Part shown: positions 1-64,000 of the stretch, one piece after another
Position numbering within the stretch: the stretch's first letter is position 1
Layout: the number at the start of each line of letters is the position of its first letter
DNA from: a virus
DNA: 64,000 bases
Strand: one strand, 5' to 3'
Virus record (IMG/VR): IMGVR_UViG_3300022918_000011
Span: 1-64,000 of that record
Made by a program: the position numbers and the translations under genes
The notes under the pieces: generated by a model
Databases searched by the model: none
The model's input: the letters and a program-made list of their open reading frames with translations, nothing else
Told to the model about the DNA's origin: nothing

Positions 1-123
1 CCTGTACACGCCGAACGCTGCGAATCCCACTGACGCCAACGCCCACACCAAGCGCACGGCTGTGTTGCCCGTGGAGAAGGATAGGCAGGCGTATGCGAAG
101 GTGAATATTAGAAGGTAGGTCAC
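1..123 (-). CDS. small 2-TM membrane protein, partial (runs off left edge)
   Basis: Manual translation from GTG at 123: MTYLLIFTFAYACLSFSTGNTAVRLVWALASVGFAAFGVYR; GTGA overlap with upstream stop. Confidence 0.55.
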   Translation of the reverse strand, partial: MTYLLIFTFAYACLSFSTGNTAVRLVWALASVGFAAFGVYR

Positions 124-266
124 AGTCCGAAGCTCCTGTAGCTGAAGGTCGCGAGGATGAGCAGGACCATGGTGGAGAACACGGCCGCGATGCGGTGGAG
201 GCGAGCAGGGAAGAAGGCGCCCACGGTGAAGATGAGGGCGGCTGTGAGGAGGAGGGTGAGGGTCAC
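120..266 (-). CDS. small 2-TM membrane protein
   Basis: Hydrophobic 3' part of ORF 120..353; GTG start overlaps stop of upstream gene (GTGA). Confidence 0.6.
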   Translation of the reverse strand: MTLTLLLTAALIFTVGAFFPARLHRIAAVFSTMVLLILATFSYRSFGL

Positions 267-472
267 GATGTTGACCTCGTCGACGACAGCATCTTCTGCC
301 CTGCCAGAGCCCAGGCATACGCCAAGACTGACAGTGAGGCACACGCCAGGCACGAGATTGCCCGGGTCGCTGGACTGTCGCTCATGGTGCAGATCACGAG
401 GGAGGCGAGGGTGGCTGCGAGGATCAGGTAGAAGATGAGGGTGAGGAGGAGGACTTGGGTTTGGGTGGGCAT
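263..472 (-). CDS. small 2-TM membrane protein
   Basis: MPTQTQVLLLTLIFYLILAATLASLVIC...; two hydrophobic helices. Confidence 0.6.
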   Translation of the reverse strand: MPTQTQVLLLTLIFYLILAATLASLVICTMSDSPATRAISCLACASLSVLAYAWALAGQKMLSSTRSTS

Positions 473-646
473 GAGGGTGAAGTCCTGTAGGTGCAGGGAA
501 TTGAGGGAGTGTATAGGGGAAAATCGAAAATGGAAAATTTTCTGGCGGGGACCAGGGCGTAGCACGCCACTGACGTGCTGCATAAAACAGGGGCGGGGGT
601 TAGTACCGTACCAGACGAACGGTCATACTTTTCCTACATCTTTCGC

Positions 647-675
647 TTGCTCTTATACTTCTTATCCCTCATAGT
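647..675 (+). promoter_or_regulatory. putative sigma70 early promoter
   Basis: TTGCTC (647-652), 17 bp spacer, CATAGT (670-675), at the strand divergence point. Confidence 0.5.
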
Positions 676-810
676 TCACCCCATGCACTGACCACACGGT
701 CTAGCGCAAGGGCTCTAGCTTCACTGCCCGCCCAGCTTCTAGCTTTGCCAGTGCCTCGGCTTTCACCTGCCATGCACCCTGTCTGCCGCTTCATTGGCAC
801 TGGCAAGCCC

Positions 811-822
811 CGCTCTTTAACA
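811..822 (+). promoter_or_regulatory. boxA antitermination element
   Basis: CGCTCTTTAACA matches the rrn/lambdoid boxA consensus; preceded by an 11-bp inverted repeat 745-755/796-806; partial copy ACTCTTTAACA at 1101-1111. Confidence 0.7.
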
Positions 823-1340
823 GTTAGTGATTGACATATGCGGATAGCCGCAAACCAGCACAGACCCGTATTCGGGCTGATGGGGAAGTGTTGCCGGTAG
901 ATAAGGGGCCATTGAGTACGCCATGCCTTTTGAAGCCGTCACCATGACCATGTGAGAACCAACCAACTAGAAAGCAGAACACGGTCTAGTCAACGGGATT
1001 GGGAAACTTAACCAGTATGCAGCTATCAGGCGGGACCACTTCCTAATGGGAACCACTCTCTAAGCCTAACGCCAATCAATCCTACTTTAATGAGTACCCC
1101 ACTCTTTAACATAGCTAACTTAAACATCGAACGCTTAACCGCACGGTATATGCACATGCTCTACCTTAAACAGTTTCATCCCTGCATATAACCGACAACT
1201 AATAGCAATCGATAACAGAATATACACAGCCTCCTAAACCGAGGCTGTCACAACGGATTAGGATTAGCTTTAACAGTTGTTTGTAACAAGGCTACTAACA
1301 AGTACCCTTGCCCCAACTAACTGGAAATAGGAATAACATC

Positions 1341-2144
1341 ATGGCCGCTCTCACTCTCAACGTTCAAGGTAAAACCGTTAACGCTGCAATGATCAACGGC
1401 TTTGCCCGCCGTGTCGGTAGCCTCGACGACGTACTGTCTGTATGGGCTAACGCTGCTACCTTGCAAGTAGCTGTACATGGCAATCGCAACTGGATTGACC
1501 AACTGTTTAACATGCCTACCCTTCAGCTGAAGAACGGCGACTTGAACAAACTGGGCAAAGAAGTTCTTGCCTACATTCAAGCGCACTGCCCTCGGATTGT
1601 ATGGAATAAAGATAACCGCACCATCGGCCTAACCAAGCTGGTCAAAGAGTCCATCCTTGCTACTCACTTTGTAGCTGTCGGCGCTACTGAAGAAAGCGAG
1701 ACTGTCAGCCTGCATCGTAACAAGTTCTACCAGCTTCACGGTGACTTTGCCTTGACCTTCTCCGAGTTCAAGAACCTTGCCTCTGAGAAAGCCGAGCCTG
1801 AAGAGAAAGAAGTTAGCATGACTGCTAAAGCTTTCATTACCCAAGCAACTAAGGCTCTCGAATGCTTCAAGGCCGAACGTTTGGTTGGCACTCCGGATGA
1901 GTTGTTTGCCGCCGCCGCCCATGCCAAGGCCCTCTTTATGGCACTGGATGCAGCGCATACCAAGTCGATGGAAGCGAAGTTGGTAGCCATGCAAGAAAGC
2001 GGCGCCGGTCACACACTGGCGGACGAATTCGACACTGCCCGTATCGACATGTCCAACGGCACTATCAGCAACAAATCCCGTCAAGCCCCCGGTCCAGTGG
2101 GTCTGGCTGAAGCAATCGAAGCTAAGGCCGAGGTAGCGGCATGA
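1341..2144 (+). CDS. first early protein, hypothetical
   Basis: AGGA SD before ATG 1341; highly-expressed-type codon usage (GCT/ACT/AAA). Confidence 0.85.
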   Translation: MAALTLNVQGKTVNAAMINGFARRVGSLDDVLSVWANAATLQVAVHGNRNWIDQLFNMPTLQLKNGDLNKLGKEVLAYIQAHCPRIVWNKDNRTIGLTKLVKESILATHFVAVGATEESETVSLHRNKFYQLHGDFALTFSEFKNLASEKAEPEEKEVSMTAKAFITQATKALECFKAERLVGTPDELFAAAAHAKALFMALDAAHTKSMEAKLVAMQESGAGHTLADEFDTARIDMSNGTISNKSRQAPGPVGLAEAIEAKAEVAA

Positions 2145-2449
2145 TTGCCGCTTTGCTGGTAGTCGTTGCTTGCGCCGGGAACGGCGCATGTAACTCATAT
2201 GAGCCCCAGACGTGGTATGCGCCGACCGCCGAGGAACTGGAAACGTGCGCCACCATGGCCGATGATTTGATCCTGTTAGGAAAGCGGGCGTCCTGCCAAG
2301 TGGTGCCGATGGCCGAGGAGGAGGCTAAAAAGACTTCCTTTGCCACCCCGGAGAAAGCGCATCGAATCCGCTTCACTTATCAGGGTGATAAGCCCCGCAA
2401 CGTCGAAGCGGCAATCAGTTTCATCCTGCCAGCTGGGTACGTGTTTTGA
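2141..2449 (+). CDS. small exported Cys-containing protein (YebW/DUF1482-like pattern)
   Basis: Hydrophobic N-terminus then C-x5-C...C...C spacing; ATGA overlap. Confidence 0.6.
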   Translation: MIAALLVVVACAGNGACNSYEPQTWYAPTAEELETCATMADDLILLGKRASCQVVPMAEEEAKKTSFATPEKAHRIRFTYQGDKPRNVEAAISFILPAGYVF

Positions 2450-2589
2450 TTCTTACTTACATGAGGGCGGCCGCCGCCGCCCTCACTTCCATAGCCCTAG
2501 TTTGCGCCGGCGTCCTTGACACCGTAGGTCGCTGCCTGGCGTCGACGGTCGTCTTCCTTTTCGCCTAACCCTTTGTTTTTCCCACCCCA

Positions 2590-2619
2590 GCCTCTGACCG
2601 AAAAGTCAGGGGCTTTTTT
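2590..2619 (+). terminator. intrinsic terminator
   Basis: GCCTCTGAC-cgaaaa-GTCAGGGGC followed by T6. Confidence 0.75.
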
Positions 2620-2680
2620 ACACGCGCGCGCCTGGCATCCGTGCCCAAGTTCCGTCCGATGCCTTCCAGAGGAAACCATC

Positions 2681-2686
2681 ATGTAA
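2681..2686 (+). other. start-stop minigene (ATG TAA) with SD
   Basis: AGAGGA (2668-2673) 7 nt before ATG TAA. Confidence 0.45.
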
Positions 2687-2743
2687 ACGAACCTGTAAGA
2701 GCCGACCAAAATTACTGGGACTTGGTCCCAAAGGAGAAATCCA

Positions 2744-2752
2744 ATGCGCTGA
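2744..2752 (+). other. two-codon minigene (Met-Arg-stop) with strong SD
   Basis: AAGGAG (2731-2736) 7 nt before ATG CGC TGA. Confidence 0.5.
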
Positions 2753-2795
2753 ATTGACTCACGGGCAGATTCCCTAATGCGAGTCGCGCCTAAAC

Positions 2796-2819
2796 CGCCG
2801 GATTAATTCCGGCGTTTTT
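2796..2819 (+). terminator. intrinsic terminator
   Basis: CGCCGGA-ttaat-TCCGGCG followed by T5. Confidence 0.75.
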
Positions 2820-2871
2820 ATTATCTGCAAAAACCCTTATTTTTCAATGACATGACCCAAGGATAAGCATT

Positions 2872-3357
2872 ATGAACCCTATGACCAACATGACCCAGCT
2901 CGCCGCCCAAATCGCCGCCGAAGGTGCCGTTTACGACCACGCCGCCGACCTGCCTTTCCCCAACATTTACTGGGCCACGGTGTCCACGTTCGACGGGCAG
3001 GCGGTCAACACTTTCATCGCCGCCGACCATACCAATGCAGCCGTCGGCAAAGTGTCGAACTGGTGCGCAGCCAATCACAAGTTCCGGCCGCATCGCTCGA
3101 ACTCGGTTATCAAGCTGCGCCGCATGCTGCTCGGCGACGTGATCCACAACCCGGCCGCGTTCGACACCGTGTTTGCCGCTGCCATCGCCAACAACGAACA
3201 CGACAACATTGCCAAGCTGCGCATGCTGCCGTTGTGGATTGCCGACAAGGTTAAGGTGACGCCGGACAGGATCGATATGTCCTCCGCTGACGCCATCTGG
3301 CAGCGTGTGGCCAGCGATCTGGAGCGGTACAGCGCACCGGTACGGGTTTTGCGTTAA
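2872..3357 (+). CDS. hypothetical early protein
   Basis: AAGGA SD, typical codon bias. Confidence 0.8.
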   Translation: MNPMTNMTQLAAQIAAEGAVYDHAADLPFPNIYWATVSTFDGQAVNTFIAADHTNAAVGKVSNWCAANHKFRPHRSNSVIKLRRMLLGDVIHNPAAFDTVFAAAIANNEHDNIAKLRMLPLWIADKVKVTPDRIDMSSADAIWQRVASDLERYSAPVRVLR

Positions 3358-3407
3358 ACGTCTCATACGTCGTCTCAGAAGCTTACATCAGCCAAGGAAT
3401 TAGAATT

Positions 3408-3845
3408 ATGGCCTTCCCCCTCTACACACGATCCCAGATCATCACAGCAGCCAACCACGTCCTCGACGTCACCGTGGCCCTGAGTCTGGACGTCACCGCG
3501 TTCCAAGACTCGTTCATGATCGACGTACTGGAGAACATCCGCGCACCGTCCTCGATCCCGGAAGTACAGGAGGCCATGGCAGCGGAGCTCACCGCCTACG
3601 CCGAAGGTCTGCGCGATTACATGCGGGTCACGCTCATCAAGCACCACTGCGAGTTCGTCTATCGCCACAACGGCAGCCTGTACAAGGTCGACGACGTGGT
3701 CCGGGCCTTGAGCACCGAGCAGATGATGCAGGCGACGGTGGCCTACGTCTGGACCGGGACCGACCTGGCGTTCACCCCGTGGTCAGCGCCGATTCCCAAT
3801 CATGCAGCGTCGAGACTGGCAGGATTGTCAGAGGTGGCAGCGTGA
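3408..3845 (+). CDS. hypothetical early protein
   Basis: AAGGA SD, typical codon bias. Confidence 0.8.
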   Translation: MAFPLYTRSQIITAANHVLDVTVALSLDVTAFQDSFMIDVLENIRAPSSIPEVQEAMAAELTAYAEGLRDYMRVTLIKHHCEFVYRHNGSLYKVDDVVRALSTEQMMQATVAYVWTGTDLAFTPWSAPIPNHAASRLAGLSEVAA

Positions 3846-4048
3846 GCCTGGTCGTGGCCGTCTCTCAGGCCGTTGCTGACATCCTGGGCGTCAGCGTACC
3901 TACCGCTGCGTTAATCGCGCTGGTGGTGACTGTAGGGGCGGTGGGTGTGGTCATTACCGGCCTGGCAGCGGGTATGGAGGCGTGGTCAGCGTACCGGCTG
4001 CGCATGGCTCGACGTAAAGGTGGCTGTGCAGTCCGTATCCACAGATGA
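3842..4048 (+). CDS. small membrane protein
   Basis: GTGA overlap, GAGG SD, long hydrophobic stretch and basic C-terminus. Confidence 0.6.
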   Translation: MSLVVAVSQAVADILGVSVPTAALIALVVTVGAVGVVITGLAAGMEAWSAYRLRMARRKGGCAVRIHR

Positions 4049-4386
4049 GGTGGGAGCAAGGTGCGGGTCGGCGGCCGGGGCGCGAGTTGCGAACCTCGGC
4101 AGCAGGCAACTTGAGGCTGTGAAAGAAAGGGATATCGGCAGCATAGATTAGAGGCTGAGTCAACACCTTTCTGTGCCTCTATCTATAACAGTAGTTTCTT
4201 TACCATTCTAAAGAAATATATAAAGAGGGTGGGTATAAGGGTGAGTCAGAAGTGGAATAAAAAGTAGGGTGTTTGAAATCCAGACGAACGGTAATCTGAA
4301 AAATTATTACTCTTCCCTATGCTCTGTATTTCAAACAGGGTCCTAATCAGCGTAAATCCCCCCGTCGCTGTTCCTTATCCTCCTCA

Positions 4387-4443
4387 CCCTCCCCTCCCAC
4401 CAAACCCTCACCCTCACTGCCTCCCAACCCTTCCCCAACACCC
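4387..4443. repeat. C-run tract (two G-quadruplex-competent motifs on minus strand)
   Basis: Nine runs of 3-4 C with short spacers in noncoding DNA. Confidence 0.6.
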
Positions 4444-4762
4444 TCATCTCCACCTTCCCCTTATACCACCCAAAAATCATACTTCAGGCCAATAGCGAAA
4501 AGTGCCAGTTCGTTATTATATACTCGCCTGTCATCGCGAAAAATTAGCTTATCCTCTGATACCTATCCCCCCCCACGAACGAGGATCCTCCACGAAGTCA
4601 TTTCTTGTACTCGAAAGCTATAAGTTATATTTTGCTAAAAATCTATACCTAATTACCGCGCCGCCGGAGGGTGCGCGATCAAAAAATGAGATTTTTTCAT
4701 TCAGATTTCCGGGTGCGTGTCAACACCCATGTAGCGAATAACCTTGAATACGGTGAAATAAA

Positions 4763-6397
4763 TTGAATCTGGAACTGCTGACCAAAGCTCAAACAGCTGC
4801 ATTACGGCCAACGACACCCGGACCCAAACCCAAGACCCGGAACACACGGCTGCTCAGCCGTTCAGCGCCTCTTAAAGGACCGTTCCAAGCGCTACCAGAT
4901 CCCAAGGGTCATGCCGCCCACAACACAAGGGAGCGTGAGCTGCCGTCGGCCTTGCTCAGGTTCACTGACCCTGTGCAGCGAGATGCCATCGCCGCCCAGC
5001 TGGCCATTGACCAAGCCGAGGAGTTGTTGGCTGCCCGGACGTGGCGCAACTGCCCAGTAGGTCCCGATCAGTTCGGCCCTCTGGACCGCACCGCTGCCAA
5101 AGGTGACCCAGCCTACCGCGACTTCATTAAGGCCGAGCAGCGTCGTCAGCCTGGCCGCTGCCTGATTGGTCCCTCATGCTTCAGCGATAAGGTGCTCGTC
5201 CAGTACGTCGAGCTGCTGGGGCCAGCGGCGTTGTCGCCAGAGGAGGACTTCTTCAGCCCTCCCGTGAGCCCCAGCGTGCTCCCCTACATACTGGGCGGCA
5301 TCACCTTGGCAAACGTCGACGCCCTGTGTGAGCGGGTATTCGTCAGCCTGGGTTTCGACCCGATAGACCCGGCGCTCAAGGGCAGAATGTTGTCCGACGT
5401 GCTCTGTGTCACAGGCTTCAGCCCCAAGGTGCAGCACACGTTCGTGCTTGCCGACGGGATACCGGCCGCCGAGTTCAACCGCTGGCCTGAAGAGAATGAC
5501 GAAGATTTCCTGCGCCGCATGAACGGGGTGCAACGGGGTGGCTTTGTCAGCGGCACCAACAACCTGCGCCATGACTGGTTGCGCCGTACCACTGAGCCAT
5601 TCGCAAGGCATCTGCTCGACTTCGGCGCCGCTTCTTGCACGCTGAGCTGGCGGATAGCCAAGGTGCGGCCGCTGGTCATTGCTGAGGCGCTGAGCGCTTT
5701 CAACCCGCAGAGCCTCTATATGGGGCGGCACAGCATCAAGGACATAATCGAGGTCGATTACCCGGCCTATGTAAACGACTCGGTTGTGTCGGACGAAGCG
5801 TTCTCCAACGCGGTGCGCCGGGTGTTCGAGGGCAGCTGGTTCGACTTGGATCTGGAAGCCAAGCGCGGGTCGATCGCTGCCGATCTGGAGATAGTTCTGG
5901 CGCGCGGGATCATCGGCAAGCTGTCATCGACAGGGCCGAGGTCGTCAGGTCCGGCGCCAAAAATTTCGGCACGTACACTGGTAGGTGCAGCTTTATTGAC
6001 CGGCATACCCGTCGGCAAGTGGGTGCGGTTCGGGATCGACGAGCTGGAACGCCGGGGTGAGTCATTCATCAACCTTCAGGTGTTGGAGGAAGTCATCGAG
6101 CTGATCCTGGATCTGGGCATGTACAACGAAGATCTGGGCGCGGCGGCGCGGTGTGTCGATGAGCTGAACGAGTTTGTAACGACGTTGCGGTTCATTGAAG
6201 AAGACGCAGCAGCTGAGCCGCGGGAACGCTGGAGCCGCAAGCTGCGGGCCGGAACTGATCTGCTCTGGTCACACAAGGGCAGCAATGGCTACTACATCAA
6301 CAGAATCCGGGAGAGCGCTGAGAATCAGGACGAGCTGATCCTGTACAGCAGCAAGCCGGACAGGAAGCTGCTCGGGGTCAAGCCCGGTGAGCTGTAA
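4763..6397 (+). CDS. large hypothetical protein (544 aa)
   Basis: Long ORF; TTG start uncertain; no motif recognised. Confidence 0.75.
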   Translation: MNLELLTKAQTAALRPTTPGPKPKTRNTRLLSRSAPLKGPFQALPDPKGHAAHNTRERELPSALLRFTDPVQRDAIAAQLAIDQAEELLAARTWRNCPVGPDQFGPLDRTAAKGDPAYRDFIKAEQRRQPGRCLIGPSCFSDKVLVQYVELLGPAALSPEEDFFSPPVSPSVLPYILGGITLANVDALCERVFVSLGFDPIDPALKGRMLSDVLCVTGFSPKVQHTFVLADGIPAAEFNRWPEENDEDFLRRMNGVQRGGFVSGTNNLRHDWLRRTTEPFARHLLDFGAASCTLSWRIAKVRPLVIAEALSAFNPQSLYMGRHSIKDIIEVDYPAYVNDSVVSDEAFSNAVRRVFEGSWFDLDLEAKRGSIAADLEIVLARGIIGKLSSTGPRSSGPAPKISARTLVGAALLTGIPVGKWVRFGIDELERRGESFINLQVLEEVIELILDLGMYNEDLGAAARCVDELNEFVTTLRFIEEDAAAEPRERWSRKLRAGTDLLWSHKGSNGYYINRIRESAENQDELILYSSKPDRKLLGVKPGEL

Positions 6398-6418
6398 ACA
6401 AACTTATAAGGTGACGAT

Positions 6419-6988
6419 ATGAGAGCGCCATCGGATCGCCAGAAAGGGTTGAGCCTGGCAGAACAGATAGCACAGCAGGTGCCGGGTTATCAGCCTGTAG
6501 AGCTGGTGACCCGGCTGGAGATGCTGCTTCAGCTGTCCATTGAGTTGAGCCAGCGTCGGTGGCCTTATTACGCCGAGCATCCGGAGTTTGATCGAGAACA
6601 TCAGGCGGCCAACGGCGTCGACCAGATGTTCAAGATGGCCGGCTGCGACCCGCGCTTTCGGGCGGTGGGGCTTTTCTGGTACCGGCCACGACTGGTCTGG
6701 TACTTCGAGGGGCAGGTCAGTGACGGTGCGCTGGCGGCCTTTATCGGGCTGCCAACCAGCCCGCACCAGACAGCCTCTACACCGTTGCAGCGGTACCTGG
6801 GTATGAGCATTAAAGGCATCGGCCTGATGACCAAGGTGCATGGCTGGCTGTGCAAGGCCCGCCGGCTTGCCGGGGTGCCTGAAGTCAAGGACCTGCGCTA
6901 CACCACGACCTATCCGCATATGGCTCCGATTCCTTACACGGAGCCAGAATTCCCGGCAGCTGCCGACTCGCAAATTTATCAGGACTAG
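6419..6988 (+). CDS. hypothetical protein
   Basis: TAAGGTGA SD; fills operon gap. Confidence 0.75.
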   Translation: MRAPSDRQKGLSLAEQIAQQVPGYQPVELVTRLEMLLQLSIELSQRRWPYYAEHPEFDREHQAANGVDQMFKMAGCDPRFRAVGLFWYRPRLVWYFEGQVSDGALAAFIGLPTSPHQTASTPLQRYLGMSIKGIGLMTKVHGWLCKARRLAGVPEVKDLRYTTTYPHMAPIPYTEPEFPAAADSQIYQD

Positions 6989-6993
6989 AACCC

Positions 6994-8031
6994 ATGAACC
7001 TAGAATCACACGCCGCGCTGTTAATGTCGGCAGGCTTCAGCTTCCACTCCTCGTATGTGCCTCGTGGTTTTTACTGGCGCTCGGGTGAAGTATTCAGCGA
7101 GTTGTTCGGCACGTTTGCCGAGAGCGTTAACGATGCGGCTAACGTCGGGCTTGAGAAGCCGAAAGAGCCTCAATCAGCCGCCGAGTTTCTGGCGCAGGAC
7201 TGGGTGGCAGAGCTCAGAGAGGCCGGCTACTACACCGCTGGACGCGGTTACCTCGGTGTGGGCCTGTTTAACGGTGACCAAGAACTGGGGTCGTTCAAGA
7301 CCCCGTTCGAGGCATGGGAGCATGCCCGGACACTGAACTCGGCCGGCCCGCGAGCCCTGACCGAGGACGAAGCCGCCAAGCGCAAAGAACTTGCCGACGT
7401 CGGCTACGGGGTGGTTTACGACACGGGTGGTACCTGCCAGGCGGCAAACGGCACCTACTGGCCAGCGCACTACGGCAAGGTGCTGGGCAGCAAGTCCTTC
7501 GATTACCCGGCGGATGCATGGCGGGAGATCTTCCGGATCCAAGCCCTCAGTTCATCCGAGCTGCAAGGCTTCCCGGCACCATCCCGGCTCAAGGTACTGG
7601 CTGATTCTCTGCGCACCGCGCTGGAAACCGCTACGACTTGCACCGCTGAGCTGGAAAGCGAACGACGGCAGGCCGGCTACAACGTTGTTCAGGTCTGCGG
7701 CGGGTGGGCTTGGGTGCATGAAGCCGACGGGGTAAGTTCAACGGACTATTTCATTGACGAGCCGCGTGCTTGGCTCGGTTCCGCTGAGTTCGAGCTAACC
7801 CCGAAGGAGTGTGAGGAGGAGCCTGAGCGCCCCTTCGAGCAGACCATCGAGTCCCTGAAAAAATTCGGGTACGTGGTCGTCGCGTGGAGCCCATCGGCCC
7901 GGGACAACACGATGTATTACTGGGTCAACAACAAGTTCAAGGCCCGCCAGACAGGTGAGAGCGATCTGGAGTCGCTGGCCTGGATCGAAGCCGCGAAGTT
8001 CAGCGAGTCGATCGACGGGGCAGACGAGTGA
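6994..8031 (+). CDS. hypothetical protein with about 5 internal domain repeats
   Basis: Recurrent L-x-x-x-GY...F...AW pattern. Confidence 0.8.
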   Translation: MNLESHAALLMSAGFSFHSSYVPRGFYWRSGEVFSELFGTFAESVNDAANVGLEKPKEPQSAAEFLAQDWVAELREAGYYTAGRGYLGVGLFNGDQELGSFKTPFEAWEHARTLNSAGPRALTEDEAAKRKELADVGYGVVYDTGGTCQAANGTYWPAHYGKVLGSKSFDYPADAWREIFRIQALSSSELQGFPAPSRLKVLADSLRTALETATTCTAELESERRQAGYNVVQVCGGWAWVHEADGVSSTDYFIDEPRAWLGSAEFELTPKECEEEPERPFEQTIESLKKFGYVVVAWSPSARDNTMYYWVNNKFKARQTGESDLESLAWIEAAKFSESIDGADE

Positions 8032-8177
8032 GCCTCGTCTGGTGGTCACTAGCCCTCTGGATCGCCTTCGTCCTCGTCGCGATCTTCTGTATCAACCGCT
8101 GGATCATCCAGCCCACCAAGCGCTCGCTGAACAAGGCGCTGAAGAAATTCTCGGGCGGCAATCGCCGCAAGGAGTAA
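8028..8177 (+). CDS. small membrane protein (49 aa)
   Basis: Manual translation MSLVWWSLALWIAFVLVAIFCINRWII...; GTGA overlap. Confidence 0.6.
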   Translation: MSLVWWSLALWIAFVLVAIFCINRWIIQPTKRSLNKALKKFSGGNRRKE

Positions 8178-8180
8178 GTC

Positions 8181-8429
8181 ATGGCCGAACTTCTGTCCAT
8201 CAACACTTACGCAAGACGGGCATACACCAAGCGGTATGCCTTCCACCGGGTGCGGGTCAGTAAGACAGGTGACATTACCGGGCTGTGGGGCAAACGCCAC
8301 AGTGGGCAGGCCCTTGACCCGGTAAACCTCGGCAACATTGCAGACTGCCGAACCTCTCAAACTGACACAGGAATCCGGTTCTACCACAAGGATTTTCTGG
8401 TCTACACCTTCGCGCTACCGGGAGCATAA
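8181..8429 (+). CDS. hypothetical protein
   Basis: AAGGAG SD. Confidence 0.7.
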   Translation: MAELLSINTYARRAYTKRYAFHRVRVSKTGDITGLWGKRHSGQALDPVNLGNIADCRTSQTDTGIRFYHKDFLVYTFALPGA

Positions 8430-8434
8430 CCACC

Positions 8435-9094
8435 ATGAAAACCCCACTCTCCCGTGTCGCCCCGGCACTCGACCGGTTCGACAGCTACATGATCAAGCAG
8501 CCAAGCGAGGGTCGTGAGTACCGGCTGGCGGCGCTCCAGACCGCGCTGGAGCCGCTGCTTGACGAAGAAACGCTGATGTTCAGGGGCTACATGATGCAGC
8601 GCCTGCTCAAGGTGCTGGGGCTTGAGTCGGTGGCAGGTGGCAGCATCGAGTCACTGTGTCAGGCGATCGAGTCGCGGCACACGGACTTGGAGATACTGTT
8701 CAAGGAGGCTGCGGTCCAGCTTGAGGACGCCCAGAATCTTCTTCGTGAACTTCAGCAGGCAGGCGAATGGTACCCGTCGGCGCTTGAAATAGACGCTCAC
8801 CGGGATAACCCGGTGGACGGCGAGGAGCTGAAGCGCCGCGTAGACGCAGCGCTGTTGGGCCACCTGCCCAGCAGCCCCACCAACTCAGCCATGGAACGGG
8901 GCGTCGGCAAGCTCTACGAGTGCATCGGCTACCACCGGACATACTCACTGGTGGGCGTAGCCAAACCGGCCGGTGAGCTGCGCAGGATGGGTTCGCGGCT
9001 TGATGAATACACCGTCTACCGGGACACTGAAGACGGCCAGCTGTATGTCCGGTTCAAAGGGGACTTTGACCAACGAATGAAGGTGAAATCGTGA
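8435..9094 (+). CDS. hypothetical protein, C-terminal DUF1653-like domain
   Basis: YSLVGVA...TVYRD..DGQLYVR...F pattern. Confidence 0.65.
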   Translation: MKTPLSRVAPALDRFDSYMIKQPSEGREYRLAALQTALEPLLDEETLMFRGYMMQRLLKVLGLESVAGGSIESLCQAIESRHTDLEILFKEAAVQLEDAQNLLRELQQAGEWYPSALEIDAHRDNPVDGEELKRRVDAALLGHLPSSPTNSAMERGVGKLYECIGYHRTYSLVGVAKPAGELRRMGSRLDEYTVYRDTEDGQLYVRFKGDFDQRMKVKS

Positions 9095-9273
9095 ACCAAG
9101 CCATCGCGATCGCTTTCCTCATCTGCTGGGCAGCGGCAACCTGGTGGCTCTACCGTATCCATGAGTCATGGGTACAGGCTGCCATCCTCGGCATCGGCGT
9201 GGTAGCGGCCGGGTTCGCTGTCGGCGGGACATTGGTGCTACTCGCTGGGGTAGCGCTGGGAGTTATATCGTGA
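9091..9273 (+). CDS. small membrane protein
   Basis: Two hydrophobic helices; GTGA overlap. Confidence 0.65.
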   Translation: MNQAIAIAFLICWAAATWWLYRIHESWVQAAILGIGVVAAGFAVGGTLVLLAGVALGVIS

Positions 9274-9707
9274 GTCGAAAGCCTCTCTTCCACCAAAAGA
9301 ACGGCCTGACCCGCATCGCGCTTCTGGACTTCTACGTCCAGCGCTGCGGCTGGTGGGGCATCAAGTCGGTCGACCTGTTCCACGAGGAGAAAACCTTCCG
9401 GGTCCGGATCCGTGAGGTAAAGGTGCCGGACGTCGTCATCGGCGACTTCAAGCACCTGACGGCTGCCCGCTGGGCATGGGACGCAGCTGTCAAGGACGTG
9501 CATGGCAAGAGCATTGCCGAGGCCCAGTCAGACAGCCGCTTCAGCGTTCAGCAGGAGGCCAGCGGCCAGCGAGACCCGGTCTGGGTCGCCCGCAATTGCG
9601 GCAAGTGGATCGGCTGGTCGGGTACCGAGCAAGGTGCCTGGCTGCTTTGCTATCAAGAAAAATTTCAGTTGGAGATCCCCGAACATGCCAAAACCACTCA
9701 ATCTTGA
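9270..9707 (+). CDS. hypothetical protein
   Basis: GTGA overlap; 3' part of ORF 9168..9707. Confidence 0.7.
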   Translation: MSRKPLFHQKNGLTRIALLDFYVQRCGWWGIKSVDLFHEEKTFRVRIREVKVPDVVIGDFKHLTAARWAWDAAVKDVHGKSIAEAQSDSRFSVQQEASGQRDPVWVARNCGKWIGWSGTEQGAWLLCYQEKFQLEIPEHAKTTQS

Positions 9708-10452
9708 AGACCGCTACTGGGTGATCAAGAAGGCTGACCTCAGCCTGTGCCACCAGATGGACTTCGATGAACATCTGGAACGAGAGCAGATCCCCACCCG
9801 GGAATCTGTCGTCGTGGAGTCACACAAGCCGTTCTTTCAGCGGGTTGTGGCCATGGTGCTGGAGCAGCAGCAAACCTACAGCGACGACGAGCTGATCGCC
9901 ATCGCCCACCGCTACCATGAGTACCTGATGCGGCCTGGGACGCCGAAGGAAAGCGGGTACACGATCAACGCGATGCGGTATGCGCTGACTGAGCCCGCAG
10001 CAGACGGTATCAGCTGGACCAGCAGCCCTCCGATTGAAGATCCGATTGTCGCCTGGAAACCGGGCGTAGCAGTGTTGAAGTCCGGCAAGGTGCTGGTCTC
10101 GCCAGACGACATCAGCTGGTCAGCTGGGGTCTCTAAATCGGCACCTGCCGCACACGAGCTCTACAAGGACGGCGACGCTGACATCCCTGACGGCATCACC
10201 GACCGTAACGGGCAGGTAGTGCTGGACTGCTGCAAGAAGTGTGGGAAGGGTGAAGCTGAATTGGCTGAGCCTTGCCCGCCGCCTCTAGAAGTCGACCCAG
10301 CAGCCCTGCGCACCGTTATTTCAGCGTTGATCGGGCCGCCTCACTTCATCCGTGAGTTGCAGGCATGCGTGACCTTGCCGGGTGGCCCGATCAACAAACT
10401 CCGGGACCAGTACAACGCTTGGTTGGCAAGCCAGAAATCACCGGCTGACTAG
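9685..10452 (+). CDS. mosaic hypothetical protein with Cys-rich domain
   Basis: GGAG SD before ATG 9685; DRNGQVVLDCCKKCG motif. Confidence 0.7.
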   Translation: MPKPLNLEDRYWVIKKADLSLCHQMDFDEHLEREQIPTRESVVVESHKPFFQRVVAMVLEQQQTYSDDELIAIAHRYHEYLMRPGTPKESGYTINAMRYALTEPAADGISWTSSPPIEDPIVAWKPGVAVLKSGKVLVSPDDISWSAGVSKSAPAAHELYKDGDADIPDGITDRNGQVVLDCCKKCGKGEAELAEPCPPPLEVDPAALRTVISALIGPPHFIRELQACVTLPGGPINKLRDQYNAWLASQKSPAD

Positions 10453-10577
10453 CGAAGTCTGTCTGACGGTGATTTCTGGCCGCCGCCGGCAGGCGACCTT
10501 GAAACCGCCCGCAAGGTAGACATAGATCATTAGAGAGCAGGAGTTCTCGAAGGCTCTAAACCGGGCCGCTTGAAGGT

Positions 10578-10661
10578 GGGGTGTGTTCATCTAGATGAAC
10601 ACACCCCTGTTCATCTGGATGAACACGGTACCTCTGAAAAATGAACACACCCGTGTTCATC
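10578..10661. repeat. palindrome array (iteron/operator-like), six GTTCAT half-sites
   Basis: Perfect 30-bp palindrome GGGGTGTGTTCATCTAGATGAACACACCCC (10578-10607), TGTTCATC-tg-GATGAACA (10608-10625), ATGAACAC-accc-GTGTTCAT (10641-10660). Confidence 0.9.
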
Positions 10662-10719
10662 TGCCTACCACTATCCGACAGCCGGGAGTGTGTAGACAAG
10701 GCTGGAAGTAGTGCTATGC

Positions 10720-10753
10720 CCTATAATTTGTTAGATAGCCCACAAATTATAGG
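10720..10753 (+). promoter_or_regulatory. 12-bp inverted repeat covering a TATAAT box and the rep SD
   Basis: CCTATAATTTGT (10720-10731) / ACAAATTATAGG (10742-10753); AGGAG at 10751-10755. Confidence 0.65.
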
Positions 10754-10755
10754 AG

Positions 10756-11220
10756 ATGGACATGTCAGCCGCCCCTCAACACGAACGCCGCACCGGGCCA
10801 AGAGGCTCATGGGTCCAGACCGAAAGGTCTGGCCACGAAGCGTGGGCATCGCTCACCCAGACAAGCCCCAAGGCAGCCCAGCTGTTGCACGTACTGGTTG
10901 CCCACATGGACGAACAAGGCGCCCTTGTCACAAGCCAGAAGGTGTTGGCCCAGCTGTGTGACGTCCATGTGATGACCATCCGCCGCGCCATCGACACGCT
11001 GACCAGTATGAACTTCATACAGACAGTTCGGGTCGGCGGTGAGCGGGGAGGCGCCCTGGCCTACATCGTGAACAGCCGAGTGGCCTGGGCTGACAAAAGA
11101 GAAAAAATTCGTTACGCAAAGTTCAGCGCGATGGTGCTGGTGTCCTCCACTGAACAGGAGGAGATCGACGGCGAGCCTCTGCTGCAACTGCTGCGCAAAG
11201 GACAACCTGAAATTCATTGA
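10756..11220 (+). CDS. rep: pBBR1-type plasmid replication initiator homologue (winged HTH), C-terminally short
   Basis: WVQTER..HEAWA.L...P.AA.LLH.LVA.M...A.V.SQK.L...AY.VN.RVAW...FSA matches pBBR1 Rep as recalled; start 10756 or 10762. Confidence 0.85.
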   Translation: MDMSAAPQHERRTGPRGSWVQTERSGHEAWASLTQTSPKAAQLLHVLVAHMDEQGALVTSQKVLAQLCDVHVMTIRRAIDTLTSMNFIQTVRVGGERGGALAYIVNSRVAWADKREKIRYAKFSAMVLVSSTEQEEIDGEPLLQLLRKGQPEIH

Positions 11221-11231
11221 GAGGTATCAGC

Positions 11232-11600
11232 ATGAAAGCGCACTTCGTTCGGTTCCTGTTCCCCGGCACCTTCGTCAGCGAGGAGGACTCCCAAGCCTTA
11301 TCAGCTTGGGATGTTGAGACCGCCAAGCGACTGGCCACCGTATACCTGCGTCGCCCTTTCGCCTTCGAGTTCACCACCCGTGAGCGCGCTGACGATGAGC
11401 TGGACAGCAAGGTCGTGGCCACGTCGCCGCGTTACTACATCGGCGGGGAGGTCAGGACAGCGGCGGAGATCGAAGCTGGTACCGACCCGCGCGAGGACAT
11501 CCTGCGCAGCAACGTTAAGAACAACGGGTACAAACGGATCATCTATACCTGCGGGCAACACTTTGCGCTGGAAGATGGCGCAGTGGTGTTGCCGGTATGA
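11232..11600 (+). CDS. hypothetical phage protein
   Basis: GAGGT SD. Confidence 0.75.
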   Translation: MKAHFVRFLFPGTFVSEEDSQALSAWDVETAKRLATVYLRRPFAFEFTTRERADDELDSKVVATSPRYYIGGEVRTAAEIEAGTDPREDILRSNVKNNGYKRIIYTCGQHFALEDGAVVLPV

Positions 11601-11872
11601 ACAAACCACCCGTAAAACTCCAGATGGCATACGACACGATCGCCAAGATGGAAGGGCAGATCCAGCGCTACGAAGCGCTGCTCAACGAAGTCCTGAACGA
11701 GGTGCCCCATGGCTGGGGCGAGTCGTTCAGCCGCAGCGACCTTGCGAACGACATCCGCCTGGCCATCGGCAAGCAGAGCAACTACAGCGGGCAGGCTCAC
11801 TGCCCGCACTGCGGCATCTGCCACACCAGCGACGAGACATGCGTCGAAGCGCAAGCGCGGGTGGCAGCGTGA
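11597..11872 (+). CDS. hypothetical protein with C-terminal CxxC/H zinc motif
   Basis: ATGA overlap; HCPHCGICH. Confidence 0.7.
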   Translation: MNKPPVKLQMAYDTIAKMEGQIQRYEALLNEVLNEVPHGWGESFSRSDLANDIRLAIGKQSNYSGQAHCPHCGICHTSDETCVEAQARVAA

Positions 11873-12066
11873 CCATCACCCCCGGCAAGGGCCTCAAGGG
11901 TCTGAACTGCAACGTCACCGCCTGTCAGGCGCCGGACAGTGCTCACCACTACAACACGACGATGCACGCCTGGTACTGCCGCCGGTGTGCTGAAGACATT
12001 CAATACTGGGCCAAGAAAAGCGGCTTCGAGCTGTTTGAAGGTCTGGAAGGAGTAAGACGTGACTGA
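11869..12066 (+). CDS. small zinc-binding protein
   Basis: GTGA overlap; CNVTAC...YCRRC. Confidence 0.7.
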   Translation: MTITPGKGLKGLNCNVTACQAPDSAHHYNTTMHAWYCRRCAEDIQYWAKKSGFELFEGLEGVRRD

Positions 12067-12673
12067 GAAAACTGAAGTTGGCGCGATGGTGCTGGTGCCC
12101 CTAGAGGCCAACCGGCAGATGATCGACGCTGCCCTGGCTATCTACGAAAAAGACGGCAGCTACGCTGAGATGTTTGAAGCCATGTGCAAAACCGCACCCT
12201 CTGAGCAGACACCAGAGGAGGGCGGGGAGTTCGATGACCAATCGGAGTCCGACAATTTGTTCTGCACCAAGCAACTGCTGGAGAGGGCAGCCAAGTGCAT
12301 GGGCGTCGAGCCTCACACCATCAGCTTCTTTGACGTGGTGGGGCATCTGGAAGCTCTCCAGATTCAGCTCAAGGCCAGCGAGGCGCAGCAAGGTGGACCA
12401 GTAGCCTGGGCCAACGAGAACGACCTCAAGCCTTCCCACGTTTTCATGGTGCAGGCAGGCTACCCAGCGTGCAAGTACCCGGACGGTGGCAAGGCGGTCG
12501 CCCTTTACCGTGGGCCTGTCATAACCGACACCTCAGACATCCACCGACTAGTGGGAAACGCCCTCGACCTGCACCTGGGTGACGACTCGCCTGACCCTAT
12601 CTCGAAGACAGCGTTCGCAGCGGTGGTAGAGCTGGTGGGCAGGGTCTTGAATTCGAAGAAGGAACCAAAATGA
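12059..12673 (+). CDS. mosaic hypothetical protein
   Basis: AAGGAG SD. Confidence 0.75.
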   Translation: MTEKTEVGAMVLVPLEANRQMIDAALAIYEKDGSYAEMFEAMCKTAPSEQTPEEGGEFDDQSESDNLFCTKQLLERAAKCMGVEPHTISFFDVVGHLEALQIQLKASEAQQGGPVAWANENDLKPSHVFMVQAGYPACKYPDGGKAVALYRGPVITDTSDIHRLVGNALDLHLGDDSPDPISKTAFAAVVELVGRVLNSKKEPK

Positions 12674-12912
12674 CCATCCAATCCGTCATCGCCGGGTACC
12701 TGCTCGGCTGCCTGCTGTTCGCCCTCGTCACCTGCTACGAGATCCACTTGGCGGGTGCCGGAAAGCACCGCCGGGTGAGCATCGACAAGCACCGCAGCCT
12801 GATGAAGGACTTCAAAGACACCCCGGTGTCGGCCGCTCTCGCCTTTATTTTCGTGTGCCTGTCGTGGCCTTGGCTCTTGGTGCGCAGACTGCTGGGTGGG
12901 TCGAAGAAATGA
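12670..12912 (+). CDS. small membrane protein
   Basis: Two hydrophobic segments ending SWPW. Confidence 0.7.
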   Translation: MTIQSVIAGYLLGCLLFALVTCYEIHLAGAGKHRRVSIDKHRSLMKDFKDTPVSAALAFIFVCLSWPWLLVRRLLGGSKK

Positions 12913-13127
12913 CCCAATCCCGCCGCCAGTCCCTCCTCGAAACCGTCACCAACACCTTCGTCGGTACACTGGGCAGCCTGCTGATCACCTACGTGACCGT
13001 GAGCAACGTCGCCGACCCGTTGGTGGCGTCAGTTATCACGGTGGCAGGCTGCACAGTCTGGAGCCTGGTGCGTGGGTACTTTATCCGCCGGCGATTCAAC
13101 AGCATTCTTGCGGAGCAAAAATTATGA
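12909..13127 (+). CDS. conserved phage 2-TM protein
   Basis: MTQSRRQSLLETVTNT.VG...SLVRGYFIRRRFN pattern. Confidence 0.75.
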   Translation: MTQSRRQSLLETVTNTFVGTLGSLLITYVTVSNVADPLVASVITVAGCTVWSLVRGYFIRRRFNSILAEQKL

Positions 13128-13534
13128 ACCCTGAACGCGTCGAGCTGATGATCACCATGCTCAAGGAAGTCGAGGCGGGCACATGGAAGCCCGCTGCAAT
13201 AGCAGCGGTTGACGACGTCAAAGCCGAGGACCTGCCAAACACCAAGGCGTGGTTCGACATGAGCACTTGGCTCAGCACCGACGGTGACCCGGCCACCTGC
13301 GGGTTCAACGCCTGTGCCATTGGCCATGCGTGCCTTGATCAGAGATTCATTGACCAAGGGCTGGAGATGAGCGGCGCCGAGCCAAGCTTCGGCGGCTACC
13401 ACGGCCCCTATGCGATCGGTGAGTTCTTCGGGATCGACGAACAGGTGGTGTTCGACCTGTTCATCCCGGACGACGGCTCGCAGGTAACCGCTGCCGAGGT
13501 CCGTGAAAGCCTCGAAAAATTGCTTAACTCTTAA
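13124..13534 (+). CDS. hypothetical protein
   Basis: GGAG SD; FDM..W...CG..ACAIGHA motif. Confidence 0.75.
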   Translation: MNPERVELMITMLKEVEAGTWKPAAIAAVDDVKAEDLPNTKAWFDMSTWLSTDGDPATCGFNACAIGHACLDQRFIDQGLEMSGAEPSFGGYHGPYAIGEFFGIDEQVVFDLFIPDDGSQVTAAEVRESLEKLLNS

Positions 13535-13559
13535 CTAAGTCATTGAAAGGAATAGAAAA

Positions 13560-14456
13560 TTGGAAACTAAAAAAGAGCTAGTTATGCTCGGCGTGCCTGG
13601 TGTGTTGACCCAAGTTCGCGTCGAGTCGATGGATGCCAAGGGCCTGTGGAAAAAGCAGAAGTGGCTGAGTACACGCCGCACCAAGACTGTCGACGGTGAA
13701 AAAATTCTCCTGGAAGTTGCAGTCCGCTTCGACGACCAGTGTGGCAACCGTCACAACACCTTCGCCATCACCGCGTCAGGCTGGTACGACCACTTCAAGT
13801 CACGGGACATCGACTTCGGCGGTTGCTGCCACGAATTGATCGCCAAGGTGTTCCCTGAGCTGGCCCCGCTGATCAAGTGGCACTTGGTGGACACAGGCAG
13901 CCCGATGCATTACGTGGCCAACACGGTGTATCACGCCTCGAACCTGTACAACGGCAAGGCGAAGGGTGAGCCGAACGCTTGGGAGAATCGGATCAAGTTC
14001 GATAACTTCCCCATCGGGCTGGACTTGCCGACGTCCTTCATCACCTGGCTGGTGCAGCAGCACAAAGCCGGAGCGCCGCTGATCATCAAGTCGGTGCCGT
14101 ATGTGAAGCGCTCGGACAGCGAGCGTGACTACGACCCGCAGTTCACCTTCGACGGTTGGGACAAGACATGGGGCGGCGCGCCGTTCAAGTCGTTGCAACA
14201 CGCCACCGAGGTCCGTGAGGCATTGATGGAACACAAGTGGGAAGTGGTTAGCGAGGTCACAGGCTGGTCACCGGGCAAGGAACGCAACCTCGACGCTGCC
14301 CGCTCCACCGCCTGCTGGCCAGAAGCGACAGACGAGCAGCTGATGTTGCCCGCTGCCGAACTGACAGCGTTGCTGGAGGCGCGGTTGCCATCCCTGCAGG
14401 AAGACTTCAAGGCAGCGGTGGTTGGGGCAGGTCTGGAATGGGCGCCGACGGTATGA
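13560..14456 (+). CDS. conserved hypothetical phage protein
   Basis: AAGGA SD; GGCCHE.I...FPELAPLIKWHL...PMHY motif. Confidence 0.8.
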   Translation: METKKELVMLGVPGVLTQVRVESMDAKGLWKKQKWLSTRRTKTVDGEKILLEVAVRFDDQCGNRHNTFAITASGWYDHFKSRDIDFGGCCHELIAKVFPELAPLIKWHLVDTGSPMHYVANTVYHASNLYNGKAKGEPNAWENRIKFDNFPIGLDLPTSFITWLVQQHKAGAPLIIKSVPYVKRSDSERDYDPQFTFDGWDKTWGGAPFKSLQHATEVREALMEHKWEVVSEVTGWSPGKERNLDAARSTACWPEATDEQLMLPAAELTALLEARLPSLQEDFKAAVVGAGLEWAPTV

Positions 14457-14725
14457 GCGGCGGCAGGCCAAAGGGGACCTTCGGTACCCACGTTGGAAGC
14501 CGAAAATACCAGATGGACGCGCTTGAAGTGGGTGAGTTTGTTCTCTTCCCCGGCGAGCCGGGGCAGCCGGCGTCTAAACTGCAAGCTTCCATAGGCTCGT
14601 CCTACCGGGGCGGCCAGAACATGAGTAACCAAGGACTGGAACAGTCTAGCGGGTTCCTCGTGTTTGAAGGCGAGCTGCCACGCCCGGTAGTGAAGGTCAC
14701 CAGAATTTCGGAGCCAAAGGCATGA
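14453..14725 (+). CDS. small putative DNA-binding protein
   Basis: GGRPKG and KY..DALEVGE motifs. Confidence 0.65.
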   Translation: MSGGRPKGTFGTHVGSRKYQMDALEVGEFVLFPGEPGQPASKLQASIGSSYRGGQNMSNQGLEQSSGFLVFEGELPRPVVKVTRISEPKA

Positions 14726-15177
14726 AAGACATCCTCATCGTCGACCAGGCCAGGCTGATCAGCCCTGAACTGCTGAAACACCTGAACGAGGGCATGGACG
14801 GCACGGTGCGCAAAGTGTGCGTCATCGGCAGCCCAGCCCAGCTGCCACCCATCCGTGACTGCATCGACATAGCCCCAATGGACCAGTCCCACCACGCCCC
14901 GCCGAGCCGGGGCCTCACCGCACCGTGGATCGGCGGCAACAAGCTTCCCGTCGAACTGGACGGTAATCTGGAGCAGCTGTTGTTGCGCGGCGGCGTCCTG
15001 CGAGAAGTCGTCACGCCGGGTATGTTCATAGGTTATCCGGACGTCGAGATTGTCCCGGCAAAGTCCTCCGAACCCGGGACGCTGACCACAGAGTTGCAGC
15101 GGGGGTCTGATCGACACAACGCTGCCGTAGCCAAACGTGAACGCCGCGCGGCGAAGCTGCGCAAGGAGTCAAAGTGA
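14722..15177 (+). CDS. protein with degenerate SF1 (RecD/Dda) helicase motif II-III fragment
   Basis: DILIVDQARLIS...VCVIGSPAQLPPIR versus consensus LIVDEASM...GDxxQLPPV; no Walker A. Confidence 0.7.
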   Translation: MKDILIVDQARLISPELLKHLNEGMDGTVRKVCVIGSPAQLPPIRDCIDIAPMDQSHHAPPSRGLTAPWIGGNKLPVELDGNLEQLLLRGGVLREVVTPGMFIGYPDVEIVPAKSSEPGTLTTELQRGSDRHNAAVAKRERRAAKLRKESK

Positions 15178-15914
15178 GCACATGGCCAGACCACTGCCAC
15201 CTGTGCAACGCAAAGGTGGTGGTATTCAGTCCCACAAGCAAGAAGATCACCCATTCCCGCAACTGCACATGGCGCGACAACGAGTCTTGGCGCGGCCCGA
15301 AGCCGGTGAAGTTCAAGTTCAAACCCGGAGATGCGGTGATCGCATACGCCGGAACCGCCGTACAGCGCAAAGGCGTGGTCAGCTCGGTAACGCCTGAAGG
15401 GCAGTATTGGGTTGGGTATGGCTATGGTTGTGCGCTGTGTGATGAAACCGAGTTGACGGAGGTGCAGGCCATGAAGTTCAAACCCGAGCAACGTGTCTGG
15501 ATCCACAACGCTGACAATCCTCGCGTACCTGGTGTCGTAAAGGTGCTCTCCGGCAAGGTCGGGATGTTCGACATCTACAGCGTCGAAGTCGCCGGGACTC
15601 AGCACACCATGGCATTCAAGGAATGCGAACTGACCCGGCGCGGTACCGTTGAACGCATCGGCGGGCTCGCAAAAGTCCGAGAGGGTATAGCGGAAGCTCA
15701 GCTGCAAGCCGAGCTGGACGCAGAAGACTGGAGTGGCAGCCTTGGCGTACCGGATGACGAGCTGACGCCAGTTCAGCTACAACAGCGCTTCGACACCGAG
15801 GACGGCTGGGGCAACCACCCGCGCTTCGATATGGCGGATTGGCGCCACGAAGTGCTATCCGGATACACCCGCCTGGGTTACTGGGAGTGGGTGTCCTTCA
15901 AACTGAACGAGTAA
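15174..15914 (+). CDS. hypothetical protein with tandem SH3/KOW-like repeats
   Basis: KFKPGDAV...GVV...ETELT and KFKPEQRV...GVV...ECELT. Confidence 0.7.
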   Translation: MSTWPDHCHLCNAKVVVFSPTSKKITHSRNCTWRDNESWRGPKPVKFKFKPGDAVIAYAGTAVQRKGVVSSVTPEGQYWVGYGYGCALCDETELTEVQAMKFKPEQRVWIHNADNPRVPGVVKVLSGKVGMFDIYSVEVAGTQHTMAFKECELTRRGTVERIGGLAKVREGIAEAQLQAELDAEDWSGSLGVPDDELTPVQLQQRFDTEDGWGNHPRFDMADWRHEVLSGYTRLGYWEWVSFKLNE

Positions 15915-15928
15915 CACCGGAGAAATTT

Positions 15929-16585
15929 ATGGGCTGCGATATCCACTGCTTCAAGGAAAAGAAAAAGAACGGCGTTTGGGTTACAGCTGATGTCTGGGAA
16001 GACAAGTACGCGGACGGTAAGAGCGTTCCGTATGAGACACGGTTCACCGGGCGTAACTACCAGTTGTTCGGAGTGCTGGCGGGGGTCCGTAAGGAAACCT
16101 CGGTAACGGTAGAGGCGCGAGGCATGCCGGCGGACGCCTGCAGCGAAGTCAAGCATGCTGCGGAATCCTGGGGATGTGATGGTCACACTCACAGCTGGCT
16201 GACTTTGGCAGAGCTGAAACTGCTTGCTCTCTACGTAAAGACTGGATCTATTTTACAGGGATTGGGGCAACAGCCAGTAATTGGGGAGGCCGGTACTGCG
16301 CTTGCACCAATAGGCCCACAGCTAACCGGCTCGGTGGTTTCTCCTATCAGTGGAATGATGGCTGCGACCCAGTGGGAAAAGCTTAGAGAGAGCATTGAAT
16401 CTGGAGCGCCTGACTGGGATCTGCTCTACCCCTACTGCGCGTCGACTAACAGCCCAGACTACGTTCGGTTCAGCGTTCAGGTGCCGCTGGACTACACAGT
16501 GGGCGAAGATCTGCAGCGGATTATATCGGGATTCGAGGAGGTAGACGGTGAAGACCAGCGACTGGTGTTCTTCTTCGATAACTAG
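15929..16585 (+). CDS. conserved hypothetical phage protein
   Basis: MGCDIH...RNY.LF..LAGVR...RG.P.D...H.HSWLTL.EL...RLVF.FDN. Confidence 0.85.
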   Translation: MGCDIHCFKEKKKNGVWVTADVWEDKYADGKSVPYETRFTGRNYQLFGVLAGVRKETSVTVEARGMPADACSEVKHAAESWGCDGHTHSWLTLAELKLLALYVKTGSILQGLGQQPVIGEAGTALAPIGPQLTGSVVSPISGMMAATQWEKLRESIESGAPDWDLLYPYCASTNSPDYVRFSVQVPLDYTVGEDLQRIISGFEEVDGEDQRLVFFFDN

Positions 16586-16594
16586 GGGACAGCC

Positions 16595-16810
16595 ATGACC
16601 ACCACCACCCAAGACTCCTTCCACGCCATGCAGGGCCACGTCGCCGACGGCGTCAAAATCCACATGAACAACGGCGACGTGGCCACCCTGCGCGCCGTAC
16701 TCAAAGGCTGGCAGTTGTTCGTCAACGGCAAGCCTCACCTGCTGGCAACCAACTCGGCTCATGTTGTGAGCTGCATCGTGTTCAGCTATCCGGGAGACAT
16801 CGGGCCATGA
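16595..16810 (+). CDS. hypothetical protein
   Basis: GGGGA SD. Confidence 0.65.
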   Translation: MTTTTQDSFHAMQGHVADGVKIHMNNGDVATLRAVLKGWQLFVNGKPHLLATNSAHVVSCIVFSYPGDIGP

Positions 16811-17094
16811 GTATCATCGACAAAATCGAGTACAGCGTCTGCGAAGACTGCCTGACGCACGTTGCCTACGGCCCCAGCGACAACACCTCGGCAGAGGCCG
16901 ATGCCCAAGTCGAGCTGCAGATGCGAATTGAGTTGGACGGCAAGAAAGGCCACTTCGTGACTGGCGTTGAACCCACCGAGGATGACCCAGAAGGCTACGG
17001 GCACGACGAGTTCAGCAGCCAAGAATGCGAGTTGTGCCGCAGCGGGTTGGCCGGTTCTCGGCATGGCGTGACTCTACTGCTTGAAGGTGAGTAG
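16807..17094 (+). CDS. acidic zinc-ribbon protein
   Basis: VCEDC...FS...CELC.S.L.G.RH. Confidence 0.75.
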   Translation: MSIIDKIEYSVCEDCLTHVAYGPSDNTSAEADAQVELQMRIELDGKKGHFVTGVEPTEDDPEGYGHDEFSSQECELCRSGLAGSRHGVTLLLEGE

Positions 17095-17096
17095 AC

Positions 17097-17360
17097 ATGA
17101 AAATCAAGGTGATCAGAGGTCCAATCACCAGCATCCTCTGGGTTCGTGGTGACCTGATCACCTACTCAACTCCAGCCCTCTGGGATCACGTAGGACGAAG
17201 CTTCGAGGAGGTCCGAAAGGAACTGAGGCTCAAGAATTACCGCGTGGTGGAAGACGAACAGAAGCCCACGCTGCCAAGCCGCCGCTACCGCGACGGCCTG
17301 ATGTTATTAGCAACCCTTCTGCCGGAGTTGCCGGCGAGAAGAACTGAAAAGACGGAGTAA
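17097..17360 (+). CDS. hypothetical protein
   Basis: Fills operon gap. Confidence 0.6.
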   Translation: MKIKVIRGPITSILWVRGDLITYSTPALWDHVGRSFEEVRKELRLKNYRVVEDEQKPTLPSRRYRDGLMLLATLLPELPARRTEKTE

Positions 17361-17364
17361 CACC

Positions 17365-18033
17365 ATGCTCGATACCTGCAAAATCATGAACTCCCTGCCT
17401 GGCGCTATTGACGTCACGCTGACAAAAGGCATGGCGTACACCGTGACCTACATGTGTCACGCCCGACTCTTCGATGTCGAGGCTGGCACAGACATTCACT
17501 GGGCAGACGCCAAGTTCCCGGTCCTTATCCACCGGCAGAACCCGGGCATGGTACAGCTGCACATGTACCACGGCCGGGACCGCGCCGACGAGAACCTGGA
17601 TGACTGGGGTTTCGACGGACCCTGCCTGACCGGGGCGCTGGCGGTCATCGAAGAAAAACAGCTGACGATGTACCACGCCGACGGCAGCTCGACGGTGTTG
17701 GCCATCGACGGTGATCTGCTGGCGTGGGACGGCAAGTTCTACGGCGACTTCAGCATTGACCGCCTGGGCGACGACGGAAAGGTAGAGGTCACTAACTTCC
17801 TGTCTAAGCGTGACGGTGAACAGCCTCTGGATCTGGACACGCTGACGCGGCGTCTGGCGGCCGGGAAGCCGCTGAACACGGCGCAGGCCAAGCGGGCTGG
17901 CGAGATGCTGGCAGCGCTGGCGTTGGTCCAAACCGAACTGGACGGCACCGAGTGGTCAGCTGAAACCTGCGGCAACATCGCTGGCTACCTTGACGCTGCT
18001 GGTCTGGTCGTGAAGGAGTTGAACAATGCCTAA
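17365..18033 (+). CDS. hypothetical protein
   Basis: GGAG SD; YHGR...LDDWGFDGP...DGKFYGDFS motif. Confidence 0.8.
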   Translation: MLDTCKIMNSLPGAIDVTLTKGMAYTVTYMCHARLFDVEAGTDIHWADAKFPVLIHRQNPGMVQLHMYHGRDRADENLDDWGFDGPCLTGALAVIEEKQLTMYHADGSSTVLAIDGDLLAWDGKFYGDFSIDRLGDDGKVEVTNFLSKRDGEQPLDLDTLTRRLAAGKPLNTAQAKRAGEMLAALALVQTELDGTEWSAETCGNIAGYLDAAGLVVKELNNA

Positions 18034-18229
18034 ATATCGAGTTTTTCTCGATGCCACGCTCGACATGAGTCGCGGCATCGACATAGAAGCCGAGTCTCCA
18101 GAGGCTGCCGAGGCAGCTGCGCTGGAGAAGATCCGGGCTTCAATCTACGAGCAGGAGATTGACCAGTGGAATTTCTCTGCTCATTACGTTAGCGAAGTCG
18201 AAGTGAGCGAGGTGACCCTTGACGATTAA
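18026..18229 (+). CDS. small acidic protein
   Basis: AAGGAG SD; IEAESPEAAE motif. Confidence 0.75.
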   Translation: MPKYRVFLDATLDMSRGIDIEAESPEAAEAAALEKIRASIYEQEIDQWNFSAHYVSEVEVSEVTLDD

Positions 18230-18578
18230 ACCAGTCACAACCGGCACCCTGATCCACGGCACGCAGCGTCGGCAGGACTTGATCCCCAAGTTCTGCGCAA
18301 CGCTGCTGGAGCTGGATCAGGAACGCGCCGAGCAGTGCTTCCGGCAGTTCTTCCACGACGTCGGCAAGGACAACCCGCTGATGAAACTGTGGGACTGCGC
18401 CGCTGGCCGGATTGCCTGGCCAGACGATGACGATCCGGTCTGGGACGACCAAGAGCTGTTCTTCTTTCAACTGAACCTGACCGATGATCTGGATGTGGTG
18501 TCACCGGAGGGTTACAGCTTCGGTACTCACCCCGGTGATGGGTCTGATTACGGGTGGTGGCCAAATGACGATGAGTAA
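18219..18578 (+). CDS. acidic conserved hypothetical protein
   Basis: HGT.R.QDLIP.F...PEGYSFGTHPGDGSDYGWW. Confidence 0.8.
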   Translation: MTIKPVTTGTLIHGTQRRQDLIPKFCATLLELDQERAEQCFRQFFHDVGKDNPLMKLWDCAAGRIAWPDDDDPVWDDQELFFFQLNLTDDLDVVSPEGYSFGTHPGDGSDYGWWPNDDE

Positions 18579-18876
18579 CTGGCTCGCAAGTGCAAACCTG
18601 AAAGCCGAGCGCTCCTGGGTAGAGCACATGGCCCTCTGCGTATACCCCCGGCACACGAAGATGGAAACCATCATCGTCGACGGCTGGGGTCACGGGTTCT
18701 ACCCAGAGCAGACGCTGCATGAGTGCGTTGCCAGCGGGTTCAGCATGTGCATCGCTGAGCCGGCTATCAAGCGTATCTGGGCAGCGTGGGATGCAGAGTA
18801 CCGAGCGACGTGTGAACAGCACGGCGGTCCCTGCGAGGTGCAGGGTTTCGTTTCTCAGTTCAGAACCGACGGGTGA
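18565..18876 (+). CDS. hypothetical protein
   Basis: Fills operon gap; start uncertain. Confidence 0.6.
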   Translation: MTMSNWLASANLKAERSWVEHMALCVYPRHTKMETIIVDGWGHGFYPEQTLHECVASGFSMCIAEPAIKRIWAAWDAEYRATCEQHGGPCEVQGFVSQFRTDG

Positions 18877-18880
18877 GCTG

Positions 18881-19120
18881 ATGAATCCATTTGATCCTAA
18901 ACCGTTTCCAGACGTTGTCGACTCTCTGGATCATGACGCCTTCTACCTGATCCACGGGTCCACCGTGGAAGAAGACACCGAATGCTGGCGTACAGCTTGG
19001 TGGGACAACGACGATAACTTGTTCTTCGACGCCAGTGGTAACGAGGTCGTCGAGGAAAACCTGCTGGTGGTGTTGTTCGTACTGCCGAGGATTGACACGG
19101 ATGAAGAAGCTCCAAGTTAA
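18881..19120 (+). CDS. small very acidic protein
   Basis: Asp/Glu-rich 79 aa. Confidence 0.65.
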   Translation: MNPFDPKPFPDVVDSLDHDAFYLIHGSTVEEDTECWRTAWWDNDDNLFFDASGNEVVEENLLVVLFVLPRIDTDEEAPS

Positions 19121-19310
19121 AGCCGGCGACACATGGGCCTGGGTGTTCTGCCGGTTCGCCGGACCAGAACGTCACGGCGAACTGATCACCACCGAGGACA
19201 AGTCCAAGGCGCTGCCCAGCGCCTCAGTCTGGGCAGACGATGACTTGGCCTGGGCCAAGAAGACGTGGCCGGAGCGAGAGTTCCGGCTGGGGCAAATGCT
19301 GGACAACTAA
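19101..19310 (+). CDS. hypothetical protein
   Basis: GAGG SD. Confidence 0.6.
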   Translation: MKKLQVKAGDTWAWVFCRFAGPERHGELITTEDKSKALPSASVWADDDLAWAKKTWPEREFRLGQMLDN

Positions 19311-19341
19311 ACGATAACCTTTCTCATATGGGAATTTGAAG

Positions 19342-20220
19342 ATGCGAAAAATTTTACTTGCGGTTTCCCTGGCGATGTTCGCCTCTGCAGCGTTCGCCGT
19401 GCCGGACTTGCGCTTCTGTACAGGAGGCGAGGGTGGGTTCTACGAAGGGTTGGGTACCAGCATCGGTAACGCCATCGTCAAGCAAGACGGCGGCGTCCTG
19501 AAGGTCCTGAACACCGGCGGCAGCGTTGAGAACGCCGAGCGCCTGAAGGACGGCACCTGTGACATCGCGGTCATCCAGAACGACGCGGTCATCAGCCTGC
19601 CCATGCCTGCGGACCTGAAGGTCAGCGACGCTCATGTCGAGGTCGTCTACTGGCTGCACGGCAAGGCCGGGGTCGATGACTTCGGCAAGATGGAAAAGGA
19701 CAGCGTCGCTGCCAAGTATGCTTTCGCAGCGGTGTCCGGCTCCGGCGCACTGGTGACGGTGCGTAACTGGATCAAGACCGACAAGGACTATGAAGGTGCC
19801 CGCATCGTCGAGTTCGATGATTGGTACAGCGCTGCCGAAGCGGTTGCCCAAGGCTATGTCAGTAAAGCAGGTGTGCGGATTGAAATCGCCGGCATGCTTT
19901 ACATCGGCCGAGCCGGAAAAATCCCGTCTGACATCACCGCTGACTTCGGTAAGCAGATCCTGATAGGCGAAGTGAATGATGACTCATTCGAGAACGCCAA
20001 AGACGCCAACAACAACCCGCTGTACACCCACTGCGAGGTGGACAAAGAAAGCCGCAGCGGCCTGGACACATCGACCACCGGCAAGCCGGACACCTACTGC
20101 TTGCGAGCCCAGATCGTATTCAACAATGAATACCTGAAGGGCCTCGCACCTGGTGATGTGAAGAAAGTTCGCCAGTCGGTGGACAAAGGCATCAACAGCA
20201 TCGTGAAAGTCGTTCGCTAA
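19342..20220 (+). CDS. TAXI-family TRAP periplasmic solute-binding protein homologue
   Basis: Signal peptide ending AFA; TGG.GG.Y..LG, T.GSVEN..RL..G..DIA.IQ.D, SGSG motifs. Confidence 0.85.
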   Translation: MRKILLAVSLAMFASAAFAVPDLRFCTGGEGGFYEGLGTSIGNAIVKQDGGVLKVLNTGGSVENAERLKDGTCDIAVIQNDAVISLPMPADLKVSDAHVEVVYWLHGKAGVDDFGKMEKDSVAAKYAFAAVSGSGALVTVRNWIKTDKDYEGARIVEFDDWYSAAEAVAQGYVSKAGVRIEIAGMLYIGRAGKIPSDITADFGKQILIGEVNDDSFENAKDANNNPLYTHCEVDKESRSGLDTSTTGKPDTYCLRAQIVFNNEYLKGLAPGDVKKVRQSVDKGINSIVKVVR

Positions 20221-20236
20221 CACAGCGCACTGAACG

Positions 20237-20260
20237 CTGCCGTCTGGATCCAGACGGCAG
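20237..20260. repeat. perfect 24-bp intergenic palindrome
   Basis: CTGCCGTCTGGATCCAGACGGCAG. Confidence 0.85.
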
Positions 20261-20312
20261 TCAGTTGAGTCCGTTGACAACCACAGAGCTTAGCGCTCAC
20301 AGGAGAAACGAT

Positions 20313-20912
20313 ATGGGAACCCCGCACCGCGTTGAACAGGTTGAGATCTTCCACTTCGATCAGCTTTCGGATGGAGCCAAGGAGAAAGCCCGGGAGTGGT
20401 GGCGCAGGCTTGAGCAAAGCGACATGGCATGGGCAGCGGAGCGCCGCGACACGATGGACGCCTTCGCCAAGGAGTTCAACGTCACGTTCCCCAGGTGGGA
20501 GTATGACCAGTGGACATCGAGTGTCGAGACCAGTTGTAGCCGGGTGGATGACGCCATCCGGGATCTGGAGGGGCCGCGTCTCATGGCGTACCTCTGGAAC
20601 AACCACAAGGGCATCTTGTACACCCCGAAGGTGTACGAGGTAGACAAGAAGAAGCGCCGTAGCCGCGTGATCCTTGAAGAAACCAGCTGCCCGTTCACCG
20701 GTTACTGCATGGACGATGACATCCTGCAGCCGATCCGGGACTTCATGAAGAAACCGGTCGGGTTCAAGTTCGACACGCTGATGGATGCCTGCGGTGACGC
20801 TTGGGGCAAGTCAGCGCAAGAAGACTTGGCCTGGATCATGGCCGATGAGCAGGTGGACGAGACAATCATGGCCAACGAGTACGAATTCACAGTGGAAGGG
20901 GAGCGTGTATGA
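20313..20912 (+). CDS. conserved MGE protein (family often auto-labelled antitoxin)
   Basis: F.FDQLSD.AKEKAREWW...DE.VDE.I.ANEYEFT.EG. Confidence 0.75.
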   Translation: MGTPHRVEQVEIFHFDQLSDGAKEKAREWWRRLEQSDMAWAAERRDTMDAFAKEFNVTFPRWEYDQWTSSVETSCSRVDDAIRDLEGPRLMAYLWNNHKGILYTPKVYEVDKKKRRSRVILEETSCPFTGYCMDDDILQPIRDFMKKPVGFKFDTLMDACGDAWGKSAQEDLAWIMADEQVDETIMANEYEFTVEGERV

Positions 20913-21376
20913 ACGAAGTCACCCTCTCCGTCGTCCTGCGCTACTCCAGCGCCGCGGCGTTCGCACCGGCCATTGATCGGGTCCAGCAGATCCTGGACGC
21001 TGCCATCGCAACCGAGCTGCTAAACTTTCCTGATTACCAGAACGAGTGTCAGGGTGCCAAGGTGTACGGCGCCCCGCTGTATCTGTGCTACCTGCCGGAC
21101 ATCATCACCGTCAAGGGTGATTACATCACCCGGCACGGTAACAAGGTCAGCATCGACACCATCAAGCCGCCCGGTACCAACACCGGTACCGAGTACAGGG
21201 CCGTAGGCCGCGTCTGGCGGCTTTTCCGGGGCAAGATGCGCCCACGCATGCCCAACATGTGGCATGTCAGCGGACGCTGCGACGGCTCACGAGAGAGCGG
21301 CAAGGACATCGTCGGGCCGTGGCCTGGTGATGACGTGATGGCCCCGCCGAAAGACGGGGCAAAGTGGTTACCATGA
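20909..21376 (+). CDS. hypothetical protein
   Basis: ATGA overlap; G.Y.TR.G..V...W...G...DIV domain. Confidence 0.7.
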   Translation: MNEVTLSVVLRYSSAAAFAPAIDRVQQILDAAIATELLNFPDYQNECQGAKVYGAPLYLCYLPDIITVKGDYITRHGNKVSIDTIKPPGTNTGTEYRAVGRVWRLFRGKMRPRMPNMWHVSGRCDGSRESGKDIVGPWPGDDVMAPPKDGAKWLP

Positions 21377-21475
21377 GTTAGTCGAAACTTCCCGGCGACG
21401 GTCGGGTTGTCTGCAGGGCTCGGCCTACCTGCACTGAGGTGACAGGCCAACCACACGCTGGACCAAGCAGTGAGG

Positions 21476-21493
21476 CGTTAATCTAGATTAACG
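21476..21493. repeat. perfect 18-bp palindrome (operator-like)
   Basis: CGTTAATCTAGATTAACG upstream of gene at 21530. Confidence 0.8.
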
Positions 21494-21529
21494 GCAGCAA
21501 AGCAGTAGCCGAAGCAGAGGCTATTAAAA

Positions 21530-22129
21530 ATGAAGCAGTTAGACTTGGCAGTTATATTAACCGACATCGAGAATGCCAGTGGCAAGGTCGAAGATGTAGC
21601 AACCGGGATCATCCAGTTCATCAGGGAGAACGACGTCAAGGACATCGACCACCTCAACGAGGTGTTGGCCGATGCTTTTGCCAAGAAGAACTGGAGTCAA
21701 CGGCAAGGCCGGCCACCTGCAGGATCGACCGAGGTCGCCGCGCCGCGCGCCGTGAAGCTGTATGTCTCCACGCTGCGCACCGGGTACCGTTATGGGTTCG
21801 ATGTGCAGTCGTTCGAGACCATGCGGGCACTGCGGGATGCAGTGGCCACTGAAACAGAAGCGCGTCGACCTTCACCGGCGTCTCAGGTTCGCCTGGCTGC
21901 GCTGAAGGGTGTAAAGCTGACCTCAGAGTCAGAATTTAACGGAGCAGTTTGGCACGATGGCCCGTTGTTGTTCATCCGGCTGCCGGATGAGCGCAAGGAA
22001 GCGCTGGAAACAGCCATCCAGAAGGTCATCAACAAGTTCATGAAAGAACTTCCGAAGGTTGAGGATGAGCCGGAGGAGGAGCAGTATCAGGAAGAAGGCG
22101 AGGGGGAGGAAATGCAAGAAGCCTCCTAA
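21530..22129 (+). CDS. hypothetical protein with GRP motif and acidic tail
   Basis: GAGG SD; RQGRPP; Glu-rich C-terminus. Confidence 0.8.
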   Translation: MKQLDLAVILTDIENASGKVEDVATGIIQFIRENDVKDIDHLNEVLADAFAKKNWSQRQGRPPAGSTEVAAPRAVKLYVSTLRTGYRYGFDVQSFETMRALRDAVATETEARRPSPASQVRLAALKGVKLTSESEFNGAVWHDGPLLFIRLPDERKEALETAIQKVINKFMKELPKVEDEPEEEQYQEEGEGEEMQEAS

Positions 22130-22131
22130 AG

Positions 22132-22172
22132 TATTATCCGGATAATAGTTACGCCCTGCGGGGCGTAACTAT
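22132..22172. repeat. 16-bp palindrome overlapping a 12-bp hairpin
   Basis: TATTATCCGGATAATA (22132-22147); ATAGTTACGCCC-tgcg-GGGCGTAACTAT (22145-22172). Confidence 0.75.
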
Positions 22173-22185
22173 CTGAGAGGCTGGG

Positions 22186-22587
22186 ATGAAAGCAGTAACC
22201 CTGTTGTTTGCCGTGCTGCTGTGCGCTGGATGTGTCGAGAAACGCCCGACCCCGCCGCCAGAAATATTCAAGCTTGGGTTGAACGGGTTCTACTGCCCAA
22301 CCCAACATCTGATCTTCGCCCAGGCGTACATGTTCGCCATCCTCCATCGACCCCAGATCATGGAAGGCTGCACCACTGAAGGTGCGGGCAACTTTGTCAC
22401 GCTGATCTCCGAGCGCCGCGACGGCGTGGCAGCTGAGGTTGAGCTGAACGGACGCCGCGTCTGGGTGCTGGACGTGCAGCTGGAGACCACCGTAACCCCG
22501 CCGCCATCCGCCGCAGTGGTACCGCTCAAGGTACCGACTCTGCTGGTGCCTAAAGACGGGCTGCCACAGCATAAGGAGTACCTATGA
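22186..22587 (+). CDS. putative lipoprotein
   Basis: MKAVTLLFAVLLCAG-C lipobox. Confidence 0.7.
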   Translation: MKAVTLLFAVLLCAGCVEKRPTPPPEIFKLGLNGFYCPTQHLIFAQAYMFAILHRPQIMEGCTTEGAGNFVTLISERRDGVAAEVELNGRRVWVLDVQLETTVTPPPSAAVVPLKVPTLLVPKDGLPQHKEYL

Positions 22588-22769
22588 ACGAGCGGGCTGA
22601 GCTGGAGAGGTTCAAGCAGGCGTTTGTTCATGCGGACTTGACGCTGGCAGATACACTGATCCCGGTCGCGACCTTCAAACACCTGACGACCCAGCTGTTG
22701 TGGCTGGGCTGGCAGGCAGCGCTGACCTTCCGGGAAGGCCGCCTGGACGACGACGGCATCCCGCTCTAA
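22584..22769 (+). CDS. hypothetical protein
   Basis: TAAGGAG SD; W.GWQAA motif. Confidence 0.7.
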   Translation: MNERAELERFKQAFVHADLTLADTLIPVATFKHLTTQLLWLGWQAALTFREGRLDDDGIPL

Positions 22770-22840
22770 ACGCAACACATTCCCATCCACCAAAACCAAA
22801 ATCCGAAAAATTTCTTTTCGGGTTCTCAGGAGTCACGCCT

Positions 22841-23017
22841 ATGCGATTCTTCGTCGATGACGAACGCCGCCTGGTACGCACCCATGACAGTGTCGGCGGT
22901 TACCCCTTCAGCTCTTACAACTGGCGAGAGGTCACGCCGGAAGAGTACGACGCCTTCAGAAAAGTGACGGCGTCGATGAAGCCCAAAGAACTGCGCAAGT
23001 TGCGGGGGTTCGCATGA
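22841..23017 (+). CDS. hypothetical protein
   Basis: AGGAG SD. Confidence 0.7.
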   Translation: MRFFVDDERRLVRTHDSVGGYPFSSYNWREVTPEEYDAFRKVTASMKPKELRKLRGFA

Positions 23018-23199
23018 CCGACACCCCTCGCTCCACCGGCCGGATCAAACGCTTGGCCCGTCGGTACCGTAAAGAACATCCCGAGGCGAGTTGGACAGAA
23101 TGTCTGAACGCCGTGTCCCAGCAGTTCGGCTGGGCTGACTACAAGGCAGCGTTCAAAACGCTGCCAGAGAAAGACCCGGAGGTCAGCGATGGAAATTAA
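23014..23199 (+). CDS. small helical protein (glyoxalase_8-like pattern)
   Basis: IKRLARR......L..V..QFGW.DY. Confidence 0.6.
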   Translation: MTDTPRSTGRIKRLARRYRKEHPEASWTECLNAVSQQFGWADYKAAFKTLPEKDPEVSDGN

Positions 23200-23590
23200 C
23201 ATCACCAAATTCTTCAACACGGCAGCTGTCCGGGAGTTCTCCGGGTCGATAGCCGAGCGTGGCGAGAACGCCGGCAAGGAAACGTGGGCCAACGCCTGCG
23301 AGGAGGCAGCGGACGAACCGCTGCTCACCACGCCGGAGCAGCTGCAAGCCATGCGTGACCACGTCAAAGGCTTCGGTTCCTGGAGCGACGAGGAGATCGC
23401 AGGGTGGACCGACGTTGAGGTCAATGCACTGTTCATCCAGATGATCGCTGGCGACATCCGTGAGGTGCCGGACATGACCCCGCAGACTTGGGACTGGGAC
23501 CTGTACGAGGAGATGTCGCAGGAAGGCATCATCGGCAGTGAGGTGTTCAAGGGTGACGACGGCGAAATTTATTACCACTTAGGAAACTGA
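23189..23590 (+). CDS. acidic conserved hypothetical protein
   Basis: GGAGGT SD; S.AE.G.NAG..TW...GSWSDEEI..W...NALFIQ.IAGD. Confidence 0.8.
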   Translation: MEINITKFFNTAAVREFSGSIAERGENAGKETWANACEEAADEPLLTTPEQLQAMRDHVKGFGSWSDEEIAGWTDVEVNALFIQMIAGDIREVPDMTPQTWDWDLYEEMSQEGIIGSEVFKGDDGEIYYHLGN

Positions 23591-23592
23591 CC

Positions 23593-23784
23593 ATGGCTGA
23601 GAAAATCACCATCGTCATCGAGACCGGCAACGCTGCGTTCGATGACAGTCCGGCTACTGAAGTAGGCCGGATCCTCAAGGACTTGGCAGACAAGTTCCAA
23701 TACAGCGGTGTGGTGATAGGCACGCTGCGTGATATCAACGGTAACCGGGTTGGTACCGTGAACATTGAGCAGGTGCCCGAATGA
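23593..23784 (+). CDS. conserved small phage protein
   Basis: I.T.NAAF...EV.RIL...LRD.NGN.VG. Confidence 0.8.
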   Translation: MAEKITIVIETGNAAFDDSPATEVGRILKDLADKFQYSGVVIGTLRDINGNRVGTVNIEQVPE

Positions 23785-24248
23785 AACTCGTCCAACGCAT
23801 CACCTTTGAAACAACCTTCGAAGTCCCGGACAACGTGGACTACAAGCAGCTGGTCAAGAACCGCATGGCTGCGCTCGATGACTTCGAGACTGAGCTGGGA
23901 GACAACAAGGCCCTGCGCCCTGCTGGCTCCGTCGGCGCCGACGTCACCATGAGCGTGAACCTCAAGACGGACGTCGAACTGCTGACCATGCCGGCGCTGA
24001 GCACGGCGCACATCAGCTACGAGGCTGACAGCTGGTTGGGCGAGTGGGGCAGCTCATGCCACGCTCTGGTAATGGCCGACGGAGACGCCGGTTACTTCGT
24101 CCGGGTTCTCACAGACCACGCTGATATAGAGTTGGTACCGCAGTCCATCCGCGAGGTCGCTGCCTGGGCCAACAACTGCGGCCACCACTGGTTCCGGCTG
24201 GACCGAGACGCCCCGCGCGTTGACGGCCTAACCGCTTACGACTGGTGA
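23781..24248 (+). CDS. DUF5983-like protein
   Basis: LSTAHI...G.FV...P..I...A...G..W..LD.DA..V.GL..YDW. Confidence 0.7.
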   Translation: MKLVQRITFETTFEVPDNVDYKQLVKNRMAALDDFETELGDNKALRPAGSVGADVTMSVNLKTDVELLTMPALSTAHISYEADSWLGEWGSSCHALVMADGDAGYFVRVLTDHADIELVPQSIREVAAWANNCGHHWFRLDRDAPRVDGLTAYDW

Positions 24249-24252
24249 TCCC

Positions 24253-24582
24253 ATGATGAAGCGAATGACGGTCACCTTCTCGACGGTGATCGAGGCTGAG
24301 AACTGGTCAGGGCATGACCGGCGAGAGTTCAACGTTGAGTTCGACAGCACCAAGACCCTCACGGGTGTGGACCTGATGAGGCTCAACGACCTGATGGAGT
24401 ACGCCCACTCCATCAACAAACTCCAAGGCTTCGACATCGCCTACACGGTAGGCAAGATGATCGAACAGGATCTGTCCCGCCCAGCTGAAACCTTCACAGC
24501 CTGTCAACAGGATCTGGATGACCTCGACCTGCTGTCGTGGAAGCTGGAAGTGAAGGTCCGTTACGCGAGGCTACCAACGTGA
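24253..24582 (+). CDS. hypothetical protein
   Basis: Fills operon gap. Confidence 0.7.
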   Translation: MMKRMTVTFSTVIEAENWSGHDRREFNVEFDSTKTLTGVDLMRLNDLMEYAHSINKLQGFDIAYTVGKMIEQDLSRPAETFTACQQDLDDLDLLSWKLEVKVRYARLPT

Positions 24583-25199
24583 AGATCAAAGTCACCGAGT
24601 ACCACATCAGGGAGTTCACTATCGAGCTCCCTGATTGCTTCACCACCTACGACAAGGTGGACAAGCACACCGAGCGCCAGCGTCTCAAGTACGACGGCCC
24701 GGTGCAGGAATCAGTAAGCCAGATCGAATGGAGTCATGTTCTGGAGACCAACCGGGACGTGGCCAAGACCTTGGCTCTGTTCAAGCCGACGTTCCAGCAC
24801 ATCCCGTTCAACTTCAGCGGGTACGAGCGGGAGTGTTGGCTGCTGTACATCACTGACTGCCTCCCGGCGGGCGGCGCCTGGCTGAACTACCGGACCTGGC
24901 TCAACACCGGAGCGTTCGAGCATCACCCTGACCGGGTGGCAGAATGCTTCGAAGACGGTGACAGTGAGCGTATCTACGTTCACTTCCGGGTTGCCCCGGA
25001 GGGCGATGTGGTTGCGCTGTGGGGTGAACCTGACCGCAGGGGGCTCATCAGCAGCTATCAGCACGTCGGCCAGCACGGTGACGCATCGCCTGAACTGGTC
25101 GCTGACTGGCGGGTGGCTACGGCAGCCGAGAAGGCTGACCTGTTCAAAGAATTGGAAGGTCGCGGTTACGTGATCGTGGATAAGGAACCGAAAGCATGA
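24579..25199 (+). CDS. mosaic hypothetical protein
   Basis: GTGA overlap; C-terminal V.FR...GDV.AL...SYQH.GQH...L..ELE..GY domain. Confidence 0.75.
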   Translation: MKIKVTEYHIREFTIELPDCFTTYDKVDKHTERQRLKYDGPVQESVSQIEWSHVLETNRDVAKTLALFKPTFQHIPFNFSGYERECWLLYITDCLPAGGAWLNYRTWLNTGAFEHHPDRVAECFEDGDSERIYVHFRVAPEGDVVALWGEPDRRGLISSYQHVGQHGDASPELVADWRVATAAEKADLFKELEGRGYVIVDKEPKA

Positions 25200-25519
25200 T
25201 TTTCGACACCGGAAACACCAGCGACAAAGCCGACGTAGGCATGCTGATTTTCAGCATCACCACTTACCTGCGGGATAACCATGGTGTCGGCTGCCAGATC
25301 GTCGACACCATGCGGGTTGCCGAGGAGGCAGCGTACTGGTTGCACGAGCTGGTTCTGGTAGATGACAGCTGGGACGGCGTCGTCTGGTACGAATATCTGG
25401 AAAGCGCCAGCAAAGGATCTCTTGCACAAACGCTTTCCGGCTGTGTAGATTGCGAGGCTATCCCTGTACCTGCTGCGGTACGGCTCTGGCTTAAAATCAA
25501 CGAGATCCAAATGAAATGA
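25196..25519 (+). CDS. hypothetical protein
   Basis: TAAGGA SD; WDGVVWYE motif. Confidence 0.7.
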   Translation: MIFDTGNTSDKADVGMLIFSITTYLRDNHGVGCQIVDTMRVAEEAAYWLHELVLVDDSWDGVVWYEYLESASKGSLAQTLSGCVDCEAIPVPAAVRLWLKINEIQMK

Positions 25520-25761
25520 TTCACGTTATCTGTCGCAACGGGCAGCTTGAAATTCTCAAGCGTGAGGCGGTAAGCAGGCGTCGACGGTGGGACATCAGGG
25601 TTACATACGACACACCACTCGGTGAGCAGGTGATCCACATCAAGCCTGACAACAAATGCCGACTGCCTCAGTTAGCCAAGATAGTGTCAGACGCCATCCA
25701 CGAAGACATACGCCTTACCGGCACCGTAAATAACATTGCCTGGGAAGCCAAGGGCAGATAA
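25516..25761 (+). CDS. hypothetical protein
   Basis: ATGA overlap. Confidence 0.6.
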   Translation: MIHVICRNGQLEILKREAVSRRRRWDIRVTYDTPLGEQVIHIKPDNKCRLPQLAKIVSDAIHEDIRLTGTVNNIAWEAKGR

Positions 25762-25771
25762 GGAGTTGCAC

Positions 25772-27730
25772 ATGCAGCAGTCGTCTCCGTACCACTATCC
25801 AGAACCCGCCAACTACCGCTGGAAAGGCGGCTTGATCATCGACAACTTCGCAGGCGGTGGCGGTGCCAGCACCGGCATCTCTCAGGCCATCGGCCGCAGC
25901 CCCGACATCGCGGTCAATCACAACGTTGAAGCGTTGATGATGCACGAAGAGAACCACCCTACCACCCGCCATTACAACGAGTCTGTGTGGGACATCGACA
26001 TCCGCAAGGCTACCGGCGGTGCGCCGGTGTTGATGGGTTGGTTCAGCCCAGATTGCACCCACTTCTCCGTCGCCAAAGGCGGCAAGCCGGTGAAGAAGGC
26101 CATCCGTGGCTTGGCCTGGATCGTCAAGAAGTGGTACGGGCAGAGCGACATGGCCATCCTGAAGATGGAAAACGTCGTCGAGTTCATGACGTGGGGTCCA
26201 CTGATTGCCAAGCGCTGCAAGGTGACCAAGCGCGTCATCAAGCTGGTGCCGGACGGCAAGGACAAGAAGGGCGAGGACAAATTCAAAGAGGTGGTCTGCG
26301 AGCCAGGCGAGTACGTTGCCTACCGCGATCAGGCTCTGGTACCGGACAAGAAGCGCGCCGGCAAAACCTTCCGCCAGTTCGTCAAACAGATGCGCGAAGC
26401 CGGTTACGCAGTCGAGTGGACTGTCAAAGGTATGGTAGCCAGCGACTTCGGCGATCCAACCACCCGCAAACGCTTCTTCCTGATGGCCCGTAAGGACGGG
26501 CTGCCAATCACCTGGCCTGCAGCTACCCATGGCAGCCCGAGGCTGGTGGCTGCCAACCCGGGCAAGTTGCAGCCGTGGAAGACGGCCGGCGACAACCTGG
26601 ACTGGTCCATCCCATGCCCATCGATCTTCAATCGCAAGAAGCCGTTGGCTGACAACACGCTGCGCCGCATCTTCAAGGGCATCGAGAAGTTCGTCATCGG
26701 CGCCGGCGACAACGCCTTCCTCGTGAAGACGAACCACGGTGGCAACGAGTTCCGTGGCCAGTCAGCTGACGAGCCGCTGCAAACCATCACCAGCAAGTTG
26801 GGTACCGGGGTGGCAGCTGTGTCGCTCACCAAGTTCAACGAGAACAGCATCGGCCAAGCCGCTGACCAGCCGCTGGACACTGTGATGGCGGGTGCTACAC
26901 GGTTCGGCGCCGTACAGGCTGAGCTGCAGGTCGTGAAGGATCTGGATCAAGCCATGCATGCAGGCTTCATCGCCACCATCGATCACACCTCCAACAAAAA
27001 CCCGGCCACCGGCATGGACGAGCCGATTCCAACGGTGACATCCAAGGCGCGGCACATCCACGTTGCAGCGCTGCTCAAGCATTACACCGGTGTCGTGGGC
27101 CAGACTCTGGACAAGCCGCTGCCAACCATCACGGCAACCGATCACAATTCTGTGCTTGAGGTGACGGCGATGCATGTTCAGCGTGACTTCGGCGCCAGCA
27201 TCGGCAGCCGGTTGTGCGAACCGCTCGGCGCTATCACGGCGGGTGGCGGTGGCCATGCAGCCATCATCGCTTCGTCTCTGGTGAAGCTGAAGGGCAGCTG
27301 CAACCACGGCCAGGCGTTGGACCGGCCGATCGATACCATCGCTGCCCAAGGCAACCACTACGCAGCGGTGCAGACCTTCCTTGAGGAACAGTCGTTCCTT
27401 GTGAAGTTCTACGGCACCGGCGGCGCGGTGACTTGCGAGGCCCCACTGGACACAATCACCTCGAAGGGGCGGTTCGGTCTGGTCACCATCCAAGGCATTG
27501 ATTATCAGATCGTCGACATCGGCATGCGAATGCTGGAGCCGCACGAGCTGTTCAGCTGCCAAGGGTTCCCGGCCGACTACCGCCACGAGGTGGTGATGGG
27601 CAAGAAACTTCCGAAGCATGCACAGGTTCGCATGGTTGGCAACTCGGTACCTCCGGGGCTGGCCAGGGCGTTGGTGCAGGCGAACATCCCCAAGTGGGCA
27701 CTCGAACGTAAACAGGCAGCAGTAGCATGA
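25772..27730 (+). CDS. C5-cytosine DNA methyltransferase, large repeat-containing type
   Basis: FAGGGG (motif I), SPDC (IV), ENV (VI), R.RFF (VIII), GNSV.P (X); seven P[LI].[TA][IV][TMA] repeats. Confidence 0.93.
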   Translation: MQQSSPYHYPEPANYRWKGGLIIDNFAGGGGASTGISQAIGRSPDIAVNHNVEALMMHEENHPTTRHYNESVWDIDIRKATGGAPVLMGWFSPDCTHFSVAKGGKPVKKAIRGLAWIVKKWYGQSDMAILKMENVVEFMTWGPLIAKRCKVTKRVIKLVPDGKDKKGEDKFKEVVCEPGEYVAYRDQALVPDKKRAGKTFRQFVKQMREAGYAVEWTVKGMVASDFGDPTTRKRFFLMARKDGLPITWPAATHGSPRLVAANPGKLQPWKTAGDNLDWSIPCPSIFNRKKPLADNTLRRIFKGIEKFVIGAGDNAFLVKTNHGGNEFRGQSADEPLQTITSKLGTGVAAVSLTKFNENSIGQAADQPLDTVMAGATRFGAVQAELQVVKDLDQAMHAGFIATIDHTSNKNPATGMDEPIPTVTSKARHIHVAALLKHYTGVVGQTLDKPLPTITATDHNSVLEVTAMHVQRDFGASIGSRLCEPLGAITAGGGGHAAIIASSLVKLKGSCNHGQALDRPIDTIAAQGNHYAAVQTFLEEQSFLVKFYGTGGAVTCEAPLDTITSKGRFGLVTIQGIDYQIVDIGMRMLEPHELFSCQGFPADYRHEVVMGKKLPKHAQVRMVGNSVPPGLARALVQANIPKWALERKQAAVA

Positions 27731-28098
27731 CCAAGCCTATGAGCAAACTCCCGTCCATGCCCTTGATCAACCCCAAGGGCAAGAACAAGCCTCGCAAACC
27801 CCGCGTACCAAAGCCTGTGTGGACCGTCACCGCCGACTACTGTGACGGTGCCCTGACCGGCTACAACATGGCCTTTGAATCCGAGCGCACCGCGCGCATC
27901 ACCGCTGACTGGCTGCACTCCTCCAGCGGTACGATGAACGTCAAGATCGAAGGCCCAGGCTACAAGGGTCAGATCCACGACGCTACCGAGGCTGACCGCG
28001 AGGTTGGCTACGCGCTGGCAGAAATCCTTGAGCACCGCGCTGTAGGCCCGGTTGCGAAGTACCTCATCAACGAATGGATGGACAGCAAGGCGTGGTAA
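27727..28098 (+). CDS. hypothetical protein
   Basis: ATGA overlap. Confidence 0.7.
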   Translation: MTKPMSKLPSMPLINPKGKNKPRKPRVPKPVWTVTADYCDGALTGYNMAFESERTARITADWLHSSSGTMNVKIEGPGYKGQIHDATEADREVGYALAEILEHRAVGPVAKYLINEWMDSKAW

Positions 28099-28114
28099 CG
28101 CGCCGGGAGCTCAC

Positions 28115-28648
28115 ATGATCCTGTCAGAAAAATCGCTGCGCCCCTGGGCTTTGCCGGAAGGCTCCAAGTGTTGCGTGTGTGGTGCCGAGAACGACTCTCG
28201 GTTCTACTACGACCCGCCGGCGCGAAAGTTCTACTGCAGCAGCCACACGTTGCTGGAAGATCTGGACCCGCTGAACAAGCGCAACGCCAGCATGTTGTTC
28301 GGCTGCCCGGTCAGCCGACTGACCGTGTTCCCCGAGCTGGAGAACATCCGCGACCTGCTGGTGCCGATCACGGCGCCCAAGCGGGGCGAGCCGAACTTCT
28401 ACTGCCGCAGCGATATGTTCCCCAACCTGCGGGTCATGCCGACGCCGGCGTTGACAGCCTGGGTGTACAACAACATGTTGTATCCCCGGCTGACGCCGGA
28501 CAAATACTTCTTCGACCTGCACATCCGTGAGTACGGCGGTGTGGATCTGGCGTGGTTGTCCCTCCGGTACCAAGAAATTCTCGGCACTCGCTACCTCGCG
28601 GTGGTGACCCGAGCCAACGTTGAAAAGATCTTTGGAGCAGTAAAATGA
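28115..28648 (+). CDS. hypothetical protein with N-terminal zinc finger
   Basis: CCVCG...YCSSH. Confidence 0.7.
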   Translation: MILSEKSLRPWALPEGSKCCVCGAENDSRFYYDPPARKFYCSSHTLLEDLDPLNKRNASMLFGCPVSRLTVFPELENIRDLLVPITAPKRGEPNFYCRSDMFPNLRVMPTPALTAWVYNNMLYPRLTPDKYFFDLHIREYGGVDLAWLSLRYQEILGTRYLAVVTRANVEKIFGAVK

Positions 28649-29076
28649 CAGACGTAGTTCAGGTCCGCACGAAGGACGGTATCAAAGAAATCCCTTGCCT
28701 GGGTCGCTGGAAGAAGACCATTGACGGCGAAGAGTTTGAGTTCGCTCTGCATGTCGCGCCGACCAAACTCGTCGGGCAGCGCCCGCTGTTGTTCAGCGAA
28801 GTGTCCACCGGGCACAGCGCCCAGATCGCGGTACGTCACCCGTCAATCCACTCGCTGCTGACCGAAGCCCACCTGCGCCAAGGTCATGAGCACTACTGCA
28901 CCGCGCGAAAAGTGAACCGCGCGGCAGCAGCTGCGCTGCACAACGGCATCAAGTCTATGGACGGCGAGTCGTTCCGCGCAGCTGTGGGTGTTGCGCTGAT
29001 GGCCATCGCCAACAAGGAACGCGCTAATGTCCTTGAGAACGGTGCCAAGCCCGCAGTTGTAGAGGAGAAGGTCTGA
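28645..29076 (+). CDS. hypothetical protein
   Basis: GGAG SD; FALH...SEVSTG motif. Confidence 0.75.
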   Translation: MTDVVQVRTKDGIKEIPCLGRWKKTIDGEEFEFALHVAPTKLVGQRPLLFSEVSTGHSAQIAVRHPSIHSLLTEAHLRQGHEHYCTARKVNRAAAAALHNGIKSMDGESFRAAVGVALMAIANKERANVLENGAKPAVVEEKV

Positions 29077-29387
29077 TGCAGGTCATCTTCAACGGTCAGA
29101 TCCTGAGCCAGGCACACCTCGACCTGCTGGTCCCGCTGCTCAACGAAGGCATGAGCGAGAAGAAACTTCGCAAGTGCATGGGGGAGGTCTTCGAAGCTGC
29201 GGGCATCCCGGTGCCGCAGCTGAAGATCGGCGACCTGGTGCATTGGCAGGGACTGGAGGAGCGCATGGACAAGGGCGTGATCCTCGGCATCGAGAGCCGC
29301 GGCGACAAGCTGCGTGTTCAATCCAAACAGCGTGGCCGTGCGGTCACAATCGGTCAGCGCGATGCGCGGGTGGTGGCAGATGCCTAA
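29076..29387 (+). CDS. hypothetical protein with KOW/SH3-like C-terminus
   Basis: LKIGDLV.W...G.I.GI. Confidence 0.7.
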   Translation: MQVIFNGQILSQAHLDLLVPLLNEGMSEKKLRKCMGEVFEAAGIPVPQLKIGDLVHWQGLEERMDKGVILGIESRGDKLRVQSKQRGRAVTIGQRDARVVADA

Positions 29388-29709
29388 GTCGGTTATTACC
29401 AGCATCACCTTCTCCTCGGCACCGGCGCGGCGCAAGCCGCAAGCCGGCGACCTGAAGACCCTGAAGAGGGACGGCAAGACCTACATCCGGCAGCAACAAC
29501 GCTGCTACCACGGCCCAGGCCGCGGCGCCATGGTGGTCAGCAACGGCCGCCCGGTATGGGAGTGGGTTGAACAGGGCAGCTCGCAAGACCGTGTCGCTGT
29601 TTACGCGAAGCAGCTGGCCTGCCCACACGAAACGTGGCTGGGTCACAGCGGTACCGGCCGGATCTTCTGTGCAGCCTGCAACAAGGAGCGCACCGATGCT
29701 GAAGCTTGA
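29380..29709 (+). CDS. hypothetical protein
   Basis: IRQQQ...GA..VSNGRPVWEWV motif. Confidence 0.7.
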   Translation: MPKSVITSITFSSAPARRKPQAGDLKTLKRDGKTYIRQQQRCYHGPGRGAMVVSNGRPVWEWVEQGSSQDRVAVYAKQLACPHETWLGHSGTGRIFCAACNKERTDAEA

Positions 29710-30100
29710 GCAAGTAAAAGCCCTCGTCGCCGAGGGCGTCGGGGTCTTCCGGATCCTTAGCACCTATCCGGTGCGGGAGCAGGACGGGGTTCTCCGCTGG
29801 GGCCACCTCGACGACAAGGTGTTGACCGATGTCGACACCAAGTATTTCCGAGAGGCGGATTACGAGGTGGCAGCCGCTACCAATAACCCCCCTGCACTCT
29901 TCCGCAGCGTAGGCGACCCCCGCATGTTCGCTAACGGTTGCTACGTGGTGAAGTTCGGAGGCAAAGGCATCTGGACTACCTACGTCATCGTTCGCTACGC
30001 CCATCCCATCGACGCAGGTCAAGCCACTGAGATGGCCATCGATCACCTGGTTCAGGCCGGGTGGACCGAAGTCGAAGCCCAACCACTGCTCGTTATCTGA
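29696..30100 (+). CDS. hypothetical protein
   Basis: AAGGAG SD. Confidence 0.7.
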   Translation: MLKLEQVKALVAEGVGVFRILSTYPVREQDGVLRWGHLDDKVLTDVDTKYFREADYEVAAATNNPPALFRSVGDPRMFANGCYVVKFGGKGIWTTYVIVRYAHPIDAGQATEMAIDHLVQAGWTEVEAQPLLVI

Positions 30101-30108
30101 GGTGAATC

Positions 30109-30495
30109 ATGACCACGCTTTCCAGCCTCATCGGCATCATCGGCAACGACAAGATCAAATTCCAGACGCTGGACGCCAGCATCTCTGGGTTCAATAACCC
30201 CAGGAGCGGCGGCTCGCGCATCACTTTTGATACTGAAAGCCCCTGCGGTGTGGGACCTGGCATGACGCCCCGCACCGAAAGTATGGGCCTGATCCTCTGG
30301 CTGGACCGGGAGGAGGTGGCGAGGATCAACGCGCTGCCTCGTGGAGACGAGCTCGGGGCGCACGTCGACGAGCTGCGAACCCTGCGCGCTGCCTTACAGG
30401 ACTGTATCAAGGCCGGTGCATCGATCCCGCTGCTCAGCGTTAGCCAGATGCAAGACCATCTGGATAGCCTGGACGTGTTCTTCGAGGACGAATGA
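30109..30495 (+). CDS. hypothetical protein
   Basis: GAGGTG SD. Confidence 0.75.
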   Translation: MTTLSSLIGIIGNDKIKFQTLDASISGFNNPRSGGSRITFDTESPCGVGPGMTPRTESMGLILWLDREEVARINALPRGDELGAHVDELRTLRAALQDCIKAGASIPLLSVSQMQDHLDSLDVFFEDE

Positions 30496-30677
30496 TGGCG
30501 ACAGTCAAGAAGCTGCGCCGTATGGACGGCGGATGGCGGGTGCATTGGCTGACAGCAACGGGCTGGGTGTTGGGCAAAAAGCTCGCCACCCGGCAGCTGG
30601 CCACTGATTACGCCAAGACGTACATGCGCCGAAGCGCTGAGTTCGAGGACTTCAAGGTCCTCCCCGCAGAAAGGTAG
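30492..30677 (+). CDS. hypothetical protein
   Basis: ATGA overlap. Confidence 0.65.
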   Translation: MMATVKKLRRMDGGWRVHWLTATGWVLGKKLATRQLATDYAKTYMRRSAEFEDFKVLPAER

Positions 30678-30682
30678 TTGCC

Positions 30683-31081
30683 GTGGACATCACAGCGTTG
30701 ATACAGGCTGCACACCCGGAGATGTCCGGGCCGCTGGACGACCTGCTGGACAGGAAACAGAGGCTCGCGATGGACAAGGTCAAGGTTCAGTTCGCAGCAG
30801 ACCAGATGGTAACGCTGCAGCAACTGATCCGCCTGGCAAAGCAGGACGACCTGCCCTCGTTGAAACTGAGCGAGGCAGCGTTGGCTATGCTGATGGAGAA
30901 GTTGACCATCCGCTGCCGCGCTGACGCCATCGAGCAGATCAGCCGGAACATGGGCCGTCCGCTGAGTCTGGTACCGCACTTCGTATGGGCGGTTGACCTG
31001 CACTTCTACCCCAAGCGGGTAGCGGTGCCGAGGTCGCCGAAAGCAATCACCAACATTCGAAAGGACATTCAAAGTGCCTGA
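30683..31081 (+). CDS. hypothetical protein
   Basis: Fills operon gap. Confidence 0.7.
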   Translation: MDITALIQAAHPEMSGPLDDLLDRKQRLAMDKVKVQFAADQMVTLQQLIRLAKQDDLPSLKLSEAALAMLMEKLTIRCRADAIEQISRNMGRPLSLVPHFVWAVDLHFYPKRVAVPRSPKAITNIRKDIQSA

Positions 31082-31514
31082 TGATAAAGACAACAAGACG
31101 CCAACCGGTCGCATTACCGATCCGCGCGCTGCGTTCGCTCTGCCGTATGGCAAGAGCCTGAACGGCATCGGCAAGGTCTATGTAAACGCGGACTTCTCCG
31201 CGATTGAGGAGCGTATCGCGGAGGGACTGATGGGTGCAGCCGCTGGCAGCAACCTGCTGGACCCCTACAAGATCATCGCAGCGGTGACCCACATCGTCAT
31301 GTACAGCGAGGTGACCAAAGAGCAGCGTCAGTGGGCCAAGAGTTACTTCTACCTGAACTTGTACTCCACGGAAGGCTTCAGCCTGCCGCCGCGCGTCCAA
31401 CTGTTCGCCATCTACACGACCGAGGAGATCGTGCAGATTCAAATCGATACGAAGTGGCCAGGCACCCTGGACCTCTACGATCACATCGCCAACTTTTACA
31501 AGCCGAAGGTATAA
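31074..31514 (+). CDS. miniature family-A DNA polymerase fragment (TGR, motif A, motif B; no motif C)
   Basis: TPTGR...RAAF...ADFSAIEERIA...DPY...VTKEQRQWAKSYFYLNLYS; AAGGA SD. Confidence 0.8.
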   Translation: MPDDKDNKTPTGRITDPRAAFALPYGKSLNGIGKVYVNADFSAIEERIAEGLMGAAAGSNLLDPYKIIAAVTHIVMYSEVTKEQRQWAKSYFYLNLYSTEGFSLPPRVQLFAIYTTEEIVQIQIDTKWPGTLDLYDHIANFYKPKV

Positions 31515-31516
31515 CC

Positions 31517-32293
31517 ATGCAGTTGAACAAGAAGCTCAAAGAAGAAATCATCCTCAAGCTGGTCGGCAAGGCCACCAAGAAGCACGCTCAGGCCATGAGT
31601 AAGGCAGCGGCATCGCTGAACCTGCTGTGGCGCCAGGCGGTGATCAAGCACGCCCAGCAAGCCATCCCGGAGCTGCCGCAGGAACGGTGGGCAGACTTGA
31701 TCCAGTCGCAGACCTTCAAGGGTTTCGGCAGCCTGTCTGTGAGCACGGTAGCGCCCGCGCCACTGAAGGGTCAGGACAACCGCACGGTCACCAACGACAT
31801 TGGCGACGCTGGTCGGCGCATCCAGTGGGAGCGGGCCGCCACTGAGAAGTATCAGTCGATCAAGGTCACGATGGCTGACAACGGTTGGAGCGGGTTCTTC
31901 AGCGTGTGCGGCGTTATGTGCCGGGACCATTTCCTGAACGTCGGCTGGCCGCTGCCCTTCCATGACCTGCCTGCGTTTAGCTGGATGTCGGTAGTCGACC
32001 TCACCGGCAAGTCTACAGGTCCGGCAGCGGCCTGGTCTCTGGACACCGCACCGCTGGCAGAACAGGCAAACGCCCTGACCGCCAAGTTCCAGAAGGTGCT
32101 GGTGGAAGCCGCCGAGTTCTACGACTCCCTGCAGATCATCATGGCGTCGATCAACACCGATACCCAGTTGATCGATCAGTTCCCCGAGGCTGCCAAGTTC
32201 CTGCCGGAGCAAGCGCCGAAACGCAATCAGCTAGCACCTACTGAACTGATTGCCAAAGCCCGCCAGATGCTTGAGACAGGCATCCCTAACTGA
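31517..32293 (+). CDS. Nmad5-family protein
   Basis: M.LNK.LKE.I... N-terminus and T..QLI..FPEA..FLP C-terminus. Confidence 0.7.
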   Translation: MQLNKKLKEEIILKLVGKATKKHAQAMSKAAASLNLLWRQAVIKHAQQAIPELPQERWADLIQSQTFKGFGSLSVSTVAPAPLKGQDNRTVTNDIGDAGRRIQWERAATEKYQSIKVTMADNGWSGFFSVCGVMCRDHFLNVGWPLPFHDLPAFSWMSVVDLTGKSTGPAAAWSLDTAPLAEQANALTAKFQKVLVEAAEFYDSLQIIMASINTDTQLIDQFPEAAKFLPEQAPKRNQLAPTELIAKARQMLETGIPN

Positions 32294-32303
32294 GTAGTAC
32301 CCA

Positions 32304-32621
32304 ATGCAAAAGCTACGAGCCCAACTGCGACTCATCTCCACCGAAAGGGGTGACTACGGTACACCCGAGGATCGAGGGCTGTTCATCGACAACTTCGTTG
32401 ACGCCCTCGAAGAACTGCTCACGCCAAGAGCCATCGCCACGTTCACTGCGGACGAGATCCGCCATGTGCTGCTGGCCTACGCTCAGGAGAACCTGAACTC
32501 ACCCACCCCGATCACCATCGAACAGAGCATCATGTCCCGGTTCGCTGTCTTGTTCTTCAACAGCCCGCGTCGCGAGGTTGTCCTGCCGTTGCCACCGAGC
32601 AACGTTGTAAGCCTGCATTAA
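32304..32621 (+). CDS. hypothetical protein
   Basis: Last ORF of early block. Confidence 0.7.
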   Translation: MQKLRAQLRLISTERGDYGTPEDRGLFIDNFVDALEELLTPRAIATFTADEIRHVLLAYAQENLNSPTPITIEQSIMSRFAVLFFNSPRREVVLPLPPSNVVSLH

Positions 32622-32630
32622 CACTTCCGC

Positions 32631-32666
32631 TTGACCGCATGGCGGCCACCCCATAGGATGGCCGCC
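32631..32666 (+). promoter_or_regulatory. sigma70 promoter of replication operon overlapped by a GC-rich inverted repeat
   Basis: TTGACC (32631-32636), 17 bp, TAGGAT (32654-32659); GGCGGCCA/TGGCCGCC arms. Confidence 0.65.
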
Positions 32667-32699
32667 TGTATAAACTGTATAACATTATAAGGTGACCAC

Positions 32700-34037
32700 A
32701 TGGGACTCAATGTTGGTCAACAGGCAGCTGTTGACGAAACTCTGCATGAGATCTTTGAAGGTGAGTACAGCCCGAACCAAGGGCATACGATCATCGGCGA
32801 AGGCGGTACTGGCAAGACGTTTTGTGTGACAGAGATCGCTCGTGTGGTGATCGAGGCAGGGCACAGCGTGCTGTTCGCAGCGCCCACCCACAAAGCCCTC
32901 AAGCAAATTCAGCGGTCGTGCCGTGAGAACGGTTTGATCAGCAACAACATCGGCTTCGCCACCATCTACAGCGCCCTGGGCCTGGGGATGATGCCGGCGG
33001 ATGAAGACAAGTTCATCACCCCGTTCAAGGAAAGCATCATCGGGAACTACGACGTTCTGGTCGTGGACGAGATCTCGATGATGCCCAAGCTGCTAGTCGA
33101 ACGTTACCTGCTGCCAGAGCTGGAGCAAACCGGCACCTACCCGCTGTTCATGGGTGACGACATGCAGCTGCCGCCGGTCAAGGAAGCAAAGGCTGTGGCC
33201 TTTGACCTGTTCAAGACCTCGGAGCTGACAGAGAACCAGCGGCAGCTGACCAACGAGGACGGCACGCCGAACGGCATCCTGCAGCTGGCCCGCGCCATCC
33301 GCCCTTGCATCAAGGAGAAGCGCGTCTTCCGGTTCGACTTCACCGTCGAGAACAACGTGACGTGCGTGAAGGACAAGGACTTCCTGTCCACCATCCTCGA
33401 CCACTTCACCCTCGACACCGATCTGGAACAGACCCGGGTACTTGCCTGGCGCAACTTCCGGGTCGATGACCTGAACCGCGCGATCCGCAAGAAGGTGTAC
33501 GGCCCCGACGCCGCTCGCTTTGAGATCGGCGAGCGGGTCATCACCGGCGGCTCGATCAAGGACGCGAACGACGAGGTCGTGTTGACCAGTGCCGAAGAGT
33601 GCATCGTCATGGCCGAGCGTGAAAGCCAGCTGGTCTACCGCGCCACGAACGAGCCGTGGAAGACCCGCCTGCTGACGCTGCGCCCGTGCTACGCCGGACA
33701 GAAGCAAGTCTTCGCCCATGTGCTGCACGAGGACGAAAAGGAACGCTACAACAACGTGATGGGCAAGCTGAAGAAGAAAGCGCTGGATGCCGTGGGCAAT
33801 GAGCGCGGCCTTTACTGGCGCCGGTTCCACGAGTTCCGCGATGCGTTCGCTGACATCCGCTACTGTTTCTGCATGACCACTCACCTCGCGCAGGGCAGCA
33901 CTTACGACACGGTGTTCGTCGATGTGAAGGACATTCTCGAGAACCCGCAGCCGATGGAGCGGCGCAAGCTGATCTACGTTGGCTTCAGCCGGCCTCGCAA
34001 GGAGCTGGTTATCAACAAAACTAGCTTCATCGCTTGA
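32700..34037 (+). CDS. SF1B helicase (Dda/RecD-like)
   Basis: GEGGTGKT, APTHKA, VVDEISM, GDDMQLPPV, TTHLAQGSTY, YVGFSR. Confidence 0.93.
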   Translation: MGLNVGQQAAVDETLHEIFEGEYSPNQGHTIIGEGGTGKTFCVTEIARVVIEAGHSVLFAAPTHKALKQIQRSCRENGLISNNIGFATIYSALGLGMMPADEDKFITPFKESIIGNYDVLVVDEISMMPKLLVERYLLPELEQTGTYPLFMGDDMQLPPVKEAKAVAFDLFKTSELTENQRQLTNEDGTPNGILQLARAIRPCIKEKRVFRFDFTVENNVTCVKDKDFLSTILDHFTLDTDLEQTRVLAWRNFRVDDLNRAIRKKVYGPDAARFEIGERVITGGSIKDANDEVVLTSAEECIVMAERESQLVYRATNEPWKTRLLTLRPCYAGQKQVFAHVLHEDEKERYNNVMGKLKKKALDAVGNERGLYWRRFHEFRDAFADIRYCFCMTTHLAQGSTYDTVFVDVKDILENPQPMERRKLIYVGFSRPRKELVINKTSFIA

Positions 34038-34120
34038 TCGTTGTATGCTGTGATCATTCTCACTGACTTTACACAGGCGCCTCTGGCGCCTCAAAAGTCG
34101 TGCCAAGCCAGGAGTAACAA

Positions 34121-34366
34121 ATGGAACTCGCCAAGCCAGAAGACACGCCGTCTCCTATGCAGATTGACTACGCGCTGATCGCTCGTAAATACAACACTGC
34201 GGAGCAAGGCGGCTCGGTAAAGATGAAGAAGGTGTACAACATCACCTTGTTCAAGAAGGCCCTATCGCGCCGGGGAGTCCGAGAGAGCATCGACTTTCAG
34301 GCATTCAACCAAGACGGTTTCACCTACGTCAAACGGATCTCCGCGCTGCGCATGACTGAGGTGTAG
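34121..34366 (+). CDS. small basic hypothetical protein
   Basis: AGGAG SD; hairpin 34065-34099 in leader. Confidence 0.75.
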   Translation: MELAKPEDTPSPMQIDYALIARKYNTAEQGGSVKMKKVYNITLFKKALSRRGVRESIDFQAFNQDGFTYVKRISALRMTEV

Positions 34367-34368
34367 GT

Positions 34369-37230
34369 ATGATTTCTTACCTTCAGTTTAAGCCCGACAA
34401 GTCGGACAGGTGGAAGCCCTACACCGATGAGCAGCTGGCTAACAACAAGCTGCCATCGGCCCCGACCTTCCAAACCGTGCTGACGCTGGACCAGGACCCT
34501 GAAGCGCTGGCTGAGCAGGGCATCGACCCGGCCCAGACGGTCAAGTACCTGGGTCCAATGTATCTGGACTTCGACGATGCTAACGACATCGACCGAGTGC
34601 TGGATGAAGTGCGCGCTGTACTGGATTTTCTGATCCACAAGCTGGACATCCCGGAACACTACATCAACTGCTGGTTGTCCGGCGGCAAGGGTGTGCATAT
34701 CACCATTGCTCAGGAACTGTTTGGCGTTAAGTCAGCCACAAAGTTCCTCCCGCTGATCTACCGCGAGATCATGCTGACCATTCAGGAAGGCGCTGGCCTG
34801 CCGCGTGACAGCTCTATCGACGACAGCGTGTACAGCCTCGGCCGTGGCCGGATGTGGCGCTGCGAAGGCATACCTCGGCCAGGCAAGGGCACCTACAAGG
34901 TGGCCACCAGCCCGGACGAGCTGGCCCACATGGACGGCGAGCAGTACCAGATCTTGGTAGCTGCTGCCCGCCCAAACCTGCAGGTCAAGACACCAGGCAA
35001 AGAGATGGTGTCGATGAAGGCCGCGGAGCTGTTCAAGAAGGCCAAGGTCACCGCTGCCAAGCGTGTGCGGGCCATGTCCGAAGCCGTCACCATCCCCAAA
35101 GAAGCACTGCGTCTCTGGGAAGGCGTGCCTGGCTGCATCGAACTGCTGATCACCGAGGGTGATCAGGCTGGGTCCAACTGGAATCAGGCAGCCATGCAGC
35201 TGGCCTCCTACATCGCTGCTCGTTACGAGCGGTCTGAGGAAGCCGAGTACACAACTGACCTGATCGATCCCTTCGTCAAGAATGTCCAGAGCAGCAGCCG
35301 CAGCAGTGAGGCCGAGCGCCGCAAGCACGTCAAGGAACAGCTGAACCGGACCTTCCGGGGCAACTTCAAGCTGTCACCTGGTGCAATCATCGCGGTCATC
35401 GGCGGCAAGTGTGGCAACTGCCCCATCTGCCGCGCTGACATTGCCAGTGGCGACACGGAGCAGAGCGAAGACGGCGACGGGAAGTTTCACCACGCCACCA
35501 AGATCGCCTGGGATGCAGACGGTTACTGGAAAGTGGGTGAGACAGGCCGCCGACAGCTGACAGCGTTCACCTTCTGGGCCACCTGCGAAGTCTTCCAGGC
35601 TACCGAGGGCAACCGCGAAGGGCCGCGTCTTGAGCTGCAGGGCTTCATCATCGACGACGCTGGACACAAGTTCGAAGAGAACATCAGCGAGAACGCCTGG
35701 GGTTCCAAGAAGGAGTTTCTGGCAGCGTTCAAGGGGCTGGGCGAGGCGCAGACATACTGCGGTGACGCGGATCTGCAGTACCTGCTCAAGGCAATCATGT
35801 ACTTCTCTCGGCATGCAGCCGAGGACAAGGAGTTAGATAAAATGACCCGCAGCACTACCTGTGGGGTCGTTCTGGACCAGAAGGGTGGCAAGATCGTCCC
35901 TCACTACATCGAGGCAGACGGTGCTATTACCAACGTCGGGCGCAGCCATTACAAGTTCGACGGCCAGCCTGACCAGTCTCCTGACCTGCTCAGTATCCAG
36001 ACCCCTGTTGCAAACGACACCGAGCTGGAAGTGGCGATCACATCGCTCTGCCAGATCAACGAGCCGGTCGCCGTGGCGCTGACCATGGGTTGGATGGTGG
36101 CCTGCCACTATCGCCAGCACATTCAGTTCGAGGAGCCGCAGTTTCCGCTGCTCAACCTCAACGGTAACGCTGGCAGCGGCAAGACCTCGATGGCCGTGCT
36201 GATGTGCATGCTCAACGGGATTGATTACGGCAAGGTGCCGTACATGAACGTCGAGGTGGGCACCATGTGGCCACTGATCCGCTACATCACCTCGACCACC
36301 ACCATCCCCCGGCTGGTGGAAGAGGTCAACCCGCTGACCTGCGGCAACAACTACGCCCGTGTCGTCGGCTTGTTCAAGGCTTCATGGAACAAGGCGCCGG
36401 TGTCCCGCGGCATGCTACGAGACCGAGAGATGTCGGTCAACGATGACCGGGTCCAGGCCCCCATCGTCTTCACCAGCGAGCAAACGTCGACCAGCCCAGC
36501 CATCCGTGACCGGACAGTTGAAGTGACGCTCAAGGGTAAGACCCGCACCAACCCCAAGTACAAAGAGCATTACCAGAAGGCCATGGCCAGACGGCAGTCT
36601 CTGCTCGGGTTGGCCAAGGCGCTGCTGACGGTGTCGATGCACACTCACCCGAAGAAGCTGATGGAGATCTTCCGCAGCAAGGACAAGCTGATCAAGGAAC
36701 AGATCGCCGATCGGCCCCGCTGGAGCTACCAGACCTGCCTGACAGGGCTGCACATGCTGGCCCACACCATGCGGGAGTTCAAGATCAAGGGTGTCGAGGA
36801 AGTCGAGAAGCTGGAAGCGGCACTGGTCGCCTACCTGGGCGGCGTTGTTGTCGACGAGAGCCGCAGCAAGTCAGCGTCTGAAGTCGGCAAGGTGTTGGAA
36901 GTGCTCAACACGCTGGCTGATGACACCGCTGAGCCTCGCGATGCGTTGGTGGCTGGCAAGCATTACTGGCTGCAGGGTGACAGCCTGTACCTGGTAGCGC
37001 AGTCCTGCCATCCAAACTACCTGCGGTATATGCGCAGCATCGGTGAGCCGGCGGTCATTCGCCAGCTGGACCAGCTGACGAGGCTGCTCAGTGGTGAGGT
37101 CTACCATGTCCGCACCGAGCCGCACCCAGCCAAGAAGGCCGAAGTATTCGTTATCAGCCTGGAAAAGGCTGCCGAGTACGGGGCCTACCTCAACAACTTT
37201 AAAGAAAGCGATTTCGACGGGAGAGAGTGA
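34369..37230 (+). CDS. AEP-type primase fused to P-loop helicase
   Basis: YLDFD, SGGKGVH (AEP motifs), CGNCPIC, GNAGSGKT. Confidence 0.85.
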   Translation: MISYLQFKPDKSDRWKPYTDEQLANNKLPSAPTFQTVLTLDQDPEALAEQGIDPAQTVKYLGPMYLDFDDANDIDRVLDEVRAVLDFLIHKLDIPEHYINCWLSGGKGVHITIAQELFGVKSATKFLPLIYREIMLTIQEGAGLPRDSSIDDSVYSLGRGRMWRCEGIPRPGKGTYKVATSPDELAHMDGEQYQILVAAARPNLQVKTPGKEMVSMKAAELFKKAKVTAAKRVRAMSEAVTIPKEALRLWEGVPGCIELLITEGDQAGSNWNQAAMQLASYIAARYERSEEAEYTTDLIDPFVKNVQSSSRSSEAERRKHVKEQLNRTFRGNFKLSPGAIIAVIGGKCGNCPICRADIASGDTEQSEDGDGKFHHATKIAWDADGYWKVGETGRRQLTAFTFWATCEVFQATEGNREGPRLELQGFIIDDAGHKFEENISENAWGSKKEFLAAFKGLGEAQTYCGDADLQYLLKAIMYFSRHAAEDKELDKMTRSTTCGVVLDQKGGKIVPHYIEADGAITNVGRSHYKFDGQPDQSPDLLSIQTPVANDTELEVAITSLCQINEPVAVALTMGWMVACHYRQHIQFEEPQFPLLNLNGNAGSGKTSMAVLMCMLNGIDYGKVPYMNVEVGTMWPLIRYITSTTTIPRLVEEVNPLTCGNNYARVVGLFKASWNKAPVSRGMLRDREMSVNDDRVQAPIVFTSEQTSTSPAIRDRTVEVTLKGKTRTNPKYKEHYQKAMARRQSLLGLAKALLTVSMHTHPKKLMEIFRSKDKLIKEQIADRPRWSYQTCLTGLHMLAHTMREFKIKGVEEVEKLEAALVAYLGGVVVDESRSKSASEVGKVLEVLNTLADDTAEPRDALVAGKHYWLQGDSLYLVAQSCHPNYLRYMRSIGEPAVIRQLDQLTRLLSGEVYHVRTEPHPAKKAEVFVISLEKAAEYGAYLNNFKESDFDGRE

Positions 37231-37469
37231 TGCAAGTTGACATGACAGAGGTGTGCGCTGACCCCGTGGACCGAGCCAGCCTGGAGGAGCAGCGCAACCT
37301 GCAGCTCAACATCCAGGCAGCGTTGGCCAAGACGGTCAAGGCCCTGCCCTACATCGGGCAGTGCTACAACTGTGACGAACTCCTCCCGCCAGGCAACCGG
37401 TTCTGCGATGCAGACTGCCGGGACGATCACCAGAAGCGTGAACGCAGCCGATCAGTGCGAGGGGTGTAG
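37227..37469 (+). CDS. DksA/TraR-like zinc-finger protein
   Basis: DPVDRA tip motif, CYNC...FCDADC. Confidence 0.75.
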   Translation: MMQVDMTEVCADPVDRASLEEQRNLQLNIQAALAKTVKALPYIGQCYNCDELLPPGNRFCDADCRDDHQKRERSRSVRGV

Positions 37470-37471
37470 TC

Positions 37472-39151
37472 ATGGCTACGGCCAAACTGAGTGACCTAAT
37501 GCTGTCGGTCGGGGTGCTTGATGCACCCGAGTGGTTCGACCAGATCGGGCTGCCTTTCTGGCCGATGCCACACCAGCTGGACATGGTGAAGACCTACCCC
37601 CGCAACATGCGCTTCCTCGATGCCGGCGAACCCGGCATCGGCAAGACGTTTCCAGCGCAGATCCACGCCATCTTGATGGCAGCGTTGGGAAACAAGGTGG
37701 TGTTCACCATGCCGCCCAAGCTGATCCTTCAGTTTTACCGGGAGTTCTTCGCGTTCTTCGAGGGCATCGGGTCGAAGCTGAAGATCTGCCATATGGATGT
37801 GGGGGCCAAGGGCAAGCAGGACTTGATGGCTGACTGGGAAGCCAATGGCTGGCCAGACATCCTGATCGTCAGCTACGGCACCTTCAGGCTGCTGAACGAC
37901 CTGCACAGCGGGAAGAACATCGGCATGAACATGTGGAAGCTGCGCAAGAAGGACAGCATCGGCGCTCCGGACGAGTTCTCGACGCCGTACTTCGACGCAG
38001 ATGGCAACCCTGTCTCTCCCAAGTCGCAGCCCTACACCAAGGACGGACGCCGGATCGGCAAGGACGGCAAGGCGCCCAACCCGTACAAGCTGCTGCTGAT
38101 GCGGCGCGGTTACCATGTGATGTTCTTCGACGAGGCTCACGCCCTGTGCGGGATGGATTCCATCCTGTCCAAGTCGGTGGCTGACATGTCCGAGGACCTG
38201 GGTGATGAGGTGGCCATCTACCTCATGACCGGAACGCCCATCCCGACCCACCTGCATGACGTCTACGGCATCATCAGGCTGATCAACCCTAAAGCGTACC
38301 AAGGCAAGGCGTCGTTCCTGCGCCAGCACTGCATCACCACGGAGTTCAACGTTCAGACGAATACGCCAGGCAAGACGCGGCGGATCAGCAGCATCGTCGA
38401 CTACGTGGACACGGACAAGATCTACAACTCGCTCTGGCTCAACGCAAGTCGAGTGCAGAAGCGCGACGTGATCACCATCCCTGACCCGGTCATCAGCGAG
38501 GTGCCGGTGAAACTGACCGGGCCACACCGCAAGTTGTATCGGGACATCATCAAGAATCGGTTCGCCATTCTGGGTGACAGTGTTTTGGCGCCGGATAACC
38601 AGTCGCAGCTGCGGCACATGGCGCTGCAGCTGATCAGCTGCCCAGAGCACTACGGCTTTGTCGGGGTGAACGAGGTGGCTGTTGCAGCGGGTGAGTTGGT
38701 GGACAGCATTCGGCCCGCGCCGGATCGCAAGCTGATCATCTTCGCCTACTACAAGTCAGCCATGGAATCGCTGCAGAAACAGTTCGCCAGCTACAAACCG
38801 GCGGTGGTGTATGGCGCCACCAACGACAGCCAGGCAGAGATCGACAGGTTCAGCCAGGACCCGAACAGCTGCGTGCTGATCATCAACTGGATTTCTGGTG
38901 GCGCGGGCCTAAACTTGCAGATGGCCAACTACATCATGTTTTACGAATGCCCAACGTCTCCCAAGGACGCCAAGCAGGCCATCGCCCGGGCCGACAGGAA
39001 GGGCCAGCAGAAGATCGTCAACGTGTACTTCCTCCGGGTTCTGGACACGCTGTCGGATAAGAATTTCAAGGCTCTGCTCAAGAACGAGGCGAGCAATAAC
39101 CGCGCGATCCGAGACAAACATGACCTGCTGCACGAGCTCATGATTGCCTGA
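37472..39151 (+). CDS. SNF2-family (SF2) helicase
   Basis: EPGIGKT, DEAH, MTGTP, GLNLQ, QAIARADRKGQ. Confidence 0.92.
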   Translation: MATAKLSDLMLSVGVLDAPEWFDQIGLPFWPMPHQLDMVKTYPRNMRFLDAGEPGIGKTFPAQIHAILMAALGNKVVFTMPPKLILQFYREFFAFFEGIGSKLKICHMDVGAKGKQDLMADWEANGWPDILIVSYGTFRLLNDLHSGKNIGMNMWKLRKKDSIGAPDEFSTPYFDADGNPVSPKSQPYTKDGRRIGKDGKAPNPYKLLLMRRGYHVMFFDEAHALCGMDSILSKSVADMSEDLGDEVAIYLMTGTPIPTHLHDVYGIIRLINPKAYQGKASFLRQHCITTEFNVQTNTPGKTRRISSIVDYVDTDKIYNSLWLNASRVQKRDVITIPDPVISEVPVKLTGPHRKLYRDIIKNRFAILGDSVLAPDNQSQLRHMALQLISCPEHYGFVGVNEVAVAAGELVDSIRPAPDRKLIIFAYYKSAMESLQKQFASYKPAVVYGATNDSQAEIDRFSQDPNSCVLIINWISGGAGLNLQMANYIMFYECPTSPKDAKQAIARADRKGQQKIVNVYFLRVLDTLSDKNFKALLKNEASNNRAIRDKHDLLHELMIA

Positions 39152-39166
39152 CGGTGTTTCATGTTG

Positions 39167-39195
39167 TTGACAGTGTGTTAAGTCGTAGATACAGT
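39167..39195 (+). promoter_or_regulatory. strong sigma70 promoter
   Basis: TTGACA (39167-39172), 17 bp, TACAGT (39190-39195). Confidence 0.8.
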
Positions 39196-39288
39196 TGCTC
39201 CAGTTCCAAACCTGCACCCCGGATAACACGGTGGGTGCCGATGAATCCCCAAAATTATTTCCAACCCAATCTGAATGAGATAACTATC

Positions 39289-40233
39289 ATGGCACTTCGC
39301 AAACCTTCAGTTACAGACGCAGTAAAAACCTCCACCGCAGCTGTGGTTGAGAAAGAGCCAGTGGTCAAGGCAGTGGAAACCAAGGCAGTTGAAACTGCAA
39401 AGGTCGACACCGCTGAAGTGAAAGACGATGCGCCGCTGGAAGGCGAGCTGGTCAATGACGCAGCCGACGCCGCCGCTGATGATGCAGCTGAGCCGGAAGT
39501 TGAAACCCCGGAAGTAGAAACCGAAGTTGTTGACGCTGAAGCCCAACCGGAAGCGGTCGCTGAAGCACTGGTTGAGTCTGCTGAATCGGGCAAGGCTGTT
39601 GCGGTGAAGCAGGAAAATACTGCGGTAGTCGCAAGCCCCAACGCGGTTCGCGGTGCGCTGGCACAGTTCAGCGAAGACCTGGCCAGCCAGGGCTATGAAG
39701 GCATGCAGCTAACCGGTATGTCGTTCGACCGTGTGAAGCTGCACGAGAATGACTTCAAGCTGGGCAGCGATGAGATCAGCCTGGGTCAGACTCTGGATGT
39801 TCAGATCATGTCGACCCGCCCTCTGTACATCGTGCGTCAGCACGACGGCAGCGGCGCTGAGATCTTCTACAGCTACGACAAGAACGGTCTACTGAACACC
39901 GATGGCTCCAGCGCCCAGGAAACTCTGGACAACTGGAAAGAAGACGGCTACGGCGTTGAAGGTTCCCCGCTGAACATCAAGGAATACAGCGAGGCCATGG
40001 CGCAAATCGTCGGTCGAGACGACGAGCACGAGGGCCTGATGGTCATGCTGTCGATCCCGCCAGCTTCCCGTAACCGCCTGGCTGGTGCGTTCGCTGTTGG
40101 TAGACAGCGTCTGAAGGTTGACCCGTCGAACCTGATCGTCCGCTGCAAGGTGGGCAACAAGATCGGCTCCGGCGAAGAAGCCTTCCGCCCTTGGGTGTTC
40201 ACTGCCCACCGTGTCGCGGAAGCCGCTGAGTAA
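39289..40233 (+). CDS. putative ssDNA-binding protein with long acidic N-terminal extension
   Basis: Own promoter and terminator, high-expression codons, replication context; function inferred. Confidence 0.6.
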   Translation: MALRKPSVTDAVKTSTAAVVEKEPVVKAVETKAVETAKVDTAEVKDDAPLEGELVNDAADAAADDAAEPEVETPEVETEVVDAEAQPEAVAEALVESAESGKAVAVKQENTAVVASPNAVRGALAQFSEDLASQGYEGMQLTGMSFDRVKLHENDFKLGSDEISLGQTLDVQIMSTRPLYIVRQHDGSGAEIFYSYDKNGLLNTDGSSAQETLDNWKEDGYGVEGSPLNIKEYSEAMAQIVGRDDEHEGLMVMLSIPPASRNRLAGAFAVGRQRLKVDPSNLIVRCKVGNKIGSGEEAFRPWVFTAHRVAEAAE

Positions 40234-40252
40234 TCAGCTGCTCTGAAGTGCG

Positions 40253-40281
40253 AACCCCGACTAGAAATAGTCGGGGTTTTT
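40253..40281 (+). terminator. intrinsic terminator
   Basis: AACCCCGACTA-gaaa-TAGTCGGGGTT plus T tract. Confidence 0.85.
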
Positions 40282-40310
40282 AATACCTAAAATTCCTTGG
40301 AAATCAAAGC

Positions 40311-40880
40311 ATGACCACTAAATTGACCGCTGAGCAGCTGCAGAAAATCACTGAAACCCCGTTCGACGTTATGGTCGACACGCTCGCCAAACCCGGCCAA
40401 GCGATCAAGGATACCCTGTCGTTCATCAAGTTCCTGAACCTGCTGCAGATCTGCACCAAGGTGATTGACAAGGGCAACGAGCTGGACACCATCAAGAAGG
40501 CCGTCATCTACAACAAGGACGCCACGGCACTGCCGCAGTTCTTCCTGCCGAGCAGCCAGAAGCTGGCCGAAGCACACGACAGCCTGACACCTGAGCAGCT
40601 GCATCTGCTGCACATGGCGGTTGGCCTGGCCGGTGAAGCTGGCGAGATGCTGGAGCAGGTAGTGCGCCACATCCTCGGCGAGGCGCTGGACGAAGAGAAC
40701 GTTGTGGAAGAAGCCGGCGATGCCACCTTCTACGTCGTGGGCCTGCTTAACGGCGTGAAGAAGTCCCTGGGTGAAGCGCTGCAGGCCAACAAGTTGAAGC
40801 TGCTCGGCAAGCGTTACGCCTCCGGTGCATACAGCGACCAGCAAGCACAGGACCGGGCTGACAAACCCGCCGGCCAATGA
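40311..40880 (+). CDS. MazG-like nucleotide pyrophosphohydrolase
   Basis: HMAVGLAGEAGE...EEAGD..FY...N..KL..RY. Confidence 0.88.
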   Translation: MTTKLTAEQLQKITETPFDVMVDTLAKPGQAIKDTLSFIKFLNLLQICTKVIDKGNELDTIKKAVIYNKDATALPQFFLPSSQKLAEAHDSLTPEQLHLLHMAVGLAGEAGEMLEQVVRHILGEALDEENVVEEAGDATFYVVGLLNGVKKSLGEALQANKLKLLGKRYASGAYSDQQAQDRADKPAGQ

Positions 40881-41140
40881 ACGAGTTCAACAGGCGCAAG
40901 GATGATCACCACGGGATCAAGAAGTTATTGCTCCTGGTCGTCTGCTTGTTGATCGGCAGCATCCTGGCTGCCGCCCTGATCGTCTGGGTTTACACAGAAG
41001 TCGATCGGGCACGGTGCGAGGCCAACGGTGACGAGACCGGCCGCGACACCCGTTACACCTTCCTCGTCGGCTGCATGGTCAAGCTTCCAGCTGGGAAATG
41101 GTTTCCACGGGAAGAAGTCCGGCAGATTCAGCGCAACTAA
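40877..41140 (+). CDS. single-pass membrane protein
   Basis: TM helix then C...G...Y...GC.V...W.P. Confidence 0.7.
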   Translation: MNEFNRRKDDHHGIKKLLLLVVCLLIGSILAAALIVWVYTEVDRARCEANGDETGRDTRYTFLVGCMVKLPAGKWFPREEVRQIQRN

Positions 41141-41146
41141 ATTTAT

Positions 41147-41170
41147 GACCCGGCTTCGGCCGGGTCTTTT
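41147..41170 (+). terminator. intrinsic terminator
   Basis: GACCCGGC-ttcg-GCCGGGTC-TTTT. Confidence 0.85.
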
Positions 41171-41186
41171 GTTCTAAGGAATTGGC

Positions 41187-41822
41187 ATGAAAGCAGAACT
41201 CGTAGATTTTATGGGCACCGACCTGACAGTGGTTAACGCTGCCCGGGTGTCAATGGCCAAGCATAAAGACGTTCTCGACGCTGGCGATGAGAAGCTGATC
41301 AGCTACCTGGCCTCGCATGGTCACTGGACCCCAGCGTCCCACCCGATGATCCAGATGCGCGAAACGGTACCGATCTTTGTGGCGCGGCAGCGGTTCAAGC
41401 ACATGGTCGGGTTCACCTACAACGAAGTGTCCAGGCGCTATGTTGACGACACCCCTGAGTTCTACGTTCCCGACGTGTGGCGCAGCCGCCCGGACGGTAG
41501 CATCAAGCAAGGCAGCGCTGGAGCCCACCCCCGCAGTCACATGTGGTCAGCGGCTTACGACCTGTTCATCGACCAGTGTGTTGAGCTGTACGAGGGCATG
41601 ATCGCTGACGGCGTGGCGCCAGAGCAGGCCCGCATGGTCTTGCCTCAGTCGATGCTGACCAGCTACTACGTCACAGGCAGCCTGTTTGCATGGGCTCGTG
41701 CGTACAAGCAGCGGGTCGATGCTCACGCCCAGCACGAGATTCAAGTGCTCGGGCACCAGTGGGGCGAGATCCTGAAACCGTTGTTCCCTGTCAGCTGGGC
41801 AGCGTTTGCGGAGGCAGCATGA
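41187..41822 (+). CDS. thyX: FAD-dependent thymidylate synthase
   Basis: VVNAARVS, PIFVARQ..KH...NEVSRRY, EQAR.VLP, HAQ.EI. Confidence 0.95.
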   Translation: MKAELVDFMGTDLTVVNAARVSMAKHKDVLDAGDEKLISYLASHGHWTPASHPMIQMRETVPIFVARQRFKHMVGFTYNEVSRRYVDDTPEFYVPDVWRSRPDGSIKQGSAGAHPRSHMWSAAYDLFIDQCVELYEGMIADGVAPEQARMVLPQSMLTSYYVTGSLFAWARAYKQRVDAHAQHEIQVLGHQWGEILKPLFPVSWAAFAEAA

Positions 41823-42382
41823 TCAAGCACGGCATCTCAATCGATCTCGAAACCCTTGGCCTGCACAACGACGCGCCGATCTTTGCCATTGGCGCCTGCC
41901 GGTTCAACTATGACGGCAGCGATTGGGGAATTGGCCAAGGCCAGTATTTCTCCATGGAAGTGAACCCGGAGGGCCAAGGCCACCCGCAGGTCAGCAACCT
42001 GTTCTTCTGGCTGCAGAACGACACCCGACAGCTGTTCGCCAGCCAGTATGCTGACCCACTGGACGGCGTACTTCTGAAGCTGAACGAGTGGTTCGCTGAC
42101 TTCGAAGGCAACATCTGGATCCGCGGCAATAAGGATTCGGTATGGCTGGAGTCGGCGTATGCCAGGCACCCAGGCATCAAACCACCGTTCCGCTACAACC
42201 AGTTCCGTGAGGTCCGCACGCTGATCGACTTCGCTCAGCAGGTGGTGCCGCATGACGAGCGGCTGAACCGAGGGTTCACGCTGCCCGAACGCTGGGAGCA
42301 GGAACACGAGGCTCTGGACGACGCGCGGTACCAAGCCCGCTGCATCCAGGCTGTGTACAAAGCCTTCCCGATCAAGGAGTAA
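41819..42382 (+). CDS. DEDDh 3'-5' exo(ribo)nuclease (DUF5051-like)
   Basis: IDLETL, IGA, REVRT, HEALDDARYQ. Confidence 0.85.
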   Translation: MIKHGISIDLETLGLHNDAPIFAIGACRFNYDGSDWGIGQGQYFSMEVNPEGQGHPQVSNLFFWLQNDTRQLFASQYADPLDGVLLKLNEWFADFEGNIWIRGNKDSVWLESAYARHPGIKPPFRYNQFREVRTLIDFAQQVVPHDERLNRGFTLPERWEQEHEALDDARYQARCIQAVYKAFPIKE

Positions 42383-42386
42383 CTAC

Positions 42387-42659
42387 ATGCGTCCATTGAA
42401 ATTCACCCTCGACGGCGGACTGAACACGCTGACCTTGAAAGGTCGTTTGCACGGCCGTGGCCACCTCGCGTTCCAGCGTCGCAAACTGACTTACTGGTCC
42501 ACCGTGGTGGAGCGCGAGGAAGAGAGCACCTACATTCTCTTTGTCGCTGCAACCGGCGAAGAACTACCGGCTGGCTACAACGTTGAGTACCTGGGTACCG
42601 CGATGAGCACTGCCGAAGACATCGTGCTCCACCTGTACCGTCTGGACCCAAAGGAGTAA
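42387..42659 (+). CDS. conserved phage protein
   Basis: TGEELP...YLGT...VLHLY. Confidence 0.75.
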   Translation: MRPLKFTLDGGLNTLTLKGRLHGRGHLAFQRRKLTYWSTVVEREEESTYILFVAATGEELPAGYNVEYLGTAMSTAEDIVLHLYRLDPKE

Positions 42660-42663
42660 CCCC

Positions 42664-45600
42664 ATGCATTACCACATCCTCGACTTCAAAGCGGTCGCCA
42701 AGCACTCGTACTACGGTGCCAGCGACCCTGAAGCAATCCATTGTGAAGTGAAGGACCGCCGCTTTGCCCATTGGCAGGTCGGCGCCGCTGGGCTGCTCAG
42801 CCGTTACTTCCAGGCCGTACTGGATGCCGGGGATAGCCCTCGACAGCTGCTGGTTGCCCACGACATGGGCCAAGAGTTCCGCCAAGGCATCTTCCCAGAC
42901 TACAAGGGGCAGAAGTCCAAGAAGACCGAGAACAAAAGCCCGGTCGAGATGGAACAGATCGAGGGCCTGTACAACTGGTCGAAGCAGTTCTTCACCGCCG
43001 TCGGCGCCACGCAGATCGGCGTCAAGGGCGTCGAAGCGGATGACGTGATTGCCTGGGTTGCCCAGAAAGTTACGGCAGCGGGCGGTACGCTAACCATCTA
43101 CACCGTCGACTTCGACTTGGCAGCGTTGGCCTCAGACGCTGTCAGCATTGTCACCCCCAAGGGCGTATTCCACGGCGACGACGGTGTCTTCGATCTGGAA
43201 AGCGACAACGACCTGAACGGGTTCCCGTACCACCTGGCCAGCTTCTGCAAATCCATCCTCGGTGATGCCTCCGACAACTACGGCGGCGTGAAGGGGATGG
43301 GCAAGGTTGCCCTGCGCAACATGCAGAAGGCTTTCGGCGATGACGGCCTGCTGGAACTGCAGAAGGTCGTGGACACCGGCAACACCGACATCCTCAACGA
43401 GGTGATCGCTGACACTGGCAGCAAGGAACTGAAGAAGCTGCTGGAAAACTTCACCGACTGGAAGCTGGGCTGGCGCCTGGCACAGCTGCGGCCTGAGTTG
43501 TGCTGGAAACCCCGCAAGAACAAGCTGGTCAAGCCCATCGTCTACAAGCGCGTGCCGAACCCAGGCAAGCTGCTTGAGCTGCTGACCGAGATCGACCACC
43601 AAGACCGCTGGGACGACACGTTCGCTGAACTGATGCCCAACCCGTTCGCTGTTGATGCAGCGAACTGGGGCGAGATGCGTGAAGCAATCCTCAGCGAGCT
43701 CACCGCCGGTGACCTGATGGCCTTCGACTATGAGTCCTCTGACAAAGAGCCAATCCGGGAATTCCGGATGGCTTCTGGTGCCGGTGAGGACTTTGTCGAT
43801 ACGCTCAGCCAGGAGCTGGCTGGTGCATCGTTCCAGTTCGGCAAGCATCTGGAGAACGTCATCTACATCCCGCTGGATCACCGCGACGCGATGAACCTGA
43901 ACCGGGAAGTGGTGCTGGAGATCCTGAAGCACGCCAAGGCCAAGGGCATCCGCCGGGTGGCACACAACGCCTTCTTCGAGGGTGTGGTGACCTACACCAA
44001 CCTCGGCGAGTGGCTGACCGACGTGGAAGATACCCGGATCATGCAGCGGTTCTTTGACGAGAACAGCAGCGCTGGTCTGAAGTCCATGTCAGCTGACTAT
44101 CTGGGCTTCGATCAGGTCTCGTTCAAGGAGACGTTGGCGAAGGGCTCCATCCGGGAGGGTGGCGCCACGATGATGTGCGAGCTGACCCTGGACGAGGTGT
44201 TCACCTACGGTACCGACGACAGCTTGGTAACCGGCCATCTGGCTGACCTGATGCAGCTGCAACTGATCCTTGATGGGCAGTGGCTGTTCTATCAGGAATA
44301 CGCGGTGAAGCCGACTGAGGTCCTGCAGCGTGCCTACGTTGAAGGCGTGAAGATGAACTGGGCTCTGCAGAAACGTCTGCACCAGCGAGATCTGAAGGCC
44401 ATTGAGGAAGGCATGATCGAACTGCGGGCCATCCTGAAGAAGAACGTCACCGGCAACCAGACGGCAGGCGCTGCCTCGCTCATCGCTGCCGAGAAGGACT
44501 ACGTCTACAAGTCAGCGCTGAAAAAGTACGACGACAAGGAAATGGCGTCAACCAAGCTCCACGAATGGAAGCGCGCGGTCGAAGCAGCTTGCCAGTACAC
44601 ACCGTACCGCGAAGAACTGGTCATGCCGGCCTTCGCTTTCACGGCCAAGCAGGTATCGGCGGCTGCCAAGGCCGTTGGGCTGCCAGAGCTGGAGAAGTTG
44701 AACTACAAAGCCTGGGCTGACTACATGGTGCAGGTCGGCGCCGAGGGTTTCGAGGAAGACTGGGGGCTCACAGAGCCGCAGCTGGAACTCGTCAAGACGG
44801 TGGCCAAGGCCATGGAGTTGGGCTGCATCAGCATCTCCAACATGCGCAAGCTGGTGGAAGCTGAGCAGGAACAAGGGCAGGAGGCTGCCGACGGCGGCCC
44901 TACCGAGAAGGCTCAACGGCTTGAAGCTGCTGAAGCCTACTGGGATGTGCTGGGCGAGGCTATCCAACGCATGGCGGGTGTCGAGGCTCGGACAGTTGCC
45001 TTCGGTGACCCACTGAACGTTGGCAGCCCGGTGCAGATGCAGCGTCTGCTGTACTGCAAGATCGGGGTGCCGGTGCGGTTGTTCGGGAAGATCAGCAAAG
45101 GGCGTCTGCAACTGGGCATCCGGGTCGCTGGTCCATCCACGGATGAGAAAGCAGTCGAGACGGCACTGGCCAACGACATCACAGCGGATGGCTGGGAGCG
45201 CGAAGCTCTGGCCGTGCTGCTCAAGGTCAAGTCAGCGACGACCCGATGCAGCCTGTACCACGACAAGTGGCCACTGTGGCTGCACCGCGATGGCAAGGTC
45301 CACCCTTACGTCACCGATTACGGTACCGACACCGGCCGGCCAACAGCCAGCTCGATGAACGTGCTGCAGGTGTCGAAGAAGGACAAGATCATGCGGTCCT
45401 GCTTCATCCCGCCGAGTCAGGACTACGTTTGTGTGGCCATCGACTTCAACGGCCAAGAGATCCGGTTGATGGCGAACCTTGCCAACGACCCGGTGCTGCT
45501 GTCGGTGTACGAGCCAGGCAACGAGAAGGATCTGCACAGCATGACCGGTGCGGGTATCGCGAAGCTCTCCTACGATCAGTTCACACTGATCCGGGAAGAT

Positions 45601-46350
45601 GTGAAGCACCCCGACAACAAGAAGATCAAAAACATCCGGGACAAGAAGGCCAAGCCTTTGAACTTCGGTATGGCCTACGGCGCTGGTCCAGGCACGCTGG
45701 CTCGCAACATGGTTGCCCCGGTCGAGGAAGCGAAGCAGCTCCTCGAAGACACCATGAACCTCTACTACCGGATTCGTCCGTGGCAGGAAGAGAGTGCTGC
45801 GTTCATGGACAAGCATGGCTACACGCTGACGGCCTACGGCAACAAGCGTCACGCCAGCAACGACCTGTTCTCCACTGACAAGGGCAAGGTGTCCCGTCAG
45901 CATCGTCAGGGTACCAACTTCGAGATCCAGGGCTCGGCAGCTGACATGCTGCGGATCGCACTGACCAACGTGTCGAAGTCCGGGATGATGGATCGGCTGC
46001 GGTTTGTTTTCTTCGCACCGATCTATGACGAAGTGGTTTCGTGGGTCCACAAGGACGACGTCTACGACTACTGCCTGGAGATGGGCGCAATCCTTGAAGC
46101 CACCACACCTCCTGGCCACATTGTTCGGCAGGTGCCGGAGTATTCAATCGGTTGCGACTGGGGTAACGTACATGAACTGGGCCGCGACATCAGCCCAGAG
46201 AACGTGGCCAAGTACGTCAAGCTCTCGCTGGAAGACAGCAAGCCAATCTGGGCAGAGGATGTGCTTGAGCCTTTCGATCCTATCCTGAAACGTGTTCTGG
46301 TCGAGTTGGCCGAGGACGAGGAGGCTGAAGTTGAAGTCATGCCTTACTGA
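42664..46350 (+). CDS. polA: family-A DNA polymerase with 5'-3' and 3'-5' exonuclease domains
   Basis: YK, EADDVI, GDASDN.GG..G.G; FDYES, AHNAFFE, YGTDD; TDTGR, DFNGQEIR, KPLNFGMAYG, YDE. Confidence 0.95.
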   Translation: MHYHILDFKAVAKHSYYGASDPEAIHCEVKDRRFAHWQVGAAGLLSRYFQAVLDAGDSPRQLLVAHDMGQEFRQGIFPDYKGQKSKKTENKSPVEMEQIEGLYNWSKQFFTAVGATQIGVKGVEADDVIAWVAQKVTAAGGTLTIYTVDFDLAALASDAVSIVTPKGVFHGDDGVFDLESDNDLNGFPYHLASFCKSILGDASDNYGGVKGMGKVALRNMQKAFGDDGLLELQKVVDTGNTDILNEVIADTGSKELKKLLENFTDWKLGWRLAQLRPELCWKPRKNKLVKPIVYKRVPNPGKLLELLTEIDHQDRWDDTFAELMPNPFAVDAANWGEMREAILSELTAGDLMAFDYESSDKEPIREFRMASGAGEDFVDTLSQELAGASFQFGKHLENVIYIPLDHRDAMNLNREVVLEILKHAKAKGIRRVAHNAFFEGVVTYTNLGEWLTDVEDTRIMQRFFDENSSAGLKSMSADYLGFDQVSFKETLAKGSIREGGATMMCELTLDEVFTYGTDDSLVTGHLADLMQLQLILDGQWLFYQEYAVKPTEVLQRAYVEGVKMNWALQKRLHQRDLKAIEEGMIELRAILKKNVTGNQTAGAASLIAAEKDYVYKSALKKYDDKEMASTKLHEWKRAVEAACQYTPYREELVMPAFAFTAKQVSAAAKAVGLPELEKLNYKAWADYMVQVGAEGFEEDWGLTEPQLELVKTVAKAMELGCISISNMRKLVEAEQEQGQEAADGGPTEKAQRLEAAEAYWDVLGEAIQRMAGVEARTVAFGDPLNVGSPVQMQRLLYCKIGVPVRLFGKISKGRLQLGIRVAGPSTDEKAVETALANDITADGWEREALAVLLKVKSATTRCSLYHDKWPLWLHRDGKVHPYVTDYGTDTGRPTASSMNVLQVSKKDKIMRSCFIPPSQDYVCVAIDFNGQEIRLMANLANDPVLLSVYEPGNEKDLHSMTGAGIAKLSYDQFTLIREDVKHPDNKKIKNIRDKKAKPLNFGMAYGAGPGTLARNMVAPVEEAKQLLEDTMNLYYRIRPWQEESAAFMDKHGYTLTAYGNKRHASNDLFSTDKGKVSRQHRQGTNFEIQGSAADMLRIALTNVSKSGMMDRLRFVFFAPIYDEVVSWVHKDDVYDYCLEMGAILEATTPPGHIVRQVPEYSIGCDWGNVHELGRDISPENVAKYVKLSLEDSKPIWAEDVLEPFDPILKRVLVELAEDEEAEVEVMPY

Positions 46351-46718
46351 TGTTTGATTGGATGGGCGTCAAGTTCCCGATCAGCGAGAAGGACAGGAAG
46401 CAGATGATGGAAGACGGTGGGCCGGCAGACGCCGACCTGCCAAGCTTTCCTCCTCCTTACCAGAATCGTGGTGAGGAGGAGATCTCAACGCTGACCAAGG
46501 AACTGAACGTCACAGCTGCCAGTCTGGAGAAGGCGCTGGAAATGGTCCGGGAACTGGAGACTCATCTGGTCCGGATCAGAACCCAGCGCAACCTGTACAA
46601 ACGCGGCGTCGAGCAGCTGCATATGGACTGGCCAGCGATCTACAAGCGGTACTTCACCGAACAAGGCGAGCAAGACCAACTCAATGGGGTGCCAACCAAG
46701 GCGCCCCGCAGGAAATAA
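46350..46718 (+). CDS. hypothetical coiled-coil protein
   Basis: TGATG overlap; start uncertain. Confidence 0.65.
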   Translation: MFDWMGVKFPISEKDRKQMMEDGGPADADLPSFPPPYQNRGEEEISTLTKELNVTAASLEKALEMVRELETHLVRIRTQRNLYKRGVEQLHMDWPAIYKRYFTEQGEQDQLNGVPTKAPRRK

Positions 46719-46729
46719 GGAAGCAGTCG

Positions 46730-47488
46730 ATGTTTAACGCTAAGAGCATTACGGTATTCGCCCACGACTACGAGACAACTGGGGTTCAAACCCAGACCCT
46801 CGGTGTTGTGCAGGCAGCGCTGTGTTTTGCAACGGTACATCAGGACGGCACGTATGTGATCGTCGAGAAGGACGTGCAGAACTTGAACCCGGGCATGCCG
46901 ATCGAGCCTGGTGCGATGGCCATCCACGGCCTGTCAGACTTCGACGTCGCGGACTGCCCACCTTGGCAGCCGTACCTTGAAGAACAGATGGCCACGGTCA
47001 ACGAGTTCGGCGCCGACGCTGTCCTGTCGTTCAACGGCAACCGCTTCGACAACAAGATCGCCATGCGTTGCGGCTGGGTGCCAACCCCGTCCATCGACCT
47101 GTTCAAGTTTGCTTCGATCCAGAAGAAAAACAAACTCTGGGAGAAGGCGAACCTCGGTTACAGCCACGAGATGGTCACCGGCCGCAAGCTGGAGAAGGCT
47201 CACAACGCCTTCGCTGACATCGTCGGCACCCTCGATATGCTGGAAGGCATGATCAAGCTGTCCGGCGTTGCCAACCTTGATGAGTTCATGGCCCTGATCC
47301 AGGGTGATGACGGCACCCCTGAGATGAAGATCAACTGGGGGAAACATGCCGGCAAGAAGCTCAAGCACCTGCCCATCTCTTACCTAGAATGGCTGCTGAG
47401 CCCAGGCTGTGAGATCTCTCACAGCGTTGAGTTCCAGGGGGCGATTACCGCAGCGCTGGGTATGCCAGTCGCACCCGGTGCCCGATGA
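46730..47488 (+). CDS. DnaQ/ExoX-like 3'-5' exonuclease
   Basis: DYETTG, IHG, FNG.RFD, AHNA.AD; C-terminal WGKHAG....LP.SYL.W. Confidence 0.9.
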   Translation: MFNAKSITVFAHDYETTGVQTQTLGVVQAALCFATVHQDGTYVIVEKDVQNLNPGMPIEPGAMAIHGLSDFDVADCPPWQPYLEEQMATVNEFGADAVLSFNGNRFDNKIAMRCGWVPTPSIDLFKFASIQKKNKLWEKANLGYSHEMVTGRKLEKAHNAFADIVGTLDMLEGMIKLSGVANLDEFMALIQGDDGTPEMKINWGKHAGKKLKHLPISYLEWLLSPGCEISHSVEFQGAITAALGMPVAPGAR

Positions 47489-48087
47489 TCCTGCTGGGCA
47501 TTGCGGGTCTGGCCCGCAGCGGTAAGGACACGGCCGCAAACCATTTGGCTGAAGTCCTGCGCCTTGAGCGTTACGCCTTCGCCGAGCCACTGAAGACCAT
47601 GCTCAAGTCGGTGTTCGGCGATCACTTCCATGTCGGCGACCGCAGCGGTATCTGCCCAGAGGCTGGGATCAGCTATCGACTGCTGATGCAGACGCTGGGT
47701 ACCGAGTGGGGCCGCGAGCAGGTCAACCCACAGCTGTGGGTGAATCTGGTGGATCGTCACTGGAACGAGGTGCAATATCAAGCCAAGTTCGCTGACACTT
47801 ACCGCCGTGCGTTCGAGACAGACCCACCGAATGGCATGATCCTCAGCGACGTGCGCTTCGACTCCGAAGCCAAGTGGATCAAGGACAACGGTGGGTTCAT
47901 CATCCACATTTCCCGCCCCGAAACCGAACGATCCGGCGCACCGCGAGAAGGTTCGCATGCCAGCGAGGACGGTATCACCCTGTCCTACGCTGACGTCTGC
48001 TTGATCAACGATGGAGACATCGAGGATCTGAAGATCCAGCTGACGGCAGCGTACTCGATCATGCGGAACCGCAAACATGGCAGCTGA
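47485..48087 (+). CDS. deoxynucleoside monophosphate kinase
   Basis: GLARSGKDT, FA.PLK, R.LMQ.LGTEWGR, SDVRF..E, HASE. Confidence 0.92.
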   Translation: MILLGIAGLARSGKDTAANHLAEVLRLERYAFAEPLKTMLKSVFGDHFHVGDRSGICPEAGISYRLLMQTLGTEWGREQVNPQLWVNLVDRHWNEVQYQAKFADTYRRAFETDPPNGMILSDVRFDSEAKWIKDNGGFIIHISRPETERSGAPREGSHASEDGITLSYADVCLINDGDIEDLKIQLTAAYSIMRNRKHGS

Positions 48088-48601
48088 CATCGGCAAGGTA
48101 TTTGAGAAGGAAATCCGAAAGGTCTTCGTCATCCTCAAAGACCAACGCCATGTTGCCTGGCACCGGCTGCTGGATACCGGTGCCGCTGGCAACACCGTCG
48201 GCGAGCAGCCCAGCGATTTCCTGCTGGGCCTGCCACCAGGCTGCACCAACCTGCTCGACAACCAGCGGCTCATGCTGCTGGAGGTCAAGGCCAGCGAGAA
48301 GCACCACACACTTGGCAAGGCGATGATGACGCCGAGTCAGCGTGGTGCAATCGCCCGGTACCGGCAGATGCTCAACATCCCCTACGTCATCCTGTTCTGG
48401 GACACGCAGGACGGGGTGATCCAGATGTGGGATGGCGCTGCCATCCTCGGCGAGAAGAACATCAACAAGCGAGACATGCTCGCACAGTGGTCCGATTGCG
48501 GTGTCATATCAAAACTGCGTCACGAAGTTGTGGCTAAGTATCTGATTGAATACTTCCAAATCCCTGCAGGTGCAGCTACATTGGCTGCCGCTCTGCGATA
48601 A
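48077..48601 (+). CDS. PD-(D/E)xK nuclease, probable Holliday junction resolvase
   Basis: GK.FE, PSDF, LEVK. Confidence 0.75.
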   Translation: MAADIGKVFEKEIRKVFVILKDQRHVAWHRLLDTGAAGNTVGEQPSDFLLGLPPGCTNLLDNQRLMLLEVKASEKHHTLGKAMMTPSQRGAIARYRQMLNIPYVILFWDTQDGVIQMWDGAAILGEKNINKRDMLAQWSDCGVISKLRHEVVAKYLIEYFQIPAGAATLAAALR

Positions 48602-48616
48602 ATCGAGATGTAGTAT

Positions 48617-49777
48617 ATGAAAATTCTCTTTTCCACCACGCTCTACAAGAACCACTCCGGCAAAGTCGGCTACTGGGCTGTCGAAGCCCTGGCTGAAGAC
48701 CGCGAGCCGTCAGCTGACAATCCCGCACCGGCAACCGCTGCCCTGCGTATGTCCTACGCCAAGACACTCGGCGGTAAAGAAGCCATGTCGATGGACCCGG
48801 TCAAAGGCAAGAACATCGGCCGAGCCAACCAGACGTCGCCGAGCGAGCAGGCGATTGCCGAGGCCAAGGCCCGTGCAGCCAAGCAGATCCTCAAGGGCTA
48901 CGTCGAAACCATCGAGGACGCAGCGGTGAAGTCGACCAACGCCCTCGGCAAGAAGAAGCCGATGCTCGCTGTCGACATCGACAAGATCAAGCCTGAAGTT
49001 CTGGAAGCTGCTATCGAGGCTGGTCGAGCATTCGTGCAGCCCAAACTTGATGGCCACCGCTGCATGAACGACCAAGGCATCTACAGCCGGGGTGGCAAGG
49101 ACCACAACGTGGCCCACGTCACCGAAGCGCTTCACGCCACTGGCCTGATCGATCTGCCGCTCGACGGTGAGCTGTATGTTCACGGCCTGACCTTGCAGAA
49201 GATCGGCAGCCTGATCACCAAGCACCAGGAAGACTCGCTGAAGCTGGTCTACTGCGTGTACGACCTCGTGACTGAAGACCCGTTCCTGGAGCGTTACAAA
49301 GCGCTGTCCAACGCGGTGCTGAACAACCCACACCCTGCCATTCAGCTGGTACCGCTGGTCAAGGTGACCAGCATGAAGCAGGCGCTTGAGCAGACAGCGC
49401 ACTGGGTAGCGTTGGGCTACGAAGGCGGCATCTTCCGCATCAGCGAGGCTGGCTACGAGGACGATGCACGGTCCAAACAGCTGGGCAAACTGAAAGACTT
49501 CACGGATCTAGAAGTGACCGTTACTGGCTACAGCCTGGGCACCCCGAAGATGCACAACGGTGAACAGCTGGAGCAGCCGATCCTTGAATACAAGACTGAC
49601 GACGGCAAGGTCGGCAAGGTCACCGTGATGGGTGACATGCACGAGAAGCACGCCGAGTACCTGGAACTGGCAGCGGGCAAGAACATCGGCCGCCGCCTGA
49701 CCATCGAGCACTTCGGCCTCACCAACAAGGGCGTCCCGAACATCGCGACCGCCAAGTGCTGGCACAACCCGCTATGA
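48617..49777 (+). CDS. lig: ATP-dependent DNA ligase
   Basis: PMLA, QPKLDGHR, LDGELY, YD, GYEG, KLK. Confidence 0.93.
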   Translation: MKILFSTTLYKNHSGKVGYWAVEALAEDREPSADNPAPATAALRMSYAKTLGGKEAMSMDPVKGKNIGRANQTSPSEQAIAEAKARAAKQILKGYVETIEDAAVKSTNALGKKKPMLAVDIDKIKPEVLEAAIEAGRAFVQPKLDGHRCMNDQGIYSRGGKDHNVAHVTEALHATGLIDLPLDGELYVHGLTLQKIGSLITKHQEDSLKLVYCVYDLVTEDPFLERYKALSNAVLNNPHPAIQLVPLVKVTSMKQALEQTAHWVALGYEGGIFRISEAGYEDDARSKQLGKLKDFTDLEVTVTGYSLGTPKMHNGEQLEQPILEYKTDDGKVGKVTVMGDMHEKHAEYLELAAGKNIGRRLTIEHFGLTNKGVPNIATAKCWHNPL

Positions 49778-49971
49778 GCTATCTCAACTGGCTGAAGATG
49801 CTGCCAAAGGGCAGCAGCGCGCTGGCATACCTCAAGGTGCTGGCCCGACTGCTGATAATCGATCTGGTCAAGACTGTAGACCGGGTGTGGGCAGCGATGG
49901 GCTGGGGCTTCGGCCTGGCCTTCGGTGCCACCCTGTTCTGGTCCCTGCTGAACCACCTCTCTCCTACGTAG
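49774..49971 (+). CDS. small membrane protein
   Basis: ATGA overlap; Gly-rich hydrophobic C-terminus. Confidence 0.55.
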   Translation: MSYLNWLKMLPKGSSALAYLKVLARLLIIDLVKTVDRVWAAMGWGFGLAFGATLFWSLLNHLSPT

Positions 49972-49996
49972 GCGGCAAAGCCGCCAAGGATAACCA

Positions 49997-50113
49997 ATGA
50001 AACACGCATCCAAGGCGGCGTGGACCGCGCTGGCAGTGTTCCTACTCGCTGCCAGCGCCTGCCCTATCGTCATCGCCCTGTTCCTGTCTATCAAGAAGGC
50101 TCTCACCGCATGA
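49997..50113 (+). CDS. small single-TM protein (38 aa)
   Basis: AAGGA SD; MKHASKAAWTALAVFLLAASACPIVIALFLSIKKALTA; ATGA overlap with next gene. Confidence 0.6.
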   Translation: MKHASKAAWTALAVFLLAASACPIVIALFLSIKKALTA

Positions 50114-51183
50114 AAAACCTGACTATCTTCACCGACCCGCACCTCGGGACCAAGCGCGCAGCTCACACCACCCGTGAATCGTCTGCACGTCTGCAAGAGC
50201 AGCTGTACTTCCAAGCCCAGGCCATCGTCGAGACGGCAACCAACCCGGTCCTGTGCAACGGCGACCTGTTCGACAAAGCTTTCAACCCGGAATCTGTCCT
50301 CGTTCAAGGCTACAACGTGGCGTCCAAGTGCTGGATGACAGTCGCTGGCAACCACGACATGACCAACCGTGAAGGCACGGTGACTTCGCTGGATGCGCTG
50401 AAAGAGATGGGCGTGCCGGTGTGTGCAGCGCCGAACCTGACCGACCCGTACTGGGACAATCACGAGTCTATCTACATCGTCCCGCACCATGCCTCACAGG
50501 CCGTGTTTGAAACAGCTATGCACGATGCGGCGCGGCATGCGACGGAGACCCGCGATGGGTTGGCGTCCTATATCTTCCTGCACTGTAACTACCAGTTCGG
50601 GTTTGCCTGCGAAGACAACACGCTGAACCTCAGCCCTGAAATGACTGACATGTTGTGCGAAGCGTTCGACTATGTGTTCATCGGCCACGAGCACAACCCG
50701 AACACTTACATGGACGGCAAGGTGGTGATCCTCGGCAACACCCACCCGACTTCCTTCAGCGACATCAGCGACAAGTTCATCTACCACCTGGAGCTGGACA
50801 CCGCGGTCCTCACCGCCGAATGCGTATGGGCCAAGGGCGACCACTACCTGGAGCTCAAGCTTGGCCAGGCCATTCCGGATCTCTCCGGCATCCACTTCAT
50901 CGACGTCAAGGGTGTCGAGGCGGTCAGCGAGGCGTCGGTAGTCAGCCAGTACATTCAGGAAGTGTGGAAGGCCGCCGAATATGTTTCGGCCGTGTCTGAA
51001 ACTGAAAAGTATTGCGACCTACTCGCCGTGCGCAACAGCGTGCAGCTCAAGGATGCTCTGGCCGGCATCGACGATGAAGTCTCGGTCAAGGTCGAGGATC
51101 TGCGCAGCCGTATCGCTGCCGACCTGACAGGCAGCGACCTGGAGCCGCTGTATCGGGAGTTGCTTGCGGAGGTGGAAGCATGA
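50110..51183 (+). CDS. SbcD/Mre11-like metallophosphoesterase nuclease
   Basis: DPHLG, GDLFD, GNHD, GHEH. Confidence 0.9.
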   Translation: MKNLTIFTDPHLGTKRAAHTTRESSARLQEQLYFQAQAIVETATNPVLCNGDLFDKAFNPESVLVQGYNVASKCWMTVAGNHDMTNREGTVTSLDALKEMGVPVCAAPNLTDPYWDNHESIYIVPHHASQAVFETAMHDAARHATETRDGLASYIFLHCNYQFGFACEDNTLNLSPEMTDMLCEAFDYVFIGHEHNPNTYMDGKVVILGNTHPTSFSDISDKFIYHLELDTAVLTAECVWAKGDHYLELKLGQAIPDLSGIHFIDVKGVEAVSEASVVSQYIQEVWKAAEYVSAVSETEKYCDLLAVRNSVQLKDALAGIDDEVSVKVEDLRSRIAADLTGSDLEPLYRELLAEVEA

Positions 51184-51509
51184 AACAGAATATCTCGATC
51201 GGTCAGAAAGTCCTGATCACTACCCACAACTGGTTCATCGCGCCCAACGGTAACCAGTACATGGCGGCCTACGGCACGGTGAAAGCAGTGCTAGATTCTC
51301 AACAGACCCTGGGGGTGAAAACCAACGCTCGCTCCACCAACTGGTACGTCGAGGTGGGCAACATGACCATCGCGGGCTGCCAGATCTTTTACGCGGTGCA
51401 GGCCAGCGACTGCAATCTGGGGGACGTGGAGTCCTTTGAAGTGAAGGACGGTCAGGTGCTGAAGTTCAAGGTTCCATCGAAGATCTACAACGCTGATGGG
51501 GTGTACTGA
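51180..51509 (+). CDS. conserved phage protein
   Basis: KVLITT..WF.AP.G.QY.A..G...STNWY...IAGCQI. Confidence 0.8.
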   Translation: MKQNISIGQKVLITTHNWFIAPNGNQYMAAYGTVKAVLDSQQTLGVKTNARSTNWYVEVGNMTIAGCQIFYAVQASDCNLGDVESFEVKDGQVLKFKVPSKIYNADGVY

Positions 51510-51742
51510 TGACCGGCCCAATGACTCTTGAGTCCTGGCAAATGGTAGCCCGCCTGCTAGTGCAGCGACTGGGTGGCGACGTGGTAATCAGCCACGAAGA
51601 AATACGCCAGCTGGTGGAAGCCGGCAAAGACCAACGCGCCATCATCGTGGTAACCAACGAGCCAGAAGGTCTTCAGTGCAAACTGATCACCACCGAGGCG
51701 GCCATGAAGATAATCAAGAAGGCAGGAGGGTCGCTACATTGA
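51509..51742 (+). CDS. hypothetical protein
   Basis: TGATG overlap. Confidence 0.65.
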   Translation: MTGPMTLESWQMVARLLVQRLGGDVVISHEEIRQLVEAGKDQRAIIVVTNEPEGLQCKLITTEAAMKIIKKAGGSLH

Positions 51743-52026
51743 GAATAGAACCCTCCCGCGAACGGTTATTCGACATCGTAGATCGCCGTATCTTCAAGAA
51801 CCGGTCAGTTGGTCTGTCAACCACGGTCAATCATGGCTCATCGATGGGCAAGAGCGAGGCGATCTTCAACGCCTTCGCTTCCTGCGGCAAGACAGAAACC
51901 AACATGCTCTGGTTGCACGAACGCCTGGCCGAGTGGGACTGGGACCCCAACTGGGTACCGACCACGTCCCGCCTCGCAAACTCCATCCGCTGGGCCAATC
52001 GCTCCCACCTGCGGAACCAAATTTAA
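51739..52026 (+). CDS. small protein with three tandem Walker-A-like peptides
   Basis: AGGAGG SD before TTG 51739; KNRSVGLST, GSSMGKS, AFASCGKT. Confidence 0.55.
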   Translation: MRIEPSRERLFDIVDRRIFKNRSVGLSTTVNHGSSMGKSEAIFNAFASCGKTETNMLWLHERLAEWDWDPNWVPTTSRLANSIRWANRSHLRNQI

Positions 52027-52035
52027 GGAATCACC

Positions 52036-54282
52036 ATGCGCCTACTCAGCATCTCCACCGAGAACTTCAAGCGTCTCGGCACGTTCAAGTGCAACTTCAC
52101 CACCGGCCTGAACATCATCGCCGGCGAGAATGCCCGTGGCAAATCATCGCTCTTGCAAGCCATTCAGGCGGCGTTCTTCGGTGCCAGCACCATCGCCGGC
52201 AAGGTCGAGAACGTTCCCACCTGGGGCCAGAAGGACTTTCTGATCGAGCTGGACTTCGCGGCCAAGGGTGACACCTACATGGTGTCCCGCAAGAAGGCCA
52301 CGGCCAAACTGTGGCGCATCAAGGCTGAAGGCAACGAGTTGGTGGCCAACGGCAACACCCCGGTCACCGCAGCCATCGAGGAGATGTTCGGCCTGGCAGC
52401 GAAGGATTACAGCTTGTTCTGGCAGTCCAAGCAGGGCGAGTCAGCTGGCATCCTGACCTTCGGTGCCGCCGCGTTGAACCGCAAGGTGGAGGAGTTCGCC
52501 GGCGTGGATCTGATCGACAAGGTTCAGGCCAAAGCCCAGACCAAATCCACTCAGCTGACCGCTTCGGCCGACGCCAAGGCCGTTGCTGAGGAAGTCATGA
52601 CTGCTGCTGAGCAGGCCCGTGACGAAGCCAGTGCAGCGATGGACGTTGCCCAGGCAGCGATGGACGCAGCGACCACCGCGGTTGAAGCGCTGAAGCCGTT
52701 CAACTGGCCAATACTGGTTGATTCCGAGAAGCTGCGCGATGCCCAGCGTGAAGCTGAGCGTCTGTGGAACAAGGTAGAGGCCGCTGACAAGGCGCTGGTG
52801 GCCGCTCAGGCAGCGTTGGCCGCTGCCCAGAAGAACGCTGAGGGTCTGGCGAAGCAGGACGGTGAAGCGCTTCAGGCTTCGCTGGACAAGGCCAAGGCCA
52901 CTGGTACCCAGCTGGCTGCGGATCTCGAAGCGCTGCGTGACCAAAAGGTTAGCCATCAGCGCGCCGCCGATGACCTGGCCCGCGCCACAACTGCTGTCGA
53001 GCACGCTGCTGAAAGCTTGGAGAAGGTCTCGGCCGGCTTCGATTACGCTACCGTCACAGCGATGGAGGCCACGCTGGAGGAAGTTGTCGTCGTCGCTGAC
53101 AACGCCAAGGCCGCCGCCCTCGCCGCTGGCGTCAAGCTGATCGGCCTCAAGGAACTGGCTGCCGGTGCAGAGTGCCCAACCTGTGGTCACGTCAAAGCGG
53201 ACCACGACCCAGCCAAACTGGCCGCCGAAGTAGAGGCTGCTCAGGCAGACCACATCCGGCTGAAGGAGGCTCAGGCCGCCGCAGAAGCGAGCGTTAAGTC
53301 TGCTCGCACCGGGCTGGTGTCTGTTCAGGGTCGGGTAGCTGACATCGAGATGGCGAAGAAACAACTCGCTGTTGTCGAGCTGACCCGTGACAACGCGGCA
53401 ATCGTGCTCAAGGGTACTGCAGCGGTCGACGACAGCGCGGTCAATGATCTCAACACCTCAGTTGAGGCCGCGCGCAACGAGTACGCTGAAATCAACTCCA
53501 AGCTCAAAGGCGTGGTCGAGAACAATCAGCGGTGGCAGCGTGCGATCGACGCAGTGCGCAGCGCTGAACCTGCTGTGGTCTCGGCGCAGGCGTTGGTCGT
53601 TGAGCTCAACGCTCAGTGGGAAGAACTGCCAGAGCCGCCTACCGATGAGGAAGTGGCCCAGGCTACAGCCGCCGAGCGCGCCAAGGTCTCTGCCCATGCC
53701 GCATGGCAGGCGCAGCGTACCGAGTTGACCACCGCTGTCACCACCGCGAATCAGTCCTGTGTCTACGCCGAGCAGCATCTGGCTCGCACCTCGGACCACG
53801 TTCGGGATCTGTTCCTGCGCAACGAGCAGGCTCAGGGGGACGCTGACAAGGCTCAGAAGTACAGCCGCCTGGTGCGGTTCCTGCGTGACAAGCGTCAAGC
53901 GTACCTGCAGGACGTCTGGACCACGGTGTTGGCCATGGCCAGCAAACTGGTCAACGAGGCCACTGCCGGTGAGATCACCCGCGTCACCAATGACGACGGT
54001 GAGTTCATGTTCGAGGAGGCCGGTGTGCTGGCTCCGGTGTCTGGCAGCGCCTCTGGTGCGCAGAAGGCAGCCATCGGCGTCTCGCTGCGTATTGCCCTGG
54101 CACGCTGCCTGTACGGCAGTGAGAGCCCGCTGATCTTCGACGAGCCGACCGCTGAGTGCAGCGAACGCAACGCCAGTGGTCTGGCTGCTACGCTGGCCAC
54201 CTGTGCAGCGCAGGTTCTGCTGATCACACACCGTGAGAACGATCAGGGTCTCGCTGAACACATCATCAACGTAGGGGAATGA
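52036..54282 (+). CDS. SbcC/Rad50-like ATPase
   Basis: ENFK, GENARGKSS, coiled coil with CPTCG zinc hook, SGAQK, IFDEP, ITH. Confidence 0.93.
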   Translation: MRLLSISTENFKRLGTFKCNFTTGLNIIAGENARGKSSLLQAIQAAFFGASTIAGKVENVPTWGQKDFLIELDFAAKGDTYMVSRKKATAKLWRIKAEGNELVANGNTPVTAAIEEMFGLAAKDYSLFWQSKQGESAGILTFGAAALNRKVEEFAGVDLIDKVQAKAQTKSTQLTASADAKAVAEEVMTAAEQARDEASAAMDVAQAAMDAATTAVEALKPFNWPILVDSEKLRDAQREAERLWNKVEAADKALVAAQAALAAAQKNAEGLAKQDGEALQASLDKAKATGTQLAADLEALRDQKVSHQRAADDLARATTAVEHAAESLEKVSAGFDYATVTAMEATLEEVVVVADNAKAAALAAGVKLIGLKELAAGAECPTCGHVKADHDPAKLAAEVEAAQADHIRLKEAQAAAEASVKSARTGLVSVQGRVADIEMAKKQLAVVELTRDNAAIVLKGTAAVDDSAVNDLNTSVEAARNEYAEINSKLKGVVENNQRWQRAIDAVRSAEPAVVSAQALVVELNAQWEELPEPPTDEEVAQATAAERAKVSAHAAWQAQRTELTTAVTTANQSCVYAEQHLARTSDHVRDLFLRNEQAQGDADKAQKYSRLVRFLRDKRQAYLQDVWTTVLAMASKLVNEATAGEITRVTNDDGEFMFEEAGVLAPVSGSASGAQKAAIGVSLRIALARCLYGSESPLIFDEPTAECSERNASGLAATLATCAAQVLLITHRENDQGLAEHIINVGE

Positions 54283-54283
54283 T

Positions 54284-54457
54284 ATGACCGTTGACCAATA
54301 CCGCAGCCATTACGCCACACACAGCAAAGAAGAACTGGTTGAGGCAGTGGTTAGGCTTCACGTTATTAACGAAGCCCAGGCTAAAAGGCTGCAATCATCT
54401 ACCGGAACTGAAGACACTACGCCTCGCAACCTACAGCGTCCCACGGGAGAGTCATGA
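54284..54457 (+). CDS. hypothetical protein (57 aa)
   Basis: Manual translation MTVDQYRSHYATHSKEELVEAVVRL...; GGGGA SD. Confidence 0.5.
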   Translation: MTVDQYRSHYATHSKEELVEAVVRLHVINEAQAKRLQSSTGTEDTTPRNLQRPTGES

Positions 54458-54458
54458 G

Positions 54459-54692
54459 ATGCGAATCCGTCACGTCTTCCGGCAGGTGAAGCTCAGCGCC
54501 ACCAAGTGCGGGGCCTGTTCGGTCTGCGGGAAGTCCGCTACCCGCAGCCATACCGAGTTCGAGACGCTGAACCCGTTCAACACCAACCCTGACGGCAGCG
54601 TGAAGGACGCCAACGACATCCGTGAATCGCTCCAGCCCAAGCTCGCTGCCTGGAAGCTGCTGCCACTGACGCATGCTCGATGCGAGTCCTGA
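54459..54692 (+). CDS. small zinc-binding protein
   Basis: CSVCGK...TLNPFN.N.DG..K...H..C. Confidence 0.7.
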   Translation: MRIRHVFRQVKLSATKCGACSVCGKSATRSHTEFETLNPFNTNPDGSVKDANDIRESLQPKLAAWKLLPLTHARCES

Positions 54693-54972
54693 ATCGACAC
54701 AGCCACGGCGTCCCTACCGGCGCCGTGTACGTCGGTCGGCCAGGCATCTGGGGCAACCCGTTCGAGATCGGCAAGGGCGGCGTGAAGAACAGGACCAGGC
54801 CATCGCGATGCACAGGGAGTGGCTGCTCGGGCAGCCACACCTTATGGCCAAACTTGTTCAGCTCCGCGGCAAAGATCTGGTCTGCTCCTGCGCACCACTG
54901 GCCTGCCACGCTGATACCCTGATGGAACTGGCCAACCCCGGCTACGATAAATCAACCCACATACCGTTTTGA
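54680..54972 (+). pseudogene. DUF4326-family gene split by a one-base frameshift
   Basis: VYVGRP..WGNPF in one frame; LRGKDL.C.CAP..CHAD.L..LAN in another; junction near 54791. Confidence 0.8.
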
Positions 54973-54982
54973 GGTAGTACCC

Positions 54983-55246
54983 ATGGAAATCACAATCAGT
55001 TCCCAACTCGGCACACAAATCAGCACGCTGCAAAATCTTCAGCAGCGTGCCAGCGACCTCAACGAGCTGTCAGAGTCGCTGAAAAGAGACGCGGCTCCGA
55101 AGTTTCTCGGCCGCGACATGCTCAATGTAGGTGTTGATCCTGCTGAGCTCCGCGAGCTGGCCGAGAAGACGCTGCAGCGTGAACTGGCAGCGTTCAAGAC
55201 CCAGCTGAACGACATGGGTATCAACCACGACCTGGAGATCGGCTGA
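54983..55246 (+). CDS. helical hypothetical protein (paralogue 1)
   Basis: GAGGT SD; 87 aa. Confidence 0.75.
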   Translation: MEITISSQLGTQISTLQNLQQRASDLNELSESLKRDAAPKFLGRDMLNVGVDPAELRELAEKTLQRELAAFKTQLNDMGINHDLEIG

Positions 55247-55509
55247 TGCCTACCGACATCAAGGACTTCAGCGTCAACGCGCGGATCGTTCAGCTGCAGG
55301 ACGTGGCTGAGCGGGTTTTAAGGCTGCGGGCTCTCAAAGAGGCAATGGGAAGCGACGGTTGTGTCGGTGACATCATGTACGCGCTGGGTCAGCTGCAGAT
55401 GTGTGACGCGGATGTAGACGCGCTGGCCCGCGCCACTCTGGACCGCTGCCTGGCCAGCCTAAACCAAGACCTGGCAGCGTTGGGTGTGACGTGTGAGGTG
55501 ACGGGATGA
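55246..55509 (+). CDS. helical hypothetical protein (paralogue 2)
   Basis: TGATG overlap; 87 aa. Confidence 0.75.
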   Translation: MPTDIKDFSVNARIVQLQDVAERVLRLRALKEAMGSDGCVGDIMYALGQLQMCDADVDALARATLDRCLASLNQDLAALGVTCEVTG

Positions 55510-55772
55510 ACTCTCAAGCCTATGAGTGGATCACCCTGGAGCGGCAGCTGCCGCCGACGGAGTGTCCGCTGGTGATCTTGGTGCCGGCGGGCACAGAGTA
55601 CCCTTGGCTGCCTGGTTTAACCGCCACATCTGAGGTCGATCAGGTCCTTACCGTGCAGCGTAAGGACCACGTCGACAACAAGGAAAGCGACATCACCTAC
55701 TGGCTGTTGGACGACAAGCGTCGGCTTACAGAGATGAATGTGGTAGGCCGCATGCCTTGGTCGTACCCCTAG
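55506..55772 (+). CDS. hypothetical protein
   Basis: W......LPP...PL.I...R...G...W.YP. Confidence 0.75.
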   Translation: MNSQAYEWITLERQLPPTECPLVILVPAGTEYPWLPGLTATSEVDQVLTVQRKDHVDNKESDITYWLLDDKRRLTEMNVVGRMPWSYP

Positions 55773-55802
55773 AAAGTAAAACGGCGCCCTACTGGGCGCC
55801 GT
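55773..55802 (-). terminator. terminator at the early/late convergence
   Basis: ACGGCGCCC-tact-GGGCGCCGT (55781-55802) with T-rich tail on the minus strand. Confidence 0.7.
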
Positions 55803-56148
55803 CATCCGGCGGTGGCGCCGGAGGCTGCTGTTGCAACGCAGTCCTGAGCAAGTTCGGCAGCGCCGACTTGGCCCAAGTCGTTACAATTTCAAAGCCCTTC
55901 AATCCTGTTGCTCCGACCAAGAGCAGCACGGCATCTCGGTTCCCCCAGTCTGTCGGGATGAACCCACCGAATAAAACCCCCAAGTAAAACCCAATCACCA
56001 CCGTAGCGAAGATCATGAACACGGTCACCTTGTTACCCGGGTGCCTGGCTACCTGGTACAGGTAACCCACCAGAGCTGCGAAAGCCCCCAGTGTCCCGGA
56101 GTATGCGTAGGCTTGGAGCTTATCCAGCAGCTCAGTCGGAAGATTCAC
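55789..56148 (-). CDS. putative holin
   Basis: Three TM segments, lysis cluster. Confidence 0.75.
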   Translation of the reverse strand: MNLPTELLDKLQAYAYSGTLGAFAALVGYLYQVARHPGNKVTVFMIFATVVIGFYLGVLFGGFIPTDWGNRDAVLLLVGATGLKGFEIVTTWAKSALPNLLRTALQQQPPAPPPDDGAQ

Positions 56149-56476
56149 TTAGCTTTCCTTGCGCAGGCACCGAGTCCTTGGCAATGATGTCGATCATCAT
56201 CCAGTACACAATGCAGTTCCCGACGATAAACAGCTGGAACATGCGCAGGGAGAGGTACGTCTTGCCGTACACAACCAAAGCATAGACATTCGAGGCGAGG
56301 AACATGCCGATGACAACCGCAGCGATCAACAACACCGCTGCCAGTTTGTTGCGTCTGTCCTCTGACGCCTCGACCTGTATCAGCTTCCAGCTGCGGTACA
56401 GTTTGATCAGCACAGCTAGATAGATTGCGAACGGCGCCATGTCAACTATGAAGTCAATGATCTTTGGGGTAATCAT
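56132..56476 (-). CDS. putative holin/antiholin
   Basis: Three TM segments, lysis cluster. Confidence 0.6.
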   Translation of the reverse strand: MITPKIIDFIVDMAPFAIYLAVLIKLYRSWKLIQVEASEDRRNKLAAVLLIAAVVIGMFLASNVYALVVYGKTYLSLRMFQLFIVGNCIVYWMMIDIIAKDSVPAQGKLSESSD

Positions 56477-56610
56477 GTTCAGTTACCTGGCCCACTGATC
56501 AGCGAGCTATAGATGGTCGAGGAGGGCGTGCCCTCATGTTGACCTACTAATGCCAATTTCAGTTCGCGCTGCGATGCATCCATGTGACAGGTATCTCGAT
56601 TACTTACCAT

Positions 56611-56928
56611 CTATTTGGCACCAGAAGGTTTTGTCGCCCAAACACGCCAGGCATCGTCGCGAGTCTTGAGCGTTCTCAGAATGATTTTTAACTGATCCAC
56701 GCCAGCCTTGTCCAGCGCCACGGCGCCGTTAGGGTCGTTGGTCAGCATGAACTTTGGGAGGTCCAGCGGGGCGTACTTACGCATCAGCTCAGCCGGTGGC
56801 TTTCGCTCGATGTAGACCGGGACTTTCGTCTCGTAGGGAATTCGCAGTGGCGCGGCCGGCGCTGGGCAGACGACGGGTTTAACCGCGCAGCCAGTGAGTA
56901 GCAACATCACGAGTAGGGATGCTTTCAT
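56611..56928 (-). CDS. o-spanin (Rz1-like lipoprotein)
   Basis: LLTG-C lipobox, Pro-rich, overlaps i-spanin stop. Confidence 0.8.
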   Translation of the reverse strand: MKASLLVMLLLTGCAVKPVVCPAPAAPLRIPYETKVPVYIERKPPAELMRKYAPLDLPKFMLTNDPNGAVALDKAGVDQLKIILRTLKTRDDAWRVWATKPSGAK

Positions 56929-57359
56929 TGGAATAGGTTCTGCAGCCAGGCGTTGGTCAGTGCCGGGGTAGCTGCCAGCTCCCTGTCGGCAGCGATCAGG
57001 CGAGGCAGCGTGGCCATGGCCTGTTCCGCTTTCTCGTTGCGGTCTACGTCTCGCTTCAGCTGCTCAAGGGCATGGTCAGCTATGCCCTGATTCAGTTGCT
57101 GGATCTGCCCGAGGCAGCCAGAGACCTCGATGTCCCTGGCCTGGATCTTGCTCTCCTTCTCCTCGATGGTCTTGTCCTTCATTTTCAGCGTGGACTCTGC
57201 ATTGCGCAGGTTGGACTGAGCCAGGTCGCGCTCTCCCATCGTCACACTCAGCAGGATACCCATCGAGAACGTGATCAGTAGTAGCATGATCATCACCCAG
57301 CGGCTCACGCCGGCTAGCGAGACGCCGGTCTTGAAGAAACCAAAAATGGTCTTGAACAT
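56925..57359 (-). CDS. i-spanin (Rz-like)
   Basis: N-terminal TM plus coiled coil, downstream of endolysin. Confidence 0.8.
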   Translation of the reverse strand: MFKTIFGFFKTGVSLAGVSRWVMIMLLLITFSMGILLSVTMGERDLAQSNLRNAESTLKMKDKTIEEKESKIQARDIEVSGCLGQIQQLNQGIADHALEQLKRDVDRNEKAEQAMATLPRLIAADRELAATPALTNAWLQNLFQ

Positions 57360-57362
57360 AGC

Positions 57363-57386
57363 AAAATCCCCGCGTGATTGCGGGGA
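57363..57386 (-). terminator. hairpin with T4 tail that also contains the spanin SD
   Basis: Minus strand TCCCCGC-aatcac-GCGGGGA-TTTT-gct-ATG. Confidence 0.55.
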
Positions 57387-57435
57387 GTATATGCTGCGAT
57401 GCGGCAGCGGGCCATCACTTATAACCGGCTGTTCG

Positions 57436-58083
57436 TCAGCTGGTGAGAACCTTCAACGCTTTGGCATACAGCGCGGCACGTTCCTCTGCATGTAGAGGGA
57501 TCTTGTCCTCGTCGCCGGTGTTGATCTTGCCGCCGATCTGGGTGATCTTCCCGGCGTCTGCCAGCGCGTTCAGCTTGTTGGTTTTCCAGTACCAGGCCGA
57601 CGACATCAGCCCAGGTCCAGGCTGCTCCAGCTGCTCAGGGTGGTTCACCAGATCGTAGCCCAGCGCCTTGCCGGCAGCCTCGTAGTTGGCGCGGCCGGTG
57701 ATGCCGATAGGCCCGCGCGCGATGAAGCGGATACCGTCATTCGGCTCGGTGTTGCCCAGCTTCTTTTTGCCCCAGGCCCCGCCGTACAGCAGGTTGCCGA
57801 TGTCAGCCTGCAGGGCAGGGCGCACTGCGGTTCTGCCTACCCGCTCGGCATCGATCTTCGAGATCCGATCTCGCTTGAACGTGGCCAGCAGCCCTTCGAC
57901 GCTGTAGTTCATGCTCTCTTTCATCTTGGTAAACTGGCCTGACTCATGCCCGGTCTGCGCGAGGAACGCTGCCATACGCGCTGGCGTGTTGATCTCGGCC
58001 CACTTCATCGCCTCGTTCAACGGGTTCAGATAGAGCAGCGGTGCCTTGGGCAGGATCAGTGTCAGCTGGCGTACTGTGAGCAT
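57436..58083 (-). CDS. endolysin, glycoside hydrolase family 19
   Basis: AAFLAQ.GHES, E..NYS, RG.I.ITGR.NY, SAWYW. Confidence 0.92.
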   Translation of the reverse strand: MLTVRQLTLILPKAPLLYLNPLNEAMKWAEINTPARMAAFLAQTGHESGQFTKMKESMNYSVEGLLATFKRDRISKIDAERVGRTAVRPALQADIGNLLYGGAWGKKKLGNTEPNDGIRFIARGPIGITGRANYEAAGKALGYDLVNHPEQLEQPGPGLMSSAWYWKTNKLNALADAGKITQIGGKINTGDEDKIPLHAEERAALYAKALKVLTS

Positions 58084-58093
58084 GGGTGTGACC

Positions 58094-58552
58094 TCAAACT
58101 AATTCAGGAGGGACGATCGGCTGGTAGCCAAGCATGTACTGGCACTGTACAGACAACGTACCAGGTGAATAGATCGATGGGTTCGGCAGTCCCAGGGCAC
58201 TGGCGCACCATTCACTGCAGAACTGGGAGTGCTCGTCGACCCGGCCACGGTTGAACAGCTGGCTGCCGATCATGGAGAACCAGCCGTAGGTGTTGGCGTC
58301 CGTCATCTCGAAGTACGCGCGGATGCGATCAGGGTTTGCCTGCGGCAGATCGATCACGTCCCAGTTGTCTGGATCCAGATCGATCTCCTCCGGCACCCGC
58401 TTGGACCTGACGCCCTTGTCCATGATCGAGGACGAGTACGCCAGGCCGTCGACGACCAGCTCGCAGTGACTGTAGATGGACCCGCTCCAGAGGCAGATGA
58501 AACGGCTGCCAATGCGGCTATCGTTCTTGCGTAGAGCGAGTCTCACAGTCAT
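58094..58552 (-). CDS. permuted papain-like (NlpC/P60-like) protein
   Basis: YSHCEL...FCSEWCA. Confidence 0.7.
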   Translation of the reverse strand: MTVRLALRKNDSRIGSRFICLWSGSIYSHCELVVDGLAYSSSIMDKGVRSKRVPEEIDLDPDNWDVIDLPQANPDRIRAYFEMTDANTYGWFSMIGSQLFNRGRVDEHSQFCSEWCASALGLPNPSIYSPGTLSVQCQYMLGYQPIVPPELV

Positions 58553-58854
58553 AGGGGAATTTCCACCGGGTCAATTGGAGCGTCGATGATCTCAGCTGCC
58601 CGACCTTCTGCCAACAGGCCCGAGGCTTCAAGGGCCTCCAGGTTTGTGCGCAGCTTCTCAGTTCCGAGATCGATGAACGTGGCAGCATCTACCAGGTTGA
58701 GGTAGCGCCGTACTGTGGCAGCTGGTTTGGTGGCACCGATGCTGGCGATGTCGATGTTGATGGCTTCCTCGTCGGTGAACCGGGAGAGGAACGCCAGCTT
58801 GGTGATGCGCGTGCCAGGCTGGGCGACGGGTTGATCTACTTCGACGATGGGCAT
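58549..58854 (-). CDS. tail fibre assembly/chaperone-like protein
   Basis: ITKLAFL.RFT.EE...IDL...GLL..GRA.EI pattern next to fibres. Confidence 0.65.
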   Translation of the reverse strand: MPIVEVDQPVAQPGTRITKLAFLSRFTDEEAINIDIASIGATKPAATVRRYLNLVDAATFIDLGTEKLRTNLEALEASGLLAEGRAAEIIDAPIDPVEIPL

Positions 58855-59969
58855 TATTTGATCCTCATGTACTTGATAGCCATATTGGAGCCGCCCAGGT
58901 ATTCACCTGCTGGCAACCCAATTGAGTGGGTTGAGATGTAGATGGCACCCGTGGTACCGCCGCTGCTACCTTTTAGGGAGAGCAGTGCTTTGTTAGAGAA
59001 CAAAAACATCAGGCCACCCGGTGCTATTTGCGAACCCGGTGTAGCCACCCAGTTAAGCCCGTCTTTTGACACCCCCACTGTAGTGCCGGTACTGCTATAT
59101 ACAAAGTAGCCGTCACCAAAACTAACAGACAATAGCTCAAACGAAGTTTTTGATGCACCTACAGTCCATACCAAGCCGTCAGGCGAGGTGTAAATTATAC
59201 CGCCTGCCCCCACAGCAACAAACAGACCTAACCCATACACCACTGAGTTTAACGTACCTAGTGTGGGATGGGTCGCACGTAGCGTCCATGCAATGCCGTC
59301 TGGCGAAGAATAGACAACGCCGGCCGATGCTACAGCGACAAACATACCCGCACCATAGGCCAAGCTCTTTGGCGCCGCGGTGGCGAACGACACACTGGCA
59401 CTAAGAGTCCAGGTTATACCGTCAGTAGACGTCATGGATCGGCTACCGTCAGCGACTGCTACAAACTTACCACTAGCGTAAACTAAGCCTATCCAGATGG
59501 TACTGAGTACGGACGTCCTCATTGTCCACGTTATGCCGTCAGGAGAAGTGGCAATGGTTCCGGCGGTACCCACCGCCACAAACAACCCTGCCCCATAGGC
59601 TAGGCCGTTGATGTTGTTGCCACCAAACAGCGCGCTTATGTCAATTGTGGTGAAAGTTAAGCCGTCGGTCGACCTCGAAATTCTACCGGTCGCGTGCCCG
59701 ATAAGCAGGATGCCGTTCGCGTACACGGCACAGTTAGCGGAGTACATGTTGGGCGTGACCTTAGGGCCGGCCCAATAGTCCAAAAACACGTCGAACTTGG
59801 AGAACGCCTCCGGGTAATTGGCTTGCTCATCCGTCATAAGAGAGCCAGACCGTAAGTAATATCGACCTTCAGTCTCTATAAGACTTGGTCCAGCTGTTGG
59901 AAACCAAGCGGTAGCGCCAATGGGTTTACCGCCGCCCCCGCCAAGCATGGACTTCAGATCACTAGCCAT
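58854..59969 (-). CDS. receptor-binding protein 2 (Asp-box beta-propeller)
   Basis: Repeated YG.G.FVAV...S.DG..WT; lower GC. Confidence 0.75.
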   Translation of the reverse strand: MASDLKSMLGGGGGKPIGATAWFPTAGPSLIETEGRYYLRSGSLMTDEQANYPEAFSKFDVFLDYWAGPKVTPNMYSANCAVYANGILLIGHATGRISRSTDGLTFTTIDISALFGGNNINGLAYGAGLFVAVGTAGTIATSPDGITWTMRTSVLSTIWIGLVYASGKFVAVADGSRSMTSTDGITWTLSASVSFATAAPKSLAYGAGMFVAVASAGVVYSSPDGIAWTLRATHPTLGTLNSVVYGLGLFVAVGAGGIIYTSPDGLVWTVGASKTSFELLSVSFGDGYFVYSSTGTTVGVSKDGLNWVATPGSQIAPGGLMFLFSNKALLSLKGSSGGTTGAIYISTHSIGLPAGEYLGGSNMAIKYMRIK

Positions 59970-61093
59970 TACTTGACCCTCATGTAAAGTTGAGAAGTGG
60001 CGACTGGCAGACCGACGTAACGGTCGTAGGTCATCGTCAGGACAGCGGCTAACCCCGATGGGCCTGTAACCAACAGCCTTGTCCCATCAGTGCAGATGCT
60101 GGTTATCGAGCCGGTTAATCCGGCAAGGGTCAGCTTGGTGTAATTTATGAAGTCATTAGAGGCCAGTATCACGCCCTGGTCACCAGCCACAATGGCAAGA
60201 CCCTCGTACAAGAAGCCGGTTCTTAGAAGTTCGTTAGCGGCCAGCGCGGGGGTTATCGTGCGCGCTGTTGCGGTAGTGCTATCATTACCCGCTGATAAAA
60301 CCCCGACGTTTGTGTTACCGATAAAGGTAAACGATGGATTACTGGTGTAGAGAATAGTGTTTATCACCGTGCCAGCGGAGAATGATCCCAGCGAGGTCCA
60401 GCTCGCGCCGTCGGTACTGTAAAGGTTGTTGGCCTGGCTGCTGTAGTAGCTGTAGGAAACGATACCAGCGTAGGCGTTAAGCGCGGATACGTTAGCCACA
60501 CCAGTTTGCACTTGTTGCCAAGTAAGACCGGCGTCGAAGCTTCTGTAAACAATTGTTGCAGTAGCGATCATGAACACAGACCACAACGGAACAAACGTAA
60601 CCCGCGTGGCGGCAATCGTAGCTGACGTGATTGCAGTCCACGTAATACCGTCCGCGCTGCGGTAGACGTTGATGCCGTTCACGGCAACAAAGACACTCAT
60701 AGCGAAAGTGATATCGAACCCCATCCCGCTATTACCAATGCTGGTGCGCTTAACCCACGTCAAGCCGTCCGCTGACGTGTAAGAAAACCCGTCATTGCCA
60801 AGCCCTACAAAGGTACCGTTACCGTAGGCGCATTTAACCAGGGAGACAGTGCCTAGTCCGTTCTGAGCGCCGGTTAACTTTGTCCAAGCAATGTTATCGG
60901 CCCTGCGCACCCCCTTTACCATGTATTTTGCGTACACGTCGGGGTAGTTGGCTTCCTCGTTCTTTAGCTGGAAACCTGACTTAAGGAACGTCATACCATC
61001 CATTTCGATCAGCGACTCTCGCTGATTACCCATATAGATACACTCACCCAGCTCAACCCCACCACCCCCCAACTGCGAAGAAAGACTGAACAT
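59969..61093 (-). CDS. receptor-binding protein 1 (Asp-box beta-propeller)
   Basis: Repeated S.DG.TW; N- and C-termini shared with next gene. Confidence 0.75.
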   Translation of the reverse strand: MFSLSSQLGGGGVELGECIYMGNQRESLIEMDGMTFLKSGFQLKNEEANYPDVYAKYMVKGVRRADNIAWTKLTGAQNGLGTVSLVKCAYGNGTFVGLGNDGFSYTSADGLTWVKRTSIGNSGMGFDITFAMSVFVAVNGINVYRSADGITWTAITSATIAATRVTFVPLWSVFMIATATIVYRSFDAGLTWQQVQTGVANVSALNAYAGIVSYSYYSSQANNLYSTDGASWTSLGSFSAGTVINTILYTSNPSFTFIGNTNVGVLSAGNDSTTATARTITPALAANELLRTGFLYEGLAIVAGDQGVILASNDFINYTKLTLAGLTGSITSICTDGTRLLVTGPSGLAAVLTMTYDRYVGLPVATSQLYMRVK

Positions 61094-61795
61094 TTAGACC
61101 TCCCAGTCCGTGCCGTTGAAGATGAATGTGATGTTGGCGTCAAGGTTGTAGCTGACCGAGGTGTCGCTTTTCTTCGGACCCTTGATCAGCGCGCCATCTG
61201 TGGTCTGGATGATCGGTGTGACCAGCAGCGACTTGGAGAACTCAACCGTGGCACCGACGGCCAAGCCCGCCTTCAGTGGCAGCGATACCGTGGTCACCGT
61301 GGTACCCAGCCAGTACGAATGCCCGACGATAGCTCTGAACGCGCCCGTCTGGGTTGCGTCCATTGTGACGATGGTTCCCCACTCGACGGCAGTACCGGCA
61401 GCGTTCACCACCAGAGGGCGGCCCGCCTTACCTACCAGGCTAGGCAGTCCAGCAGCGCTACCGATGGCGGCTGCCACTGCTTCAGCTGCCTCCTTGTACG
61501 CTTTGGCAGCGTCCCGGTAGCCCTGCGTGGTCGTCACGGCCTGCGCGGCTGCGTCTGCCGATGCCAACGCTGCCGTTGCTGCCTGGCCTGCGGTCAGCGC
61601 GTACGCAGCGCACACAGCGATCGCTGCAATGATCCAGGTCACCGCCTGGTTGATCTGCACGCCCAACGGCGGCAGCGCTGCGAGGAACGGGTCAGCCAAC
61701 AGGTTGAACGCTGTCTTGCCGTCTTTACGCTGGGGTGCTGGCGGTACTACCGACACCACCGGCGTTGTGGGAAGCACTGGGATCGTAACCGCCAT
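61094..61795 (-). CDS. tail fibre anchor/adaptor protein
   Basis: Ala-rich coiled coil, then T..LP...G..V.F...FIFNGTDW docking-type domain. Confidence 0.65.
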   Translation of the reverse strand: MAVTIPVLPTTPVVSVVPPAPQRKDGKTAFNLLADPFLAALPPLGVQINQAVTWIIAAIAVCAAYALTAGQAATAALASADAAAQAVTTTQGYRDAAKAYKEAAEAVAAAIGSAAGLPSLVGKAGRPLVVNAAGTAVEWGTIVTMDATQTGAFRAIVGHSYWLGTTVTTVSLPLKAGLAVGATVEFSKSLLVTPIIQTTDGALIKGPKKSDTSVSYNLDANITFIFNGTDWEV

Positions 61796-61796
61796 A

Positions 61797-62711
61797 TCAA
61801 ACCACTCCTTCAATTCTGAGGTTATATGACGACTCAATAGGTCCGTCGATAGTTACCGTGAAGTCCTTATAGTAACCGTAAATGATTGTGGATTCGTAGC
61901 CATCATAGCCAATCCACACGCATGTGATCGCACGCAGCTTGGCGAGCTTCTTCTGGACCCGGCTGATGTCAGCTGTATCCAGGTCACAATCGAAGTCACC
62001 GAACTTGGAGAACCCTCGCTCTACCATGCTGGTGACGCCGAACTCGTCGGTGTCCTTCTTGGTGTAATCGAGGATGCCGATGGAAGACCCGTAGCACGCG
62101 ACGCCGATGTCCTCGATGTCACCAAGCGAGACAGAGCCGACCTCAGCGTTCGCCCCAACCCCAGCCGTTACCACGATCCGGATGTTCGCGCCCGGGTACG
62201 GAGGCAGGTTGCTGATGATGAAGTCGGACTTGTTCGCGAACGGCGCGAAGAAGTAGCTGTACCAGTCGAAGACCTCATCGTTGGGGTCAGACATGGTCTC
62301 GATGTGTGTGTAGACGATGCCGTCCGTGGGGTCTTCTACTGTGACCTTCACAGTGGTGGCAGCCACGTTGAACATGGCCACCGACGTCACCGCGGTGCCT
62401 GGCGTCAACAGGACTTCAATCGAGGTTGGGTTCGACGTGATGGTCTGCACCATGTCGTCGAACATCCGCCACCGGTTAGTTGCCCCGATAAGCAGCCACT
62501 TGGTTGCCGCCGACACGCCCGTCTCCGGGTTCACGTCGGTGGTCGCCGTCATGGCCAGCATCGCCTTGTAGACCTTGTGGTTGTAGATCACCTGGTCGCC
62601 GATGGCGCGGATGGCCGGCACCGTCCACACAGGGAAGTCGGTTTCAGCCACGTTGCTGGAGACGAGCATCCCGTAGGTATACTCGACTGGTTCAATAACC
62701 TGCATTGCCAT
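61797..62711 (-). CDS. virion tail structural protein
   Basis: GATNRWRMFD, GILDY.KK.TD.FG; directly after tape measure. Confidence 0.75.
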   Translation of the reverse strand: MAMQVIEPVEYTYGMLVSSNVAETDFPVWTVPAIRAIGDQVIYNHKVYKAMLAMTATTDVNPETGVSAATKWLLIGATNRWRMFDDMVQTITSNPTSIEVLLTPGTAVTSVAMFNVAATTVKVTVEDPTDGIVYTHIETMSDPNDEVFDWYSYFFAPFANKSDFIISNLPPYPGANIRIVVTAGVGANAEVGSVSLGDIEDIGVACYGSSIGILDYTKKDTDEFGVTSMVERGFSKFGDFDCDLDTADISRVQKKLAKLRAITCVWIGYDGYESTIIYGYYKDFTVTIDGPIESSYNLRIEGVV

Positions 62712-64000
62712 TATAACGATTCCTCTGGAATGCCGGTCTGATCCCACCGTGGCAGGGTGTCAGTGTTGGTCGCGGTACGCGAAGTCCATTTGGCGATAGA
62801 TTTCAGAGCTTGTTTGATCTCCGCGATGTCACCTTCCATCGTGTCGACTCGGCCGCTACCGCTGCCCCCGCCGGAGATAGAAGCCCGCACGCCCAGCACA
62901 CCGCCGATGTTGGTCAGCGGCATGATCGCTTCCGGACCAGACTCGGCCATCAGCGATTCGTCGAAGTGCGTAGGAGTGCGGACTACACCGCTGCCCATGA
63001 ACGCGCCACCGGTTGCGTACTTCTTGCCGCCGGCTTCCACACTGCCAGCGATGGCAGCTGCCACCTGGGCTGCGCTCATGGCACCCGAAGCGATCTGGCC
63101 AGTCCAGAAGGCCAAGCCCGCAGCATCTGCACCTCGGCCGAGCGACGCCTGGTAGGCAGCCTCCACCGAGCTGTTCAGGTAGTTGGAGCCTGCCGAGCCG
63201 TCGGTGCCGCCGTTACCACTTGCCGAGCCGGCGATTGCACCGGGTAGCTTGTCGTAAGCCAGCCCGTTGTTCAGGGCGTCTGTCCACGCTGCCTGGCCTG
63301 CCGCGTCTGCGTCCCGGCCGAGCACCGCTTGATAGACGCTGTTCACCAGTGTGGCGTTGTTCAGTGAAGTGTTGGCAGCCGCCGAGTTCGAAGATGCCAG
63401 GATCGCCGCGACGACCGCTTGGTTCATGCGGTCAACAGCGTCCTTGACCGTCAGGACCGTGGTGTCCACGCCGTTCAGCGCGTCCATCTGGGCCTGCGCG
63501 TAATCGATCTGCGCGTCGAAGGCTTTCATCTGCAGGTCGTAGGTGTCTTCAGCTGCTTTGAGCTGATCCTTCAACGACTGCAGGGTCTTCTCGGCGGTGG
63601 TCAGCTGCGCGCCGTTGGTAAGGCTAAGCTCCTCGACGACGTTTGCTGTGGTGCCTTGGGCAAACAGGAAGTCGACCAGCGAGCTATACGTGTCAGTGGT
63701 GTTGGCAGCGACCGCGTCGAGAGCGTCTTCCAGACCTTTGAAGTCTGCCAGGCTGCCGCCGGAGCGAGATGTCTTCAGCGCAGACTGCAGAACATCCTGC
63801 GCCTGGCCATAAGTGACCCGCCCGGTGACGTCCATCGAGTTGCGCAGCGTCTTCAGCGCGTTGGCCAGTGAGTTCGAGACGCTGGTCAAGTCAGAGATCG
63901 AGGTGCCGATCGTGTCGACCATGTCGTTAACCGACGTGGTCATCGCGGTGTAGGCTTCGGTCACCGAGTTGCGCTGTGCTTCAACCGCGCGGCCAACAGC
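62711..64000 (-). CDS. tail tape measure protein, C-terminal part
   Basis: Ala/Ser/Thr-rich coiled coil, YATGG...MAESGPEAIMPL, two Y...LGR.ADAAG...W (DUF4214-like) repeats; open to the edge. Confidence 0.85.
   Translation of the reverse strand, partial: AVGRAVEAQRNSVTEAYTAMTTSVNDMVDTIGTSISDLTSVSNSLANALKTLRNSMDVTGRVTYGQAQDVLQSALKTSRSGGSLADFKGLEDALDAVAANTTDTYSSLVDFLFAQGTTANVVEELSLTNGAQLTTAEKTLQSLKDQLKAAEDTYDLQMKAFDAQIDYAQAQMDALNGVDTTVLTVKDAVDRMNQAVVAAILASSNSAAANTSLNNATLVNSVYQAVLGRDADAAGQAAWTDALNNGLAYDKLPGAIAGSASGNGGTDGSAGSNYLNSSVEAAYQASLGRGADAAGLAFWTGQIASGAMSAAQVAAAIAGSVEAGGKKYATGGAFMGSGVVRTPTHFDESLMAESGPEAIMPLTNIGGVLGVRASISGGGSGSGRVDTMEGDIAEIKQALKSIAKWTSRTATNTDTLPRWDQTGIPEESL

What the first reader, a model, noticed from the sequence alone, without database searches (positions are those of the whole stretch)
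31074..31514. 146-aa mini-PolA with motifs A and B in order but compressed, from a different clade than the resident polymerase
Seen: TPTGR, RAAF, ADFSAIEERIA and VTKEQRQWAKSYFYLNLYS. The last aligns with E. coli QRRSAKAINFGLIYG, keeping R, K, the aromatic at 762 and Y766. The first catalytic Asp is kept; motif C is absent and the linkers are shortened. The resident enzyme has DFNGQEIR, so this is not a recent self-duplication; ADFSAIE resembles SPO2-type phage PolA as I recall it. Internal compression is hard to explain by a single truncation.
Basis: partly seen in the sequence, partly recalled or inferred. Interest (0 to 1): 0.75.

Follow-up and report, generated by a model that had tools for sequence, protein, structure and literature searches.

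The report
Stand-alone polymerase-fingers mini-protein in phage
This phage carries a small, conserved gene that is a cut-out piece of a Pol I-type DNA polymerase (the nucleotide-gripping part only); it cannot copy DNA, sits beside the replication genes in addition to a complete polymerase of another type, and its job is untested.

Summary
The ORF at 31074-31514 (+) and all four motif strings are real. It is homologous to family A DNA polymerase. Alone it scores below Pfam's cut-off (E 2e-4, 20.9 vs 34.3 bits). A profile of its 14-member family hits Klenow at E 1.7e-9 and a bacterial Pol I at hhalign E 2.7e-9.

It is not compressed. Motif A to motif B is 4 residues shorter than in Klenow, and pairwise alignments run on collinearly to residue 136. 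It reads as one continuous internal excerpt of a Pol I-type enzyme. Motif C, thumb and most of the palm are absent, so it is non-catalytic.

It is unrelated to the resident 1228-aa PolA beyond family level. The SPO2-type marker is not met. The gene is kept at the same syntenic place in 5 of 5 related phage genomes, each of which also has a full PolA. These include Pseudomonas phages Lana and PMBT3.

The O-helix R/K/aromatic/Y positions are nearly invariant in 18 members. I favour a ligand-binding (nucleotide) accessory role; this is inferred.

I found no paper describing it. This scan's earlier AI notes report similar "fingertip" mini-proteins in at least 8 other genomes.

The parts
31074..31514 (+). 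mini-PolA gene, 146 aa, GTG start that overlaps the stop of the upstream gene
   Evidence: Homologues of 93-155 aa. Same syntenic place in Lana, PMBT3, L003 and L004.
31074..31178 (+). residues 1-35: N-terminal extension carrying TPTGR (31098-31112). Possibly a vestige of the PolA T-x-TGR motif; predicted disordered.
   Evidence: Present in only 4 of 18 members (T/S-G-R). pLDDT <50 over residues 1-37. No HMM alignment reaches it. R-to-motif-A spacing is 27 here versus 37 in P0019 and P0021.
31179..31376 (+). residues 36-101: segment homologous to PolA from the motif A strand (DFSAIEER, 31191-31214) through the fingers helices to the O helix / motif B (31323-31364)
   Evidence: Conservation: Y97 18/18, Q84 18/18, R85 17/18, K89 17/18, aromatic at 93 in 17/17, D40 in 13 of 15.
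31377..31511 (+). residues 102-146: family-specific C-terminal helical cap (three short helices). It is the best-conserved part among the close relatives.
   Evidence: pLDDT 90-97. A C-terminal HMM finds nothing at the expected place in 11 PolAs. Two pairwise alignments do continue collinearly into a bacterial Pol I. It does not superpose on PolA structures.
30683..31081 (+). upstream 132-aa gene of unknown function, translationally coupled (8-base overlap)
   Evidence: No Pfam or PHROG family. A homologue stands upstream in L003.
31517..32293 (+). downstream 258-aa Nmad5-domain gene; its start lies 2 bases after the mini gene's stop
   Evidence: PF18757 E 5.5e-7. phrog_15487 E 1.2e-31. Present next to the mini gene in 3 of 4 relatives and absent from G001.
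42664..46350 (+). resident full-length PolA (5'-3' exo, 3'-5' exo, pol), 1228 aa, with motifs A, B and C

Best explanation
What it is (about 0.9 sure). It is a genuine, maintained phage gene. Its product is one continuous internal excerpt of a Pol I-type family A DNA polymerase. The excerpt runs from the motif A strand through the fingers helices to the O helix (motif B). A possible T-x-TGR vestige precedes it, and about 45 family-specific helical residues follow it. Motif C, the thumb and most of the palm are missing, so it cannot polymerise. It coexists with a complete PolA of a distant lineage. It probably began as a leftover of a displaced or captured polymerase gene that was then put to new use; that origin is inferred.

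How it works (inferred, about 0.35-0.4). The residues held fixed across the family are those that, in PolA, line the incoming-nucleotide site. This assignment is recalled from the Klenow/Taq literature: O-helix Arg, Lys, aromatic and Tyr; the helix N Asp and His; motif A Asp and Glu. I therefore read it as a small ligand-binding module. The ligand is most likely a nucleoside triphosphate, either a dNTP or a modified or analogue nucleotide. It would act as an accessory in the early replication/nucleotide-metabolism operon.

Shown: homology, lack of catalytic parts, conservation pattern, synteny. Not shown: expression, any binding, any phenotype.
For: Homology.

Non-catalytic: only profile positions 151-230 of 381 are covered, and no other PolA piece lies in the 82.7-kb record at E<=10. 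The motif A Asp is replaced in 2 of the 15 members that have the region.

Maintained: 12 small proteins (93-155 aa) lie among the 15 hits at E<=0.001 in 1.84 billion representatives. Two more, at 55-56% identity and 148 aa, came. The ORF is intact at the same syntenic place in 5 of 5 phage genomes, and each of these also has a full PolA. Median pairwise identity is 34%, yet A70, V80, Q84 and Y97 are invariant and L61, L62, D63, R85 and K89 are each kept in 17 of 18. The N-terminus is conserved at protein level with P0002 and P0003.

Folds as a domain: residues 39-146 give mean pLDDT 86.2 and pTM 0.75. The best BFVD match is the PMBT3 homologue (E 6.9e-4, TM 0.66).

Operon context: tight coupling on both sides, inside a methylase ... 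Dda-type helicase ... primase-like ... SNF2 helicase cluster.
Against: There is no evidence of expression or of binding. Without motif C and the palm, the nucleotide pocket is incomplete.

The models superpose on PolA only weakly. The best Z values are 3.0-3.2 over 55-63 residues with rmsd 3.5-5.0. Foldseek found no match at E<=0.001 in PDB. The motif A part is modelled with low confidence.

A fixed O-helix face could equally be a protein-protein surface or a structural core. One member (P0008) has lost the Lys and has Lys in place of the Arg. Family pI ranges from 5.2 to 9.2, so there is no common charge signature. dN/dS was uninformative because synonymous sites are saturated.
Confidence: 0.4

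Rival explanations
1. Decoy or mimic. The protein imitates the conserved fingers surface of a Pol I-type polymerase, the host's or a phage's. It would titrate something that recognises that surface, such as a host defence sensor, a polymerase inhibitor or a Pol I partner.
For: The family profile is closer to bacterial Pol I (Klenow E 1.7e-9; P0021 E 2.7e-9) than to the phage's own PolA (E 0.013). The conserved positions lie at i, i+4, i+8 and i+12, one face of helix O. It is an early-region small gene. Earlier AI notes of this scan raise the same idea for similar genes; these are leads only.
Against: No defence system known to me senses PolA fingers; that statement is recall. PADLOC gave 0 families for this gene and three neighbours. 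Identity to any Pol I is only about 30%. The predicted packing differs from the fingers in a whole polymerase.
Confidence: 0.2
2. Partner of the Nmad5-domain neighbour. The two translationally coupled products would act together in a nucleotide or DNA-base modification step, with the mini protein supplying nucleotide recognition.
For: The mini gene is immediately followed by the Nmad5-like gene in the window, Lana, PMBT3 and L004, that is 4 of 5 genomes. Nmad5 genes sit in the thymidine-hypermodification cassette of M6-like phages (PMC9476957, passage read). A C5-methylase lies in the same cluster.
Against: G001 is a 100%-complete record with terminal repeats. It keeps the mini gene but has no Nmad5-like gene at E<=0.01. 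The function of Nmad5 is itself unknown. No modification is reported for Lana or PMBT3: word searches found 0 occurrences of 'modification' and 'methyl' in PMC8421299 and 0 of 'methyl' in PMC7368026.
Confidence: 0.15
3. Accessory or regulator of the resident replisome. It would bind the phage PolA, the primase-like protein or a helicase.
For: It co-occurs with the same resident-type PolA in 5 of 5 genomes and lies inside the replication gene cluster.
Against: No evidence of contact. The resident PolA has complete motifs of its own.
Confidence: 0.1
4. Functionless remnant: a decaying piece of a displaced polymerase gene that is still open by chance.
For: Polymerase genes are swapped among tailed phages (PMC11348598, abstract and passages read). 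dN/dS estimates of 0.42-1.2 do not show purifying selection. The N-terminal part is lost in most members.
Against: The ORF is intact, of similar length and at the same place in 5 of 5 genomes that have diverged to 27-33% identity with the window's copy. Specific positions are invariant. The gene is coupled on both sides. The domain is modelled with confidence. The dN/dS values come from saturated sites.
Confidence: 0.08
5. A minimal active nucleotidyl transferase or polymerase.
For: The motif A Asp and Glu and the motif B residues are present in this copy.
Against: There is no motif C, thumb or palm sheet. The motif A Asp is not invariant (13 of 15). The model is all-helical.
Confidence: 0.02

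Closest known systems
Fingers subdomain plus motif A strand of bacterial-type DNA polymerase I (Klenow fragment, chain 1d9d_A positions 377-447; Bst and Taq large fragments)
   Same: Sequence homology from motif A to the end of the O helix, with one 4-residue gap. It has the same order of helices and the same Arg, Lys, aromatic and Tyr spacing. The four best VIA rows are PolAs.
   Different: It is a free-standing protein of 146 aa. It lacks motif C, the thumb, the palm sheet and the exonuclease. It has a C-terminal cap with no detectable PolA match. The predicted packing superposes poorly (Z about 3).
Uncharacterised proteins of Pseudomonas phage PMBT3 (AUM59663.1 / A0A2I6PHY7, 120 aa) and Lana (gp58, QBJ04516.1, 126 aa)
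   Same: Same family and same place in the genome. The model matches the PMBT3 BFVD model at E 6.9e-4 and TM 0.66.
   Different: They share 32-33% identity with the window's copy. They lack the 35-residue N-terminal extension with TPTGR. Both are annotated only as hypothetical.
About 60-aa phage proteins that match the model weakly. An example is the 'DNA polymerase family A palm domain-containing protein' of Pectobacterium phage CX5 (A0A5P8D3M6, 60 aa). This scan's notes also describe 'fingertip' mini-proteins.
   Same: They are small stand-alone phage proteins resembling the helix N-O part. BFVD rows 2, 5, 9 and 11 have probabilities of 0.38-0.90 but E values of 0.3-2.5. Notes from at least 8 other genomes describe similar genes.
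   Different: They are much shorter and have no motif A and no C-terminal cap. I did not test their kinship with this family at sequence level.
Split T7-like PolA (separate exo and pol genes, S-SBP1 type) described in PMC10201439 (passages read)
   Same: A PolA coding region ends up as a shorter separate gene.
   Different: There the two halves together rebuild an active enzyme. Here the fragment has no complementing pieces anywhere in the genome, and a complete PolA is present.

Membership tests
Family A DNA polymerase (Pfam PF00476), as an enzyme | Whole-protein score over Pfam's curated cut-off | tested here: not met
   20.9 bits against a cut-off of 34.3. 18.2 bits in the six-frame search.
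Family A DNA polymerase (Pfam PF00476), as an enzyme | Motif A (Asp ... Glu on the palm strand) | tested here: met
   D40 and E45 lie in DFSAIEER and align to the Klenow motif A. In the family, Asp is present in 13 of 15 members and Glu in 14 of 16.
Family A DNA polymerase (Pfam PF00476), as an enzyme | Motif B (O helix: Arg, Lys, aromatic, Tyr at i, +4, +8, +12) | tested here: met
   R85, K89, Y93 and Y97. In the family: 17/18, 17/18, 17/17 and 18/18.
Family A DNA polymerase (Pfam PF00476), as an enzyme | Motif C (second catalytic Asp on a beta hairpin) | tested here: not met
   The profile is covered only at positions 151-230 of 381. The only candidate, D125, is Asp in 12 of 18 members and lies in a predicted helix.
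Family A DNA polymerase (Pfam PF00476), as an enzyme | Thumb and complete palm | tested here: not met
   The protein has 146 aa and the model is all-helical. No other PolA piece lies in the record at E<=10.
SPO2-like PolA subfamily (cluster named in PMC10201439) | Leu at motif B position 'B3'. I take this to be the position aligned with Y93; that equation is my inference. | tested here: not met
   The position is F in 10, Y in 6, W in 1 and L in 0 of 17 members. The phage PolAs BcepNY3 and Thiohalocapsa MD04 do have Leu there.
SPO2-like PolA subfamily (cluster named in PMC10201439) | Closest sequence relatives are SPO2-type polymerases | tested here: inconclusive
   No SPO2 sequence was at hand. 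The window protein hit 7 phage records, none from Bacillus. Member P0007 hits many Bacillus phage PolAs at 30-35% identity. About 65 alignable residues cannot place a donor clade.
Resident-type PolA of this phage group (recent duplicate) | Detectable similarity to the resident enzyme above family level | tested here: not met
   hhalign probability 3.3, E 0.013. Core HMM <=4.1 bits on the five resident-type PolAs (P0018 plus those of four related genomes); the PMBT3 copy (L008) gave no reported hit. BLASTP finds nothing at the homologous place.
Lana/PMBT3 mini-PolA family (defined here) | 93-155 aa; LLD-x-H ... V-T-x-x-Q-R-x-x-A-K ... Y core followed by the I-Y-T ... L-Y cap; syntenic upstream of the Dda-type helicase | tested here: met
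   Synteny.

The most novel reading that the evidence does not exclude
Polymerase-fingers mini-proteins, including this family, are a widespread and undescribed class of phage counter-defence or takeover factors. In this reading a non-catalytic copy of the Pol I nucleotide-binding face does one of two things. It may sequester a nucleotide, such as a chain-terminating or signalling nucleotide made by host immunity, or it may buffer dNTPs against depletion. Or it may act as a decoy for a host factor that recognises polymerase fingers. That would make a replication-enzyme fragment a new type of sponge or decoy.
Probability: 0.15. Interest if true: 0.8.

Novelty: new variant of a known kind. Interest (0 to 1): 0.55.

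Why it matters
Family A polymerases are among the best-studied enzymes. Even so, surveys of the family discard short sequences; PMC10201439 removed everything under 350 aa (passage read). A conserved, non-catalytic, free-standing version of the nucleotide-binding fingers would therefore have been missed.

If it binds nucleotides or mimics a polymerase surface, it is a new way for phages to reuse a replication-enzyme fragment. It would also be a compact natural O-helix domain for biochemistry. Two cultured phages, Lana and PMBT3, carry homologues, so the question can be tested at the bench now.

If instead it proves dispensable, it records how a displaced polymerase gene decays. It also corrects database labels in this gene cluster.

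Tried and rejected
Complex prediction of the mini protein with the Nmad5-like neighbour gave no verdict (score 0.00, mark 0.32). It counts neither way.

Sequencing runs: no RNA holder is listed. The one full holder is a leaf-litter metagenome that may be the source sample.

dN/dS (Nei-Gojobori, 10 pairs) gave pS 0.46-0.64 and w 0.42-1.2. The sites are saturated, so it is uninformative.

Is the C-terminal part PolA helices P/Q? An HMM of the columns after Y97 found nothing at the expected place in 11 PolAs. Two pairwise phmmer alignments (window protein and P0002 against P0019) do run on collinearly to the Y-P-G-V region. I leave this as suggestive only.

'QIQID' as motif C is rejected.

Fold searches. 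Foldseek against PDB gave no match at E<=0.001 for either model; the top rows are PolAs at E 0.7-5 with rmsd 9-13. VIA-wide gave a best Z of 3.0-3.2.

Family and collection searches:
- PHROGs: only a glycosyltransferase at E 0.16.
- PADLOC: 0 families.
- Megablast of 28000-36000 against phages: no match.
- Metagenome contigs: 0 relatives with A3, and 1 with A4, on an 84,020-bp contig that I take (not checked) to be the same phage as L004.
- Genome contigs with A4: 0 relatives.
- Further viral-contig scans with A4 returned the same two contigs.
- Viral-contig scans with P0017 and P0005 returned none.
- The 'longer' protein search with A1 gave only 4 ordinary full-length PolAs among 8000 scored candidates and no fused form.
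- Three large NHL-repeat proteins (P0009, P0014, P0015) were dropped as repeat artefacts after I read them.

The promoter/terminator scan of 25000-38000 was at shuffle level.

Literature. Searches were 'Nmad5', 'aGPT-Pplase/Nmad', 'PMBT3 + Pseudomonas phage', 'family A DNA polymerase + fingers domain + phage + truncated' and 'O-helix + phage + stand-alone + polymerase' (0 papers). None returned a paper describing such a protein. The PMBT3 and Lana papers contain the word 'polymerase' 0 times. Supplementary files were not opened.

ESM Atlas: the nearest clusters are short PolA-domain proteins of 175, 203 and 176 aa at score 0.90, which is a lead only.
Full report
OBSERVATION. The window encodes an ORF at 31074..31514 on the + strand (GTG start, 146 aa). 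Its start overlaps the stop of the upstream ORF 30683..31081 by 8 bases. Its TAA stop (31512-31514) lies 2 bases before the ATG (31517) of the next gene. The resident polymerase at 42664..46350 (1228 aa) has a 5'-3' exonuclease, a 3'-5' exonuclease and a polymerase domain (PF00476, E 2.5e-47). It does read DFNGQEIR at motif A.

IS IT PolA, BEYOND CHANCE? The protein alone gives a sub-threshold Pfam DNA_pol_A hit: E 2e-4, 20.9 bits against a cut-off of 34.3, residues 33-108 on profile positions 151-230 of 381. The case becomes firm with relatives.
- Word-indexed search: two 148-aa proteins at 55-56% identity.
- Exhaustive phmmer over 1.84 billion representatives: 15 hits at E<=0.001. Twelve are small proteins of 93-155 aa, including the query itself. 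Three are large NHL-repeat proteins that I dropped as artefacts after reading them.
- A profile of 14 members (A1) matches 65 distinct PDB sequences at E<=0.01. All 60 shown are family A polymerases. The best is Klenow at E 1.7e-9, with profile positions 4-70 on chain positions 377-447 and a single 4-residue gap.
- hhalign to a bacterial Pol I (P0021) gives probability 96.2 and E 2.7e-9 over 65 columns, with mini residues 37-101 on 703-771.

WHAT PIECE OF PolA, AND IS IT COMPRESSED? The homologous block runs from the motif A strand to the end of the O helix. Its length is within 4 residues of Klenow's. Two pairwise phmmer alignments, the window protein and P0002 against the bacterial Pol I P0019, continue collinearly to mini residue 136 and 139 respectively. 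The window alignment spans 100 mini residues (37-136) against 102 Pol I residues (674-775).

That C-terminal continuation is only suggestive. An HMM of the columns after Y97 found nothing at the expected place in 11 PolAs. The predicted C-terminal helices also do not superpose on PolA structures.

Upstream, TPTGR stands 27 residues before the motif A Asp, and 30 in P0002 and P0003. Two bacterial Pol I have T-G-R 37 residues before it, and the resident enzyme has it 35 before. If the motif is a true vestige, that linker is 7-10 residues short. But no HMM alignment reaches it, only 4 of 18 members have it, and it is modelled as disordered.

So the protein is best described as one continuous internal excerpt of a Pol I-type enzyme, cut at both ends, with small indels. 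It is not a compressed polymerase.

Motif C is absent. The only acidic candidate, D125, is Asp in 12 of 18 members and sits in a predicted helix. A six-frame PF00476 search of the whole 82,688-bp virus record at E<=10 finds only the resident gene and this ORF. That rules out a frameshifted motif C downstream, and likewise a thumb upstream.

RELATION TO THE RESIDENT ENZYME AND TO OTHER CLADES. The core HMM (motif A to O helix) scores 33-44 bits on six Pol I-like PolAs. These are four from the protein library plus the PolAs of Burkholderia phage BcepNY3 and Thiohalocapsa phage MD04. It scores at most 4.1 bits on the five resident-type PolAs: four gave weak hits, and the PMBT3 copy gave no reported hit. 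hhalign to the resident enzyme gives E 0.013 and probability 3.3. BLASTP finds nothing at the homologous place. The gene is therefore not a recent copy of the resident polymerase.

A donor clade cannot be named from about 65 alignable residues. PMC10201439 (passages read) gives Leu at motif B position 'B3' as typical of SPO2-like and KPP25-like PolAs. At the position I take to be B3, the family has F in 10, Y in 6, W in 1 and L in 0 of 17 members.

A MAINTAINED GENE FAMILY. tblastn against 50,697 phage records finds small-protein homologues only in Pseudomonas phages Lana (gp58, 126 aa) and PMBT3 (120 aa). Every other listed hit is a real polymerase. One search returned 7 records. One search returned 251 records, of which 60 were listed and 191 were not seen.

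IMG/VR adds two uncultured phages, L003 and L004. In the window and all four relatives the mini gene sits at the same place. The order is cytosine methylase, a run of small genes, the mini gene, usually an Nmad5-domain gene, a small gene, a Dda/RecD-type helicase, a primase-like protein of about 950 aa, and an SNF2 helicase. Each of the 5 genomes has exactly two PF00476 matches: a full-length PolA of 1227-1337 aa open frame, and the mini gene.

Across 18 members the median pairwise identity is 34%. Even so, A70, V80, Q84 and Y97 are invariant. L61, L62, D63, R85 and K89 are each kept in 17 of 18. The position aligned with Y93 is aromatic in 17 of 17, and position 65 is His or Tyr in 17 of 18. 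The motif A Asp is kept in 13 of the 15 members that have the region. Three members start after motif A, so that part is dispensable.

dN/dS could not add to this because synonymous sites are saturated. Scans of metagenome contigs and of 185,579 species genomes gave no further relatives, apart from one hit on an 84,020-bp contig that I take (not checked) to be the same phage as L004. As far as these tools see, the family is rare and phage-borne.

STRUCTURE. With the family alignment, residues 39-146 fold with mean pLDDT 86.2 and pTM 0.75 into six helices. In the full-length model residues 1-37 are below pLDDT 50.

In PDB no match reaches Foldseek E<=0.001. The top rows are nevertheless mostly PolAs, at E 0.7-5 and rmsd 9-13 A. 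The four best VIA-align rows for the domain model are PolAs. They have Z 3.0-2.7, 55-63 aligned residues and rmsd 3.5-5.0, and cover only the first two thirds of the domain. I read this as local retention of the L/N/O helices, with a different overall packing closed by the family-specific cap. The low Z values carry little weight on their own.

In the viral library the model matches the PMBT3 homologue (E 6.9e-4, TM 0.66). It also matches several 59-66-aa phage proteins weakly, one of them named a PolA-domain protein.

HOW IT MOST LIKELY WORKS. Shown:
- It cannot be a polymerase.
- It is kept.
- What is kept most strictly is one face of helix O, at positions i, +4, +8 and +12, together with the helix N Asp/His and the motif A acidic residues.

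From what I recall of the Klenow and Taq literature, these are the residues that hold the incoming dNTP's triphosphate and base. My inference, at about 0.35-0.4, is that the protein is a small nucleotide-binding accessory of the early replication/nucleotide-metabolism operon.

The rivals are set out in their own section with odds. They are a decoy or mimic of a Pol I-type surface, a partner of the Nmad5-domain neighbour, a replisome accessory, a functionless remnant and a minimal enzyme. The Nmad5 link is weakened by G001. That record is complete, with terminal repeats; it keeps the mini gene but has no Nmad5-like gene. There the mini reading frame continues from a 118-codon upstream part with no Pfam family. 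An internal ATG preceded by GAGGAG could also start a 119-aa product.

As to origin, polymerase genes are exchanged among tailed phages (PMC11348598, abstract and passages read). A leftover of a displaced Pol I-type gene that was then co-opted is a reasonable history, but it is untested.

COMPARISON AND NOVELTY. It works like, and derives from, the PolA fingers. It is not a member of the enzyme family in the functional sense: motif C, thumb, palm and the Pfam cut-off were all tested and not met.

I found no paper describing such proteins. The broad PolA reclassification discarded sequences under 350 aa. The Lana and PMBT3 papers do not mention a polymerase at all.

Within this scan, earlier AI notes report comparable stand-alone 'fingertip' mini-proteins of 61-197 aa in at least 8 other genomes. 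I did not verify them beyond the weak BFVD rows. They are leads, and they lessen the surprise within this project but not in print.

VERDICT. This is a new variant of a known kind: a conserved, non-catalytic, free-standing PolA motif A-plus-fingers protein of unknown role. It is testable in two cultured phages. Interest 0.55.

Noticed in passing
window 31517-32293; L002 8372-9175; L001 8438-9241: The Nmad5-domain neighbour is labelled 'DNA polymerase A' or 'DNA polymerase' in the PMBT3 record, in RefSeq copies of Lana, PMBT3, phiR18 and KPP25, and in phrog_15487. Yet six-frame PF00476 searches find no PolA similarity in it. This is probably a label that spread from one annotation, perhaps meant for the adjacent mini gene.
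   Followed up: partly
L003 5617-6330: In this complete relative the mini reading frame is continuous with a 118-codon upstream part that has no Pfam family. An internal ATG at 5971 is preceded by GAGGAG. So it is either a fusion protein or an unstopped in-frame neighbour. This genome also lacks the Nmad5-like gene.
   Followed up: partly
window 14722-15177: A 151-aa ORF noted by the first stage as a helicase fragment. BLASTP to the phage's own Dda-type helicase (32700-34037) gives 29% identity over 51 residues at pairwise E 0.001, across the Walker B to motif III region. It has no Pfam family. It may be a second replication-enzyme fragment gene in the same phage.
   Followed up: partly
P0002/P0003 residues 7-23 versus the C-terminal end of resident-type PolAs (P0018 1147-1161; L007, L011 and L012 about 881-901): The N-terminus of the two closest homologues shares 8 of 17 residues with the extreme C-terminal region of the resident-type polymerases. 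The HMMER scores are negative (E 5-9). It is probably chance, but it recurs in four related PolAs and competes with the T-x-TGR reading of the N-terminus.
   Followed up: no
window 34369-37230: A 953-aa protein with no Pfam family matches PHROG 'primase' phrog_16345 at E 6.8e-59. PMBT3 annotates its homologue as 'RNA polymerase-binding transcription factor'.
   Followed up: no
window 25736-27730: A 664-aa protein with a C5 cytosine methylase domain heads the same co-directional cluster. Lana and PMBT3 have large methylases at the same place. Together with Nmad5, this hints at DNA modification in this phage group.
   Followed up: no
window 30600-32700: The only run holding the whole stretch is a leaf-litter metagenome, possibly the source sample.
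   Followed up: no
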